Below, in pieces: positions 1 to 64,000 of a DNA stretch of 64,000 bases. The notes beneath the pieces are model-generated. The model was not told where the DNA came from. It did no database searches and was given only the letters and a program-made list of their open reading frames with translations. A program made the translations under genes and the position numbers. This stretch comes from Savitreella phatthalungensis. Its lineage: Eukaryota. Numbering within the stretch: position 1 is the first letter of the stretch; the number at the start of each line of letters is the position of its first letter. The stretch lies in NCBI GenBank assembly GCA_051599415.1, contig AP039692.1:434001-498000 (forward strand), given 5' to 3'.

Positions 1-927
1 CGTGGCATAGAGGATAGATTCAACAGACGATTTGGCTATGATTGGGTCTTCTTTAATGATGAACCATTTACAGAGGAATTCGTGAAATATGTCTCCGGCC
101 TGACGTCTGGCCAAGCACACTTCGCGGTCATCCCGACAGAGCACTGGTCAATACCTGACCATGTTGATAAGGCGAAGGCTCAGGCAGGGATGGACGCTAT
201 GAAGAAGGAGGGCGTGATTTACGGCGAAAGCCTCTCCTATCGCCACATGTGCCGCTTCAACTCTGGCTTCTTTTACGAGCACGAGCTCATGAAGAAGTAC
301 GACTATTACTTCCGCATCGAACCCTTTGTTGAATTCTACTGCGACTTCTACGATGATCCTTTCAAGTTGATGCGGGAACAAGGCAAAAAGTATGGTTGGG
401 TGATGGCGATGTATGAGTATGAGCGCACGATCCCGACATTGTGGGACGAGTCGAAGCGCTTCTTCCTCAAGAATCCACAATATGTCAGCAAACGCAATAG
501 TCTGCATTTCATGATCGACGATCCAGAAGAGCCTTATTCGGAAGCTGGATATAATCTTTGCCACTTCTGGTCGAACTTTGAAATTGGTGATCTCAACTGG
601 CTAAGATCTGATGGCTATAGGGCTTATTTCAAGCACCTCGATGAACAGGGCGGCTTCTTCTACGAGAGATGGGGCGATGCGCCTGTGCACTCCATCGCGG
701 CCTCCGTGATGCTCGACATGAGTGAAATTCACCATTTCGGAGATGTCGGCTATCGCCACAATCCGTACACACGATGCCCTCCGGAGGAGAGGTTTCATAC
801 AAGTGGTCAGTGCTCGTGCAATCCGAAAGACAACTTTGACAGCGATGGTTACTCGTGCTGGAATCAGTGGCAAAGAGCGGCTAAACAAGGTGCTCTTGGT
901 AAATACCAGGCCATTACAGCCACATAA
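1..927 (+). CDS. Glycosyltransferase family 15 alpha-1,2-mannosyltransferase (KRE2/KTR/MNT family), 5'-truncated by window edge
   Basis: Frame open from base 1 (RGIEDRFNRRFGYDWVFFNDEPF). GT15 motifs YRHMCRFNSGFF, CHFWSNFEI, FFYERWGDAPVHS. Confidence 0.95.
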   Translation, partial: RGIEDRFNRRFGYDWVFFNDEPFTEEFVKYVSGLTSGQAHFAVIPTEHWSIPDHVDKAKAQAGMDAMKKEGVIYGESLSYRHMCRFNSGFFYEHELMKKYDYYFRIEPFVEFYCDFYDDPFKLMREQGKKYGWVMAMYEYERTIPTLWDESKRFFLKNPQYVSKRNSLHFMIDDPEEPYSEAGYNLCHFWSNFEIGDLNWLRSDGYRAYFKHLDEQGGFFYERWGDAPVHSIAASVMLDMSEIHHFGDVGYRHNPYTRCPPEERFHTSGQCSCNPKDNFDSDGYSCWNQWQRAAKQGALGKYQAITAT

Positions 928-963
928 ATTCGCGCGCACGAGCATGCTGGTTGAGAGATGTGT

Positions 964-2356
964 TTAGACAAGATCCCCGATATTGACTGGCATCTCGTCG
1001 ATCTGTGTCGAATAATACTGCTCGATGTCACGCAGACCGCGCACGTCTTCGCTCGTGACAAAATTGATTGCCACTCCCTTACGACCGAAGCGGCCACTCC
1101 GCCCAATACGATGAATATAGTTCTCTCGATTCAGCGGCAGATCGTAGTTAATCACAAGGGATATTTGTTGCACATCGATGCCTCTCGCCCAGATATCAGT
1201 CGTGATGAGCACGCGCGAATTTCCCTGGCGGAAATCCTGCATGATGGCCTCCCGTTCGCGTTGCTGCATGTCGCCGTGCATGCTGGCAACGGTAAAATTT
1301 GCTTCCCTCATTTTACGCGTCAGCCAGTCAACTTTGCGTCGTGTGTTACAGAAAATGACAGCCTGCGTGATTGTCAAGTTGTCGTAAAGCTACGGGCGAG
1401 ACAGTCAGCATGTGCAGTTCGACAGGATCGACACAGATCTTACATCGCATAATGTGTCGAATTTCCAATCTTCCTTCTCGACAGCAACAAAATACTGCTT
1501 GAGGCCCTCCAGCGTCAGTTCGTCGCGCTTCACAAGAATACGCAAAGGCTCCGTCATGAACTTGCTAGTCATCTCGAGCACGTCCTGCGGCAAGGTTGCA
1601 GAGACCACAACAACCTGTGTTCCTGTTGGCAGATAACGATACACATCGTAGATCTGCTCTTTGAAGCCCTTGTTCAACAGCTCATCCGCTTCGTCGAGAA
1701 CCAGCATTTTTATTTTCCTTGTGCGCAAGTTTCTCCGACGAATCATATCTGCCACTCGCCCAGGAGTGCCTGAGACGACGTGCTGACCGTGGTCCAATTT
1801 CTTTATGTCCTCACCGATACTTGTGCCACCGATGCAAGCATGGCATTGAACACTCATGTAGTCCCCGAGGGCTAGTATAACGGCCTGACTCTGCGTTGCC
1901 AGTTCACGTGTCGGAGAGAGCACGAGGGCTTGCGTCTCCCGCTCATTTGTAGAGATGGACTGAAGAATAGATATAGAGAAAGTGGCAGTCTTGCCGGTGC
2001 CCGATTGAGCCTGCGCGATGACATCTGTCGGGTTAGACGTATGATTCCGAACGATTACTTACTTGATGAGACACCTACCTCGGCCGCGGCAAATCTGCAT
2101 TATCGCCCTGCTTTGTATTGCGCTTGGTGTTTCATAGCCGTAGCTATATATACCCCTGAGCAGATCTTCTTTTAGTCTCATAGATTCGACTGCTGTGTCA
2201 GATGGCTTGAATGGAAGACGCTACACCGCTTCACTTACATGTCGCAGCTCTACATTCGGTCAGCATCTCTTGTCAAGGACGTGATGCCTTCCTTCAGGAA
2301 TGGCCTTACGTTGCAGCTTCTTCACCATTGCGCGAGTCATCCTGGTCGATCTCCAT
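964..2356 (-). CDS. FAL1: eIF4A-III-like DEAD-box RNA helicase, 5 exons (~391 aa)
   Basis: Exons 2356-2310, 2249-2239, 2189-2079, 2024-1444, 1389-964 join in frame across GT..AG introns. Motifs [46 protein letters not shown] and WARGID are typical of eIF4A-III. Confidence 0.92.
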
Positions 2357-3018
2357 ACTAAGGTTGAGGAGAAGTCTTCTGGATGGCTAATCCTTGCAGA
2401 TATTCAACAATGGTCGTTTGAAATGCGTGGAACCCTCAAGCCTACCTCACTTATTTTACGTCTCCGAGGCAAGACACCGGCGAACTTGCTATACAGTGAG
2501 TATGTCGTAAACATCTATAGTGTGCATGCATATCCCCTGATCCTTATCCCATATGGCAACAGTATCAGCCGACTTGCAAAGATTGATCGAGACCTGAAAA
2601 CCATTCGTTGTCTTTGGCACGCATAAAATCTATTTGTGATCGATCGTCGATTGAACAATCATTCAAGGCCACCTTAAGCCTCTTTTACCTGGAAATGATT
2701 CGCAATTGATCATTTGATTGGAAAAAGCTACGGCCTTCTGACCGAAGAACAGATATCTGGTGAAGGATGGGTAATTGCAACGGCTTTCCCTGTTCAAGAA
2801 GTCAAAATTCCATCTACCAACGTCATCCGCGACAGGCTCGGTCTTGCTGAACCCTTGCGCTGTGACTTACCGTGGATTTGACCTGCTTCGTGTCGCAGAA
2901 CCGCTGTGGCGATCAGCGCAGGCCTTATACCGATCGCTTCGTTGATATTGTCGGCTCGAGCTAATCTTAATCGCTGTCCATCCGCAGTGATCTTCATCGG
3001 AATGCTCTGACCTGCTCC

Positions 3019-5634
3019 ATGATAGTCTTAGGCGGTATGGTAAGCCACGTCACAGCATGCTTTACCGGCCTCAAACGTCTCGTCAGAAGGTTCTTCCCGC
3101 TCACATCGGGCTCGACGACCTGGTGGAACAGAATCGAGTTCGACTTTATCACCATCCACTACACGTATATCATCACCTCAATCCTGATCGGCAGCCTGCT
3201 CGTCTTCAGCGGCGGTGGTATTCGTTATATAGACGCTCTTTTCCTTGCATCGAGTTCATGTACACAGGCCGGACTGAACCCGGTGAATCTCAACCAGCTG
3301 AATACTTGGCAACAGGTGGCCATCTTCCTCCTGACCAATTTCACGAATCCAATTGTCATCCACTCGGCGACGGCCTTCATTAGGCTGTATTGGTTCCGCA
3401 AACGGTTTGAGCACATTGTACGCGAGACGAACATGCGTCTGAGTATGCGTCGGACGCGCTCGAGAGCTGTCTCGATTGATCACGAAGAGCGAGGCGTCAA
3501 TGGGCGCGAGATTCGCGTGCTCTTCCATGAAGGCCACAACCCACAGACGCATATCAAGGTACAACGGCACCTAGATGCTGGAGTCTCAGCAAATGGAGAT
3601 GGGTGGAAGGCGATGCAAGCTGATCGTGAGCTCACCCAAGCTGGGGACACAATCGCCTTGAGTACCTTTCCGCTCCGTACTCGCTCTATCGCTTTCAAAG
3701 GATCCAGCGCTGGTGAAGAATTTCAGCTTGGCCCTAAAAACGAGAACTCCTCCTCAGCAGACTCGGATCTCAGCAAAGATTTGGCTTCTTCAGGTTATGA
3801 TGCGCGGACGCCATCAAATCAATCTTCTGCGCAGCATGATCTGCTAGGCGAATCAGCCATCGTCGATGACGATGAGGGCGATGAATACGAAGAACGTCAC
3901 AGAGTCTCCGCTGTAAGAAAATCAGATTCGTCAAAAGGTCAAGTAGCGAGATCCCCTGAGACGTCTCAAGCTGCATGTCATATCCAAGGTTCTCAACGGA
4001 ACGCAATCGATGATGATGCGGAGCCCATGAAGCAAGGACAAGATATCCGCTTTGCAAAGCTGCCCATCGCGCAGCGTGGCACTGTGAGCGGTGACCCCGG
4101 AACGGTATTCGACAATCGACCGCGTCGATGGTCAACGGAGGCACCTTCTCATGCTTCGGACGAACGCCGCAGGAATGAATCATTCGGATTGGGCCGCACC
4201 ATTGCATCCACGCTACTCGATATTGGAGCACGAACCATGACCATGGATACTCCACGAACTACTTCTCGAGTCCATCACCGGAGACCATCAGCATCTCGCA
4301 GCCTAGCCCTGTCGACAACTATTGAGCGAGCGGCCTCCTTCTTGCGACGGAGACGAAACAGCAGTCCCAACTCGATGACACCACGAACAAGTCAGACCGC
4401 GCTGCCTTATATCTCTTTTCAACCTACCATTGGTCGAAACTCAGCATTTGTTGAGCTGACAAGTGAGCAGCGCGACGAGCTCGGTGGGATCGAATATCGA
4501 GCAACGAAAACACTCTGCAAGGTCTTGGTATGCTATTTCTTTGGATTCCATATTTTTGGTTTCATTTGCTACATCGCCTTCATTTACACCGCGCAACAGT
4601 ATGGGTCAGTCGTTCTCGAGGCAGGTGCCGGTCTCGGCTGGTGGTCAATCTTCAGTTCATTTTCAGCAATGAACGATCTCGGGTTGACGTTGACGCCTGA
4701 CTCTTACAATTCTTTCCAGCGTGCTGCTTTCTTGCTAGTGATCGCGTCCTTCCTCATCGTCATCGGCAATACGGGCTTCCCCTGTATGCTGCGCTTCGTC
4801 ATTTGGCTTGCATACAAGATGTGGCCACACGGCTCTCCGACAAGCGAGGAACTTGCTTTTCTGCTCGATCATCCTCGTCGCTGTTTCACTTTGCTCTTTC
4901 CGAGTGCTGCGACTTGGTGGTTGTTCGGAATTCTCGTTGGCCTCAATGCGCTTGATTTGATACTCTTCATCATCCTTGACCTCAACAATCCCGTCATCAC
5001 CGATATCCCTGCAGGTTATCGGTGGCTTGTTGGCCTATTCCAAGCATTCAGTACGCGAACAGCAGGTTTTACGGCCGTCAATCTGTCGGGCCTACACTCT
5101 GCAGTGCTCGTCTCGTACATGATTATGATGTATGTTTCGGTCTTTCCCGTCGCGATCAGTATTCGCCGGACAAATGTCTATGAGGAGCGCAGTCTCGGTA
5201 TCTACACGGCTGACGAAGAACAGCGCGAAGGCCAGAGCCAAAGCTTTGTCGGGACTCATATCAGGCGTCAGCTTGGGTTCGACTTGTGGTACATTTTCCT
5301 TGCCCTGTTCATCATTTGCATCATCGAGAATCCGGAGATCCAAGACACGAATCTCAACTCTTTCAACATCTTCAACATTCTCTTCGAGATTATCTCAGCT
5401 TATGGAACTGTGGGTCTATCACTGGGATATCCGGGCGTTGACTTTTCGTTCTCCGGCGTATTTCATACTCTCTCCAAACTTGTGGTCATTGCGCTCGAAA
5501 TTCGTGGCCGTCACCGAGGACTGCCGCTCAAACTCGATCGTGCGGTGTTACTCCCTTCGGATAGGCTCATACACACCGAGGAAGAAGACCATACTCTACG
5601 AAGATCTGCGACCACACATGAGAGGCTCGATTGA
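3019..5634 (+). CDS. TRK1: TRK-family high-affinity potassium transporter
   Basis: 871-aa ORF with TQAGLN, LGGIEYRA, MNDLGLTL, STRTAGF and SAYGTVGLSLG pore motifs and a long hydrophilic loop. TRK1 versus TRK2 orthology not resolvable. Confidence 0.93.
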   Translation: MIVLGGMVSHVTACFTGLKRLVRRFFPLTSGSTTWWNRIEFDFITIHYTYIITSILIGSLLVFSGGGIRYIDALFLASSSCTQAGLNPVNLNQLNTWQQVAIFLLTNFTNPIVIHSATAFIRLYWFRKRFEHIVRETNMRLSMRRTRSRAVSIDHEERGVNGREIRVLFHEGHNPQTHIKVQRHLDAGVSANGDGWKAMQADRELTQAGDTIALSTFPLRTRSIAFKGSSAGEEFQLGPKNENSSSADSDLSKDLASSGYDARTPSNQSSAQHDLLGESAIVDDDEGDEYEERHRVSAVRKSDSSKGQVARSPETSQAACHIQGSQRNAIDDDAEPMKQGQDIRFAKLPIAQRGTVSGDPGTVFDNRPRRWSTEAPSHASDERRRNESFGLGRTIASTLLDIGARTMTMDTPRTTSRVHHRRPSASRSLALSTTIERAASFLRRRRNSSPNSMTPRTSQTALPYISFQPTIGRNSAFVELTSEQRDELGGIEYRATKTLCKVLVCYFFGFHIFGFICYIAFIYTAQQYGSVVLEAGAGLGWWSIFSSFSAMNDLGLTLTPDSYNSFQRAAFLLVIASFLIVIGNTGFPCMLRFVIWLAYKMWPHGSPTSEELAFLLDHPRRCFTLLFPSAATWWLFGILVGLNALDLILFIILDLNNPVITDIPAGYRWLVGLFQAFSTRTAGFTAVNLSGLHSAVLVSYMIMMYVSVFPVAISIRRTNVYEERSLGIYTADEEQREGQSQSFVGTHIRRQLGFDLWYIFLALFIICIIENPEIQDTNLNSFNIFNILFEIISAYGTVGLSLGYPGVDFSFSGVFHTLSKLVVIALEIRGRHRGLPLKLDRAVLLPSDRLIHTEEEDHTLRRSATTHERLD

Positions 5635-6033
5635 GCAATTCCTTGTCTATACTTGTCCGGAGATGCGCGACTCGGCACTGCAAGATAGCGTACACGACCG
5701 ATTATACTGCCGATATCGCAGATATCCAGTCAGTGCGTCAGCCGTATGGCTTTGGGCCTAAGCGATCACTAGAATACATAGTGTTCACCATGTTGCTATT
5801 GCACAACGAGGGCTGCGGTGTCCTTCACCCACGAGCCTCGCCAAAATTGACCATTCGAAATATGTGCACGTAATTCAGATGCATATATGTGTGCACTTTC
5901 GATAAGCAACCGCGACCGAGAAATCAAATTGTGATGTTCACTTGACTGCACAGAACTGATGAACTTCTAGTGTTGTCATCCAGACCATCGAGGCGCCCTG
6001 AAGCTTGCGCTGTCGGGCCGGAATTGAACGTAA

Positions 6034-6688
6034 ATGGACCCGCTTGTAGCGTCGCTCCTCGCTGCTCTGATCGTACAGCTACTCGACATTGAGTATCTAT
6101 GGGCATGGACTCAACCTACCGTGTCAGAGCCTTTGGCTCTTCAACAGAAACGCCGGGAACTACAGCGTGTCTCTCGCGAGCTCGCAGAGACTCCAAGGTG
6201 AGAGCTCCGACCCACTTTGCATGCATCGTTGGCTGACCAACAGTACCGATCATTTTGCGAAATGGGCTCGATTACGGCGGACGAAAGATGCTTTAGCAGC
6301 GACCATCGCTCAACTCGAGTCGATCCATAAAGCGTCTACAACTCGCGTAGGTGGCATAAAGAATGTCCGATCTCTTGCGAAATGGCTTATTCAGGTGGGC
6401 TTGCTATATCTCTATCGCTCGCGATCAGCTATCGAGTTACAAACAGGCGTGTTGCCATGGCCTCTGGCCACAATACTGGCTTTCGGCACATCGAACAAGA
6501 GCTCGGCCGAAGTCATCTCTTTCCTGGCGTGGAACTTTATGGTCACTTCTTTATTGGGCCGGATTGTATCCAAGCTGCGATCGGGGCAGCACTCAAATGG
6601 CGACTCCCAGCATCCCACGCCCTCGGCACCAGCGGCTTCGATCTTCTCGGAGCGTGGTCTGCGCAGCGATGCGGCAACTTATGGCTAG
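6034..6688 (+). CDS. GET1: GET complex subunit Get1/WRB (tail-anchored protein insertase), one intron 6198-6243
   Basis: Spliced protein MDPLVASLLAALIVQLL...ELAETPS|TDHFAKWARLRRTKD matches the Get1 coiled-coil signature (D-x-FAKWA-x-L-x-R) with flanking hydrophobic segments. Intron gtgaga...gctgac...cag. Confidence 0.8.
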
Positions 6689-6726
6689 TCTTCATGTGTA
6701 CGTCAGCCACTCTGCGCGAGGATCGC

Positions 6727-7998
6727 TCAGCGTCCAAAGATGTCATCGTAGCTAAGGGAGGGCTCAGAGAGTTGTCGGAGCCATACGGGCTTACAATCTT
6801 CCTGGTCAACTCCTTGACCGTCAGTAAAATCGTAATCGCAACCATCGCAACCTTTGCGCTTCGGGCAGTTGAAGAAGGGGATGTGGCGATACCCAATGTC
6901 ATGGAAATAGTGTACTCGTCGCTTGTCCTCAAAAAGTCCGACTGCGACCGAGTGGACAGGCGCATCGCCCCAGCGTTCGTAGAAGAAGCCAGCATCTGCG
7001 TCCAGCTGCTCAATCAAGGCCTCGTACTTCTGGTCGCGCCAGATCTTCATGTTTGCGATCTCGAAATTGGACCAGAAATGGCATGTCGAATAACCGTTCG
7101 CCTCTTGGAAACGGTCCAGCCTAGATTGATCCTTGAGCCACGCAAGAGCGTTATTCTTGTGTAGCCAGTTAGGATGCTTGCGCATAAATTTTTCGACGCT
7201 CGGCCATAGATTGGCGATACTTGCCGGACTGTCGTATAAGCTGATCACGAACCCATAGATTTTGTCATTCAGCTCCATGAAGCGGAAGACATCGTAATCA
7301 ATTTCGCAATAGAAATTGACCTCGGGTTCGACTCGCCAATACCAATCGTAGTCGCGTAGCGCGGGATGGTGATAGAACTTTGCAGAGTTCCACCGACACA
7401 TCTTACGATAGCTCAACAGATGATGATATTTGACATCGGCATCCTGCATGCGATCAAAAGCTTCAGCTAGTTTGACGCGGTCAATACCATCCGGTACAGA
7501 CCAGTGCTGCCAAGGAATGATCTCGAAAGTCGCCTTGCCCGCGGTCGCCTCCGACATTGCCGCACGAAACTCCCGCGAGAACGGCTCATCGTTAAAGAAG
7601 ATCCATGGATATCCGTGTTTAGCATTGAACACGCGCTCGTGGTCTCGAACGCTGCCAAGCGCATTGTCAATTTCGTTATTCCGTACGAGCATGATGATTG
7701 CGGCTTTAGCTTTAATTCCGTCCTTAGGGGGATAAAATAGTGGTCCCTCAACAGAAGTATTGTATTCATGTGCCGGTCTGCCTTGCATAGCAGCTTGTCG
7801 CTGTGCGCTGATGTACTCACTCTCTTCGTGCATTGTCTCGGCCTGCTGCGTGGTCTCGACCGGTGTCGAAACAGCAATGGATTTCGCATCTTCTCTCACG
7901 TGCGCCGCCCACGCGTATGAAGACCATCGGGATGCGGTCAGATAAGCAATGAAGCAGATTGTAGCAACGATAGCGACGATCCTTAAGGCGAAGCGCAT
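6727..7998 (-). CDS. Second GT15 alpha-1,2-mannosyltransferase (KTR family), type II membrane protein
   Basis: N-terminal TM anchor. Motifs YPWIFFNDEPF, YRKMCRWNS, CHFWSNFEI, FFYERWGDAPVHS. Confidence 0.95.
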   Translation of the reverse strand: MRFALRIVAIVATICFIAYLTASRWSSYAWAAHVREDAKSIAVSTPVETTQQAETMHEESEYISAQRQAAMQGRPAHEYNTSVEGPLFYPPKDGIKAKAAIIMLVRNNEIDNALGSVRDHERVFNAKHGYPWIFFNDEPFSREFRAAMSEATAGKATFEIIPWQHWSVPDGIDRVKLAEAFDRMQDADVKYHHLLSYRKMCRWNSAKFYHHPALRDYDWYWRVEPEVNFYCEIDYDVFRFMELNDKIYGFVISLYDSPASIANLWPSVEKFMRKHPNWLHKNNALAWLKDQSRLDRFQEANGYSTCHFWSNFEIANMKIWRDQKYEALIEQLDADAGFFYERWGDAPVHSVAVGLFEDKRRVHYFHDIGYRHIPFFNCPKRKGCDGCDYDFTDGQGVDQEDCKPVWLRQLSEPSLSYDDIFGR

Positions 7999-9298
7999 GC
8001 TGCAGGCTTAGCTCAGGCTCAGAGAGAACTTGGCGGACTGACAAATGCTAGGATTTTCGATGCTCGGGACAACACGTGTAGACTGGTCGTGGTCTCCTGC
8101 GAGGCTCACAGTCACTATGCATGCACCATTCTCACGATTAAAGCTGAAATATCTGCGAGTCCAAGGTCTTGTCAATGAAAGAGACACTGATATTGCCAAT
8201 GTCAGCCATATCCTCTGTCGCGGTGTACAGGATATTGATGGTGCATCGCCCACCACTGGTGATCGACATGATTGGTCTCGAAATGACTCCTGATCACGTG
8301 GTAATGTTGGAACCAAATTCTGCAATTTATATCCATATGCGGTGCGAACTCGCGTGTATATGGAGAATTATCACATGTCAGTCCTTTGCCACCCGGTGCA
8401 ATAGACTCGAAAGGATCCTGGAAATCTACGTATGACACTTCCAAGAAATTGTCAGAAAGTTGTGACCTAGCAGATGTTCATCTGCTAATGATGTCCCTCC
8501 ATGCCACTTGCTGTATCGTGAAGAAAACCTGTAAGGTTCTGCAAATGAAAAAGAGTGCTTCGTAGCATAACGCGATTCCAGGAGTCGAAGTGCTTTTTCA
8601 CGATATGCAGATCAGATCGGTCGGAACGGCCATGAAGTAGAAAGTCTGCTGATCAGCATATCTCTCACTGATAGCTGTCTCGCGGTGAGCATGAACGTCA
8701 AACGCGGTGTCATGAAACTGAATTACAGCTTATCTATCCGGCAAAGAATTTTTAGCCGGCACAAGAGAGATCACTCACGCAAACTACAGCTTCGATCCTA
8801 GCAGAGAAAGACGAAATAACCTAGGCATCATTGGCTACTGGCAGCTCGCATTTAGAAAGTCTGCCCACGATATCAGCCCGATCAGTCGTCGGTCTCATGG
8901 AATCGCATTTGATAGCTGACATATTCGGCTACATCAATGCATGCGCGTTTGACTGACGAGCCGCGCGAGCTCATCCACAATGCTTAATATATCTGCCATA
9001 TCGATTGCGCAAATCGGTCATCCGATTTGCTGAGCAACGCTGCGCGAGCGCGATCGGGGTTCGCGCTTTGTCTGAATTTGATCTAATTTGATTCAGACTC
9101 GATCGATCATTTTGTATCGACCTGAGTCCAGCCTTCGAGCACAACAAGCAACCTTCAGATTGATTGATATTTATGTCGAGCGGTTACGCGACACGCTTGC
9201 AGCTCAAGACCTATCAGAGTCGTAGGGCTTCTTGAAGATAATCATGAACGTGCTTCCTGATTGGATCAGTTCAAGAGAGTACATGCGGTGAAGTCACG

Positions 9299-10996
9299 AT
9301 GTCGATCCTGACACGCCTGCTGAGCGATCTGTCGGTTCGGGGATATTTGTCCACTACAGCGCGAGCTTGCACAGCACATGAGCATTTGCAAGAATGGCTT
9401 GGCTTAGTGGAAACTCTCGAAATTGGCTGTGATGACCAAGCAGCAGTGCTGCTTCAGAAGCTCCTCAGTGAACTAAATATCCTCGAACTTGATTCAGTCA
9501 TAAGGGATATCATGGTTTTCATCGTGGAACTTTGGCGACTCCAGCCATCGCTGTCGAGCTCATCTTCCACCAGCTCACCTGTGGCAAATGAGATGGAAAC
9601 CCCAGTGCCGATCTGGTCAGGTGGTGACGCGTCAAGCGTATCATCCGAAAGCGATCTGTACATGGATCACGGCGCCGTAGCAGAATCGGAAATGACTGAA
9701 GCGTCTGTCGACATACAGGGCCCACTACTACGCCGGCCGAACCTCCAGCGAAGACATCGCTGCTGCAGACAACCAAATCTTGACGGGTTCGTTCTGTCGA
9801 TAGCGGACTACGGTCGCGTGGGCTGGGAGAAGAACCCTCCGAGGCTCTCAAAGCCATTGGTCAGATGCGTAGAACGCGAAGCTAGCTCGCTGAGATCTGA
9901 CTTGTCCGCTCTAAAGCGTCGGGCGGACCGGCCGGTTGATGGAAAGGACAACGATCTCACACGTGAGATCCTCGCTGACATGCTGATTCGCAAAGTGCGG
10001 CTACTTGTCTCGGCGACCACCAGCACAGCTGGCATGCTGGATTGCTGTATACGTGTCCGCTACGGGTGGCGCAACGGCGGCGGATCTCATATCGCGCACA
10101 TGCTCTATGCCAATGGACGCATGTCCGGCGTCTGGCAGTGCATTCAACATGCAGATGGCTTCTTGGTTGGCAGTCATGACTATCTGCGTCCATTCTCGGA
10201 GCGCGATGAGAAGACAACCAGCTACCAGAGTACACGACTTGGCGTTCTCGCGGAGCGCGCCGCTGTCCTGCACCGCCATGCACAAAAGCATCGTACAGGC
10301 CGAGAAGCGTTCCTAAGTTACGAGTGGCAAATCGCTATGGCGCTTGAACACTTGTGGAGGCGCATGTGGTCAAATTGGCAGGTCGACAGCCACAGTCTGA
10401 ATCGGCACGGCTCCAGTGCGACAGCAGTGATCTCAATCAAGGGCGCCGAGAAATTGACCGGAATCGGCAGCCTGAGTGCCCTGGAGCTTACAGCAGATTC
10501 CGAAGACGTCCCAGCAGAGGGCCAAATCTCGCTGACATGGACATGCAAGCTTGCATACCTACAAACGGGCCTCAAAATCATGAATCGTCAAAAAGCCAGA
10601 GCTACTCCCTCGCAGGGTGATGGGAGGATATCTCATGCTGTGCTGTTCATGCTTCAGCAGCTGGTCTATTGTCTGATGACTGATTGGCAATTGCGAGCTA
10701 GGAACGATCAAGTCGCAAGTCCTAGCAATAGGAACAGGGCCAAGCATAGCCCTCAGAGTCGCACGACCTTCATCATGGGTCCTTTGGGTCAATGCCTTGA
10801 GCGCGTACTGATACTTACAGAGACAGTGATGAGCCGGATTTCCTTGCATGTTGAACACAACATTGGTCAGGCGCTCCGATCATTGCGCAAAGAGATCGGC
10901 TTTTGCTTGCGTATTCTCGAGGACGGCGACCAGCTCTGCGCAGCAGACTCGATTCTTGCCAGTCATCTTCGCCTCTTGTCAGCCTCAAACTTTTGA
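9299..10996 (+). CDS. Hypothetical protein, 565 aa, no recognised domain
   Basis: Long ATG-initiated ORF filling an otherwise empty gene-sized slot. No motif recognised. Confidence 0.6.
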   Translation: MSILTRLLSDLSVRGYLSTTARACTAHEHLQEWLGLVETLEIGCDDQAAVLLQKLLSELNILELDSVIRDIMVFIVELWRLQPSLSSSSSTSSPVANEMETPVPIWSGGDASSVSSESDLYMDHGAVAESEMTEASVDIQGPLLRRPNLQRRHRCCRQPNLDGFVLSIADYGRVGWEKNPPRLSKPLVRCVEREASSLRSDLSALKRRADRPVDGKDNDLTREILADMLIRKVRLLVSATTSTAGMLDCCIRVRYGWRNGGGSHIAHMLYANGRMSGVWQCIQHADGFLVGSHDYLRPFSERDEKTTSYQSTRLGVLAERAAVLHRHAQKHRTGREAFLSYEWQIAMALEHLWRRMWSNWQVDSHSLNRHGSSATAVISIKGAEKLTGIGSLSALELTADSEDVPAEGQISLTWTCKLAYLQTGLKIMNRQKARATPSQGDGRISHAVLFMLQQLVYCLMTDWQLRARNDQVASPSNRNRAKHSPQSRTTFIMGPLGQCLERVLILTETVMSRISLHVEHNIGQALRSLRKEIGFCLRILEDGDQLCAADSILASHLRLLSASNF

Positions 10997-12180
10997 GTCC
11001 TGATCGTGAGCAGCAATCCCCATTTTCTGACAAATGACGGCAACTTCCTTGCGCGTGGCGGCACGATTCCGTTGGCGGAACATATAGACGTCCGCTGGTT
11101 GATCTGGATACGTTAGCCGCTCCAACTCTAGGCTATTGGCCAATCGCAGAAAAACGTCTATCCAGGAATGCGCTGTGGCATCGAAAGCCCTGATCACAAG
11201 CTCCTTCCCACCATGCTTTGTCATGACAAGATGGACTGCCAGATTGTTCAGGTGCGCCAGTCGTCGCATGCTGCTGAACCAATCTTTCCGACTGACCAAG
11301 TCGTCCAGACTCGTGACCACACTGCTGATACCCCATGTTCCGGCTTCTCCCAGTTCCCACTCCTTGTAGTCGCGACGGTACAAGCCATAGCTGTCGAGAC
11401 CGGAGCTATCGCGCTTCGCCTTGAGCAGATTGCTGTAGAGCTCAGAACCGCTGTCGTCAGATGCCAAGGTTTCCTGACAAGCGCGCCTGCACAAGTCGAT
11501 GCAACCCAGATCAACGCTGTTGGCTTTCTCTCTGAGGTTACTGGTATCGATGCGGATCTACATTGGAGAGTTAGCATCTTGTGTTGGGCTTTTTGTAGGC
11601 GACCCACCGTTGCCTGGGCGATCATTGCGATCTCTGACAGGACTGCAGGCACAGTACTCGGCTGGAGCAAGCGCTTGAAGTGATCAAGAACCAACGACGT
11701 GCAGCTACCGGCTGTGCTGATCAAACGAGGCTCCGCTGAAAGATATAGGCCCTCGTCTACGTGATGATCAACCACTGCAACGACTTCGGCATTGTCTGCT
11801 GAGACGTTCCGAACACGAAAGTGATTATGATCAACAAGTGCCCAGTTGGTCCGTTCGGTTTCAGCCTCGCGCGGTAGCTCGTCACGACAAATGAGATCAT
11901 CCATCGACAGACCAACGACTGGGAGAAGCACCGATAGCTCCTTACGGAGGTGCAAGTCGCTTCTATCGACATTTACGATCGGTATATGCCGCACCTCACC
12001 AGCGCTGGCCGTCTGCGCTATGTCTCGGAGAACAGCAAACGCAATTGAGCTCACACAGCTGTCCAAATCGGCGGACTCATTACCAACAACAAGCACTGTT
12101 GCCGGTGAAAAACTTGCGAGACGCTGACGTGCTAGGTGCATGAAGTGGGACAGCGAGCTACAAGTTCGTGCTGAGGCCAT
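10985..12180 (-). CDS. PPX1: Exopolyphosphatase (DHH/DHHA2, Prune family), one intron 11558-11607
   Basis: Motifs GNESADLDS, LVDHN, VVDHH, GSCTSLV. Removing intron gtgggt...gctaac...tag joins AQAT|IRIDTSNL to the frame containing RRDYKEW and ATRKEV. Start codon approximate. Confidence 0.88.
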
Positions 12181-12466
12181 GGAATGCATTGCCTGGCCCT
12201 CGACTCTTGCAGCCAACGTTGTTGCGTCTGATCGAGCTTGACTCAAGACCTGGAAATGTATACACGATCGGGTATGAGCCGCGTTTGCACTCTGGCAAAA
12301 TCCGCTGAAGTGCTCTGAAGTCTTGTCGTCACGAATGTGCATCTTGCCGATTACAATTACGGAGCCGCTATTTCAGCTTCCCTAAAGCCCGGCGCATAAT
12401 ATAATTTAAATTACCTAGCTATAGGGTAAATGGATATATCTGCACGTCGGTCAAGCCCAATATATA

Positions 12467-14385
12467 AAGTCGAAACACGTAAAATTGATCACCTTTAACT
12501 TCGCGCAGAAAATAAAGACGCGTCGAACACGTCACCACCTGCCTTCAGAGCAGCCTACTGCCTCCTACAGCGCCTATGGACGCATTCTATCGCGAGGCAT
12601 GCCTCCAGGCAGCCTTGAACCACTACGCTGCTCGAAGAGACGGCCAGAAACCGTCTCTTCGTGATGCTGCAGCAGAGTATAGCGTTTCACCCAGCACTTT
12701 GAGGCATCGGCTACTGAACGGCAATAGGACTGCCTCAGAGGCTGCCAGAGAGCGCCAAAAGCTGACAGAATCACAGGAGAAGGCTCTGGTAGACATGCTG
12801 CACAGAAGGTCTGCAGTAGGCTATCCTATGACTCCTGGGGAGGTCACTAGCCTAGCAGACAAATTTTTCGAAGCTCGCGGCAGCACAGTGCACCTCGGAA
12901 TGCGCTGGTTTCCTTCCTTCAAATTACGCCATCCTGACATCCACACAGTGCGCAGCAATTGCATCAACCACAGCCGCATGTACGCGGTGGATTCAGCTAC
13001 TGTGGAGGCCTATTTCAAGATCCTAGGCACCTATCTTCGAGAGGAAGCGATCCTGCCTGAGGATGTGTGGAATGCTGACAAATCTGGCCTCATGATGGGC
13101 CGTTCCCAGTCCTCCCAGGTGGTGGTTCCACTGCTGCAGAAGGGTAAGAAGCGCGCTGTGGCAGCAGACAATGGAGATCGCGAAACAGTCAGCTGTATGG
13201 CCTGTGTTTCTGCCGCAGGTGCTCATTTACAGCCAGTTCTGGTGTTCAGTCGTACTCAGGCAAAGAGAGAGGCCTGTGGGAAGGCTGTGGAGGCAGGGCT
13301 GGCGCCTCCTGACGAGGCAAAGTACCTAGGCACGCCTGGAAACGCTGTACGCGTGTTTCACTCGAAAAACGGCTTCCTCACGTCCCAGTTAATTGTCCAG
13401 TGGCTACAGGAGGTCTTCCTGCCTGCCACAGCGCGAGATCCACCGAGGACGCGCGTCCTAGTGATTGATGGCGCCTGCGCTCACGCCACGCACGAGGTCA
13501 TGTACGAATGCGCAAAAAATGGCGTCAAACTGGTTTATCTGCCTGCCCACAGCTCCCACCTCACACAGCCGCTCGACCCAGCCGTGTTCTCGCCTTTAAA
13601 GAACTACTATGGGCAGGCAGTGAAGGTACTCAGCCGCAGGCTAGCTGGCAGACCCTGGGGTCGCGAAGAATTCATCTCGATCTTTCTCGGCGCCTGGCAG
13701 AAGGCGCTGAACCGCCAGAACATCACCTCTGGCTTCAGACAAGGAGGTATCTGGCCCTATGACCCACAGGCGGTGCGCCGAAGCGTGCTCTCCTACAACA
13801 ATTCAGTCGAACCTGCCTCAGAAGCTGCGAAAAAGCCAGAAAGGCCTGCCTTGGCCACCCTGACCACCAATGCAGCCAATACACTGCCAAAAACGGTCAA
13901 AGCGACACGCGCAACACTGCAGGCAGCTGGAAAAGAGAGATACGAGGTGCTAGAGCTAGCACTCGCAGAGACGCGCGAAAAGATCGCCTCATCGAGGAAC
14001 TGAGAACTGCTGCAGAGCAGCACCAGTTCATGATCGCCGATAGGGACAAGACTATAGCAGCCCTGCAGGCCAAGGCCTCGCGTCCTAGGGCAGCCTTCAA
14101 GGCACAGCAGCTGGCTAGAGGAGTGGACTGGCTAAAAGGCTTACTCGGCGAAGACTACACAGATATGAGGTGGCACTGGATCGCAGCGAAGGCGAGGGCT
14201 GCTAAAATTGAGCCTAGAGCATGGATAGAGGCACAGGACCAGGCTGCCTTACTTTCAGAGCTAGCGCTGGTGATTCCATCGAATAGCGAGCAATCTACGG
14301 AGAAGGTGTCTTCGAAGAGGCGACAAAAAAAACGTGTGTGAAATTGATTAATCTTAAAGGTGATCAATTCTAGGTGTAGCGACTT
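12467..14385 (+). mobile_element. Tc1/mariner superfamily pogo/Fot1-like DNA transposon, 1919 bp
   Basis: 32-bp imperfect TIRs 12467-12498 and 14354-14385 (28/32 identical), TA on both sides (12465-66 and 14386-87), encloses a transposase. Confidence 0.88.
12576..14341 (+). pseudogene. Fot1/pogo transposase (HTH-psq, CENP-B HTH, DDE_1), split by a frameshift near 13930-14003
   Basis: SLRDAAAEYSVSPSTLRHRL, LTESQEKALV, NADKSG, VIDG...PAHSSHLTQPLD (DD35D spacing). ORF1 stops at 14003. The -1 frame continues (KDRLIEELRTAAEQHQFMIADRDK...) to 14341. Confidence 0.85.
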
Positions 14386-14480
14386 TAGTTTGATAGTATG
14401 ACGTAGCAGATACCGACCTGCTCGCGGGCTATCTCTGTGGTCACTAATGTGAGTGCTGACAGGCAGAACGCTTGATCTTC

Positions 14481-15344
14481 ATGGCGCCCGAGACTGCATT
14501 ACATTTGTTCCAGCGGCGCCTGAGCGCATTCCATATTGTCAGACGCGAGATTCTGGACGTTGTCCAAGCCAATAAGCTACAACGCACTGTCGAACACCTC
14601 AAGTTGTTCGAGACACCAAGACTTTCGGAAGGAGACGTGCTGCCTCCAGCATATCACCAGGCTTTTTTCACGCCGGAGGTTTCGGAGGCAGGTCTTACGA
14701 ACGACGGTGGAGACCCCACTTTTAATCCACCAGGATTCCCTCGGCGCATGTGGGCAGGTGGCAATCTTTCTTTTTCTCCCAATAATCGATTGCGCGTCGG
14801 ACAGGCGGTGACGGAAACAACCACGTTCGAACGTGTCGATAGCAAAATGACGCGCTCTGGCAGTCCTATGCTCGTTGTCTGGGTACGAAAGCGATACGAA
14901 AATGATGCTGGACTGGCTCTCGAGGATCGACGATCTTGGTTGTTCAGACCCGAAGCTCGTGCATCCGCGCAATCTACTGGAGAGGCGAGGACTGAAGACG
15001 GACCGACTGATGCTGATGGATATCTGGCGAGCTACATTGCGAGTGAAATCCTTCTTTTTCGGTTTTCAGCATTGACCTTTAATGCTCACCGGATACACTA
15101 CGATTTGGCACATACGCAGCGCGTCGAAGGGCATCCACATCTCCTAGTACATGCCCCCTTGAATATCTTACTCCTGGCAAACATGTGGCGGGAGGCATTT
15201 GGAAATCCACCAGAGATACTCGACTATCGTGCGATATCACCCTGCTACGTGGGCCTACGTAATGACATCTTCAGAGACACGATGAGTAAAAGAATCACGA
15301 TAAAGCGTGCAGACACGGTATTGATGGAGGCCAGCGGTATGTAG
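14481..15344 (+). CDS. HTD2: Hydroxyacyl-thioester dehydratase type 2 / MaoC-like hot-dog fold protein
   Basis: LPPAYHQAFF, PRRMWAGG, LFRFSALTFNAHRIHYD, EGHPHLLVHAPL. Confidence 0.85.
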   Translation: MAPETALHLFQRRLSAFHIVRREILDVVQANKLQRTVEHLKLFETPRLSEGDVLPPAYHQAFFTPEVSEAGLTNDGGDPTFNPPGFPRRMWAGGNLSFSPNNRLRVGQAVTETTTFERVDSKMTRSGSPMLVVWVRKRYENDAGLALEDRRSWLFRPEARASAQSTGEARTEDGPTDADGYLASYIASEILLFRFSALTFNAHRIHYDLAHTQRVEGHPHLLVHAPLNILLLANMWREAFGNPPEILDYRAISPCYVGLRNDIFRDTMSKRITIKRADTVLMEASGM

Positions 15345-15539
15345 CGAAAACCCTAGATGCAGGGAATTCGTGCTCATTTAAAACTGTCCAGAGAGCCTAC
15401 AAAAGCAATGCTTGGTGGTTAGAATGCCGAGCGGACTGTCCAGGTACTGTGTGCATGGGGTTGCTCGTACAGTGTTGAGCGGCATGGGCAGGCCGAGGAA
15501 TGATGTTTTGCACATGATCGACCAGAAATCAACTATTTT

Positions 15540-16541
15540 CTAGGACCTCCGGGAACGCGTCACAGGTGTTTCGTAGCTTGATGCCCGTGCTTCATCCCTG
15601 CGGGTCGAAAGAGACGCCTGCACATCGTCGCTGAACTTCGGGTCAATAGCAATCTCGCCAGACTTGATCGCCCGTTTTGCGGCCTTGGGACTCCTCTTGT
15701 ACACTCGCAAATAGAAGCTGATGAAAAGCACCAGGTAGGAGCTCAGAATCGCTAGTCCCATGAGCGCTGCGAATTCCTCACCGGTGCAGTCGCCTGCGGT
15801 CGGTGCCCAGGGGAAATACTTCATGGCGAAATGCGTGTAGGACGCGAAGTAGATGAAGCCCAGATCAACGATGAACTGAATAATCTGGATGCGCGTGACC
15901 CACTCCTTCCACCAGACGCGAATGCCGCGGGCGGAGAGGAAGTAGTAAAAGTACATCACGACGTGGACTGTGAGATTAAGAATGATCGGTACGTATGAGA
16001 CGGAGGTTTTGCCCAGGAGCTGTGTCCAACAGAGCGCGGCTGTCGCACCGTGATGATACGTGTGCAAGAAAGCCAGTGGTTTCTTCTTCAAAAAGAGGAA
16101 CACCGTGTCGATGAGCTCGATATACTTGGTGATGTAGTTGAGATAATAAATGAAGACGAGTGGCTGCGTCCATGCGCCTGGTGAGCAAATTGAGTAGAAC
16201 ACTCCGTGACGAACGATGATGGGCAAGATCTGCTCGAACAGGAGCGCCCAAAGGAAACCAGACAGTATGGTCAATCCGATGTTGTGTAACTGGAACCAGA
16301 AATTCAACTTCAAGGCTCGTTGACCAGACATGACTGCACGACCAGAAAAGATGACAACATAGTAGAGAACTATCGCAGCCACCACCTCAGGCCAGGTGCT
16401 CATCGCAGTCACGCCGGGTACGAACTTGAATTGGCTGGGCCGGTAATTGAGGTATTGAGCGCTAAGTTCGTCGAAAATCGGCCAAAGCGCGAAGCCAAAT
16501 GGACGATCAATCGTTGGCATATTGACGGAGTAGAGTCCCAT
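15540..16541 (-). CDS. Very-long-chain fatty acid elongase (GNS1/SUR4, ELO family)
   Basis: KYIELIDTVFL, FLHTYHHGATA, NLTVHVVMYFYY, TRIQIIQF; multiple TM segments. Confidence 0.95.
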   Translation of the reverse strand: MGLYSVNMPTIDRPFGFALWPIFDELSAQYLNYRPSQFKFVPGVTAMSTWPEVVAAIVLYYVVIFSGRAVMSGQRALKLNFWFQLHNIGLTILSGFLWALLFEQILPIIVRHGVFYSICSPGAWTQPLVFIYYLNYITKYIELIDTVFLFLKKKPLAFLHTYHHGATAALCWTQLLGKTSVSYVPIILNLTVHVVMYFYYFLSARGIRVWWKEWVTRIQIIQFIVDLGFIYFASYTHFAMKYFPWAPTAGDCTGEEFAALMGLAILSSYLVLFISFYLRVYKRSPKAAKRAIKSGEIAIDPKFSDDVQASLSTRRDEARASSYETPVTRSRRS

Positions 16542-17256
16542 GACGATGGAATGATTGACACGCTTCAGGCTCGTATGTGCTGCCTGTTGGCTTGTAGCTG
16601 TGTAGATATGTTGACTTTTTCGTGCAGTTGGTCCTGAGAGCTGGATAATTCTGAATTCTGTATGTGCATGGTTGCTCTTTCGACAACAAGTGTGAAGCTT
16701 GGGTGTGCATGTTCGACTTTAATGCTCCCAATTTAGCTGACAGAGACTCCGTGACTTTCGAGCACTGGCATCACGCACATTGAAACACACTACCTCGGCC
16801 TCTGTGGCTTGTATGCCGGCAATTGAATATTTGGATGTATGAATAGCAGAATCGAAAGGGTCGACGAGCAGTCCGAACACCGAGAAAGACGGCGGCTCAG
16901 ATTTAAGTATTCTCACTTGATTTTTCATCGTGTCTAATCACAATGGACGACAACAATTAAGTGAATTTGAAGTGCACACCAAGCGATCGACCTCATTGGC
17001 TTCCAGATCGACTGGACAGAAAATAGAGCGAATGGCTTCAATCAGAGTTTTGTCTTACTGTCTGACTTTGCCTTAATTAATTCTGCACTCATATAGATTT
17101 GGCAGCATCGATCAGGATGCACGTGGAATTTTCGACCTTTCGATCGAGACATTGCCGAATGTAGCCCATCTCGAAGTATTTGTCCTTCGGGGAGAACTAG
17201 GTGCCGACGAAGAATAAGATCGTGTTCAGGACTCTAGCTCAAACAAGACCAGCACT

Positions 17257-17787
17257 ATGCTCCGCAGTAAGTTCTCCTGCCTTAATGACAATGAGCAGGG
17301 AAGTTGTAGCTCGACTGAGAGTGCTGTGCGCGAACGGTCATAGTCCTGCGACTGAGTCGTTTTTACCAAGACGCTGGAGAATTTATGCTGACCATTTCAA
17401 GCAGTGTTCCGCACTTCGACTCTTCGCGTAGTCGCGCCTCGTGTTGGCGTTATGCCGAGCCTAGGTCGTTCCATGGCTAGCTCTCACGGTGAGGAGTCAT
17501 TCGAATCATTTTCTCAAAGATACGAGAAATTCTTCGCCAATGTGGAAGACCTGTTCGAGCTACAACGCGGTTTAAACAATTGTTTCGCTTACGACTTGGT
17601 TCCATCGGTTGGAGTTATCGAGCAAGCGCTTCGTGCATCACGTCGCGTCAACGACTTTGCGACATCTGTCCGCATTTTTGAGGGCATTAAACAGAAGGTG
17701 GAAAACAAAAACCAGTACGCAGCATACCTCGAAGAGCTGAAGCCGCTTCGTGAGGAACTCGGCATCACACTCAAGGAAGAGCTTTAG
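17257..17787 (+). CDS. COX6: Cytochrome c oxidase subunit VI (mammalian Va), one intron 17267-17404
   Basis: 10-nt first exon ATGCTCCGCA plus exon 2 gives a presequence, then DLFELQRGLNNCFAYDLVPS...RRVNDFATSVRIFEGIK...ELGITLKEEL. Confidence 0.93.
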
Positions 17788-17822
17788 GAAAGATTTGAAC
17801 GCTAGCAATTCTCATTTGTTCT

Positions 17823-20513
17823 CTACTTGTCCCCCGTGAAGAAGCTTGGAATGGGAACTCCTTGTATAGCTCCGCTGATGCGATCCCGATAGAAGCGCTC
17901 ATCTAGAGCTATCTGTGCCCGAATACCTGGAGAGGCATCACGGACAAATGCAAGCGCACTACGCAGCCTGTGCTGCTCCTCAAGGATGACGCGTTGCATG
18001 ATTGAGTTGACGGTACTCGGCGTCAGGTACTTCGAGACCACCTTGTGCAAGACTAAAGTGTCCTTGACAAGGACCTGTATGTATTCGCTGGCGCTTTCGG
18101 GCGCCACGACACCAAGCTCATTTATCGGCTGATCAGACGCCGCAGCAATTTCTGTGGTGCTGATAGCGCATATCTCTGTGGCCAGTGATCTGCATATCAC
18201 ACCGGCCCGTTCGGATATAATGGAGACCAGCTTGTCGTAAATGGCGTTGATCAAATCCCGATAGATCGTCCCGATCCGCTGGAGGTCATTCGCTGGAGCT
18301 TGTGATGCCAAAATTGAGTACACATAGTCCAGGTTCTCGAAAATTGAACCTAGCGAGCGCAAAGTCTCTGCAGTGACAGCTAGGTGCTTTGCCGTGATTC
18401 GTTCGAGTCCGGCTGACTTCGTGGCCCCCGCTCCTAAGATCAATTGACATGCCTTCGAGTTGAACAATCGTAGATGTCGCACCGTGGCCGTAAACGTAGC
18501 ATTTCGCAGGTAGCTGGTCCTGATAGCGATGGACAGATAATTGCGGATCTGGCCTAACATGATCAAGGCGGAAGTCGTCCACAGACCCTCATCTGTGACG
18601 ACCTCGCCGTCGTCTATTGTCATCGACAGCTCAAGATGTCGCATAATCTCGCGTTCCAATGCGACGCGCTTGTCACATGATTTGGCAGCTCGCAACGTAG
18701 ATATAAGACTCCTGCAAGTTTTGTCCTGGCGAATTGCTTGCCATGTATCATTGTCGAGCGCAACCGCCAGTGCATCGAGTTGTTCTTCGGCATAAGCTGT
18801 GAATCTAGAGAGAAGAATCTTCTCCACAGCAACGGCTACGCTGGTATTCGGCTGACCCGAAAGCGATTCGCAGTCTCTTGTGAATGACCGCGCCACACTC
18901 CACAAACGTTGAAGTGAGTCGAAAGGGTCCTGTCGGTGTGCGGTCGTACGCACATTTATGATCTTGACGAGTCTGCCCATGACCACGTCAACAAGCATGA
19001 CAAGGAAGTCTCCACCCAAGACTGGATGCCATTCGGCAGAGCCCGGACCCAGACCCTCGAGTGTGAGCGCATCGATGAAAAGCTTTTGGTGAGCAGCGAC
19101 GCGAATCAGTAACACGTAGCTTTTCTTGCAGATTATGTCAAACATGTCTCTGAAGTCGTTCGCCGCCATTCCGCTTATAGCCTTTGCAAGCGCAGCTGAG
19201 CGATTGATTCTTCCGGACTGTGCGGAACCACTCGTCATTGAGTCTGAGTCTTCGCTCGAAGGTAATTCGGCCTTGGTCGTTGCCTTCAGCTGCCGAATCA
19301 CCTGCTGCTGGTATTCACGGAGTAGCTCGGGACCGGATCCTGCGGCTATGAGGGCAGCAGAGAGGGATCCGAAGGATGCGATGAGTTCTTCGGAACACAA
19401 GCGCGACACAGGAGTGCCCGATTCAATATGTGTTGTCGCAATTGCCCGCTCGACATCTGTGGCCAACACATCAAGCAGATGCTTCTTCTCACGCGCGAGA
19501 TGCAACTGCAGTTTTTCCTGGTAATCCCTCAGCTTTTTCGCGATGACTTTCGACATTCGTAAGGGTTGGGACGACGTCCCGATGGTGCGTGGGGTCAAAG
19601 TTGTTTGGGATTCCAGGCAAGTGTCGAATCGATCGCAACTTGCGTTCTCGAGTTTTTCATCCAATTTCTCGTTGTGAGCAACATACTGCTCAACGGCGTG
19701 TACCAAACTGCTCTCTTCGGAACGTACCTGAGCAATTTTCGACTCCTGCAGCTGCGAGTCCACCTGTGTGACTGACAAATGACGCAATCGATTCCAGACT
19801 GACCCAATTTCTGCAGAAAGATCTGTAGCAAGCACGCTCAATTCGCGCAAGTCGTGGATGGCGGTAAAGAAGAGTGGCTCCGCCAGGCTGACTTCTCCTA
19901 CAAGCTCCATCTCGACGACATCCATGTACTCCATCAAGCGCTCCTGTAGACTGCTCGACTCAATCACGCTCTTTCTCTGCTGCTTCTCGTCAGCTCCATC
20001 AAGTATGATTGCTGCGTATTCTGTCGCGATATCAAAGATACGCGGATTGCGCAGATCAAAGTCCGTGGCAAAAAACTGCTTCGGACATTGTGCTTGTGCA
20101 GATGTCTCGACAGATGATTCCTCGTCCCCGAGTTCGGTTCCAGAGGTTGACGATCGAGTATACTGTTGCGGCCCGCGTGAAAAGCTTCTAGTAGAAGAGA
20201 GTTCATCAACAACGCCGGGATCTGTACGCACGGCACTTAGGTTTGCTTTTGCGCGTCCATCGTTGCCTGCTCTACCAAGCAAGCGCTCGAGACTGGCTTG
20301 CTTGGCCGTCGTATATCGCTGGTACGCATCTTGTGCTTGTAGAATATAGGCCGAGAATTCCGTGGATTTGACCAGAGGTAAATCCGTCAGATAGGTCGGT
20401 GGAATATCTCTCGCTGATGGAGCACGTGCGACGAAAGCTTGGGAGGCTGTCGGATTCGCCAACAGTGAGCTGATGGACAAGCTCGTTGGGGCGACGCTGG
20501 TCCCGTCGTCCAT
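17823..20513 (-). CDS. VPS54: GARP complex subunit Vps54
   Basis: 896 aa. LQERLMEYMDVVEMELV, FFTAIHDL, FNSKACQLILGAGATKSAGLERITAKHLA (Vps54 C-terminal motif). Confidence 0.9.
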   Translation of the reverse strand: MDDGTSVAPTSLSISSLLANPTASQAFVARAPSARDIPPTYLTDLPLVKSTEFSAYILQAQDAYQRYTTAKQASLERLLGRAGNDGRAKANLSAVRTDPGVVDELSSTRSFSRGPQQYTRSSTSGTELGDEESSVETSAQAQCPKQFFATDFDLRNPRIFDIATEYAAIILDGADEKQQRKSVIESSSLQERLMEYMDVVEMELVGEVSLAEPLFFTAIHDLRELSVLATDLSAEIGSVWNRLRHLSVTQVDSQLQESKIAQVRSEESSLVHAVEQYVAHNEKLDEKLENASCDRFDTCLESQTTLTPRTIGTSSQPLRMSKVIAKKLRDYQEKLQLHLAREKKHLLDVLATDVERAIATTHIESGTPVSRLCSEELIASFGSLSAALIAAGSGPELLREYQQQVIRQLKATTKAELPSSEDSDSMTSGSAQSGRINRSAALAKAISGMAANDFRDMFDIICKKSYVLLIRVAAHQKLFIDALTLEGLGPGSAEWHPVLGGDFLVMLVDVVMGRLVKIINVRTTAHRQDPFDSLQRLWSVARSFTRDCESLSGQPNTSVAVAVEKILLSRFTAYAEEQLDALAVALDNDTWQAIRQDKTCRSLISTLRAAKSCDKRVALEREIMRHLELSMTIDDGEVVTDEGLWTTSALIMLGQIRNYLSIAIRTSYLRNATFTATVRHLRLFNSKACQLILGAGATKSAGLERITAKHLAVTAETLRSLGSIFENLDYVYSILASQAPANDLQRIGTIYRDLINAIYDKLVSIISERAGVICRSLATEICAISTTEIAAASDQPINELGVVAPESASEYIQVLVKDTLVLHKVVSKYLTPSTVNSIMQRVILEEQHRLRSALAFVRDASPGIRAQIALDERFYRDRISGAIQGVPIPSFFTGDK

Positions 20514-21549
20514 TGTAGCTACTAAGGTAAAAAGATCATCGCACCACAGAATTAGCCCAATCGACTCGCGTCAGTGCTTCTGCAGCCCATTGCGTTATGC
20601 AACTAGACAGCGGCCTCACGTAAGTGGTCAATAGCCTATGATGTTCTCTTCCACGTCGATCGAGCGCAAAGAGCCATGTGTTCGATCGTGCATGCAAATA
20701 TGGCCGGGCAACCAGACGATTTCTGGGCTCTTGCACAATTGTATATGGCATCGACGAGCGCAGCTGCATACATTTATTGCGTGTGTCCAATTTTGTAGTG
20801 AGCACACGTGCGGCCTAAAGTGCTTGTTTCTACTGAGAGACAATCCCCCGCGTGGTATTCCCAATTGGGCAGCAGAATCTGGAAACATCCGCCATCGATA
20901 GGCTTGAACGTCTTACGATTTTCCAGCTTTACATAGGAAATTGTAACAGCAAAATAAGGTCTGCTTGTCATGTAATTTGCTTTTTCGAGCCGCTGTTCAT
21001 GCAACAGCAGTGACATATATATATCCATGCGACAGCATACAGTATACTGAGAATATGAATCTGATTAGCGAGGAGGGAAATGCGCATGCCGTGCAGTCGC
21101 CCGTAAGCAGACCGATGCGTATGTAGAAAATGCCAATTACCGACCAGATGCTGGCCAGGTCTTCTCAAATTGTAGCGAAAGTTTTTGCTCTGGGAGTCTA
21201 CATTGTGCGTCATATGTAGATTGGAAGAGAGCGTACAAATGGCGGCTTTTGGACCTCTACACTATGTCACCGGCGTCACTCAAAACGCACGGCAGAACAC
21301 GTAAAATACATATAAATTGAATGTTATGTGATTTTGTGCTTAGATTGATTTAGAAAGTGCACTGATCAGGTGCAAGCGTTCGCGAGTGTCCGTGCGTGTG
21401 ACACGAATTTGTACTGCGACACGAATTAAGATAATTCCGCGGAAACAGGAAATGACACGCGATCTTAATACTGTGGTCAAGCTTGATCATCGTCTCGCAC
21501 CAGATCGCTCAGCCAGAAGTAGAGTGCTGCCTACAGTCGGTCGATCACC

Positions 21550-23807
21550 ATGTCGGGCTTCGATGCCTCAACAACTTACTCGGCTAGCGTCTTCGAAAGC
21601 GCAGCTGGAGCCAGTTCTGCTTCAGCGACGGAAAACCTCTTTCGCAACTTCATCAATGAATTCCAGCTCGGGCGCAGCTTCATCTACCGTGAACAGCTGC
21701 GGGCCAACGCCTTGATAGGACAGCCGAGACTGGAAGTTGATGTTGCTCATCTGATATCTTTTGATGAGCAGCTCGCTCATCGGTTGTCGACGAGCCCTGC
21801 CGAACTCATGCCTCTTTTTGAATCAGCGGCACTGCGCTTTGCCAGACAGCTGCTTGATCCACTTGGCACCACGGTATCAACAATACGTGAGTGCCAGGTG
21901 AGCCTGAAGAGTGCTGAGAATTTACTGTCCATTCGAGACCTAGAGGCAGCGCATATTTCGAGACTAGTGCGCATCTCGGGTATCATCATCGGCGCGTCGA
22001 CATTATTTGCAAAAGCGACTCGCCTGCAAATCATGTGCAAAAGCTGCAGAGTCGTGAAGAGTCTCGACTTGGCGGGTGGGTTCGCGGGTTTGCAGCTGCC
22101 ACGAGTCTGTGATAGCGTCCCTGCAGCAGGTGAGACGAAGGATTGCCCGATAGACCCGTACGTCGTTGTTCATGAAAAGAGCCATTTCATCGACCAGCAG
22201 AAACTCAAGCTGCAGGAAGCCCCTGATATGGTCCCAGTTGGCGAGTTACCGCGACACATCGAACTCAGCGCAGATCGCTATCTGACGAATAGAGCCAGCC
22301 CGGGCAGTCGTTGTACTGTCGTTGGTATTTATTCGATTTACAACAACAGCAAGACCGCCAAGTCAGCCGGCGCCATTGCAATACGGAATGCGTATATACG
22401 CGTGCTCGGCCTTGAGGTCCAAAGCGAAGGTATGACAGAGCTCGGCGCTACCATCTCTGCTAAGCAAGAACAGCTTTTCCTCGAGATGGCGAAGCGCCCT
22501 AACTTTCCCGATATTTTTGCACGGTCGATTGCACCCTCCATTTTTGGCAACGCAGACATCAAGAAAGCCATCGCCTGTCTGCTGGTCGGTGGCTCAAAGA
22601 AGCTCTTGCCAGACGGCATGAGATTGCGCGGAGACATTAACGTGCTCCTTCTTGGGGACCCGGGCACGGCAAAATCCCAACTGCTAAAATTCGTGGAAAA
22701 GGCTTCTCCAATCGCGGTGTACACCTCGGGCAAGGGCTCCAGCGCAGCTGGTCTTACTGCGTCCGTGCAGCGCGACGTAGCTACGCGAGAATTCTTCCTT
22801 GAAGGGGGTGCCATGGTGCTTGCGGATGGCGGTGTGGTATGTATTGACGAATTCGATAAAATGCGCGACGAGGATCGTGTGGCAATTCACGAAGCTATGG
22901 AACAACAGACTATCTCGATCGCTAAAGCTGGTATCACCACTATGCTGAATTCGCGCACATCGGTGCTAGCGGCTGCCAATCCGATATTCGGGCGTTACGA
23001 CGACCTGAAATCTCCAGGAGATAATATCGACTTTCAGACAACGGTGCTCTCGCGGTTCGACATGATTTTCATTGTCAAAGACGACCACAACGATAGTCGT
23101 GATCGGAGCATCGCGGAGCATGTGATCAATATCCATATGTCGCGACGGACAGACGACAATTCTGTCGAAGCTGAGATCCCTCTCGAACAGATGCGCCGGT
23201 TCATCGCTTACTGTAAATCGTGAGTTGCCTTAGGTAGCGATCAGCAATCACGTACTGACAAGAAACAGACATTGTGCGCCGCGGCTGTCTCCAGAGGCAG
23301 CGGAGAAGCTTTCGAGTCACTTCGTGGCTATACGTCGACAGGTGCAGCAGGTTGAGCAGGAAAGCAACGAGCGATCAAGTATTCCTATCACCATCCGTCA
23401 ATTGGAAGCCATTGTCCGGATCACGGAATCTTTGGCAAAGCTGACCATGTCATCCGTGGCTACCGAGACCCATGTTGATGAGGCTATCCGCCTGTTCCGA
23501 GCCTCAACTATGCAGGCAGTTGGCGAGGGCGCATCGACCCGTCAGGAACTGATCGAGGAAGTCGGCAAGATCGAGGAAGAGCTGCGACGTCGATTACCGA
23601 TAGGATGGACTACATCATACGCCACGCTTATACGCGAGTTTGTGAACGGCCGAGGGTTCTCCCCAAATGGCGTGAGGCATATCCGAATCGATACGAGCGC
23701 GACTGACCCTATTTTCCTAGCTTGCAAAGGCTCTACAAATGCTCGAAGGCCGAGACTCGATTCAGCGGCGTCAGCAAGGACAGCAGATCTTCCGTAGCGG
23801 TCCTTGA
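21550..23807 (+). CDS. MCM5: DNA replication licensing factor Mcm5, introns 23220-23268 and 23672-23720
   Basis: [52 protein letters not shown]. Spliced end [28 protein letters not shown]. Confidence 0.95.
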
Positions 23808-23824
23808 TCAATCTTTGGCTGATT

Positions 23825-24744
23825 TCAATCGTCCTCGCCCTACCAAAGATGTTAGTGACGATTCCATTCTTCGCTGGCAAGTATGGCCCGAGGAATTTTA
23901 CCAGATCGAATTGGTCCTCCGTGCTTGCGGTCTTCGTTCGAACGCTGGGTTGCAAGGGCTGCCATTTGCCTGCTTTTGGTGTCTCTGTCTTCGCTATACT
24001 CTTCCCTGACGTATCTGCAGTTGTGTTATCCTGACCCCTCGTTAAGCCTACGGTCGTGCTGTTCGCAGGCAAGGGTTCGGCAGGCAAGCCTTTGGAACGC
24101 TGCGTGTGATCAACCTGCTGGAGTTCACCTGTCCATTGAGTGAGCGACGGATCAGCTAAGTCCAAGTGCTCAGCATCGCGATCGTAAGAGCGAGAGCGAC
24201 CGTCCGATTTTACGTGCCTATCTTGCTGATCGTGCTCCAATACATGTCTAGTATCGATTGAGCTTGTAAGCATAGAGCTTTCGCCGCGAGAGTCGTCAAA
24301 CTTCTGGCCATACTGCGTTCGGAGGCTGGAAATGAAGTTTGTCACTTTCGTCTTGGTTTCGTTGAAGCCCTGGACAAGATTTTCGCGGATCTGTGGCAGC
24401 TCATCATCGAAGAAGGAACTCTGTTGTGTTGCGTCTCGCCGTAGAATTGCTTCTTCCCGCCGGTGCTGAGCGCGAGCAAGTCTCTCGCTGTTATCGGCCA
24501 CGAGTTGTCGTGCGTAATTCTCATCAGCTGCGATCTGTGCGCTTCGAGCCATGTCGTCAATGGAGCGGCGGGCTTCCAGTGGTTTTGTGTTGTCTATGTC
24601 GAACGCAGGGTCACTCATTCCAAGAAGAGCATCGATCGCCTTCAATTGATCGCCACCAGAAGCGTGCAGTACAGCCTTTACGACAGCTGGCTCAACATTT
24701 GGGAAGGCTTCTCTAAGCGCTGCCATAGCGTCCATACTCGACAT
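23825..24744 (-). CDS. CUE-domain ubiquitin-binding protein (Cue5-like), intron 23840-23901
   Basis: N-terminal CUE (LREAFPNVEPAVVKAVL...AIDALLGM), QIAADENYARQL, FFDDELPQIRENLVQGFNETK. Spliced end FDL|GEDD*. Confidence 0.85.
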
Positions 24745-25616
24745 TGCCGAAAGGATCTTGAGCGACGTCTCGGATGTCCACGATTCGACCTTATACGCTT
24801 GATCGTCCTCAACCCCACAATTCTACACGGACGTCTGAAGCGGGTCTTCCTAACTGGAAGACAAAGTTTTCCAAATACGCAATTAAAAGTGATCAGTAAA
24901 GTCAAATCATCGCGATGACATACGGTATCACACTGTAGCAGCCAGACTTCCTCAGATCCAGCACGGCGCTCGCAACTTCTGTCTGAAAGCTCCTGTAGTC
25001 CGTCACTTGACCAGGCATTTATGGCAGTGTGCGATCAGGGACAAATCCAGCGCTCAGGACAATGTCCAGCAGTCAGCTGCACATAGTACATGGAGACATA
25101 CAGATTGCTCAAAGAATGAGAGGCGCATGTGCCTTGTGGCACGGTTCTAGGTTAGCGGCCAGCCGTGTTCCTTGCTCCTGTGTTCTGAGACACAATGCCA
25201 GACACACTCAAGGCTACCTGCTCAGTCTTCTTCGATGAGGAACACCTGACGGTAGCCCACGATTGGAGAACATTACGAATGGCATCCGCTGCCACGGCGT
25301 ACGTGCATTGATCATCGTTGCTCCCGAAATGATGTAAATCCACGTAAGTGCGATACTGTTTTGTGCATATTTAGCCTTGGGCCAGGCCTGCGATGTATGC
25401 GCCTGAAGATGATCTTCATTCTTACTTAAATCATTGATCTTCCAGTTTCGGTTCAATGCATGCACCTGATGTAGATTCGACAGAAAGACCCACGATCTAT
25501 GAAGAGCCCTTAACGACAGTCGTGGACTAGATTTCAGGCATCACGCAATATAGTACAGAAACGATGATCTGAAGCGTCGTTGATAGGCGGTCAGCCAGCT
25601 TCACAGCTTCCATCTC

Positions 25617-26546
25617 ATGCCTGCAGATTGGCATGTGTCTGCGGCTGCATCAACGGCGTCGTTGGTATCGACGTCGCTCGGATATCCAATAGATTCGATT
25701 AAGACGCGCATGCAGACTTACAGCTATGCGTCTATAGTCGACTGCGCACGGCAGACTTACAGAAGTGAAGGCGCTGCCGGTTTCTACAGGGGTCTCGCAA
25801 TACCGCTGCTGACAGTCACGCTAGCCAGGACAACTTCGTTCAGCATCTACGAAGGTTCTCGCAAATCCGTAGCAGTGCTGACGCAAGGTTCGCCGCAGGA
25901 TCTTGCAAGCACTTTCATCGGAGGTTTGGCAGCAGGTTTATCAGTGTCCGCCCTCGCTGCGCCATTTGAGCTTACCAAGCTGGCGAGCCAGCTCGAAAAG
26001 CTCATCCATGGCCCACGTGGCTCCACAGCCAGATCTAGCACTGTGATGACCACGGCAAAGGCAATATACGGTGTGTCCGGTATCCGTGGCTTCTATGCTG
26101 GATATGGCTGGCATGCAATGCGCGATGGTCTAGGAACCGCATTCTTCTTCTCAACATACGTCAAAGTCAAGGCGTATTTGTCACAATACAGCAAGGGCGG
26201 TGCAGAGCAGCCATGGATGCATGCCGTTTCTGGAGGCACATGCGGCATTGTCGCATGGACGCTTGTGTATCCTATTGACACCTTGAAAGCGGTTACACAG
26301 CGCGACCTTCTGCAAGGCAAAGATGGCCGCACGACAGCGATCGCTTGGCGAACGCTGTATCGCGGTGTGCATGTATCGCTGATCCGCAGCGGCATGATCA
26401 ACTCCGCAAACTTCATGATGTAATTGCCCACGTTCTAGCTTCTGTCCAGCGGCTCACGTACTGACTCCTATAGTTACGAGCAGGTGCTAAAGTACTTGCA
26501 TACCCTCGACCGGACAAATGATTCAGAACATTGTGATGTATCATGA
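25617..26546 (+). CDS. Mitochondrial carrier family protein (SLC25), intron 26420-26473
   Basis: Three PX[DE]XX[KR] repeats: YPIDSIKTR, APFELTKL, YPIDTLKA. Spliced end FMI|YEQVLKYL. Confidence 0.9.
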
Positions 26547-27214
26547 ACAGGACCGCCAGGAGAAACGATCGGCGAATCTGACCAAACCGACAATTTACTG
26601 TGGAAGTCGCAGCCCTGTGGTGCTCAAGGCCTCGCTCGTCGAAAGTACACCTCAAGTCATCCAAGCACATTCACGCTCAGAATCACGATAAATTGATTAA
26701 TGGTCGAGCTGAAAACACGGAATACATGGCGATTCATGCAGTTTCACTGTGCCAATAAGTAAACAATCTGTATGCACGATAGTTCATTAAATATAAATTA
26801 CATACACAAGATAGATGTGTCTAAGGAATGTGCTGTATATTTTGACAATTGAGACTTGAATTGACTTCAATCTGTTTAAATTATATATAATTTAGATTGT
26901 GTACGACGGGTTTAAGATCTGCACAGTACATATCGTCTCATCAGTGCTATATTTAGCATTTAACATGACAACCCCTGAAGAAGGTTCGCCAAGCATGTCC
27001 CTTTGTAGGTATATGCGCGCCTGTGCGTACAAACGTCAATAGTTGGATCATCACGGGCACGACGGAATCGACCCTCTGAGGAGTCATCTCGAGGAGCGTA
27101 AGAAATACCTTTGCGTCGAACGAAAACCCTGATCTCGGCCGGACAATCTGTTTAAGCTGCGTCTTCGCCAAGTGCTCCGCAAGCAGGACAAACTGCATAA
27201 GACGAAAGCCTTTC

Positions 27215-29506
27215 ATGAGTCAGGCACGTCATGGATCGTCCTCGGCAGGCGGCACGCTCGAGCAGCAATTACGGCAATCCATTGAAGAACACATGCAAAT
27301 ATATCGACAACAAGTCGAACCTCGAACGCGAGCCGCGGGTTTAAGTCGCATTAAGCTTTACGACTTCATAATCCATCGCGACCGCAGCCTACAACGACGC
27401 AAACGTGTGCTCGTCGAGAAAGCGATTGATGCTCTTTGTCGGGATCTTGACACGGAGGAAGCAGGGCAGAAACTGGCCGACGTTACCCTGATAGAGAGCG
27501 ACAATGACGAATCGCATGCACATGACAATTCCTTACGTGATGGTCGGGGCATGAATGAGCTCATCACATCGACATGGGAGGCGAAGATGAACAAGGGCCC
27601 CGGAGAATCTTCAATCTTGGGATCCGGCATGTCTGCCACTTCCATGTCGAAGCGGAGAGCGCTATCTGATGCGACACGAAAAACAGCCAAACGCAACAAA
27701 GCACGGGAAGATCACCTGCCAATGAGCTTCGTCAGTCTACAAAGCCTCGGTGGTATCGATGACTGTATTGAGGAGGTGCTTGAAACAATCGTGATGCCGT
27801 TGCGTCATCCCTCAATTTACACTCGCATTGGCATATCTACACCCCGAGGAGTTCTTCTGCATGGGCCTCCGGGTTGTGGTAAGACGCTTTTGGCGAACGC
27901 TGTCGCTGGTGAAGTTGGTGTTCCCTTCATCTCCGTATCAGCTCCTGCCATCGTGTCGGGAATGTCCGGCGAGTCGGAGCGCAAACTGCGGGATATTTTC
28001 GAGGAAGCTCGCTCCTTGGCTCCTGCTATTCTGTTTATTGACGAGATTGATGCAGTGACACCCAAAAGAGAGAGCGCACAACGCGAGATGGAAAGACGCA
28101 TTGTTGCACAGCTTCTGACTTGTATGGACGATCTATCTTTGGAGAAAACCGATGGAAAGCCCGTCATTGTGATCGGCGCTACGAATAGGCCAGACAGTCT
28201 GGACGCAGCTCTTCGACGGGCTGGCCGGTTTGATCGAGAGATCTGCCTCGGCGTGCCGAGTGAAGAAGCGCGAGTCAAAATTCTGAATGTTTTGACAGCC
28301 GGTCTTAAACTTGCGAACGATGTAGACCTGATCGAGCTTGCCAAGGCAACGCCGGGCTACGTTGGTGCTGACATTAAGGCGCTGTTGGCCGCTGCTGGTG
28401 TTGCAACGATCAAGCGGATGCTGCATAAATTCGCGATGATCCCCGGACCGCCCTCGGGCGAAACTTGGGATTCTGCTATGACGGACGACGGCAACTCGTC
28501 CGCGAAGGCCCAGCCGAGTGGACATGACATGTTCCGGCGATTCGTTCTCGAGGAAGGGCATCATTTGACGGACGAGGAAATCGAGTCTGTTTGCATCGAT
28601 AAGACGGACTTCGATGCCGCGCTCAAGCTTGTTCAACCGTCATCAAAGCGTGAAGGTTTCACGACGGTTCCCAACGTGAGCTGGACCGATATTGGAGCTT
28701 TGGAAACCATCCGAGGCGAGCTCCAAATGGCAATTGTCCAGCCCATTCGTCGACCTGAATTGTACCGACAGGTAGGCATCAGCGCTCCAGCAGGTGTTCT
28801 GCTCTGGGGCCCTCCGGGCTGTGGAAAGACGCTGCTAGCGAAGGCGGTTGCGAACGAATCCAAAGCGAATTTTGTTAGCATCAGAGGCCCAGAGCTGCTC
28901 AATAAGTATGTCGGTGAGTCTGAAAGAGCGATGCGGCAAGTTTTTGCTCGAGCCCGCGCAAGCGTGCCATGTATTATCTTCTTCGATGAGCTCGATGCAC
29001 TGGTGCCAAAACGCGACGACGCCTTATCGGAGTCCTCTGCACGTCTCGTCAATACGCTTCTGACTGAGCTCGATGGTTTGGAGGATCGCAATGGTATCTT
29101 TGTCATTGCAGCCACGAACCGGCCAGATATAATCGATCCCGCGATGCTGCGTCCAGGACGTCTCGATAAACCTCTCTTTGTCTCATTACCCTCGGTTGAC
29201 GAGCGGCACGAGATTCTACAGACGCTCTCCCGGAAGACGCCTCTTTCTGATGATGTCGACTTAAATTTGATCGCACGTGATGAACGGTGCGCCAATTACA
29301 GTGGCGCAGACCTGGCAGCTCTGGTCCGGGAGGCCTCTGTCACCGCGCTGCGCCGAATGGTGTTCGACTCATCATACGAGGTGACTAGCAACGAGACTGT
29401 CACGGTGACAAGCTGCGATTTTGAGAATGCTCTCATCACCGTTCGACCGAGCGTCTCGGATGTACAGCGGCACAGTTACGAGAGCCTACGACGACACTAT
29501 AGCTAG
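27215..29506 (+). CDS. RIX7: Ribosome-biogenesis AAA+ ATPase Rix7/NVL
   Basis: Two AAA modules (GPPGCGKT twice), [27 protein letters not shown]. Confidence 0.93.
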
Positions 29507-31584
29507 ACGACCTCAGCAACGATTTCACTTGCTTGCGTCAATGAGGCCACCATCCTCTGGCACTCCTTGCGTCTCTGAATCGTGTAGTCGCTCTCTTTGA
29601 GCAATTCATCCAGCACGTCGCTCTTGTAGAGCTTTTCGAGCAGCTCTCGTTGCATGCCTTCTTTGCAGTGATGGACTAGGTTTAACATGATGCTTTTCGG
29701 GACCATGTCGATCATTGTGCGCTTCACAATGTTGAAATAAGAGTTGATCAACAGCTTGATAACTTCGGTCTCAACTGTTTCGCGTTCCGAGAGCGTGCCA
29801 GAAGCTTTGAGCACCGGCGGTGGAGGGTCCATGGCTGCCATTTTTTTTTTGTTTTTCGTCGCGAAAAAGCTGCCAAAAAAGCCCGTATTCTCAGGCTCCA
29901 GTGTCTGCGACGTCTGTTGCTGTGCCATCGGTAATGGCTTTCCTGTCTTCGGATCGACCTGGACCGGCTTTGCAGCATTACGGTTTTCGTTGACGATCGC
30001 CATGGCTCGATGGCCGTTCAGAAAGTCGGGGTGACCGGTATTGATATAGCAGGCCTCCATTGAGACGAGATCCGAGACAAGCTTGTTTGTCGGCGTCATC
30101 GCAGCCTTGAAGAACGCGATCACCACGCTGTGGAATTTCTCCTTGAGCGCCGGATATCGCTTGAACACTGGTTTTGCCAATAGCTGTGTCAGGATGCGAG
30201 TGAGCTCATCGTAGACCAGCGTTGCACACTTCAGACTCGGGTCTTCAAATCGGCGGATCTGTTGCTTGATAATGACTTCGAAAGCGGCCGTGCCGACAAA
30301 TAAGGCGGGGCTCGAGCCTGACGAATTGTACAGAATCGTTCGTATGTCGACGTCTTTTACAAGGTCGAAAGGATCGACAGCTTTGACGCCACCTGCATAC
30401 AACTCATGAAATACAAAGCTGATGCGTGCACCCCCGGACAGCTCCATAGTCGAGAGATCTTGATTCTGTCCATCAATAGCGGTGCGAAACTCGTTACAGA
30501 ATTCCGTTATCACGTTCAGCACCATGTTGGAGCTATTGCCTAAAATCGAGTCTCCAAGTGTGCTGAGCTCGGCCGAATACTTCGCTAGGGATGCTCCGAT
30601 TTTCGCTTTGATCTCTGGCAGTGTGTTCCGGATGTGGTGCATGAGGATCGTGTTGAGCTTGCGTGCCAAAAAAGGTGTGCCGCAATACTGGGCCTTGGAT
30701 CTATAGGCAGGGTGATTCTCAAAGAACTCACGCTCGGCGTCGAGCGCGCTCGAGATCGCCTTCTGGTTCTCGATATCTCGCTGACCTCTGTTAACTACAG
30801 GTACGTAGCCAAGTCTGAGCGGAATGACACGACCTGCAAGAATATCAACCACGTCCGTGCCAGCATCCATCAGATCAATCTTGGTTAAAACGCCGATCGT
30901 GCGTGTTCCCTCCGGATCGACCTCTCTTGCAAGCTTCAGACCATCCGAATTAGCTAGATCTGTGTTGCCCGAAGTCACTGCCAAAATGATGGCATTTGGA
31001 CGCGTGATGTACTTCAGAATCATCTCTCGGATCTGTTTCTCTATGTCCTTCGGCTGATCCCCAACAGGCACCTTAGTAAGGCCTGGCAAGTCCACAAGTG
31101 TCAATGTGAGTACCTTCGGCGAGTATATGCGCAAGTTGATCGGCACAGCGGATATCCCTTGCCCCTTGCCAGTCTTTGCCTCCGTCTCGCGAACGATCTC
31201 GTTCCGGATATCGTTGAAGTTGTGGAATTTTTTGCCCGGCAGATGGAGAAATTCACCCCATTCATCCGCGTTAGCTTTGGCATCAGAAGACGCATCGATC
31301 AGAACAGCCGCTCCGGTCGTTGAGCCTGATTGTGGCTGCATCGCGGCTGATCTATTGATAAGTTGCAAGACTAGAGGTCGGCGAGTGACAATGCCTGTTC
31401 CACGAGGTAGAAAGTCGCGACCAACAACATTCTCTAACACCGAGGACTTCCCACTGCTCTGAGATCCTATGACGGTTATCTGTGGCAAGTCGACTGGATT
31501 GGTTACGCCGACAGTAGCAAATGCATCCTGCAACCTGTTGATCGTGCGGATCAAGCCTGGGTCGGATATTCCAGAGCCAGACAT
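29503..31584 (-). CDS. VPS1: Dynamin-like GTPase Vps1
   Basis: [17 protein letters not shown], middle domain and GED ([18 protein letters not shown]). Confidence 0.93.
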
Positions 31585-32027
31585 ATCTTGCAGATGGACG
31601 CTTGACGCAGGCTACCAGGTGATGGCGAATTCCGATATAGCTGACAGTGACAAGTCCTGCAGGTGTTACACGTTGTCACAGTTGTGCTACTGAGACGTGT
31701 ATCGATTGATCAACCCCACCGGATCGTGTCAGCTAAATTCCACAACCGAGCGTGTTCAATTCATACAGTCATATATTGATTGCAAGGACAATTGATTCTA
31801 CCCGGTGCTCCGCTTCATGGGCTCAATTGAAAATCGATGTGTTTTTTCGATCGATGCGTCGATACAATTTATATGTACATCGATCGCAATCACACGTACA
31901 TGCATATCGTGAATATACTGTATGCTGTAAATCAAATTAGTTTGTGGAAGAAGACATCTTAAACACTCACCGTGCACGAACGGACGCCCCAGGCGACATA
32001 ACAGTCATGATTTGAGGCAAATTGTAG

Positions 32028-33290
32028 ATGGACCAGCATGGAGATGGAGATCACATACGGGATTTTGTGCTCTTGCGCAAGCTTGGATCAGGCTCGTTTG
32101 GCACGGTCTGGAAAGCGTTGTCTCGCAAGACTGGTCAGGAGGTTGCCATCAAGATGATCGACCTTGAGCAATCCGATGAGGATATCATGGAACTTCAAAA
32201 GGAGATAGCTCTCTTGAAGTCTTGCGACACGCGCTTCGTGACGGAATATCACGAGTGCTTCGTCTATCAAGCCCAATTGTGTATTGTCATGGAGCTGATG
32301 GCGGGCGGATCAGTTGTCGATCTGGCTGGCTCTCTCTCGGAAGCACAAATAGCGCGGATCTGTAAAGATACCCTTACTGGCTTAGAGTATCTTCACAGTC
32401 AGGGTCGTATACATCGAGACATCAAGGCGGCCAATGTCTTGATTGGCGCCGAAGGGACATGTAAGTTAGCCGATCTTGGCGTTGCTGCGCAGGTATCGTC
32501 ACAACGATCGCAGCGGCATACCTTTGTAGGTACTCCGTTCTGGATGGCTCCGGAGGTAATTGAGCAGGCAGGATACGACACACGTGCGGACATCTGGTCA
32601 CTCGGCATTACGGCTATTGAATTAGCTACAGGCACTCCGCCATTGACCCATCTCCACCCTATGCGCGCTATCTTCCATATTCCCAAAAATCCGCCGCCAT
32701 CACTCCCATCATGTTTTTCCGCAGCTTTTCAGGATTTCGTGGGATGCTGTTTGCGAAGGGATCCGCGGACCAGGCCCGCGGCTCGAGAATTGCTTTCGCA
32801 TCGGTTTCTAAATGCAGCCTGCGATCCTGGCGCGCTTGTCACTGTCGATCGGAAAATCTCATCTCTCCCTGTCGATAAGCTCTCGAAGACGATCGATGCT
32901 AATATCGCAACGCTGCGCCCATCGCCGGCTCAGCCCAAAGATTCATGGGGAACTTCGTGGCCTGACGCTCGATCAAATCCCGCTCCAGCCGAAATCAGTG
33001 CGCTCGAGATGCAGTTTCGCAAGGATTATCCTGAAGAGTCACTCGAGCTCGTTCGCCCATTCCTTCGGCACATCGAGGAGATCTCATGCCGCGATCGCCA
33101 GCTCCTGGAGAAGTTACTGCGCTTCAGCACCGAACAATTGGACGACGGCAATCGAGGTATACCGGCACGCACTGTTCGCGAGCCGACTCAAGGGCGATCT
33201 GTAATTTGCCCAGAACCCGTTGCACCGATAAGCAGGCTTCTATACCAACGATGGCTCGAAGACATCCAGCGGAGATGGCGAGGAAACTGA
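32028..33290 (+). CDS. Ste20/GCK-family Ser/Thr kinase (Sid1/Sps1-like)
   Basis: GSGSFG, VAIK, HRDIKAAN, DLG, FVGTPFWMAPEVI. C-terminal LLYQRWLE motif. Confidence 0.9.
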   Translation: MDQHGDGDHIRDFVLLRKLGSGSFGTVWKALSRKTGQEVAIKMIDLEQSDEDIMELQKEIALLKSCDTRFVTEYHECFVYQAQLCIVMELMAGGSVVDLAGSLSEAQIARICKDTLTGLEYLHSQGRIHRDIKAANVLIGAEGTCKLADLGVAAQVSSQRSQRHTFVGTPFWMAPEVIEQAGYDTRADIWSLGITAIELATGTPPLTHLHPMRAIFHIPKNPPPSLPSCFSAAFQDFVGCCLRRDPRTRPAARELLSHRFLNAACDPGALVTVDRKISSLPVDKLSKTIDANIATLRPSPAQPKDSWGTSWPDARSNPAPAEISALEMQFRKDYPEESLELVRPFLRHIEEISCRDRQLLEKLLRFSTEQLDDGNRGIPARTVREPTQGRSVICPEPVAPISRLLYQRWLEDIQRRWRGN

Positions 33291-34163
33291 AATCCGCTAT
33301 AATCTGGTTGCCATGACACAATGGCGGTCAGTCGGTCTGTTCTCGCCGAATCTTCTGGCTCGGCGTTGTTGATGATTTTCGCGATGGCCACCTGAGCGCC
33401 GTACGACTGCTCATGTGAAACTTCTGCACGATGAATGAGATGTCAGCCAGAGATTGTGATTGACCGGGCCATTATCTCCCGATTTGTCAGGTATGACGAC
33501 TTGCCTCATGCTAATTCACGCAGGATCGCAAAAAGTAGCGCCACCCGGGAGCACCAGATAGGACCGCTCGGACAGGGATGGCATGAGAAGACTGAGCGGA
33601 AGCCAGACGGGACCATATTGCGTGACCAGACTTGCCTTCCGAAACACAAAACGTCGGACTTCGCTCGCGCAGCTTCCTACTGCCTACGTATGCATATCTC
33701 TTGCGATTGACCACCCCGGCCATTTCGTGACCTCCCTCGTCGATTTTTTCAGCACTCGCATTTAACCTGAGTCTGTGCTCCGGTCTATGTCATCCGGATG
33801 GCCATGATTTCGAGACTATTGCCTCATCGTCTTGAGAATCTTAGGCGGGTGTCCACATGCTAGACCATACAGTAGCACTTCGATTGGCTGTCTGCCGGGT
33901 TGTATCTTGCTGCCTTGCTATTGCTCCGATCTAGCTCAAATATCCACTTCATTCGGAACAATTTGCAGGACATTTGCCTGGGCCTAAAAGGGAAGGGCAA
34001 AGCATCATCGATACAAACTAGACACTACAGGCTGAATACACGATGCGGGTAGGGTGTCTTTCAGCAGTGTATGAATCCAGAAAGCTTTTGTATCTTGTAG
34101 GCAGGCTTCACAAGTCATGCAGACAGGTTCTAGACATATTGCGCCGGGATTCAAGGGGTCAAT

Positions 34164-34788
34164 TTGTCATGACCGCTCAAGTCATATGTGCTGATTGTAC
34201 ACACTCATACACAATGCTGTCACTCCTTCAATCACTCAGATTATCCAGGTATGTATGACAAGATTGTAGCCCCATGTGGAGCCATCAAATAGTTTATGTT
34301 CTGTGCTACATCCAGTGTTGCAGAGAACAATTGCAGGATCCAAGGATAACAGACAAAGCAACACAGATACAATCAAGACAAGACAAGAAGACTGTTGCAG
34401 AGGACGCAAGAGCAACAGACAAAGCAATATGGGCACAAGACAGACAACACAGGAGGACACAGACAGAGTCCACCAAGGAACACAAACAGACACAAACAAG
34501 CACAAACAGACACAGAGGGACTACAAGAGACGGCCTAGGCGGTGGCACCAACCATGCTATACCTGATACAGACCACAACTCTGCTGACATGGCAGGTTGA
34601 TGAGGGATTGCAAGAGGACGCAACATGCTGTACAGAGACAGCGTGCCAAACATCACCACTATCAGGACCTAGCACAGAACAATACTATTTGACAACTCCA
34701 TACAGGGCTACTATCTTGTCATATGCAGACCGAGTGATTGCGGAAGTGACAGTGTTGTATACAAACCATATACAATTGACCCGGGCCA
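34164..34788. repeat. Left arm of a 625-bp inverted repeat
   Basis: Reverse complement of 35706-36330 (paired coordinates sum to 70494). Mirror ORF translations in the track are identical. Confidence 0.97.
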
Positions 34789-35040
34789 CAGAGGTGGTCG
34801 CAACACACATATGGAATTAACACCTTGTCATACATAGACCGAGTGATTGTAGGAGGGACAGCGTTGTGTACAAGTGTATGCAATCGACCCGGACGACTTA
34901 GCGCTCGTGACATATATGATATGAGCATACCTTGAGAACATGCTTTCCATGAGAACAATCAGATATCATCCGTTTGAGGCAAATCAACACAATTGTTGTT
35001 GGATACAACGTCGGAGTTTCACGCTATATTCATGCATAAA

Positions 35041-35054
35041 GTGTGTGTGTGTGT
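35041..35054 (+). repeat. (GT)7 microsatellite in the inverted-repeat core
   Basis: gtgtgtgtgtgtgt read directly. Confidence 0.85.
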
Positions 35055-35445
35055 CTTTGATGCGATAGCCTTTGGCCGAGCATCTGCGAAAGCAGGAACA
35101 AAATGGATTCGGAAAGCCGCAGCATATCAAATTTGCTGTTTTTGACCTTTCAATTTAGATTGCACCTGATTTGCAATCATTTTGGCAAATACTGAAGCAT
35201 TGTCAGAGCTTTGATCCACGTCGTAATTTGTCAGGTCAGTTGTTTGCTTGCGTGCCGCTTTGTCCAGAATTTGTTTTGATGGGGCTGGGTGAAGAGATAG
35301 TATCGCGGAATCCCTGACCAGAATGTTGAGACAGATGGATAAAGCTGTCTTGATTGTCCATTATGACCAGATGCATCCTGCTCTATTCCTGCGACAATTT
35401 GACGCTCTGAACACCACCGGTCCGGCCGGTGTCGCGACCACTAGG

Positions 35446-35955
35446 TGGCCCGCGTCGATCGTATACACTCCATATACCATACCGCTACTCTCGCAATCAC
35501 TCAATCTACATATGACAAGATGATCGCCCCGTGTGAAGCTGTCAAACAGTACTGTTCTGTGCTAGGTCCTATCGATGCTATCTGGGTACCATCTCCATAC
35601 AGTATGCTGCATTTTCTTGTACCTCATTTAATCTGCCACATCAGCAGAGTTGTGGTATGTCTCAGATATAGCACAGTAGGCAACACCGCTGTCACGGCCG
35701 GTCAATGGCCCGGGTCAATTGTATATGGTTTGTATACAACACTGTCACTTCCGCAATCACTCGGTCTGCATATGACAAGATAGTAGCCCTGTATGGAGTT
35801 GTCAAATAGTATTGTTCTGTGCTAGGTCCTGATAGTGGTGATGTTTGGCACGCTGTCTCTGTACAGCATGTTGCGTCCTCTTGCAATCCCTCATCAACCT
35901 GCCATGTCAGCAGAGTTGTGGTCTGTATCAGGTATAGCATGGTTGGTGCCACCGC
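35446..35955 (+). repeat. Degenerate ~260-bp tandem duplication
   Basis: 35446-35705 versus 35706-35955 share, in order, tggccc, gcaatcactc, catatgacaagat, tgttctgtgctaggtcct, tcagcagagttgtggt, tatagca. Confidence 0.85.
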
Positions 35956-36330
35956 CTAGGCCGTCTCTTGTAGTCCCTCTGTGTCTGTTTGTGCTTGTTT
36001 GTGTCTGTTTGTGTTCCTTGGTGGACTCTGTCTGTGTCCTCCTGTGTTGTCTGTCTTGTGCCCATATTGCTTTGTCTGTTGCTCTTGCGTCCTCTGCAAC
36101 AGTCTTCTTGTCTTGTCTTGATTGTATCTGTGTTGCTTTGTCTGTTATCCTTGGATCCTGCAATTGTTCTCTGCAACACTGGATGTAGCACAGAACATAA
36201 ACTATTTGATGGCTCCACATGGGGCTACAATCTTGTCATACATACCTGGATAATCTGAGTGATTGAAGGAGTGACAGCATTGTGTATGAGTGTGTACAAT
36301 CAGCACATATGACTTGAGCGGTCATGACAA
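35706..36330. repeat. Right arm of a 625-bp inverted repeat
   Basis: Reverse complement of 34164-34788. No mismatch seen by eye. Confidence 0.97.
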
Positions 36331-36755
36331 TAATCCTGTCATATGCAATACCAACGATTGCTAGGAGCGACAGCCGTGTGTACAATTCTGTATACGAGCA
36401 GTCCAAAGACTAGACCATATGCAACATAGGGTCCTGCACTTCATTGAAGCGTGAGCACGACTGTCACGCCTGTCCATGACACGACGTGACAGATATCATC
36501 GTTGTGCCAAGGCACCACTTGATCAACTACAGATATTAATGGAAACCTGATCTGATATCGCTCACTCGGCCTGAGCAGAAAGTCGGCCTGCATGGAGTCG
36601 GCTTCACATCTGCCGTTGACGACTCTCTCAAATGCTCTGAGCGATCGGACTACGGTTGACACGAGCGCGCAACTGGGCAATCGAGCCAGATACGTGAGGT
36701 TGTCCAAGCCATGAGGCGTATTCCTGCAGCGCAGTAGACCTTAACACTGACACAT

Positions 36756-37625
36756 TCAGCTTCGATGCCGAGCTTCATGCGAAAAATTCGGCAGAGCTGC
36801 AGCCATCGCGGCATCAATCGCTTCTCTGATGGTGTCCTCAGATGCAGCGGCATCGGGAGGAGGAGTGACAGCTGCTTCCATGTCGCGCCGGGATCGTCTT
36901 ACTTCCTCCCGAAGCTCTGCAATCTTAGCTTTAAGTGTACAGGAGCGTTTGGCTAAGTCGCAGGCGATGCACGAATTCGAAAGCAAATAGGGTCGCCAGT
37001 ACGAATACTGATACCGCCAGGCACGGCAGCGACCACACGGAGCAAAGCGGACAACGTGCGGACGATCCATCGTACTCGTCTCCGGTGGCGCATAACCTGC
37101 GCGTCTGGCACTTTCCTCCTGAGTTCGAGCCCGTTCGCGTTCTCTGTCGGATAGGTCAAGCGCAAGGATCGCTCGCCCGTTGGACAAATCTTCGACTTCT
37201 TGAATTTTACCGTCTGGAAGCTTGCCGTCTCTCAGAATGCGGCGTTCTTGAAAGGTGAAATCACTCAAGGGCTTTCCGTTTACGAGCTCCTGAACCAGGA
37301 GATTGTTCGCTTGAGTGGCTAATTGCCGTGCGGTCGGGGCAGCGCGTTTGCCCGCTGCATTGCCTGGACGTTTGGGTTGAGAGCCCGAGTTTGGAACTTG
37401 GTATGCATCTATATTATCAACAGAAGGATACGGTTCCGGCGTCCGCGACGAGGCTGAAGGTCTTGTTAAAGCATTCTGATGTGAAATGTTGTGCTGCAGC
37501 GAAGACTGAGCAGCGGTCACGTCGGCACTCCTCACAGTTTCAGGAACGGCCGTGCCGGACTCGAATGCCGCGTCATCCTGGATTCTGACGGGATCAACCG
37601 CGGTCGATGACGTCTTTTTCGCCAT
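36756..37625 (-). CDS. Hypothetical protein with a degenerate Zn(II)2Cys6-like motif and coiled coil
   Basis: ATG at 37625 (MAKKTSS...). C-x2-C-x6-Y-x11-C-x2-C-x6-C followed by LKAKIAELREEV. Confidence 0.55.
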   Translation of the reverse strand: MAKKTSSTAVDPVRIQDDAAFESGTAVPETVRSADVTAAQSSLQHNISHQNALTRPSASSRTPEPYPSVDNIDAYQVPNSGSQPKRPGNAAGKRAAPTARQLATQANNLLVQELVNGKPLSDFTFQERRILRDGKLPDGKIQEVEDLSNGRAILALDLSDRERERARTQEESARRAGYAPPETSTMDRPHVVRFAPCGRCRAWRYQYSYWRPYLLSNSCIACDLAKRSCTLKAKIAELREEVRRSRRDMEAAVTPPPDAAASEDTIREAIDAAMAAALPNFSHEARHRS

Positions 37626-38107
37626 ATGATCACCTTCTCGCAACCACAAGCTCGCGACCCTTATAGTCGGTCCCGGTGCTCATCCGAAATTCCTGTTCCA
37701 CCGGTGAATCGGCGATCCTCCTCCAACAATCCGCGAATACTCGCGATATCCGGATAGTCCGGATGATACGAGAATTGAATTAGCTAAATCGATCGATGCC
37801 CGGTACTGATATAATCCATTTCGGATGCTCGACTAAAGGGTGCAGCTTTCATCACGTGCTCGTCGCAGTGGAACTTCCGATTACTGGATAAATTGAAGCA
37901 AGCTTGCGAACTTCAGACGTGGTCGACCAGGCGATACAGTTTCGTCTACGCAGCTACCATAGCATGCATGCTGTGCAGAGACTTGCTAGTCAGGAAATGT
38001 CGATGATATATGTGCATAAATTCTATACAGTATACAATATAACATGGCTGTGGCAACGTGCCTGCCTTCAGGACAGCCTTGAATATCCTTCGGTACATAA
38101 CCTGAAG

Positions 38108-41100
38108 CTACAGCCACGGGCTCCACAATTGGTCCATTTGCGCCAAATTCCTTGGGCTGACTGATTGGGATATTAGGTCGATGATAGTCTGGTGTGCTGG
38201 TAGATTGCCCTGTGCGACCTGGGAGAGTGATGAAGCGCGTCTGACGATAAGATCCACATTTGCAGCCACCTTTTCGCGCAGCTGTGTCTCCTGAGTGACA
38301 GGGCGATGCTGCTGGGTGAACCAGGTGATGAGTTCGTCACGCACGAAAATAGACAAATGTTGGTCGAGCTCAAATGCCGGTTCCGTCAAGCAACGGGCAA
38401 TGGCCATGATAGCACAGGAGTATACTCCTTCCACACCAATGGACCCCATGAGGGTTGAGATGGTTGGCGTGAACCGGAATGGGACCGCTTCGCCGTTGTG
38501 AAACACAGGATTGTTCTGAGCCATTCCAGGCAGGATCTCCGTGCCCCAGACGAGACCATTCCTCCGGGAAATGAACAGCTTGTGCGGGAAACGGTTGTTG
38601 ATGTTCATGACATAAGTCATGAATGTCAGACTTGCGTATTGGAGGGAGAAATGCTTTCGGAAACGCCAGAAATCGCTGTACGCGGCGAAAGATTGCTTGA
38701 AGAAATCGAGAACAAGTGTGTCGGGAATCAGTTCACGACGGATCTCCTCGAGCACATCCACTTTGGCTTTGATTAGCTCTTGTTTGTTGTTGGCCAATTC
38801 CCCCAGCTTGCTGATCCGATCTGCAGCCAGACGGAGCGGCTCATCCTTATGCTGCTTCGCATGAGCACAGTAGTCCTCGTATATCGACTGAAGTGAAATG
38901 TAAGCCGGATCATCCTGAACAATCCGAATATGAGGAGCGAGCGGTACCGCGGCCGGCAAATTGAATGTTAGTCCACGCTTGCGTGATTCTTTCCGGCGGG
39001 ACAAAACACCCGACAGGATGCGGAACAATTGTATGATGCGCTCTTCACGTCGACAGTGCCGTGCCGCAGGATATTGGATGGCGAATGGATGGAGGCTGCC
39101 ATCGTGTCCACGAATAGTAATGCGGCGGTAGCAAATGCCATGCCCGCGCACTACATCCAGGGTAGGCATGAAGCGGTCGATGCGAACAAAGTCGTTGTTG
39201 TTGTCACGATGTTGCAAATATTGACCCGGAATCTCGACTTCGTCGAACTTCTGGTACTGGAATTCGCTCAAGTATGAGGAGAATTGCTCCAATTGCTGCT
39301 TCGTGCTACGACGATCCAAAATCATCTCGAATTTGTCCCGCCATTTACGAAGCTTCGACACGTAATCTTGCAAATTAGGCTTCTCTTGCACAAATTCCTT
39401 CTCGAAAGCGGCCTTGATGTTCTTTGGGAGGACACTATCGGCGAATCGCGTGATATTGGCTTGAGTTGCAGGCGGGAGCTTCGTGTCTTCCGTGACGGAA
39501 CCAAGTCTGCCAATATATTGCACACCGTCGTTCAGTAGCGCAACAATGAGTCTGTAGGCATCTTCGTCCGCTTGACATTTGAAGCGCTGTTGAATTTGAT
39601 CCACCAAAGTCTCCATTGACAAAGCAAGCAAAGGATACGCCGTTTTGAGAATAGCCATAATCTCGTGCTCCCAAGGCTGACGATTTTGCAGGGCAGCTGT
39701 TGGTCGTGGACTATGTGACGCAAGGCTGGCCGCATTGGCACCGTTCTCCTTCTTTGTTATGATTGATGCAGCATTCGCCGAAAGCGGCACATCCTGCGAT
39801 TTCGTTTGCGAGGACGTCACACCTGAGCCAGCCACGCCAGTCGCACTCGCAAGTCCGTTGTTAGAAGCGCCGGGTGTCGCTCCGGAAGTAGTAGTGGCGA
39901 TAGTAGAATGCGCCGATGCGTTTGGCGCCGGGTCGGACTTGCTGGCATCTGATTTGCTCGCAGCTGCGGAGGCGGCGGCAGCCGCCGCTTGTTTCTTGAT
40001 CACGGCGTAGTCCTCCTTCGTTGTTCGAAGTTGGAAATGCAGTGCTTGTGGAAATGTTTTTGCAATGCGGATAAGAATCTGACGAGCATGCCGTGCCTCT
40101 TTATGTGATAGAGACGTGAGCAATTGTGGGATGAAAGTGATCCAATACCAGGTGGGCACTTCGCCCTTGTACGAATCGAATGCGCCAGAGATGGTGCCGT
40201 GCGAATCATCAAGGCTCAAAAGCCAAAGCACTCGGGACAGCATCTTTCGTGCTCGTCCATTCTTATAAAGTCCCGCGGCCTGTAAATAGCAACTGACAGC
40301 ATTGCCTGCCTTGGTCAACTCAGTCGGATCCTCCTGGAATAATCTGTCGCTATACTGGCCCCACTCTGCCCATGCTTTTGGCAGCATGAGATCAATCTGG
40401 ATGGCCGTTGCGAAGGCCTGATTGGCTTCATCGTTCAATTTCATCTTAGCTAGGAACATGCCCTTCAGTGTGAAAAATTCTGCCTTCTGCTGTGTGCCGA
40501 AATACATCAAGTTTGTGTTGCTGATGACCTCTAAGCCCATGCCGAGCTCGTTGGGATTCTGAAAATGGCACTTGGCCTGCTCTCGCAGTTTCAAGAAGGC
40601 TTCTTGGATCTCGATATTAGGCAGGGTGTAGATCTTGGTGAGCTGGTTGATACACACCTCGGGAAGCTGGTGCTTTCGAGCTACATGTGCGAAGCGATTT
40701 ATGATCCATGCTGTTTCGTGATAGCCCCTGTAAGCAAAAGACGTGGCGTTAGTGCTCGCGGCCGCGGCGTTTGACGCCTGCAGTGTCGGGACGAGGGGCA
40801 AGTAGACGCGATTGATAGACGCGAAGATAAGCTGTCTCCATGCCACGAGATCTGACCACGAATTGATGTCGTCACAGAAATTTGGGAGGCGTTCTCGCCA
40901 CGTCTGTAGAATGTGCTTCAGTTCGTGTGACTTCGCTTCCAAATTTTGTGCGGTGGTGTTCGCGAGACTGTGATAGATTTGACTAGCTTCGTGCAATTCG
41001 ACAAACTGCTGGAAGGCTTGTAGAAGAGGGAGATGTGTCTGCGAGACCATCGGGGGAAGCTGATGCCACTTTCGCAGAGCGAGTTGCATGCCATCGTCGC

Positions 41101-44100
41101 AGATACGATGGAATTCTTGGATCGACTCGAGCTTGGCTTGTGTTTTCTGCAGCGTCATGAAGGCGTCAAAAATGTAACGTCGCGGGGTCGGCACATCCAT
41201 CAGTGTTTTGATTGATGCTTCCAGAGGCTCGCGGTCAGATGTCCAGTCGGAGACTCGCCAAGCACACTCGAGTAACAGATCCGAATAGCCCTCCTGCTTC
41301 GCCAAATCAGTGAGCACGTCCCACTGCTGCAGCTTCTGCGCACAAAGTACCCAGTGATCCTCCCATAGGGCATATTCCGACTCGCTGAATGGCAAAACGC
41401 CAGTCCGAGCCTTGATTTGCGCAGCCTCGTACATCTGCTGCGACTTGTCCCACATGCCATTTTGTTCGTATGAAATAGCTGCGTTCGTCTCCAGGTATCG
41501 ACAGCGCCTGCGCCAAAGTCCGTAAAACATGTCCTCCTCGCACAAGGAAGCATAGAGCTCCGTGAGTGCGTCAATTGTGCTATCTTTGAGGTCATGACTC
41601 ACTTCATTCAGGTCAGCCGAGACAGCGGAGCGCTCTAACAATTCCATTGCGGGGAACCACGCGTTGAAAGTCTTTCCCAAATATTTGAGGAGGTGAGGCG
41701 GAAGCGAAACGGTCGGAACGCATGAAGATACGGCAGTGAGAATGGTTTGGATGACGTTCGGCCGTCGCTCGACCTGACGAAGATTATACTCTTTTGAGAG
41801 TTGGATAGTGATTGCGCGTGAGCTCTCCTGTCGGTCCTTGCGACCCATGGCACTCCAAGCGATCGGCATGATGGTGCACCAGAGCATGTGACCGGCGTGT
41901 GGATCGAGATACTGCAGATCACAAATGCTATCGACAAGATCGCCCGCCCGAGTTCGAGTAATGCGCTCGAGATGTTGTGCATGCTCGTTGAGGAAGTTTT
42001 CGAGCTTATCATCTTCCATCATCTCTTCATCTTCATCATCTGGATTGTCAGACATGGCGGCACTAGCGCCTGAGAGCCGAGAAGCGACATCAGTGCGAAA
42101 TCTGCACGAAGTGAGCTCCAGTGTAATGGATCGGTCTGTCGCGATGCTACCAGCCAAGAGATGGCTAGCTTGACTGATCCAGAAGTAATTTGCCAATGTC
42201 TCCCAGCTTTGAACATTGAAAATGTAGTTGAATCGTGTGTGTACAGAGCGCGACATGCTCGAATTGAATATGTTCATAAATGTCGAACGAACCTTGAAGT
42301 CGTGCGCGCGGGTTCCCATCAAGAAGGCCTGTTCGAGACGCACGGTCAATTCAGTTCGAGCAATGCTGGGATCTTGATAGATGGTGATAATCAGCTCAAG
42401 GAACTGATTTATCAACCTGCTGTCACTGCGGTGCTCGAAAGAAAGCATCTTAAGCAGAAGAGTCACTTTTTCCTTGATCGTGGGCAGTACGTCCTTCTTT
42501 CGCACCACAACATCTGTGATAAGCTCGAGAATCTGCGAACAAATCTCGTAGCTAGGTGATTTGTCGATCAATTGAGACAGAGCAGCGAGGTAGAAACGCC
42601 GCTGATCGCCCAATTGCGAGATCCGGGTCTTCAGCACATCAATCAGGTCGAGAATGAGCTGACAAGTCGTTTCTTGATCGATCGATGTTGCATTCCCTGA
42701 ATCCATAGTCGAGTTGAGCGCAGCAGGCTGAGTAGGGCCTGGTGTAGCCACGATAGTACCGGGCGCAGCAGCACTGGATCCAGCCAGCGCAGTCGGAGCA
42801 GTCGTCAGGCTGGGAGGGACAGGACGTATCGAAATATGCTCGCGTACTAGGGTATTGAAGGTCTTCATCAGAGACCCAGTTATCATGTCCAATAGATCCT
42901 CCCTGTGCGCAGCGAGATGCTTCACGATCGGCATCAATGCCAGCAGGGATACACCAGTCTGAAGATGCTCTTGAAGTAATTGGACGAGCTTGCTAGACAT
43001 GTTAAATCCATCTTCCATTGCGGATTCATCATCTGTAGGTGGAGCACATGCAAGTAATCGCATGAAAACGCGAGCCGTCGCTTCGTGACGCACCAATGTT
43101 GGCGATCGTAAGCAATTCTCGAGCAATACAATGTACTGCTGCGCATTAGCAAGCAGTTCGCTGACCGGAAGAACCCTGATGAAGACGTCCAGGACCTGGA
43201 CGGCAACCACGGCTGTGGCTGGTTCCTTTTCTTCTATATCGTTCAATGGGGCCTCGAAAAGACTTCGATCGACCACGTTCAGCGCTGCTTTCTGGCTCGA
43301 GAAGTACCTACTCGCTAGCTCGATTATGCGAGCCCTCGTTGTAGTCTTACTCGGATCTGTGCTCGTCAGGGCTTGTCGGATGAGCATGTTTACAATGGAT
43401 CCAGCCTGCTCGTCGCTGGGGGCTACTTCATCGTTTGTGGCTGTGACGTCAGTCTCCATGGCATCTCCATCATTAGCCTCCCGCTGTGCATCCTTTGATT
43501 CAACGTTCCAGTCAAGGACGATCGTAGCCAGGTCGAGCGACAACGCTCGCGCTTCTGCTGACGCGTTAGCTGAGAGCCCGAGTTTCGGAAGCAGACCGAT
43601 AATCTGGGGCACAAGCGCCGCCCGCTCAGGCCTGAATATTTCCGCCTGGCGAACCAGGAAATGTAGGACCGGGAACAATTGCTGAAGATTATTTTCCTCT
43701 GCAAGCACTTTGCGCGGATACTTGATCCAGCCAGCGGCGCCGGATGGGTCGGTAGCTGGGATGCGACTCGAGAGAACGGGCGCGAGGGTGTCGAGAGCCT
43801 GTCTCACAAGAAGGCGCGCCTCTGGTTGTCCTGCTCTCAAAAGAGCAACAAATATCTGAGCCGCGATCTTGGCCGGCGTATCAAATGCCGCAATGAAGAA
43901 CGAGATGAAGACGTACGCAGCATTCTTGGTTGTCACGTCGTCTAGCTTAATGTAATTCCATGCGAACTTGATGATGTCCTTGCGGATGTCCGCAAGCAGA
44001 TCAGGATAAAAGCGTATGAAGAGTGTTGACATTTGTAGAATCTCCAGCTTGACCAAATCGCTCGAGCATATTGCATCTTCACTGAAGTCCGCAAGTGCTA

Positions 44101-47100
44101 CACGCCAGACTTTTGCGTGTATACGCTCGACCACAGCCGTATCGATGAAAGAGTCTGAATCATGCCGATGCAGCAATAGCAACGGATTGATGACGAGCTG
44201 GAAGAGCTTGATGCGAATCTCTTCCGCCAGTTCCTTATCAGGGAACGCATCAATGCATAAGGAGAGCAATGCTGCTTGATCATCCTGATCGCCCTTTCTG
44301 CAAATGAATCCAATGAAGTGATTCTCGATCGAGTCAGTGGTGAGTAGGCCCAGTTGTACTGGTGCTGTAAGAATAGCGAATGCGCGCTGGACGTCATTCG
44401 GGAAGCGCTTCAGCAGCGCCAAAGAATAATCCACGAGATTGCGGCGCGACGCATGCAGCGAACGGTGTGACTCGATGTCTTCAGTGGCCTCGACACGTGA
44501 CAAGTCGACATAGATCTTGATCAAGTCTTGCCAATGGGTACTGGCAGTTGCATGCTCGCAGCCGTGCCGGGCAAGGACCACAGACAAGCGCGAAATTAGC
44601 TGGAGCTCGCGTCGAGCTGCAAGGCTTTTGCCTGCGGCGGAAGTGGTTATGATCTTCATCAATGCTTCAAGCTCGCCGTCGAGCGTGGCACGCAAGCCGT
44701 CATCTTCTGCTTCATCGAACAGACCGACGAGGAAATTGCTCAGCTTCACATTACTGATCTTCGCTTTGAAATAGGCACAAGTCTCTTGTGGATAGCGCCT
44801 GAGGAAAACCAGAAGAGCCTTGCGGAAAGGACTGCGGGACGTTCTCCGCAAATGTGTCTCCAGCTCCAGAGTTGCAGTCACGAGGTCATCCATGAACATG
44901 TGTGCAGTTGACGGGAGTAAATGGAAAATGTTGATGATAGCAGCAATGACCTTAACCGCTTGCTGGTCATCTAGTGGCTTCGCGGCCAATTGTTGCAATG
45001 TGCCTGGATCTGCCCATGCCTTGAGGTGATCTAGTAATTTGCGGCCGATCTCGACCTTGAAGTAATTCGTAAGAAGCTCGAGTAAGCGTGCCAGGCCTTC
45101 AAGCCCGGGAACAGACAAGCGCTTATGATCTGAAAGGTTCATCAGAATCGGACGAAGGCCAGCCTGCAAAAGATCCTTTGGTAGCTTATTATTTTGGGCA
45201 AGCACCTTCTGTAGTCCCTTGTTCGCAGTTTCAACAACTTCTGGAGATTTTGCGTATAAGGATTTGAAGAAAGTGGCAATGATGCGACCCCGGCTCTGTG
45301 CTTGTTGTTGCTGATTGAAAGCCGGAGAGGTCACAGCGATGGTCAGCAGACGAATGCAGACGACACGCAAGTTGACCAGCGCCGATGTGTTCTTATACTG
45401 CGATGTGCGATTGACGCTGACAAGCGCATCGTCCTCTGCATCAGCCAACGCCAGCGCTTCGTGAAGTAAGCGCATCAGCTCATCATTGAATGGCAAAAAG
45501 TCTCGTTCGAGGCCAAGACAGAACGTAATGGCATCAATATGGCCAATCTGCATCGCGAATGGTAATGCTCGCAATGGCTTGGTGAAAATCGGTGTCAGGA
45601 GGCGCTCCTGAACCGGTTTGAGAATGGACTCGATCGACGCTGAGGTGCACTCCGACAGTGACTGAAGCAGAGTCTGAGCTGTTGAGCGGACACGACCATT
45701 GGGATTCGATAACTCCGTGATGAGCAAACCCACCAGCGGAGTACCAGTATGATCGTCGGGCTTTGATTCCTTATAACAAACCTTGACGACGTACAAAACA
45801 AGTCCGATGGCTTCATCGACGCATAGAGTGGCAACTTCCGCGGGAATGTCCTTGACGACGAACAGAAGAGCCTTAATGACCTCCAAGTGATGTGCTCTCG
45901 CCCACGTCGTGCCCAAGTCTAGATTCTTTGCAAGATAAGCAAGTCCCGCGACACCGCCAGCTTTTCTGTGCCACTGCTCTTCAAAGCACTGATGACAGAA
46001 TCGTGCTGTCAGAGAGGCGAAAACTGGCAGTTCGGCAGCCCGATTCGCATCTCCGACAATGGCAATGGCAGAAGCAAGCATATCCTGCATCGCTGCACGA
46101 GCACCATCCCGAACGTCTGATACCTCGCTGCTCATTGCGTCTACCAGGACAGCGTTGTAGACATTGGCATCCAGGAAGAGCGAATCGTCCACCATATCAA
46201 TGGAGAAATCCATTCGCTTGCGAGCCATTTGCACGTGTGACTGGTATAGGTGCAAAATAGCAAAGTGTGATGTGGCGCCGCGAATGATAGACCTTGCTTC
46301 GTCTACCAAAACGTTGCACGACAAGGCCAAGAAGACTCCCCCGAGCGCTTCGCGGAAGACTTCTTCTTGTGCCCGGACCTTCTGCACGACTCCGCGAGCG
46401 ACCGGCTCGTCCTGCGTCGCTCTTACGACAGCGGAGGGATTTCGAATGGCGGCAGGCTCAATCACCTGAAGCGCCATCTTGCGCAAAATGCTTGAATCGC
46501 ATGACTCGCTGCACCCATGGGCGAGGAATAACTTGACTGTAGTCGCTAAGACGTTGAAGGCCCGGAGCTTGTATGCATCATCAGAACGATGATCACCCAG
46601 CGTTTTGATACAAAGCGGCTGGAAACGCGTCCATCGTAGCGACAATAAAGTTTCCGAACCCAGAACCTCGATGGCTACGCTTGGCAGATCGGCCTCGTCC
46701 TCATTGTATTCAAACTTTTGCGCCTCTTCAAGAAAGCGACGATTGCGACCACCCATCTTTCCGAGAATCCGCACAGCCGGATGGCTATGATGGTGGCTAT
46801 GAGGAAGAGGACGCAGATGAGACCAGAGAGCTGACATGAGGTCGTTGAGCACAGGTGCGAGAATAGGATCCATGAACTCTTGAGTCAAGTTGTCGATGCA
46901 CAGCTCCAGCGTCCGCATGCCCTGGGTGACGAGGTCGGGGCCAGCGCGCAGGGCAATGACGAGCGGACGCATAAGATAGCTGAGATATGGTAGCAGCACA
47001 CTGAGACGCACCGGGACCGTAAGACATAGTTCAACGTAGAGTTCTTTCTCTTGTTGTTTTCGTGCGGACTGGAGCAGCGTGTTGAGTGACTCGAGCAAGA

Positions 47101-49348
47101 CTTGCAGCAGCGGCAAGACTTCTTTGTAAAGAAGCTCAAAACGACCGCCACCGATACTGCGGAACAGTGCTCTCAAAAGAATGTAGTAATTTATCGGCGC
47201 AGCTGCTGTCGACGACAATTTGAGCGCCTGAACGATGATTCTCGCGAGATGAGGTTGCAGAATGACTTCGTTCTGGTCGGGATACATAGTGACGGCCATA
47301 AAGCACATTTTGAAGAGTCGCAGCAGCACAGAAGATCTCATAGAGTCCGCCGAGCCAAGTTCTTCGAGACGTTCGAGCAAGAAATGGAGGAGTAAACCCA
47401 TGAAGTTCGCCGAGACTGCGTCGTTGGTGAGAAAATATTGCGGAATGTGCAAGAGCGTGGCGTTCTGCAGAGTGGCCAGGAAGAAGTCGGGTAATGCATA
47501 TTCGAAAATTTCCTGAAACGAGGCTGGGTCGAGATGGATGAACACGGTGGCGAAAGTTTCAATAATGTCCTTTTCCTCGCGACTGACCGGAGCGGATATT
47601 GTTGAGGCAGTTAGCTCGCCCGTAGTGCCAAAAACACCAGAGGCTGCAGCAAAGGTCTCTATAGTTGCTGATTCGGATCTGTACGCGATCAATCCCCGAC
47701 AGCACTCTGCGAACAGGCTTCGGAAGGTGACAATGTCGGCAGCCTCGAGTCCACGCACGGAATCATTCCATTGTTGGGACAGTGCCGGAACGAGATTGGC
47801 CGGTATGTTTGGGTTACAGTTCTTCAGACCGAAGAGAATGGTCTTCAGACCGAAAATGAGATTTTTGAACAGAACCCGTGAATCTTTTGACACGTCAACA
47901 TCATTATCAGACGTGCCAGCTGCCACCGAGGATCCAATGGCGATGCCAAGTTCGCGCAAGTTGTGCCGAATTTCCTGCCAGTGACGGCCCTCTTGGCTAT
48001 GCTCATTCATATTCAAACTCTCGAGCTTTGCGGCGAATCCTTCAAGAATGAGCATGAGCAGATGTCTGGCCTCCGATTGAGCCTGAATCTTCATGATGCG
48101 ATCAATCATGTTCAAAAGCAGCTTTGCAGACATAGTCTGAATGCTAATAGCCAGGGATGGGTCGAGAAGGTTGCGATTGTAAATTGTGATAGCATGTCGT
48201 ATTTGAGGTGTTGTCAGATCGTTGCGAATATGGTGTATGAGGTCTGCGAGCATACTATAGGCCAGTGGTCGGAGTGTTTCGCGACTCGTCACACCGGTGC
48301 CAATCAGCGTCGACTCGTCAAGCAGAGCAGAGATGACGGGCACAAAGGCAGTGCGGAAATCCGTCGAGAGAATATGTCTGGTAGCGACGAGCAGCTCCTT
48401 TCGCGCCGGCGACATTTGAGGTGGACAGTCACGAAGGAGTCGTATCACGAATACTGGTATTACTGAAGCATATCGCCTCATGAAGGTAGTGAACCCGCGC
48501 AAAACGTAGGCGAGGAACGATAAGGTTTTGATTTGCGCCAAGATAAAGTCACCGAACATCGGACTCATCAGTAGCATCTTCCTGTGAGCTCTCGAGGATG
48601 TCGGCGAATTCGGCTGTTCTGAGGATGCTTGGCTCCCGGCTTTGAGTCCGAGCATCTCAACGATAGCGGGCGTAAAAGCCAGAAGGTTTGGCTGTACTAT
48701 CTGACGATATGTCGAGAAGAGCAACACAATAATGATGGGACATTCAGTCAGGACCTTGAAACTCTTCATACCCTGCTGCAGCGGCCGATCTATAGCTTCC
48801 CCGCCTTCGATTGTCTTCTCTTCGTTGCTGGACATCTCAACTCCAGCAGCGGTTCGTAGTGATGAGTCCTTTAAATCCACGTCGAAGACTTCTTTCACTG
48901 TTCCCGGCATGTTCTTATAGATCTGAAGCACGGTGTCGAGGAATGGCTGCACAAACTCCTCGATACTGTTTTTGAAAGTCTTGTGCAAATCAATGAAGAA
49001 CTTCAGACACAAGCAGGCAATCTCTTCATTGTCCTCCTTAATCAGCTGTACAAGCTGTCCCATGACGATCTTGAGTTGCTGCTTGAAGGCTTGGTCAAAT
49101 GGCAATCTTTGGAGTACTTCGAGAGCCACCATTCGCAGCTTCTGAACCGCATCATTGGATCGAAAGACTGGTTTGGAGGTCTGCAAGACAGCCAGAACAG
49201 ATGTCACCACCTTTTCGAGGCTCGCAGAAGAATTGTTGTCGCCTGAATCAGGAATACCTGCGTGCTGCGTCGCTTTGAGATCGTTCAAAATGCCCAGCTT
49301 GATTGCGACATCGAGACTGTCTGACTGCAGCTCATCTAGCCTATCCAT
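38108..49348 (-). CDS. TRA1: Transcription-associated PIKK pseudokinase Tra1/TRRAP (SAGA/NuA4)
   Basis: 3746-aa uninterrupted ORF. HEAT region (RKELLVATRHIL, ELCLTVPVRLS), FAT domain, PI3K-like domain (ARHCRREER, EAVPFRFTP), FATC end MDQLWSPWL. Confidence 0.97.
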   Translation of the reverse strand: MDRLDELQSDSLDVAIKLGILNDLKATQHAGIPDSGDNNSSASLEKVVTSVLAVLQTSKPVFRSNDAVQKLRMVALEVLQRLPFDQAFKQQLKIVMGQLVQLIKEDNEEIACLCLKFFIDLHKTFKNSIEEFVQPFLDTVLQIYKNMPGTVKEVFDVDLKDSSLRTAAGVEMSSNEEKTIEGGEAIDRPLQQGMKSFKVLTECPIIIVLLFSTYRQIVQPNLLAFTPAIVEMLGLKAGSQASSEQPNSPTSSRAHRKMLLMSPMFGDFILAQIKTLSFLAYVLRGFTTFMRRYASVIPVFVIRLLRDCPPQMSPARKELLVATRHILSTDFRTAFVPVISALLDESTLIGTGVTSRETLRPLAYSMLADLIHHIRNDLTTPQIRHAITIYNRNLLDPSLAISIQTMSAKLLLNMIDRIMKIQAQSEARHLLMLILEGFAAKLESLNMNEHSQEGRHWQEIRHNLRELGIAIGSSVAAGTSDNDVDVSKDSRVLFKNLIFGLKTILFGLKNCNPNIPANLVPALSQQWNDSVRGLEAADIVTFRSLFAECCRGLIAYRSESATIETFAAASGVFGTTGELTASTISAPVSREEKDIIETFATVFIHLDPASFQEIFEYALPDFFLATLQNATLLHIPQYFLTNDAVSANFMGLLLHFLLERLEELGSADSMRSSVLLRLFKMCFMAVTMYPDQNEVILQPHLARIIVQALKLSSTAAAPINYYILLRALFRSIGGGRFELLYKEVLPLLQVLLESLNTLLQSARKQQEKELYVELCLTVPVRLSVLLPYLSYLMRPLVIALRAGPDLVTQGMRTLELCIDNLTQEFMDPILAPVLNDLMSALWSHLRPLPHSHHHSHPAVRILGKMGGRNRRFLEEAQKFEYNEDEADLPSVAIEVLGSETLLSLRWTRFQPLCIKTLGDHRSDDAYKLRAFNVLATTVKLFLAHGCSESCDSSILRKMALQVIEPAAIRNPSAVVRATQDEPVARGVVQKVRAQEEVFREALGGVFLALSCNVLVDEARSIIRGATSHFAILHLYQSHVQMARKRMDFSIDMVDDSLFLDANVYNAVLVDAMSSEVSDVRDGARAAMQDMLASAIAIVGDANRAAELPVFASLTARFCHQCFEEQWHRKAGGVAGLAYLAKNLDLGTTWARAHHLEVIKALLFVVKDIPAEVATLCVDEAIGLVLYVVKVCYKESKPDDHTGTPLVGLLITELSNPNGRVRSTAQTLLQSLSECTSASIESILKPVQERLLTPIFTKPLRALPFAMQIGHIDAITFCLGLERDFLPFNDELMRLLHEALALADAEDDALVSVNRTSQYKNTSALVNLRVVCIRLLTIAVTSPAFNQQQQAQSRGRIIATFFKSLYAKSPEVVETANKGLQKVLAQNNKLPKDLLQAGLRPILMNLSDHKRLSVPGLEGLARLLELLTNYFKVEIGRKLLDHLKAWADPGTLQQLAAKPLDDQQAVKVIAAIINIFHLLPSTAHMFMDDLVTATLELETHLRRTSRSPFRKALLVFLRRYPQETCAYFKAKISNVKLSNFLVGLFDEAEDDGLRATLDGELEALMKIITTSAAGKSLAARRELQLISRLSVVLARHGCEHATASTHWQDLIKIYVDLSRVEATEDIESHRSLHASRRNLVDYSLALLKRFPNDVQRAFAILTAPVQLGLLTTDSIENHFIGFICRKGDQDDQAALLSLCIDAFPDKELAEEIRIKLFQLVINPLLLLHRHDSDSFIDTAVVERIHAKVWRVALADFSEDAICSSDLVKLEILQMSTLFIRFYPDLLADIRKDIIKFAWNYIKLDDVTTKNAAYVFISFFIAAFDTPAKIAAQIFVALLRAGQPEARLLVRQALDTLAPVLSSRIPATDPSGAAGWIKYPRKVLAEENNLQQLFPVLHFLVRQAEIFRPERAALVPQIIGLLPKLGLSANASAEARALSLDLATIVLDWNVESKDAQREANDGDAMETDVTATNDEVAPSDEQAGSIVNMLIRQALTSTDPSKTTTRARIIELASRYFSSQKAALNVVDRSLFEAPLNDIEEKEPATAVVAVQVLDVFIRVLPVSELLANAQQYIVLLENCLRSPTLVRHEATARVFMRLLACAPPTDDESAMEDGFNMSSKLVQLLQEHLQTGVSLLALMPIVKHLAAHREDLLDMITGSLMKTFNTLVREHISIRPVPPSLTTAPTALAGSSAAAPGTIVATPGPTQPAALNSTMDSGNATSIDQETTCQLILDLIDVLKTRISQLGDQRRFYLAALSQLIDKSPSYEICSQILELITDVVVRKKDVLPTIKEKVTLLLKMLSFEHRSDSRLINQFLELIITIYQDPSIARTELTVRLEQAFLMGTRAHDFKVRSTFMNIFNSSMSRSVHTRFNYIFNVQSWETLANYFWISQASHLLAGSIATDRSITLELTSCRFRTDVASRLSGASAAMSDNPDDEDEEMMEDDKLENFLNEHAQHLERITRTRAGDLVDSICDLQYLDPHAGHMLWCTIMPIAWSAMGRKDRQESSRAITIQLSKEYNLRQVERRPNVIQTILTAVSSCVPTVSLPPHLLKYLGKTFNAWFPAMELLERSAVSADLNEVSHDLKDSTIDALTELYASLCEEDMFYGLWRRRCRYLETNAAISYEQNGMWDKSQQMYEAAQIKARTGVLPFSESEYALWEDHWVLCAQKLQQWDVLTDLAKQEGYSDLLLECAWRVSDWTSDREPLEASIKTLMDVPTPRRYIFDAFMTLQKTQAKLESIQEFHRICDDGMQLALRKWHQLPPMVSQTHLPLLQAFQQFVELHEASQIYHSLANTTAQNLEAKSHELKHILQTWRERLPNFCDDINSWSDLVAWRQLIFASINRVYLPLVPTLQASNAAAASTNATSFAYRGYHETAWIINRFAHVARKHQLPEVCINQLTKIYTLPNIEIQEAFLKLREQAKCHFQNPNELGMGLEVISNTNLMYFGTQQKAEFFTLKGMFLAKMKLNDEANQAFATAIQIDLMLPKAWAEWGQYSDRLFQEDPTELTKAGNAVSCYLQAAGLYKNGRARKMLSRVLWLLSLDDSHGTISGAFDSYKGEVPTWYWITFIPQLLTSLSHKEARHARQILIRIAKTFPQALHFQLRTTKEDYAVIKKQAAAAAASAAASKSDASKSDPAPNASAHSTIATTTSGATPGASNNGLASATGVAGSGVTSSQTKSQDVPLSANAASIITKKENGANAASLASHSPRPTAALQNRQPWEHEIMAILKTAYPLLALSMETLVDQIQQRFKCQADEDAYRLIVALLNDGVQYIGRLGSVTEDTKLPPATQANITRFADSVLPKNIKAAFEKEFVQEKPNLQDYVSKLRKWRDKFEMILDRRSTKQQLEQFSSYLSEFQYQKFDEVEIPGQYLQHRDNNNDFVRIDRFMPTLDVVRGHGICYRRITIRGHDGSLHPFAIQYPAARHCRREERIIQLFRILSGVLSRRKESRKRGLTFNLPAAVPLAPHIRIVQDDPAYISLQSIYEDYCAHAKQHKDEPLRLAADRISKLGELANNKQELIKAKVDVLEEIRRELIPDTLVLDFFKQSFAAYSDFWRFRKHFSLQYASLTFMTYVMNINNRFPHKLFISRRNGLVWGTEILPGMAQNNPVFHNGEAVPFRFTPTISTLMGSIGVEGVYSCAIMAIARCLTEPAFELDQHLSIFVRDELITWFTQQHRPVTQETQLREKVAANVDLIVRRASSLSQVAQGNLPAHQTIIDLISQSVSPRNLAQMDQLWSPWL

Positions 49349-49854
49349 CGCATAGCAAGCGCGTCCGGTCTGCTTGCGGGTCGATCCTCCACTTTGTCGC
49401 TCAAGCTGCAGATCAGACTGTTCAGGTAGAGGATATCACAGCGGGATGCTAGTACAGGCACTGTCTGACTGACACGCTGCTGTTTAACCTGCGATCTTGC
49501 GAATCGCGCTCCTTGTATACCTACAGGAACGCTCTGCAGGAGAGGCAAGTTTTTGATTGTCGTGCTTCTCGCAGAGCCGCGATGTTGTGCACAAACACAG
49601 AAAGGCATATATACGCACGTACCTACGTACGTGCATGCTTCCAATGATCGATGCATGAATTGCGGATGGCGCGTTTCGAAATTTCAGCGGAGCTCCTCCG
49701 AGCTTGACTAGCAATAAACATGTAGCTAGCTAGGTTCACATAATTTGCGCAAAACGCTGGAGACCTAATGTAGATCCCGGCTTGCACAGAGTATTCTGCG
49801 ACATGTCCGATACTGTCGACGCGATCTGGCTTCACACTCGCATCCGAGTTTGCC

Positions 49855-49890
49855 CATTCATCCGCTTGCTGCATTCATCCGCTTGCTGCA
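49855..49890 (+). repeat. Exact 17-bp tandem duplication (cattcatccgcttgctg x2)
   Basis: Read directly, upstream of TRA1. Confidence 0.9.
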
Positions 49891-50425
49891 ATGAGATCGT
49901 CAACAGTGTGGCACAAGAGAATAAGATTGGCTTCTAAGCGTTCGTGCCGAACTATTCCGAACCAAAAATACAGCTGGTCACTTGGGAGCTCTTCAATCTG
50001 ACTTCAGAATTCTTGTCCACGCCGGCATGGTTGCGATATTGGTTGATCGCTACTGAGGCCTGGTCCCGTGTGATGTAGCATACCATCGACGTTGTTGCAG
50101 CGAAAGAGGCAAGAGACCTGCGGGTTCTGACACGCACAATCTGAAGAGCTTGCCTCTGTGTAGACAAATGCTGTCCATGACTTCATACACTTCGGGATAG
50201 AAATTATGTCTAGGACGGGAAAAATCCTTCGCTTTGTGAGCCAGCAACGCAGCCGCTCCATCCTGTCCACTTCGACTCTATGCTGAGGAAGAGATTACGC
50301 AAGCCCACTGCGGATCTCGTAGAGTCTCGTCAGAGACACAAGGCCGCGCGTAGGGACGTTCAAATTCTAGACTTTGTTTTCTCCTTACCATCGTCATAGC
50401 CAAACCACCTGCAGATCACGGGTTT

Positions 50426-51814
50426 TCAAAAATCGACATAAGAGTAACGTTGCGCGTCGTTTCCCTGAGGCGTTTGGATGTTCGGACGACGGGCCCCGGC
50501 ATCGCGCATCGGTGGCATGTGCTGTGACATTCTGCTAGCACCGGATGTAGTGGGGTAAGGGGGCTGCGCGGGACGAGACTCTGTCAATGGCCGGCGCACA
50601 TAGCCAGTCTGCGGCGTCGGAAGTGTCTGCGAGGGATGCTCGGAATATTCAGAAGATAATGAGGATGAACGGCCGAGCCCTGCGCTCATCGCACCTGTCG
50701 GCCCAAGGACGGCACTGACGTCGGGTTTGCCGCCATGATTCGAGCCAGCGGCTTGACCAGTCCCGCCCTTATCTGCATAAAGTGAGTCGTCGTCGGGACT
50801 ACCGGGAATTGGCGTGTCGAGCTGATCACGGGCAAAAGCAGGGATCGTTGGTTCCTCAAGCGCATCGCTTTGCCGACTGCTTCGTCTCGGCGCGACTCCC
50901 GAAACAATGAGACCTCCAGTGGCGGCTGCGGCCACAGTGCTGGCGCTCGCTGCTGCTGAGCCACTGCTTCCAGGATTTGCGCTAGGACGTGAGGTGACCT
51001 CAGGAGGCACTCCGTTTGACATAGCAGAGGCACCAGTAGCGGTGTGAGAAAGTGCGGAGAAGCCATTGCCATTGGATATGGACGAGTTACGATGTTGTCC
51101 TCCCCAGCCCCGGTATCCACCCGTATCCGAGCTCTGGCCATACCTGGTTTGTACCCCGCTTGCACCAAGAGCGGCTGCTCCAGCGGAAGCCCCAATGCCG
51201 GCAGGAACAGGTGCCATTCCTTCCGGCCCGTCATTAATATTGAAATTGTAAGCATCAGCTTCAGCTTTTCGAGCCGCCAGGTTGTCCATCGACCTTCTCC
51301 GACGACGGTAGAACAGGAAGAGCAGCAAAGCGGCGATAGCAATCACGCCAACAGGAATCGCAACAGCAAGAGCTATTGTGCCGCCCGTGCCCAGCCCTGA
51401 TTTTGTACTCTGGTTGGAGCTGCTGACAACGGTAGCAGATCCCGAAGGCCGCGCGCTCGTCGTCGAGGTTGCGGTCGTCAGTGGAGTCGTTGCCGACACA
51501 GTGCTTGTCTCAAAAACAATCACTGGCGTCTGCGTCGTACCATCTTGCTGAGAAGATGTGATTGTGACGAAAACAATGCTTTGTGATGGAGTTGTAGCTG
51601 CAATCGTCGAGCTCGTAGTCGGCGTAGATGAAGTCGTGGACAGGGCGGACGTTGTCGGTGTGGTCGAAGTCGTGGTGAATACTCCGTTGCCAGGAATGCC
51701 AGATGTAGATCCCACTTGAGCCGTATTCGTTGTCCGCACAGCGGTTGCTAATGCCGTTGACGACGTTGTCGGCAATCCAGTGATAATCACTGAGCCAGAT
51801 GTCAGCGTGGCCAT
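50426..51814 (-). CDS. Ser/Thr-rich single-pass membrane protein (Mid2/Mtl-like cell-wall sensor)
   Basis: Ser/Thr-rich N-terminus, GLGTGGTIALAVAIPVGVIAIAALLLFLFY TM segment, RRRRR stop-transfer, disordered tail. Confidence 0.8.
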   Translation of the reverse strand: MATLTSGSVIITGLPTTSSTALATAVRTTNTAQVGSTSGIPGNGVFTTTSTTPTTSALSTTSSTPTTSSTIAATTPSQSIVFVTITSSQQDGTTQTPVIVFETSTVSATTPLTTATSTTSARPSGSATVVSSSNQSTKSGLGTGGTIALAVAIPVGVIAIAALLLFLFYRRRRRSMDNLAARKAEADAYNFNINDGPEGMAPVPAGIGASAGAAALGASGVQTRYGQSSDTGGYRGWGGQHRNSSISNGNGFSALSHTATGASAMSNGVPPEVTSRPSANPGSSGSAAASASTVAAAATGGLIVSGVAPRRSSRQSDALEEPTIPAFARDQLDTPIPGSPDDDSLYADKGGTGQAAGSNHGGKPDVSAVLGPTGAMSAGLGRSSSLSSEYSEHPSQTLPTPQTGYVRRPLTESRPAQPPYPTTSGASRMSQHMPPMRDAGARRPNIQTPQGNDAQRYSYVDF

Positions 51815-53132
51815 GGTCGTCGCTTTACGATCGCCCTGCTGGGCTGATATGGCAATATTTGACTGCGTTGTCGACCTTCGGCAATGCAGCTATGCGAGAA
51901 CCCCTAAAACTTGTGTTCACACAGGGTATGCGAACACCAGAATGTTTCGTGGAAGGAAAGGTGATCGACGCCGGTGCTCTTTGCCAGGTCGTGCTAAATA
52001 CGCGGTGACTCGTTCCAAGCTTGCCGTTCTTGCTTCACTGCGTTGAGATTCGTGATCAGTTACCGGGCTCACGCCGCATTTAATTGACAGACCTGCCTTG
52101 GAACTTGGAATTCTCAGAGGGCTGGCTTCTCAATCGAGAAGTTGGAAACCCACCAAATCGATGCCGCAGCGTACAAAAGACACCGAAGCTGAAAGTGAGC
52201 GCACAATCTAGCATGCTCGAGATCTGAAATGTGGTCAACTCGCTCAGCGTGGGGTGAATACATGGCATTGACTTTAGCCGTATCAAATGGCGGCTGGAAG
52301 CCGATCTTACGGCAAGTACTATTTATAGCACAAGACACGTGCGAGCAGGTCGCGCGATGCGAAGCTTGATTGGCCCTCTCGACTCTGTAGTCTAACCTTC
52401 TTCTGCCGCTCTTTCAAACACGCAGCATCGCGATACAGCTCGAAAGTACATCATAAGGACAGCCTCTGCCTCGAGCTCTCCTTTCACGCCGCTGTTTGCG
52501 TGTGGGTATCCACTCTGCAAAACCCTTTCGTGCGATAGCGGACAATCGTCAGCCGTGCAGAGCTTGCCAATTCGGCTTTGATCCGGACAGAGAGCTTAGA
52601 AACCGATGAAGTAGCATGACCTTGTGTATGACGAATTTTGACGCTTATAAGTTTTGCTCAGGCCTCTAACGAGGCTGACTGGCAGGTGTGGAATGACCGT
52701 TCCAGTGACAGTAGTGTACGACAGTAGTGTACGACTGGAAGACCCATGTGCAAGCAGCCAGGAAGGGTCGGCACACCTGAGATCGCAGTGGATACCTTCA
52801 GAGATCTGGGCAATGCTCATGTGATCGCCACACTGTGGCTGTGCCTCGATCCGCGCCCACTTAGAATCCGAATCTGAGACCAATACCAGAGTACGTGAAC
52901 CAAATCGCTATGCACAGTCGACGATGATCTGACCCTTCGCAGCAACTTGAATCGAGCGACCCCCCTCGCGAGTGTGTCGGCGAACATTTCCCAGCTTCGC
53001 TGCGTTTGTGTGCAGCAGATCTAGAGCGGCTAATCTTGGGCGCGTGCGCGTAGAGAAGTGGACGTGGGGAAGCGCACAACACACTCGTCACCCTCCGAGG
53101 ACGCGTTACGCGTCACTGCGCGACGAGACACC

Positions 53133-56100
53133 ATGGAATCTATACTTGACTTTGAGAGGGAGTTGGATGTAGCTCTTCTGGATCGAATCGTGCAGGTCTT
53201 CTTCTCCGGCTCAGGCAATGAGCAGAAGCAGGCACAAAAAGTTTTGACACAGTTCCAAGAGCATCCGAACGCATGGACAAAGGTGGACGCTATTCTCGAA
53301 ACGAGCAACAATCCACAAGCAAAATTCATCGCCTTGAGCGTACTTGACAAACTCATCAACACGAGATGGAAGATCCTGCCAAAGGAACAATGCCAAGGGA
53401 TTCGGAACTACATCGTCGCCGTCATGATCAAGACTTCGAGCGACGAAGCCGTGATGCATCGCGAGCGTACGTACTTGAACAAGCTCAACCTCACCCTAGT
53501 CGCCATTCTCAAACAAGACTGGCCAAAGAACTGGCCAACTTTCATACCGGAGATCGTGCAAGCAAGCAAGACAAATCTTTCGCTGTGCGAGAACAACATG
53601 GCTGTCCTGAAGCTACTTTCGGAAGAGGTCTTTGACTACAGTGCCGAGCAGATGACTCAGCAGAAGATCAAGCATTTAAAGGACCAGATGTGCAGCGAGT
53701 TCTCCGAGATCTTCCAGCTTTGTTCAGAAATTCTCGAACGGGCAAACAAAGCCAGCTTGATTCGAGCAACGCTTGAGACCCTGCTGCGATTTCTCAACTG
53801 GATACCGCTTGGGTATATTTTTGGTACTCGTATCATTGACACCCTGCGTGAACGTTTTCTCGAAGTTCCTGAATTCCGCAACGTCACTTTAAAGTGCTTG
53901 ACGGAGATCGCGAGCCTCCAGGTAACGGATCAATACGACGGCAAATTCGTTTTGATGCTTCAAATGGTCATGCAATCGATTGGGAACATCATTCCGTTGA
54001 GCACTGAGTTCAAGACCGCCTACGAAGACGCCAATTCACAGGACCAGGATACGATTCAGAACTTGGCGCTATTCTTGTCTACCTTTCTAACGACCCACGT
54101 CAAGCTTGTCGAGGATCAAGCACACAGGGATCTGTTGTTGACGGCGCATTTCTACCTCGTTAAGATCTCCACAGTGGATGAGCGTGAAATTTTCAAGATC
54201 TGCCTCGAGTATTGGGGCAAACTCGTTGCAGAGCTCTACGAGGAAATACAACAACTACCTATTACGGACATGAACCCGCTAATGACGATGAACCTTTCGG
54301 CCGGTCTGGCGAATGGAGGCGCTGCGCATCCAAACCTACTCGCCAATATGCCCTTACGCAAGCACATCTACGCGGAGGTGTTATCGAATCTGCGTGTCGT
54401 CATGATAGAGAAGATGGTCAAGCCTGAGGAAGTGATGATCGTCGAGAACGATGAAGGCGAGATTGTGCGCGAATTTGTGAAGGAGTCCGACACAATTACG
54501 CTTTACAAGACGATGCGAGAGTGTCTCGTTTATCTTACTCACCTCGACGTCATCGATACAGAGATGATAATGTCTGAAAAACTTGCCCGCCAAGTTGACG
54601 AGAGTGAGTGGTCATGGCATAATCTCAACACGCTGTGCTGGGCGATCGGTTCGATCTCTGGCGCAATGAACGAGGAAACCGAGAAGCGCTTCCTCGTAAC
54701 GGTCATTAAAGATCTCCTAGGTCTCACGGAGATGAAGCGCGGCAAGGACAACAAAGCCGTATGCGCGTCAAATATCATGTACATCGTTGGGCAATATCCT
54801 CGTTTCCTCAAGGCCCACTGGAAGTTCCTTAAGACTGTTGTTAATAAGCTTTTCGAGTTCATGCACGAAACGCACGAAGGAGTACAGGACATGGCTTGCG
54901 ACACCTTCATCAAGATTGCGCAGAAGTGTAAGCGCCATTTTGTCGCCCAGCAGACAGGTGAGCACGAGCCATTCATCGACGAGATTGTACGCAATCTCCA
55001 CAAGATTACCTGTGACCTTTCGCCGCAGCAAATCCACACATTCTACGAGGCTTGCGGCCACATGATTTCGGCACAACCGCAGAAAGCCATACAGGAGCGT
55101 CTCATCGCAGATTTGATGGCCCTACCAAATAGTGCTTGGGACAGCATCATTTCCTCGGCTAGCCAGAACATTGAGGTGCTGAACAACAACGAGACCATCA
55201 AAGTGCTTGGAAACGTGCTAAAGACAAACGTCGCTGCCTGTTGCGCGATTGGGGGCCATTTCTACCCACAGATCGCGCGCATCTTTCTGGATCTGCTCAG
55301 TCTGTACAAAGCAGTCAGCCAGGTCATCTCCGATACCGTTGCGCAGCAAGGTAACATCGCCACAAAGACGCCGCGGGTGCGGGCACTGAGGACGGTCAAA
55401 AAAGAGGTGCTCAAGCTGGTTGAAACATATGTGAGCTGCGCTGACGATCTAGAAGCGGTTGATAACAACCTAGTACCTCCGCTCTTCGAGGCAGTGTTGA
55501 GCGATTATCAACGCAACGTCCCTGATGCGCGCGATGCGGAGGTCTTGAACATGGTCGCGGTCATTGTTGGACGTTTGGGAGGTCTTACGACTGAGCGAGT
55601 GCCTGCGATCTTGGAAGCCGTCTTCGAGTGTACGCTGGATATGATCAACAAGGACTTTGCCGAATTCCCGGAACATCGTGCGGGCTTCTTCAAATTGCTT
55701 CGGGCTGTCAATCTGAATTGCTTCGAGGCATTACTCCGACTGCCCGCGGCGCAGTTCAAGCTTGTCATTGACAGCCTTTGTTGGGCATTCAAGCACACAA
55801 TGCGGGATATCGCTGACACGGGGCTCAACATCTGTCTCGAGCTGATCAACAACATCGCAGCGGCTGATACTCAAATCTCGAATGCTTTCTACCAGAGCTT
55901 CTTCTTGCCGCTTCTGCAGGACGTCTTCTTCGTCCTGACAGATAGTGATCACAAGGCTGGCTTCCGTCTACAGAGTGTCATTCTTGCTCGCATGTTTGGA
56001 CTTGTTGAGTCAAAACAGATTCAAGCACCACTGTATGACCCCAGTCAGGTCTCCAACCCGCACATGTCTAACGAGGAGTACCTCCGCGAATATGTGAGCA

Positions 56101-56375
56101 AGATCCTGCACAATGCGTTTCCTCACCTTCAACCGATACAGATCGAGCAATTTGTGCGTGGCCTGTTTGTCCTGCATCAGGACTTGAATCGCTTCAAGCT
56201 CAACTTGCGGGACTTTCTCATCAATATCAAAGAGTTCGCCGGCCCGGACGACGTCGAGCTATATCAGGAAGAGCGCGAAAACGAGCTCGAGGCGAAGCAG
56301 AAGGCTGAGCGTGAACGTGCGATGCAAGTTCCTGGTATTCTGAAACCTTCGCAGATAGACGAAGAAGAGCTGTAG
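53133..56375 (+). CDS. CRM1: Exportin-1
   Basis: MESILDF start, MVKPEEVMIVENDEGEIVRE, LNTLCWAIGSISGAM, HETHEGVQDMACDTF. Confidence 0.97.
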   Translation: MESILDFERELDVALLDRIVQVFFSGSGNEQKQAQKVLTQFQEHPNAWTKVDAILETSNNPQAKFIALSVLDKLINTRWKILPKEQCQGIRNYIVAVMIKTSSDEAVMHRERTYLNKLNLTLVAILKQDWPKNWPTFIPEIVQASKTNLSLCENNMAVLKLLSEEVFDYSAEQMTQQKIKHLKDQMCSEFSEIFQLCSEILERANKASLIRATLETLLRFLNWIPLGYIFGTRIIDTLRERFLEVPEFRNVTLKCLTEIASLQVTDQYDGKFVLMLQMVMQSIGNIIPLSTEFKTAYEDANSQDQDTIQNLALFLSTFLTTHVKLVEDQAHRDLLLTAHFYLVKISTVDEREIFKICLEYWGKLVAELYEEIQQLPITDMNPLMTMNLSAGLANGGAAHPNLLANMPLRKHIYAEVLSNLRVVMIEKMVKPEEVMIVENDEGEIVREFVKESDTITLYKTMRECLVYLTHLDVIDTEMIMSEKLARQVDESEWSWHNLNTLCWAIGSISGAMNEETEKRFLVTVIKDLLGLTEMKRGKDNKAVCASNIMYIVGQYPRFLKAHWKFLKTVVNKLFEFMHETHEGVQDMACDTFIKIAQKCKRHFVAQQTGEHEPFIDEIVRNLHKITCDLSPQQIHTFYEACGHMISAQPQKAIQERLIADLMALPNSAWDSIISSASQNIEVLNNNETIKVLGNVLKTNVAACCAIGGHFYPQIARIFLDLLSLYKAVSQVISDTVAQQGNIATKTPRVRALRTVKKEVLKLVETYVSCADDLEAVDNNLVPPLFEAVLSDYQRNVPDARDAEVLNMVAVIVGRLGGLTTERVPAILEAVFECTLDMINKDFAEFPEHRAGFFKLLRAVNLNCFEALLRLPAAQFKLVIDSLCWAFKHTMRDIADTGLNICLELINNIAAADTQISNAFYQSFFLPLLQDVFFVLTDSDHKAGFRLQSVILARMFGLVESKQIQAPLYDPSQVSNPHMSNEEYLREYVSKILHNAFPHLQPIQIEQFVRGLFVLHQDLNRFKLNLRDFLINIKEFAGPDDVELYQEERENELEAKQKAERERAMQVPGILKPSQIDEEEL

Positions 56376-56399
56376 TCTGAAATTTCAACGATATCGCTG

Positions 56400-57152
56400 T
56401 CATTGCTTCTCGAAACGAAATTTTTCGACCTTGACGTCGTCGTGAATGAGCTGATACACGTACAAGACGAGCGTCTTGCCCTGGACATCCATCAGGACGA
56501 AGCTAGGCGGATGATTGCGCTCGGCGCCATCGGTCGATATCTCAGGCGTCCAGGAGGGAGCCCCAGTCGCGCTACCTGGATTGATGAAAAATCTGCCTCC
56601 AAGCTCGTATGCCTCGAATTTGTGCGTGCCTCCCCAGACAAGGACATCCACATCTGTTTGCCTGGCGAGCGCCATGAGCGCATCCCCATCGCCTCGCGGT
56701 AAGACAGCGAATCCGTTTGTAAGCCCCACGCGCACACCGCCGAAAGCATCATTCCCGCCTGAACCCTGCCCGAGAGTCACGACACATGTCATTGGCAGTG
56801 GAGCTCCTACACCGGTTGTCTGCGCCGCTGATATGGCGTTAGCAGTAGAGTTTGAAACGGCAGAACTGCCGCGAGAACCGAACACGGCACTAGCCCCGTT
56901 GATTGCATCGTCGCAATCACCCCGTACGACATGCATTTCTGGCGCGATACGTCGCAGTGTCTCAAATGTGCGACGATCCGTCAAGTTGCCCGTACAAAGC
57001 ACTTGCGCGATCTTGCCCGGCGCAAGCAGCTTCTTGAACTGTCGGGGTCAGTCGATTGCTCGTCAAAATCGTCCCAATGCACTACTCACCTGGCTAGGAA
57101 GGTCCGGCGAGCGGTGCGGTATGTGAAGGTCACCGATCAAGAGCACGAGCAT
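56400..57152 (-). CDS. VPS29: Retromer subunit Vps29, intron 57039-57089
   Basis: MLVLLIGDLHIPHRSPDLPSQ|FKKLLAPGKIAQVLCTGNL; FINPGSATGA; PSFVLMDVQG. Confidence 0.95.
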
Positions 57153-59075
57153 AATGTTACAAGCGAAGACGCCAGCCCAGATATGCCTCGTCGATGTTTT
57201 GTCAATGTCGGGTCATGACAACGATTTACAAATCTCGTAGCACGGATCAATCTTTTGGATCGCATCATAAGTGAATTTTGCCTGACAAAACTCTACATAT
57301 TGGTCGCTTACCTGTTGGTGTCGGACGGCAATGACAGCAGCTGTATGAAATTGCACGATTATGGACCAACTCTAGCTACCTTGCTCGATTGGAGTCGCAT
57401 CATGCTGATCGACGACGCAGCGTAAGGTCGTCTGATTTCAGCAAGATCTGGCTCCAACAATCAGGGAAAAGAGAGTTGGTCCCGCTAGGAAGCAGAATCG
57501 CATGGTTGTGCACGCCATATTGTGCCGAGTCTGGCGTGCGAAGTTGAGGGTCCAAATATTTTGAATCGGCGAGCCTATGAAACAGGCCCAAGCACTGCTC
57601 TTGCAGCTTTGGAGACCTGGTTCCCTCGCGCCGTGAACAGGCAACTGCGCTGCTGCTGGCGACTCGTCCAAAACGCCGAGACCGATCTGTGCTGAGCTAT
57701 GTGAGCATAGGAGATTGAACGCTCCTTGCTATCCCAAGCGCATATTGCTCGTCCCTGCTAGACAGAGATACGGCCAGAAACCCCTTGTTGCTGCGACTAT
57801 GCGTAGGTTTTACCTGTGTTCTGATCTTTTGATGAACGGCTCAGAGGCAGTTCAGACAAAAAGCGCGAACGAAGAAACGAAACTGAACGTCGGACCTTGA
57901 CCAAAACAGCGCGAGGTCGAGGATAAACATCGCAAAGCAGATTTAAACATCGCATGACGCAGCGCGCGCAAGCTGTAGCCACACATCGGAGTGCAACACG
58001 ACTGAAATGTGCAAGCGCGAAGCACCGTGCTGGGCTGGGGAGAGGGCGTAACGAAGATCCAAGACATGCAGCGAAGCGTCAGATCGAAGCGTGGCGTGCG
58101 CTAAAGGCCTAGTATGTGAGCGAGAGCAGGCAACTCGCTTGAGGAGTGCCATTGAACATGAGGACGAAAAGCCATGAAAAGAAAGCAATGTCGCGAGATC
58201 CAAAAAGAAATGTCAGCAATGGAGCGAAGCCGCAGTCGGATGTGAAACTGTGAGACGTCTGGACAAAAGACTGGAGGAGGGACGATTCGAGGGATGCACC
58301 GACATGGGTACAATCACGTGGAGCCCGCAATTGCAGGTCAAGACCAAGACTCGACTATGCGAACGAAGGCCGCGGGCCCTGTAGCGCTGAGTGTGATATC
58401 AGGCGTCTCTGCATGATGAGAATCATGAGGGGTGTTGGCGATGCGCAAAAGTCTGGTGCAGCGTCTGGTAAATGTTATTCATGGGGGACAGGTCTTATTA
58501 TATATCGTTCGAGGTGAAAATGGCGCGCTTCGTGCTGGCGGCTGTGGGATTCATGGTGCAATCTGGTGGGGCACAGGATTCGTCTTGGCCGAGATTGGCG
58601 ACGAAAGGTCTGGAAATTTTCAGCTAATAAGTATTACTAGTGGGTGAATTGTGGGCTACCGGGGCTATGTCTGACACTAGATTGGATGTCGCGTATTTCC
58701 AAGCTTCAGCAGAGGTCTGTTACGAACTGTATTCATTTGACACTGTAATCATTTCAGAAGCTGAATCGACAGTGTCGGGATTACTGACGCAGACCGAACA
58801 ACTGACGCCCGCTTGAGCCTCATTGCCATGTAGGAGTGATCCTTATATGTTTATGTCCAGTGCCAGCGAAGTAGCTCTCATCTACATTAGACAGCTGGAA
58901 GTGAATTCTCCAGGAGATTCGTTGATACACCGAGAGAACGCGTGCATCTTAAATCCGCATCGCAACCTGCCCAACCCTCAATCCAACACCTAGACGTGCG
59001 TAATATTAATGACATAAGTCAAACCCGACGACCCTAAAACATCTTAATATCACCCCAACAGTCAGTCTCACGAGC

Positions 59076-59561
59076 ATGCAGAGGCTAGTCCGAACACCGA
59101 GAAACTTCGCTGGTCTACGTCGCTCTGTGACGAGAACGCCGCTGCCATTTTTCTTGCAGTCTCGCGCTCTGAGCGATGCCACCAGAGCCGCGATTGACAA
59201 AGCTGTCGCGTCGAAGCCCGTAGTGCTATTCATGAAGGGCACGCCAGATGCACCAGCATGCGGATACTCAAGAGCGACAGTCAAGATTCTCGAGATGCAG
59301 GGCGTCGATCCACAGAAGCTGACAACCTTCAATGTCCTTGCAGACGACGACCTCCGACAGGGAATCAAAGAGTACAGCGAGTGGCCGACAATTCCACAGC
59401 TCTATGTAAATAAGGAATTCCTGGGCGGATGCGATATCCTCATCTCCATGCACAATAACGGCGAGCTTGAAGATCTGCTGAACAAGGAAAATGTCTTGCA
59501 ACCGTTGGAGGAGTCAGCGACGACAGATATTGATGGTGCAAAGCCTCCTCAGGGATCATGA
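59076..59561 (+). CDS. GRX5: Mitochondrial monothiol glutaredoxin
   Basis: Arg-rich presequence, VVLFMKGTP, CGYS, WPTIPQLY, GGCD. Confidence 0.93.
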   Translation: MQRLVRTPRNFAGLRRSVTRTPLPFFLQSRALSDATRAAIDKAVASKPVVLFMKGTPDAPACGYSRATVKILEMQGVDPQKLTTFNVLADDDLRQGIKEYSEWPTIPQLYVNKEFLGGCDILISMHNNGELEDLLNKENVLQPLEESATTDIDGAKPPQGS

Positions 59562-59599
59562 GTTGTTAACGAATGCCATACCAAATTTTCACCACTCCC

Positions 59600-61108
59600 T
59601 CATCGAACGCGATACGCGTAGTAATTGTAAAGTCCCCGCGGCGCTCCTCTGGAAAGCGACATGTTGCTTTTGCGTGCGTGCCAAGCGTCCTGTTCACCCT
59701 CAACGTTGTCGCACGAACGGTATTTATGCCGCAACCACGCCCTACGTCCCTGTCCTTCGATGCGTCCAAAAAGCTCGGGCATCTGTCGATGCAGAAGCGC
59801 GAGACCAGGACACTCGATCACAGCTAGCTTGGGAAAGATCGAGCAGAGCGCTCGAGCAAATCCGGATTGGTCTCCGATGACATTGATTGTCATTGACAGG
59901 AACTCGAGGTTCTGCAGCACCGTGGGCGCCGTGGTCCCGAGCTGCCGCGACAGCGTTTGAGAGAGATGAATGTCGTGACATCCAAATTCGAAGAGATTGA
60001 CCGGCATCCGGGCCAGCTGCTCGATGCAAAGCTCGAGTCCGCCTAGGTCCAGGGACTGTAGCTGTGGTGGAAGGACATCCAGGAATCCCGTGACAAATTC
60101 TTCGTCGATTGCCAACGGGTGGATCTTGTTCCAACTCTGGAGCAGATTCAGGCGTTTCAGAGTGCTTGCAGCCGGGTGTTGCGCAATGAAGTTCATCAAT
60201 TGAAGCCCATCCAGACCGCCACAATGTGCTAGATTGAGCTCCTCGAGTCGCGCTGTTCGAGAAATTTTCGACAGAGCGGTCCAACTGACCTTTGTCGCCG
60301 CTAGGTCGAGTCTCTTGAGCTGCGGTAAACGGGGCAGGAGCTCTTCGAAAAATTCGGAGGACAGTTGCGAGCAATTGTGCAGCGACAAATTGTTGAGCGA
60401 CCCTGAGATCGGCGCAGATCTTGCCAGCAATGGTGCGTAGGACGCCGAGAAGGCAGACATAGCGGCACAGAATTCTGCTGAAGTCGCAGCACAGAAATCG
60501 ATAGCACGCAACCTTGATAGCCTGCCGAACGCTGTCTGAAGTACCCGGAGGTCGATGTCCGTCTCAAGCGCCTCACTGACAAAGAGTTCCTCGACATTCG
60601 GGCAGAGCTCAAGGCATGCAGCGAGCGACTCAGAAGTCAAGAACGTGAATTTTCCATGACTCATGAGACTGCGTCCGAGACCGACGCTTGTGAATGCCGA
60701 GAAGTCGAGCGTGCGAATCCAGAGCCCACGTTCCGGATGCTGTTGAAGTTCATGCATGAACTTTGCAAAGGCATGCGGTCCATTGAAGACAATTTGCCGG
60801 TAAAGCAAGGGCAGGACGATTGAATTCAGTTGTCGACATGTCTGGCGTAGCCGGCGCAGACTCGCAAGCCTCGAATAAACGCCCGCCTGAGCTCCGACAA
60901 AGTGTACAATTTGAGTCAAGATCTCGACCGGCAGGTGTCCTCGCGCCAACCTGCGTTCGCGTCCACTGTGCAGCGTCTCTGCGCCACTGGTAGCGCTGCA
61001 AGGACGATGATCGTCCGAGGAGCTTCGACGGCTGACCGGTCTGCTACTACCTCTGCTGTACGGGGTTTTTCTGTTGAGATTGAGGGGATAGTTGTAGATC
61101 AGCGCCAT
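59600..61108 (-). CDS. F-box/leucine-rich repeat protein
   Basis: F-box-like LPVEILTQIVHF, LDFSAFTSVGLGR, LRR-like LxxLxL repeats, C-terminal RGLYNYY. Start chosen at MALIYNYPL; the frame is open to 61387. Confidence 0.82.
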   Translation of the reverse strand: MALIYNYPLNLNRKTPYSRGSSRPVSRRSSSDDHRPCSATSGAETLHSGRERRLARGHLPVEILTQIVHFVGAQAGVYSRLASLRRLRQTCRQLNSIVLPLLYRQIVFNGPHAFAKFMHELQQHPERGLWIRTLDFSAFTSVGLGRSLMSHGKFTFLTSESLAACLELCPNVEELFVSEALETDIDLRVLQTAFGRLSRLRAIDFCAATSAEFCAAMSAFSASYAPLLARSAPISGSLNNLSLHNCSQLSSEFFEELLPRLPQLKRLDLAATKVSWTALSKISRTARLEELNLAHCGGLDGLQLMNFIAQHPAASTLKRLNLLQSWNKIHPLAIDEEFVTGFLDVLPPQLQSLDLGGLELCIEQLARMPVNLFEFGCHDIHLSQTLSRQLGTTAPTVLQNLEFLSMTINVIGDQSGFARALCSIFPKLAVIECPGLALLHRQMPELFGRIEGQGRRAWLRHKYRSCDNVEGEQDAWHARKSNMSLSRGAPRGLYNYYAYRVR

Positions 61109-62431
61109 GAGACTTCCCTCTGAGATGACTGTTTGTCCAGTGCTTCGCGTTGATGTATGATTCGAGTCTTTTGTATCAAGGTTCGCGACTTGTGCGACGA
61201 CTGTTGATGGTGCCCGATGGTTTCGAAGAGCCAGGACGGCTACCTCGCTCGCGGTCCTTGTGAAAAATGATCGGTATTTCCGACTACGCTGTGCAATTCG
61301 GTCCGCGGATGACGCCGAAGCATTCTTAGTTATAACAGCGCTCGTTCGATGACTCATGTGACCTCCTCCATTGACGAATAAGATCACTTCATATATCTGG
61401 AGGAGGTAAAATTATATTCTTGTTCGTGTGGGGTAATTCTCGTTTTGTTGATTAGGCTCCATAGGTCGAGGACATGGGTAGGTAGATTGCTCGATCGAAT
61501 GTGCCTGACGGGGTCACAAGACCGGATTCGTGGAATTTCAGGGGAAGACGAGACCGCTTGATTGATTTATTGTTGACATCGGAAAATCCCTGCCTGTGCA
61601 TTAGGCACACGAGACAAGATGCACTGACATTGCATCGTTAAACGCTCACGGCTGATGAGCATTCAGCCCGAGCGCTTCTCTAGTAAGCAGCGAATGCGAT
61701 TGATTCAGAGGCAAATCTTCCTTGCACAGTTGTAGAGCTCTTGCAATCCTCGAATACATTGACAGAGTCTCGAGTCTCGCGCTGTTCCGCCTACTATGGA
61801 AGGTGTCAGCATAATTCATCATGCATCGCTTGAGCACCGCAAGCAAGGAATCTCTCAGTCTCAGTAATCGGTTACTCATGCTTTATGGGTGGACAGAAGA
61901 AACATTTCCAAGTCCTTGTCTTTACTTAAGCTGTCTGCGTTTGAACTCTTCGATAGCAGAGGTCCGCTAGGACATTGCACGATGCTTGAATGGATCGCTT
62001 CGAAGTCGCGCGGTATCCTGCATAATACAGACCCATCCAGAGGTCAATATTGAACGATAAATTGTATCAATTCGATCGTCCATGCATGCACAATATATGT
62101 ACGTGCGCATAGATCTGCGACTTCCCGTGCGCTCCATTCAAGTGTGGCCTGGTAATCTTCGAAGTGATCGTAGCGGCGGTCTTCGACGTGCTGAACTGTC
62201 TTGCGATCTCAAAAGGAGCTCGATTCGCGCGACATTGCTGTCTGTCTGTCGTGCTTGCAGACGAGTTGACCAAGACTTCGGTATTTCAGGTATTCTCGAG
62301 ACCTCTCAAAACGGACGCCGTTGCGTGCTCGCGAGATCGGTTGAGGCTCACTGCTGAGCGCTCACCATCACTGATCTGCTCTCAGTTTCTCAGCACACAC
62401 GAAGAGCGTCGTGCATTGAGCGAAGGTGACC

Positions 62432-63568
62432 ATGCTTGATGCGATTCCACCTGCTCTCCTAAAGGATGTCCGCCGGATACTTAGCTGTCAGGTTTGCCAT
62501 GAGCTCATGGTAGAGCCCGTCAATCTAGATTGCGGACACTCTTACTGCTCAGCATGTATGCGCGACTGGTTGCCGAACAACAAACGATGCCCGACTTGTC
62601 GGCAGCCCATCAAGCGCTCGCCTAGCTCGGCGTTCCTTTTGCGTGATCTCAGTGATGCAATCGTCGACCACATAGAGCGCCTTGACCCGCACGGCGAGGG
62701 ACACGAGCTCCGACGGGCACAACAGGAACAAAGGAACGTCGCTGCACGCAAGGTGTGTACGGACACATTCGAGACGCTTTTTGCTCAAGATCGAAACGCC
62801 TCATCGTCTCACCGTCCAGGTGGAGGGCTTGGTCTATTTTATGATGCCACAGATGATGTCTTACGATGCTCAAACTGTCAATGGGAGGCAGAGGATGGTC
62901 TGATCTGTGCACAGTGCGGCGAGGACTTTCCTTTGCCGTTATCTCCAGACATCATGTCAGACCAATTCGAGCACCTGATAGCAGAGGTAGGAGGCCTCAG
63001 TCGTTACAGAGCCATGTTAGGTCTCTCGGAATCTGACCTGCATGACAACGGCGACGCCGGAGGTGTCGGATTTGGCGAATCTAGCGCTAGCGCTGACGAC
63101 GGAGAAGATGATGTCCATGATGCCATCGAGAATGAGTATGATCTGGAAGACTCGTTCATTGACAATCGCAACACAAGCGAGGTTGATGTAGACCTCGACG
63201 ATACATACGATTTCGATGAGGAAGATGACTTTTACGATCACGACAGCGACGAAATATCAGAGGTTGACGAGCACGAGGACACGCCCGAGTCCTGTGACCA
63301 GTCATTTGAGTGCAATCATGTGGCACCTCAGCAAGCGCCGAGCACTACGGAAACCATTGATCTGTCTTCCCAGGACAGTGATGCTCAACAAATTCAGGCG
63401 TGGGACGACAACGAGGCTCCTTCTAATAACATATTCCCGTTTGCCGGCCCTCGCGCCTTTTCAGGATCCGATGCGCTCGGGGGACAGGCAACAAGGACCA
63501 GAGGTCAGAAACGTCGCCGCATTATTGTGGTCGATACTGATGACGAAGATGATGATGACGACGACTAG
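62432..63568 (+). CDS. RING (C3HC4) E3 ubiquitin ligase with second CxxC..CxxC motif and acidic tail, Psh1-like
   Basis: CQVC...CGHSYC..C...CPTC; DATDDVLRCSNCQWE...CAQCG; D/E-rich C-terminus with DSFID. Confidence 0.85.
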   Translation: MLDAIPPALLKDVRRILSCQVCHELMVEPVNLDCGHSYCSACMRDWLPNNKRCPTCRQPIKRSPSSAFLLRDLSDAIVDHIERLDPHGEGHELRRAQQEQRNVAARKVCTDTFETLFAQDRNASSSHRPGGGLGLFYDATDDVLRCSNCQWEAEDGLICAQCGEDFPLPLSPDIMSDQFEHLIAEVGGLSRYRAMLGLSESDLHDNGDAGGVGFGESSASADDGEDDVHDAIENEYDLEDSFIDNRNTSEVDVDLDDTYDFDEEDDFYDHDSDEISEVDEHEDTPESCDQSFECNHVAPQQAPSTTETIDLSSQDSDAQQIQAWDDNEAPSNNIFPFAGPRAFSGSDALGGQATRTRGQKRRRIIVVDTDDEDDDDDD

Positions 63569-63708
63569 CAAGGAGTGCCACGATGGCATCTTTGAGTATG
63601 AATTTACAATACGTGTGATAATGAATATGTCGATTCGAACGTGCATCCCACGATATGTACCTATCTCATCGATCAACAGCCTTGGGTAATTTCGATCGTC
63701 AGCCAGGA

Positions 63709-63714
63709 CACGTG
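63709..63714. promoter_or_regulatory. CACGTG E-box (Pho4-type bHLH site) upstream of the SPX gene
   Basis: Motif lies ~175 bp before the SPX ATG. Function inferred from PHO-regulon knowledge only. Confidence 0.3.
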
Positions 63715-63886
63715 CGATTTGCGCGCGTCTCATGAATCCGTAGATCCACCTGACATCGACGCAGACAGCACGAGAAAGCTCCGCTGAGGTCTATATCTGA
63801 TGACGAGTTGCTACTAGCACGCAGCTTTCCAAGCAATATGAATGAACGATAGGCACAATCTCTAAGTATCATCCGGTCTCCGCGAG

Positions 63887-64000
63887 ATGAAGTTCGGCAA
63901 AACGATCCTTGCGCAGCAACTCCCAGAGTACGCACCACATTACATCAATTACAAGGCGCTTAAAAAGATCATCAAATCGCTCGCCGCAGGCTCAGAGCAT
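63887..64000 (+). CDS. SPX-domain protein N-terminus (Pho81/Nuc-2-like), truncated by window edge
   Basis: MKFGKTILAQQLPEYAPHYINYKALKKIIKSL is the SPX start signature. Confidence 0.88.
   Translation, partial: MKFGKTILAQQLPEYAPHYINYKALKKIIKSLAAGSEH

What the first reader, a model, noticed from the sequence alone, without database searches (positions are those of the whole stretch)
34164..36330. Perfect 625-bp inverted repeat around a 917-bp core: candidate compact regional centromere or invertible locus
Seen: arms 34164-34788 and 35706-36330 appear identical. There is no flanking TSD (left ...ggggtcaat, right taatcctgt). The locus sits in the longest stretch of the window without a conserved gene (33291-38107). 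Related repeat units nearby are heavily diverged while the arms are identical, implying recent duplication or ongoing homogenisation. Known: a unique core flanked by inverted repeats is the centromere architecture of S. pombe (imr-cnt-imr), Komagataella phaffii and Candida tropicalis, and such cores can flip. Inference: a very small IR-type centromere or flip-flop DNA in a poorly studied fungal lineage.
Basis: partly seen in the sequence, partly recalled or inferred. Interest (0 to 1): 0.85.

Follow-up and report, generated by a model that had tools for sequence, protein, structure and literature searches.

The report
Mirrored patch in retrotransposon-end cluster
The perfect inverted repeat is real, but it is a recent back-to-front copy made inside a pile of decayed retrotransposon-end-like repeats of a plant-associated yeast-like fungus; that pile might mark a centromere, which is untested.

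Summary
The 625-bp arms are identical and present in two copies. They are not unique DNA: 99.5% of each arm and 398 of 917 core bases are pieces of a ~410-430-bp repeat with TGT...ACA ends, like a solo LTR. Tens of copies exist in the genome. At least seven independent fragments are nested in 2.5 kb here, none elsewhere in the window. The identical tract starts at one unit's terminus and stops 16-17 bp short of another's. This fits homology-anchored copying (gene conversion or template switch) between opposed copies and explains the missing target-site duplication. The copies are eroded at CpG (17 of 23 polarised sites). The host is Taphrinales-like. An LTR-cluster centromere, as in S. japonicus or Ty5 yeasts, remains open (about 30%), since no Taphrinales centromere map turned up in my searches. 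Core orientation is unresolved.

The parts
34164..34788 (.). Left arm; inferred recipient of the copied tract
   Evidence: 100% reverse complement of 35706-36330. Recipient status is inference: the candidate target-site pair around unit D is complete only on the right.
35706..36330 (.). Right arm; inferred donor
   Evidence: outer 300 bp at twice single-copy depth with 0 differences in X1.
35690..36101 (+). Unit E: near-complete 412-bp solo-LTR-like element, TGTCACG...CTGCAACA (biological 5'-3' orientation not determined)
   Evidence: other copies leave the alignment before 35690 (X3, X4) and about 19 bp after 36093 (X1, X4).
34393..34805 (-). Unit B: opposed copy; 34393-34788 is the mirror of E, 34789-34805 is its own different terminus (TGTTGCG...)
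34165..34311 (+). Unit A: mirror of F; the identical tract begins one base outside its TGTCA terminus
34316..34392 (-). Mirror of the far-end piece 36102-36178
34806..34912 (-). Unit C: first ~106 bp of another copy, cut off by B
   Evidence: 76 identities, 23 transitions, 6 transversions against E.
34913..35425 (.). Single-copy part of the core; no homology to unit E, no protein or RNA family found
   Evidence: Depth 50.4 in X1; alignment to E no better than shuffles, 140 and 168 of 300.
35430..35689 (+). Unit D: first 260 bp of a copy, TGTCGCG..., directly followed by E; preceded by CCGG
   Evidence: 193 identities, 55 transitions, 11 transversions against E.
36102..36178 (+). Second far-end piece ending CTGCAACA, followed by CTGG; read as the far end of D
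   Evidence: CCGG/CTGG is the only target-site candidate found and is weak evidence.
36183..36329 (-). Unit F: first 147 bp of an opposed copy
   Evidence: 101 identities, 30 transitions, 8 transversions against E.
36331..36426 (-). Unit G: first ~97 bp of an older copy, cut off by F
   Evidence: Score 59 against shuffle maximum 28.5, 0 of 300.
33963..34045 (-). Old far-end relic in the left flank
   Evidence: Scores 40 and 44, 0 of 300 shuffles each; but other window chunks reached up to 46 against full E, so modest.
32028..33290 (+). Left neighbour: STE20/YSK-like kinase
   Evidence: Pfam Pkinase; names of hits.
36756..37625 (-). Right neighbour: orphan 289-aa ORF, single copy; no link to the repeat shown
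   Evidence: Only itself found; no Pfam family; atlas lead DUF3716 at 0.84, below the useful level; depth 45.5.

Best explanation
The locus is a nest of decayed solo-LTR-like elements (about 410-430 bp, TGT...ACA ends) of a family with tens of genomic copies, inserted into one another in both orientations and eroded by C-to-T change at CpG. Two opposed copies about 0.9 kb apart (B and E) served as homology for a recent repair event (gene conversion or template switch) that copied 625 bp from right to left, from base 17 of E out to the terminus of F. Shown: identity, copy structure, termini, clustering, mutation bias. Inferred: retrotransposon origin, direction and mechanism of copying, cytosine methylation as the cause of CpG loss. 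The arms could let the core invert by ordinary recombination, with no known consequence. This reading is silent on whether the cluster is also a centromere.
For: Family: 229 contigs of X1 laid, 160 of them under 95% alike; summed depth 1,708-3,633 over the arm against 45.5-50.4 single-copy; per-site ratio 15-147, median 60, over 35 sites (summed depth is only a rough guide to copy number). Family also seen in X3 and X4 of another study. Seven TGTYRY termini. Size and ends match fission-yeast Ty3/Gypsy LTRs, 392-407 bp with TGTCA...TGACA ends (10.1101/2022.12.06.519325, passages). Tract ends sit at unit termini: outer end one base outside TGTCA, inner end 16-17 bp short of two different termini. 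Clustering: profile hits only within 33963-36426 at E<=1 (the profile was built from these copies, so only the absence elsewhere counts); crude chance of seven copies in this one gap 3e-5. Copies abut one another at other loci: 5 of the 10 listed X1 joints plus one in table 5c (15 of 28 joints shown). Mutation: 131 transitions to 33 transversions among five local copies against E; 17 of 23 sites where the window has T/A and other copies C/G are at CpG, background 0.42, p=0.002; arm CpG observed/expected 0.27, the window minimum, genome-like 1.07.
Against: No gag-pol, primer-binding site or polypurine tract was found, so LTR status rests on size, ends and nesting; a short-ended DNA element (Ginger-like) is not excluded. 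Only one target-site candidate (CCGG/CTGG, one mismatch); E has none. F does not detectably continue across D into the core (89 and 56 of 500 shuffles reach the score), and the left flank does not rebuild cleanly, so the nesting order is partly conjecture. In pairwise local comparisons only 67 of 131 transitions lie in a possible CpG context. The polarised count uses 35 of the 40 listed sites (5 in unit D dropped) and 198 more were not shown. A few differences between the arms could be hidden by contig simplification.
Confidence: 0.75

Rival explanations
1. The cluster is a small retrotransposon-cluster centromere (compatible with the best explanation): the element targets centromeric chromatin, accumulates at about one site per chromosome, and the inverted repeat is a by-product or a later structural feature.
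For: Extreme local clustering and nesting at other loci; longest gap and lowest-GC 1-kb bin of the window, 0.454; no tRNA or 5S gene to explain targeting. About 60 copies at 2-3 detectable per cluster would give 20-30 clusters, the order of a chromosome count (Pneumocystis has 16-17); this is rough inference. [quoted passage not shown]
Against: No CENP-A, Hi-C or synteny evidence; no syntenic relative among 80 loci. The GC dip is shallow and follows from CpG loss. Solo LTRs need not be centromeric: 63 in S. osmophilus show no regional enrichment. Pneumocystis centromeres lack repeats. Gene-dense genomes pile insertions into any tolerated gap.
Confidence: 0.3
2. IR-type regional centromere as in K. 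phaffii or S. pombe imr-cnt-imr, where near-identical arms around a central core are the centromere structure on every chromosome.
For: Geometry is similar: K. phaffii has 2-kb arms around a 1-kb core kept nearly identical, with natural core inversions (PMC5010909). Weak hint that the repeat is shared by another strain: an X3 contig of 297 bp covers the outer arm, ends 4 bp before the branch point and has depth 4.7 against 2.3-3.7 for single-copy pieces; if shared, zero arm-arm differences would have p about 0.02 without homogenisation.
Against: K. phaffii arms and cores are unrelated between chromosomes; here they are family fragments and the arms are a third of the size. X3 depth is under 5 and its core contig starts at 34794, so it does not prove the left junction. 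One-per-chromosome was not testable (no genome held).
Confidence: 0.1
3. A foldback or Mutator-like DNA transposon with 625-bp terminal inverted repeats.
For: Long perfect arms; TGT ends also occur in Ginger DNA transposons, and Ginger1 targets CCGG/ACGG with 4-bp duplications (PMC2836005).
Against: No duplication at the outer ends; outer arm has only two copies; arms are patchworks of nested units; no transposase in the core.
Confidence: 0.03
4. A programmed invertible switch (mating-type or phase variation).
For: Identical inverted arms are the substrate for flip-flop switching in methylotrophic yeasts.
Against: No gene found in the core (8 frames in and around the locus without Pfam hit; one spurious repeat-protein hit); no recombinase among 10 window proteins scanned; both neighbours turn their 3' ends or unrelated ORFs to the locus.
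Confidence: 0.04
5. Assembly artefact: one arm duplicated, or two similar arms collapsed to one sequence.
For: X1 may be the source data; contigs drop variants; the window lacks 6 bp at 39665 that X1 and X2 both have, so the assembly is not error-free.
Against: Outer arm depth is twice single-copy and both ends of the core contig enter the arm.
Confidence: 0.05

Closest known systems
Solo LTRs of fission-yeast Ty3/Gypsy elements (Tosmo1-3, Tcry1, Tj1)
   Same: About 400 bp, TGTC... and ...ACA ends, tens of solo copies per 12-Mb genome.
   Different: Here tightly nested and CpG-eroded; S. osmophilus copies are not regionally enriched and have 5-bp duplications; no coding part seen here.
Retrotransposon-cluster centromeres (S. 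japonicus Tj; Ty5 clusters of D. hansenii, O. polymorpha, Sa. ludwigii)
   Same: Cluster of LTR fragments in a gene-free gap; Sa. ludwigii clusters are as small as 1.2 kb.
   Different: No CENP-A evidence, no tRNA cluster, count per chromosome unknown; a perfect internal inverted repeat is an added feature.
K. phaffii IR centromeres and S. pombe imr-cnt-imr
   Same: Near-identical inverted arms around a ~1-kb core.
   Different: Arms 0.6 kb, not 2 kb or more; built from a multi-copy family, core partly repetitive.
Ginger1/Ginger2 DNA transposons
   Same: TGT ends; CCGG/ACGG next to some termini; one 4-bp duplication candidate.
   Different: Ginger inverted ends are 40-270 bp; this unit has about 7 bp; no transposase.
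CpG-biased C-to-T erosion of fungal transposons
   Same: Transition excess with a CpG signature is described in other fungi (PMC4352252, abstract).
   Different: Taphrinomycotina were scored as free of RIP, although T. deformans and Sa. complicata carry RID- and DIM-2-like genes (PMC7882544).

Membership tests
Solo LTR of an LTR retrotransposon | TG...CA ends with a short terminal inverted repeat | tested here: met
   Seven TGTYRY termini and two ...GCAACA far ends; one X4 loose end closes in CGCGACA.
Solo LTR of an LTR retrotransposon | Several hundred bp, multi-copy | tested here: met
   412 bp for E; tens of copies.
Solo LTR of an LTR retrotransposon | 4-6-bp target-site duplication | tested here: inconclusive
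   One candidate, CCGG/CTGG; none for E.
Solo LTR of an LTR retrotransposon | Parent element with PBS, gag-pol and PPT | not testable with these tools
   No genome held; no copy in metagenome contigs.
IR-type regional centromere (K. phaffii, S. pombe imr-cnt) | Near-identical inverted arms around a central core | tested here: met
IR-type regional centromere (K. phaffii, S. pombe imr-cnt) | Arms and core specific to the locus, not dispersed repeats | tested here: not met
   99.5% of the arm and 398 of 917 core bases are family pieces.
IR-type regional centromere (K. phaffii, S. pombe imr-cnt) | One per chromosome; CENP-A on the core | not testable with these tools
   No genome, no chromatin data.
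Retrotransposon-cluster centromere | LTR fragments concentrated in one gene-free gap | tested here: met
   Within the 64-kb window only.
Retrotransposon-cluster centromere | One cluster per chromosome; CENP-A occupancy | not testable with these tools
   Only indirect joints at other loci.
Retrotransposon-cluster centromere | Flanking genes centromere-linked in relatives | tested here: inconclusive
   No syntenic locus among 80; Pneumocystis supplement unreadable.
Foldback/Mutator-like element | Target-site duplication at the outer ends | tested here: not met
Foldback/Mutator-like element | Dispersed copies of the termini | tested here: not met
   Outer 300 bp at two-copy depth.
Ginger DNA transposon | 40-270-bp terminal inverted repeats | tested here: not met
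   About 7 bp between the two ends of the unit.
Programmed invertible locus | Gene or promoter in the core whose context changes; both orientations in cells | tested here: inconclusive
   No gene found; orientation cannot be read from contigs.

The most novel reading that the evidence does not exclude
This is a Taphrinales centromere: a CpG-methylated, self-targeting LTR cluster, one per chromosome, that has just acquired perfect inverted arms by gene conversion. It would be a living intermediate between retrotransposon-cluster centromeres (S. japonicus type) and inverted-repeat centromeres (S. pombe type), and evidence of repeat-directed cytosine methylation in a subphylum where it has been reported absent.
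Probability: 0.25. Interest if true: 0.75.

Novelty: new member of a known kind. Interest (0 to 1): 0.4.

Why it matters
As a converted patch in an LTR pile it is ordinary genome turnover. Two things lift it. First, I found no mapped Taphrinales centromere, and the Pneumocystis authors say more Taphrinomycotina are needed to infer the ancestral state; this repeat gives a cheap probe: map it and see whether it marks one site per chromosome. Second, CpG-biased erosion points to cytosine methylation of repeats. One preprint says methylases are absent from Taphrinomycotina, two papers list RID/DNMT4-like genes in T. deformans, and I found no report of such erosion in Taphrinales.

Tried and rejected
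Whole genome: none held. Rfam: one sub-threshold hit in the locus, E 0.39, and none at gathering score in the window. tRNA: none at default score, with or without introns; relaxed scores gave only implausible calls. Reading frames of arms and core: no Pfam family; the 77-aa open frame of the core hit one tandem-repeat protein whose score comes from summed weak repeats, rejected. Family motif in metagenome contigs: 0 matches. Kinase-anchored loci: 80 kept of 522, none close; only one carried a match to another tested neighbour (Rix7-like, 39%), none to the gap DNA. Orphan ORF as gag or part of the element: single copy, no homologue. First idea that each arm is a MITE with diverged ends: replaced once one search showed where the family begins and ends. 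A shared primer-binding site after the far end: the 0.83 agreement of three contigs is what a shared 19-base tail with unrelated flanks would give, so not claimed. F continuing across D: not significant. No RNA holder listed. Earlier findings: nothing for this genome, sequence or relatives. Papers with nothing usable on the question: PMC12543289, PMC7862722, PMC3248453; seen as a listing only.

Full report
Observation. The arms 34164-34788 and 35706-36330 are exact reverse complements over 625 bases with 917 bases between them. Nothing else in the window comes close. There is no duplication at the outer ends. The gap is the longest between the long ORFs I listed (3,465 bp; next 1,949 bp). In run X1, which may be the source of the assembly, the core is one contig at depth 50.4 that enters both arms, the outer 300 bp of the arm is one contig at depth 101.2 with no differences that ends at 36330, and the right flank is at 45.5. 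I laid only 34789-40788, so the left outer junction is inferred from that branch. This is the pattern of two real copies. It cannot exclude a few hidden differences and cannot fix the orientation of the core.

Host. CRM1 of the window is 84% identical to Protomyces lactucae-debilis, 75% to Pneumocystis, 67-69% to most others; the best named fungal hits of the neighbouring kinase are Pneumocystis. The host is Taphrinales-like. The window lies on a 714,618-bp contig and X1 totals 12.7 Mb. The labels TRA1, VPS1 and RIX7 for neighbours are recalled from their sequence and size and come from no call.

What the arms are made of. An alignment of the diverged units showed that each starts with TGTYRY. 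Laying runs at 80% likeness showed that 35690 to about 36093 is a genome-wide family: 229 X1 contigs were laid (30 at 99% or more, 39 at 95-99, 74 at 90-95, 86 under 90), with summed depth 1,708-3,633 against 45.5-50.4. Per-site ratios run from 15 to 147, median 60 (35 sites). The tool warns that summed depth is no copy number, so I say tens of copies. Other copies diverge from the window before 35690 and run about 19 bases past 36093, one ending CGCGACA. The unit is therefore about 410-430 bp with roughly 7-bp inverted ends. Fission-yeast Ty3/Gypsy LTRs are 392-407 bp with TGTCA...TGACA ends (10.1101/2022.12.06.519325, passages). I read the unit as a solo LTR. No coding part, primer site or purine tract was found, so this is a likely label, not a shown one; Ginger transposons share TGT ends and CCGG targets but have 40-270-bp inverted ends (PMC2836005, passages).

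Anatomy. Left to right: an old far-end relic (33963-34045, minus); A (34165, plus); a far-end piece; B (34805 back to 34393); C (34912 back to 34806); 513 single-copy bases; D (35430-35689); E (35690-36101); a far-end piece (36102-36178); F (36329 back to 36183); G (36426 back to 36331). Family pieces cover 99.5% of an arm and 398 of 917 core bases. D is preceded by CCGG and the far-end piece is followed by CTGG, the only target-site candidate; with several pairs tried it is weak. Profiles built from these copies find nothing else in the window at E<=1. Seven independent fragments in one gap, none in 16,073 bp of other gaps, has a crude chance of 3e-5. Of the 10 listed joints with X1 support (15 of 28 joints were shown), 3 reflect D/E likeness, 2 are shorter variants and 5 show one copy abutting another at other loci; table 5c adds one. 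Nesting looks like a habit of the family.

How the perfect repeat arose (inference). The identical tract begins one base outside the terminus of A/F and stops 17 bases short of B's terminus and 16 short of E's, which differ from each other. Transposition would copy an element to its ends and leave a duplication. Copying between opposed homologous units, by gene conversion or a template switch, leaves what is seen: a tract bounded by homology, a remnant of the old terminus and no duplication. The right side keeps the CCGG...CTGG bracket around D, so it is the likelier donor. Against a tidy history: F does not detectably continue across D, and the left flank does not rebuild. Whether homogenisation is ongoing is open. 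X3, from another study, differs from the window at 10 of 1,670 flank bases, 8 of 498 core bases and 2 of 297 arm bases; its arm contig ends 4 bp before the branch point at depth 4.7 against 2.3-3.7. If both arms predate the split, zero differences would have p about 0.02, but at this depth the premise is only hinted.

Mutation. Five local copies differ from E by 131 transitions and 33 transversions. At 23 sites where the window has T or A and other copies C or G, 17 are CpG (background 0.42, p=0.002; 35 of 40 listed sites used, 198 not shown). Arm CpG observed/expected is 0.27, the window minimum, against 1.07 overall. The pairwise count is weaker: 67 of 131 transitions in a possible CpG context. 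Methylation followed by deamination is the usual cause (established knowledge; CpG signatures in fungal elements, PMC4352252, abstract). The literature disagrees on this lineage: methylases absent from Taphrinomycotina (PMC10327204, passages); T. deformans has DNMT4 and UHRF1 (10.1101/2023.01.30.526367, passages); T. deformans and Sa. complicata have RID- and DIM-2-like genes but no detectable RIP (PMC7882544, passages). Supplements of these papers were not seen and may bear on this.

Centromere or not. K. phaffii centromeres have 2-kb arms around 1-kb cores, unrelated between chromosomes, with natural core inversions (PMC5010909, passages); C. parapsilosis old centromeres also have inverted repeats (PMC7263194, abstract). 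The geometry here is alike but locus-specific sequence is not met, so I do not file it there (0.10). [quoted passage not shown] Clustering, nesting elsewhere, the longest gap and the lack of a tRNA target fit. Nothing tests it directly, no syntenic relative was found, S. osmophilus solo LTRs are not regionally enriched and Pneumocystis centromeres lack repeats. Taphrina genomes carry about 1% LTR elements and the paper does not locate centromeres (PMC4007546, passages). I put it at 0.30. An unchecked earlier finding in another yeast (e1-7784846) reached a similar reading for a retrotransposon palindrome; it is an analogy, not support.

Rejected. Foldback or Mutator element: no duplication, two-copy termini, no transposase. 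Programmed switch: no gene in the core and no recombinase found. Artefact: depth and graph show two copies.

Verdict. Real feature, ordinary mechanism: a recent inverted copy inside a CpG-eroded nest of solo-LTR-like repeats (0.75). New member of a known kind, interest 0.4. The bold reading, a Taphrinales LTR-cluster centromere gaining inverted arms, has probability about 0.25 and would deserve 0.75; mapping unit E on the assembly would largely decide it.

Noticed in passing
window 12465-14387: Pogo/Fot1-like DNA transposon: intact 475-aa ORF with HTH_psq, HTH_Tnp_Tc5 and DDE_1 domains, 34-bp inverted ends at 88%; CpG observed/expected 0.75, milder loss than the LTR nest.
   Followed up: partly
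window 39665: Runs X1 and X2 both carry 6 extra bases at full depth inside the TRA1-like gene: the window probably has a two-codon assembly error.
   Followed up: partly
window 34789-40788, run X2: Unexplained depth pattern: core 3-7, right flank 106, repeat family up to about 52,000, against 50, 45.5 and about 3,300 in X1. Its flank contig of 13,306 bp would end just upstream of the TRA1-like gene. Library type is not on record; an RNA library or hairpin loss during amplification could both explain it.
   Followed up: no
window 36756-37625 (-): Orphan 289-aa ORF with two CxxC pairs and a likely coiled coil near the C-terminus (read from the sequence); no homologue, weak atlas lead DUF3716.
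   Followed up: partly
window 34137-34163: Possible 27-bp remnant of a further unit start directly outside the left arm, sharing TTGT with the junction; read by eye, not tested.
   Followed up: no
window 9299-10996 (+): 565-aa ORF without any Pfam family.
   Followed up: no
window 632-698 and 6944-7010: 67-nt inverted pair at 79% inside two ORFs on opposite strands; probably paralogous genes.
   Followed up: no
window 29503-29506: Two convergent long ORFs (27215-29506 plus, 29503-31584 minus) overlap by 4 bases at their stop codons.
   Followed up: no
window 49855-49890 and 52707-52735: Exact short tandem duplications of 17 and 13 bp in intergenic DNA.
   Followed up: no
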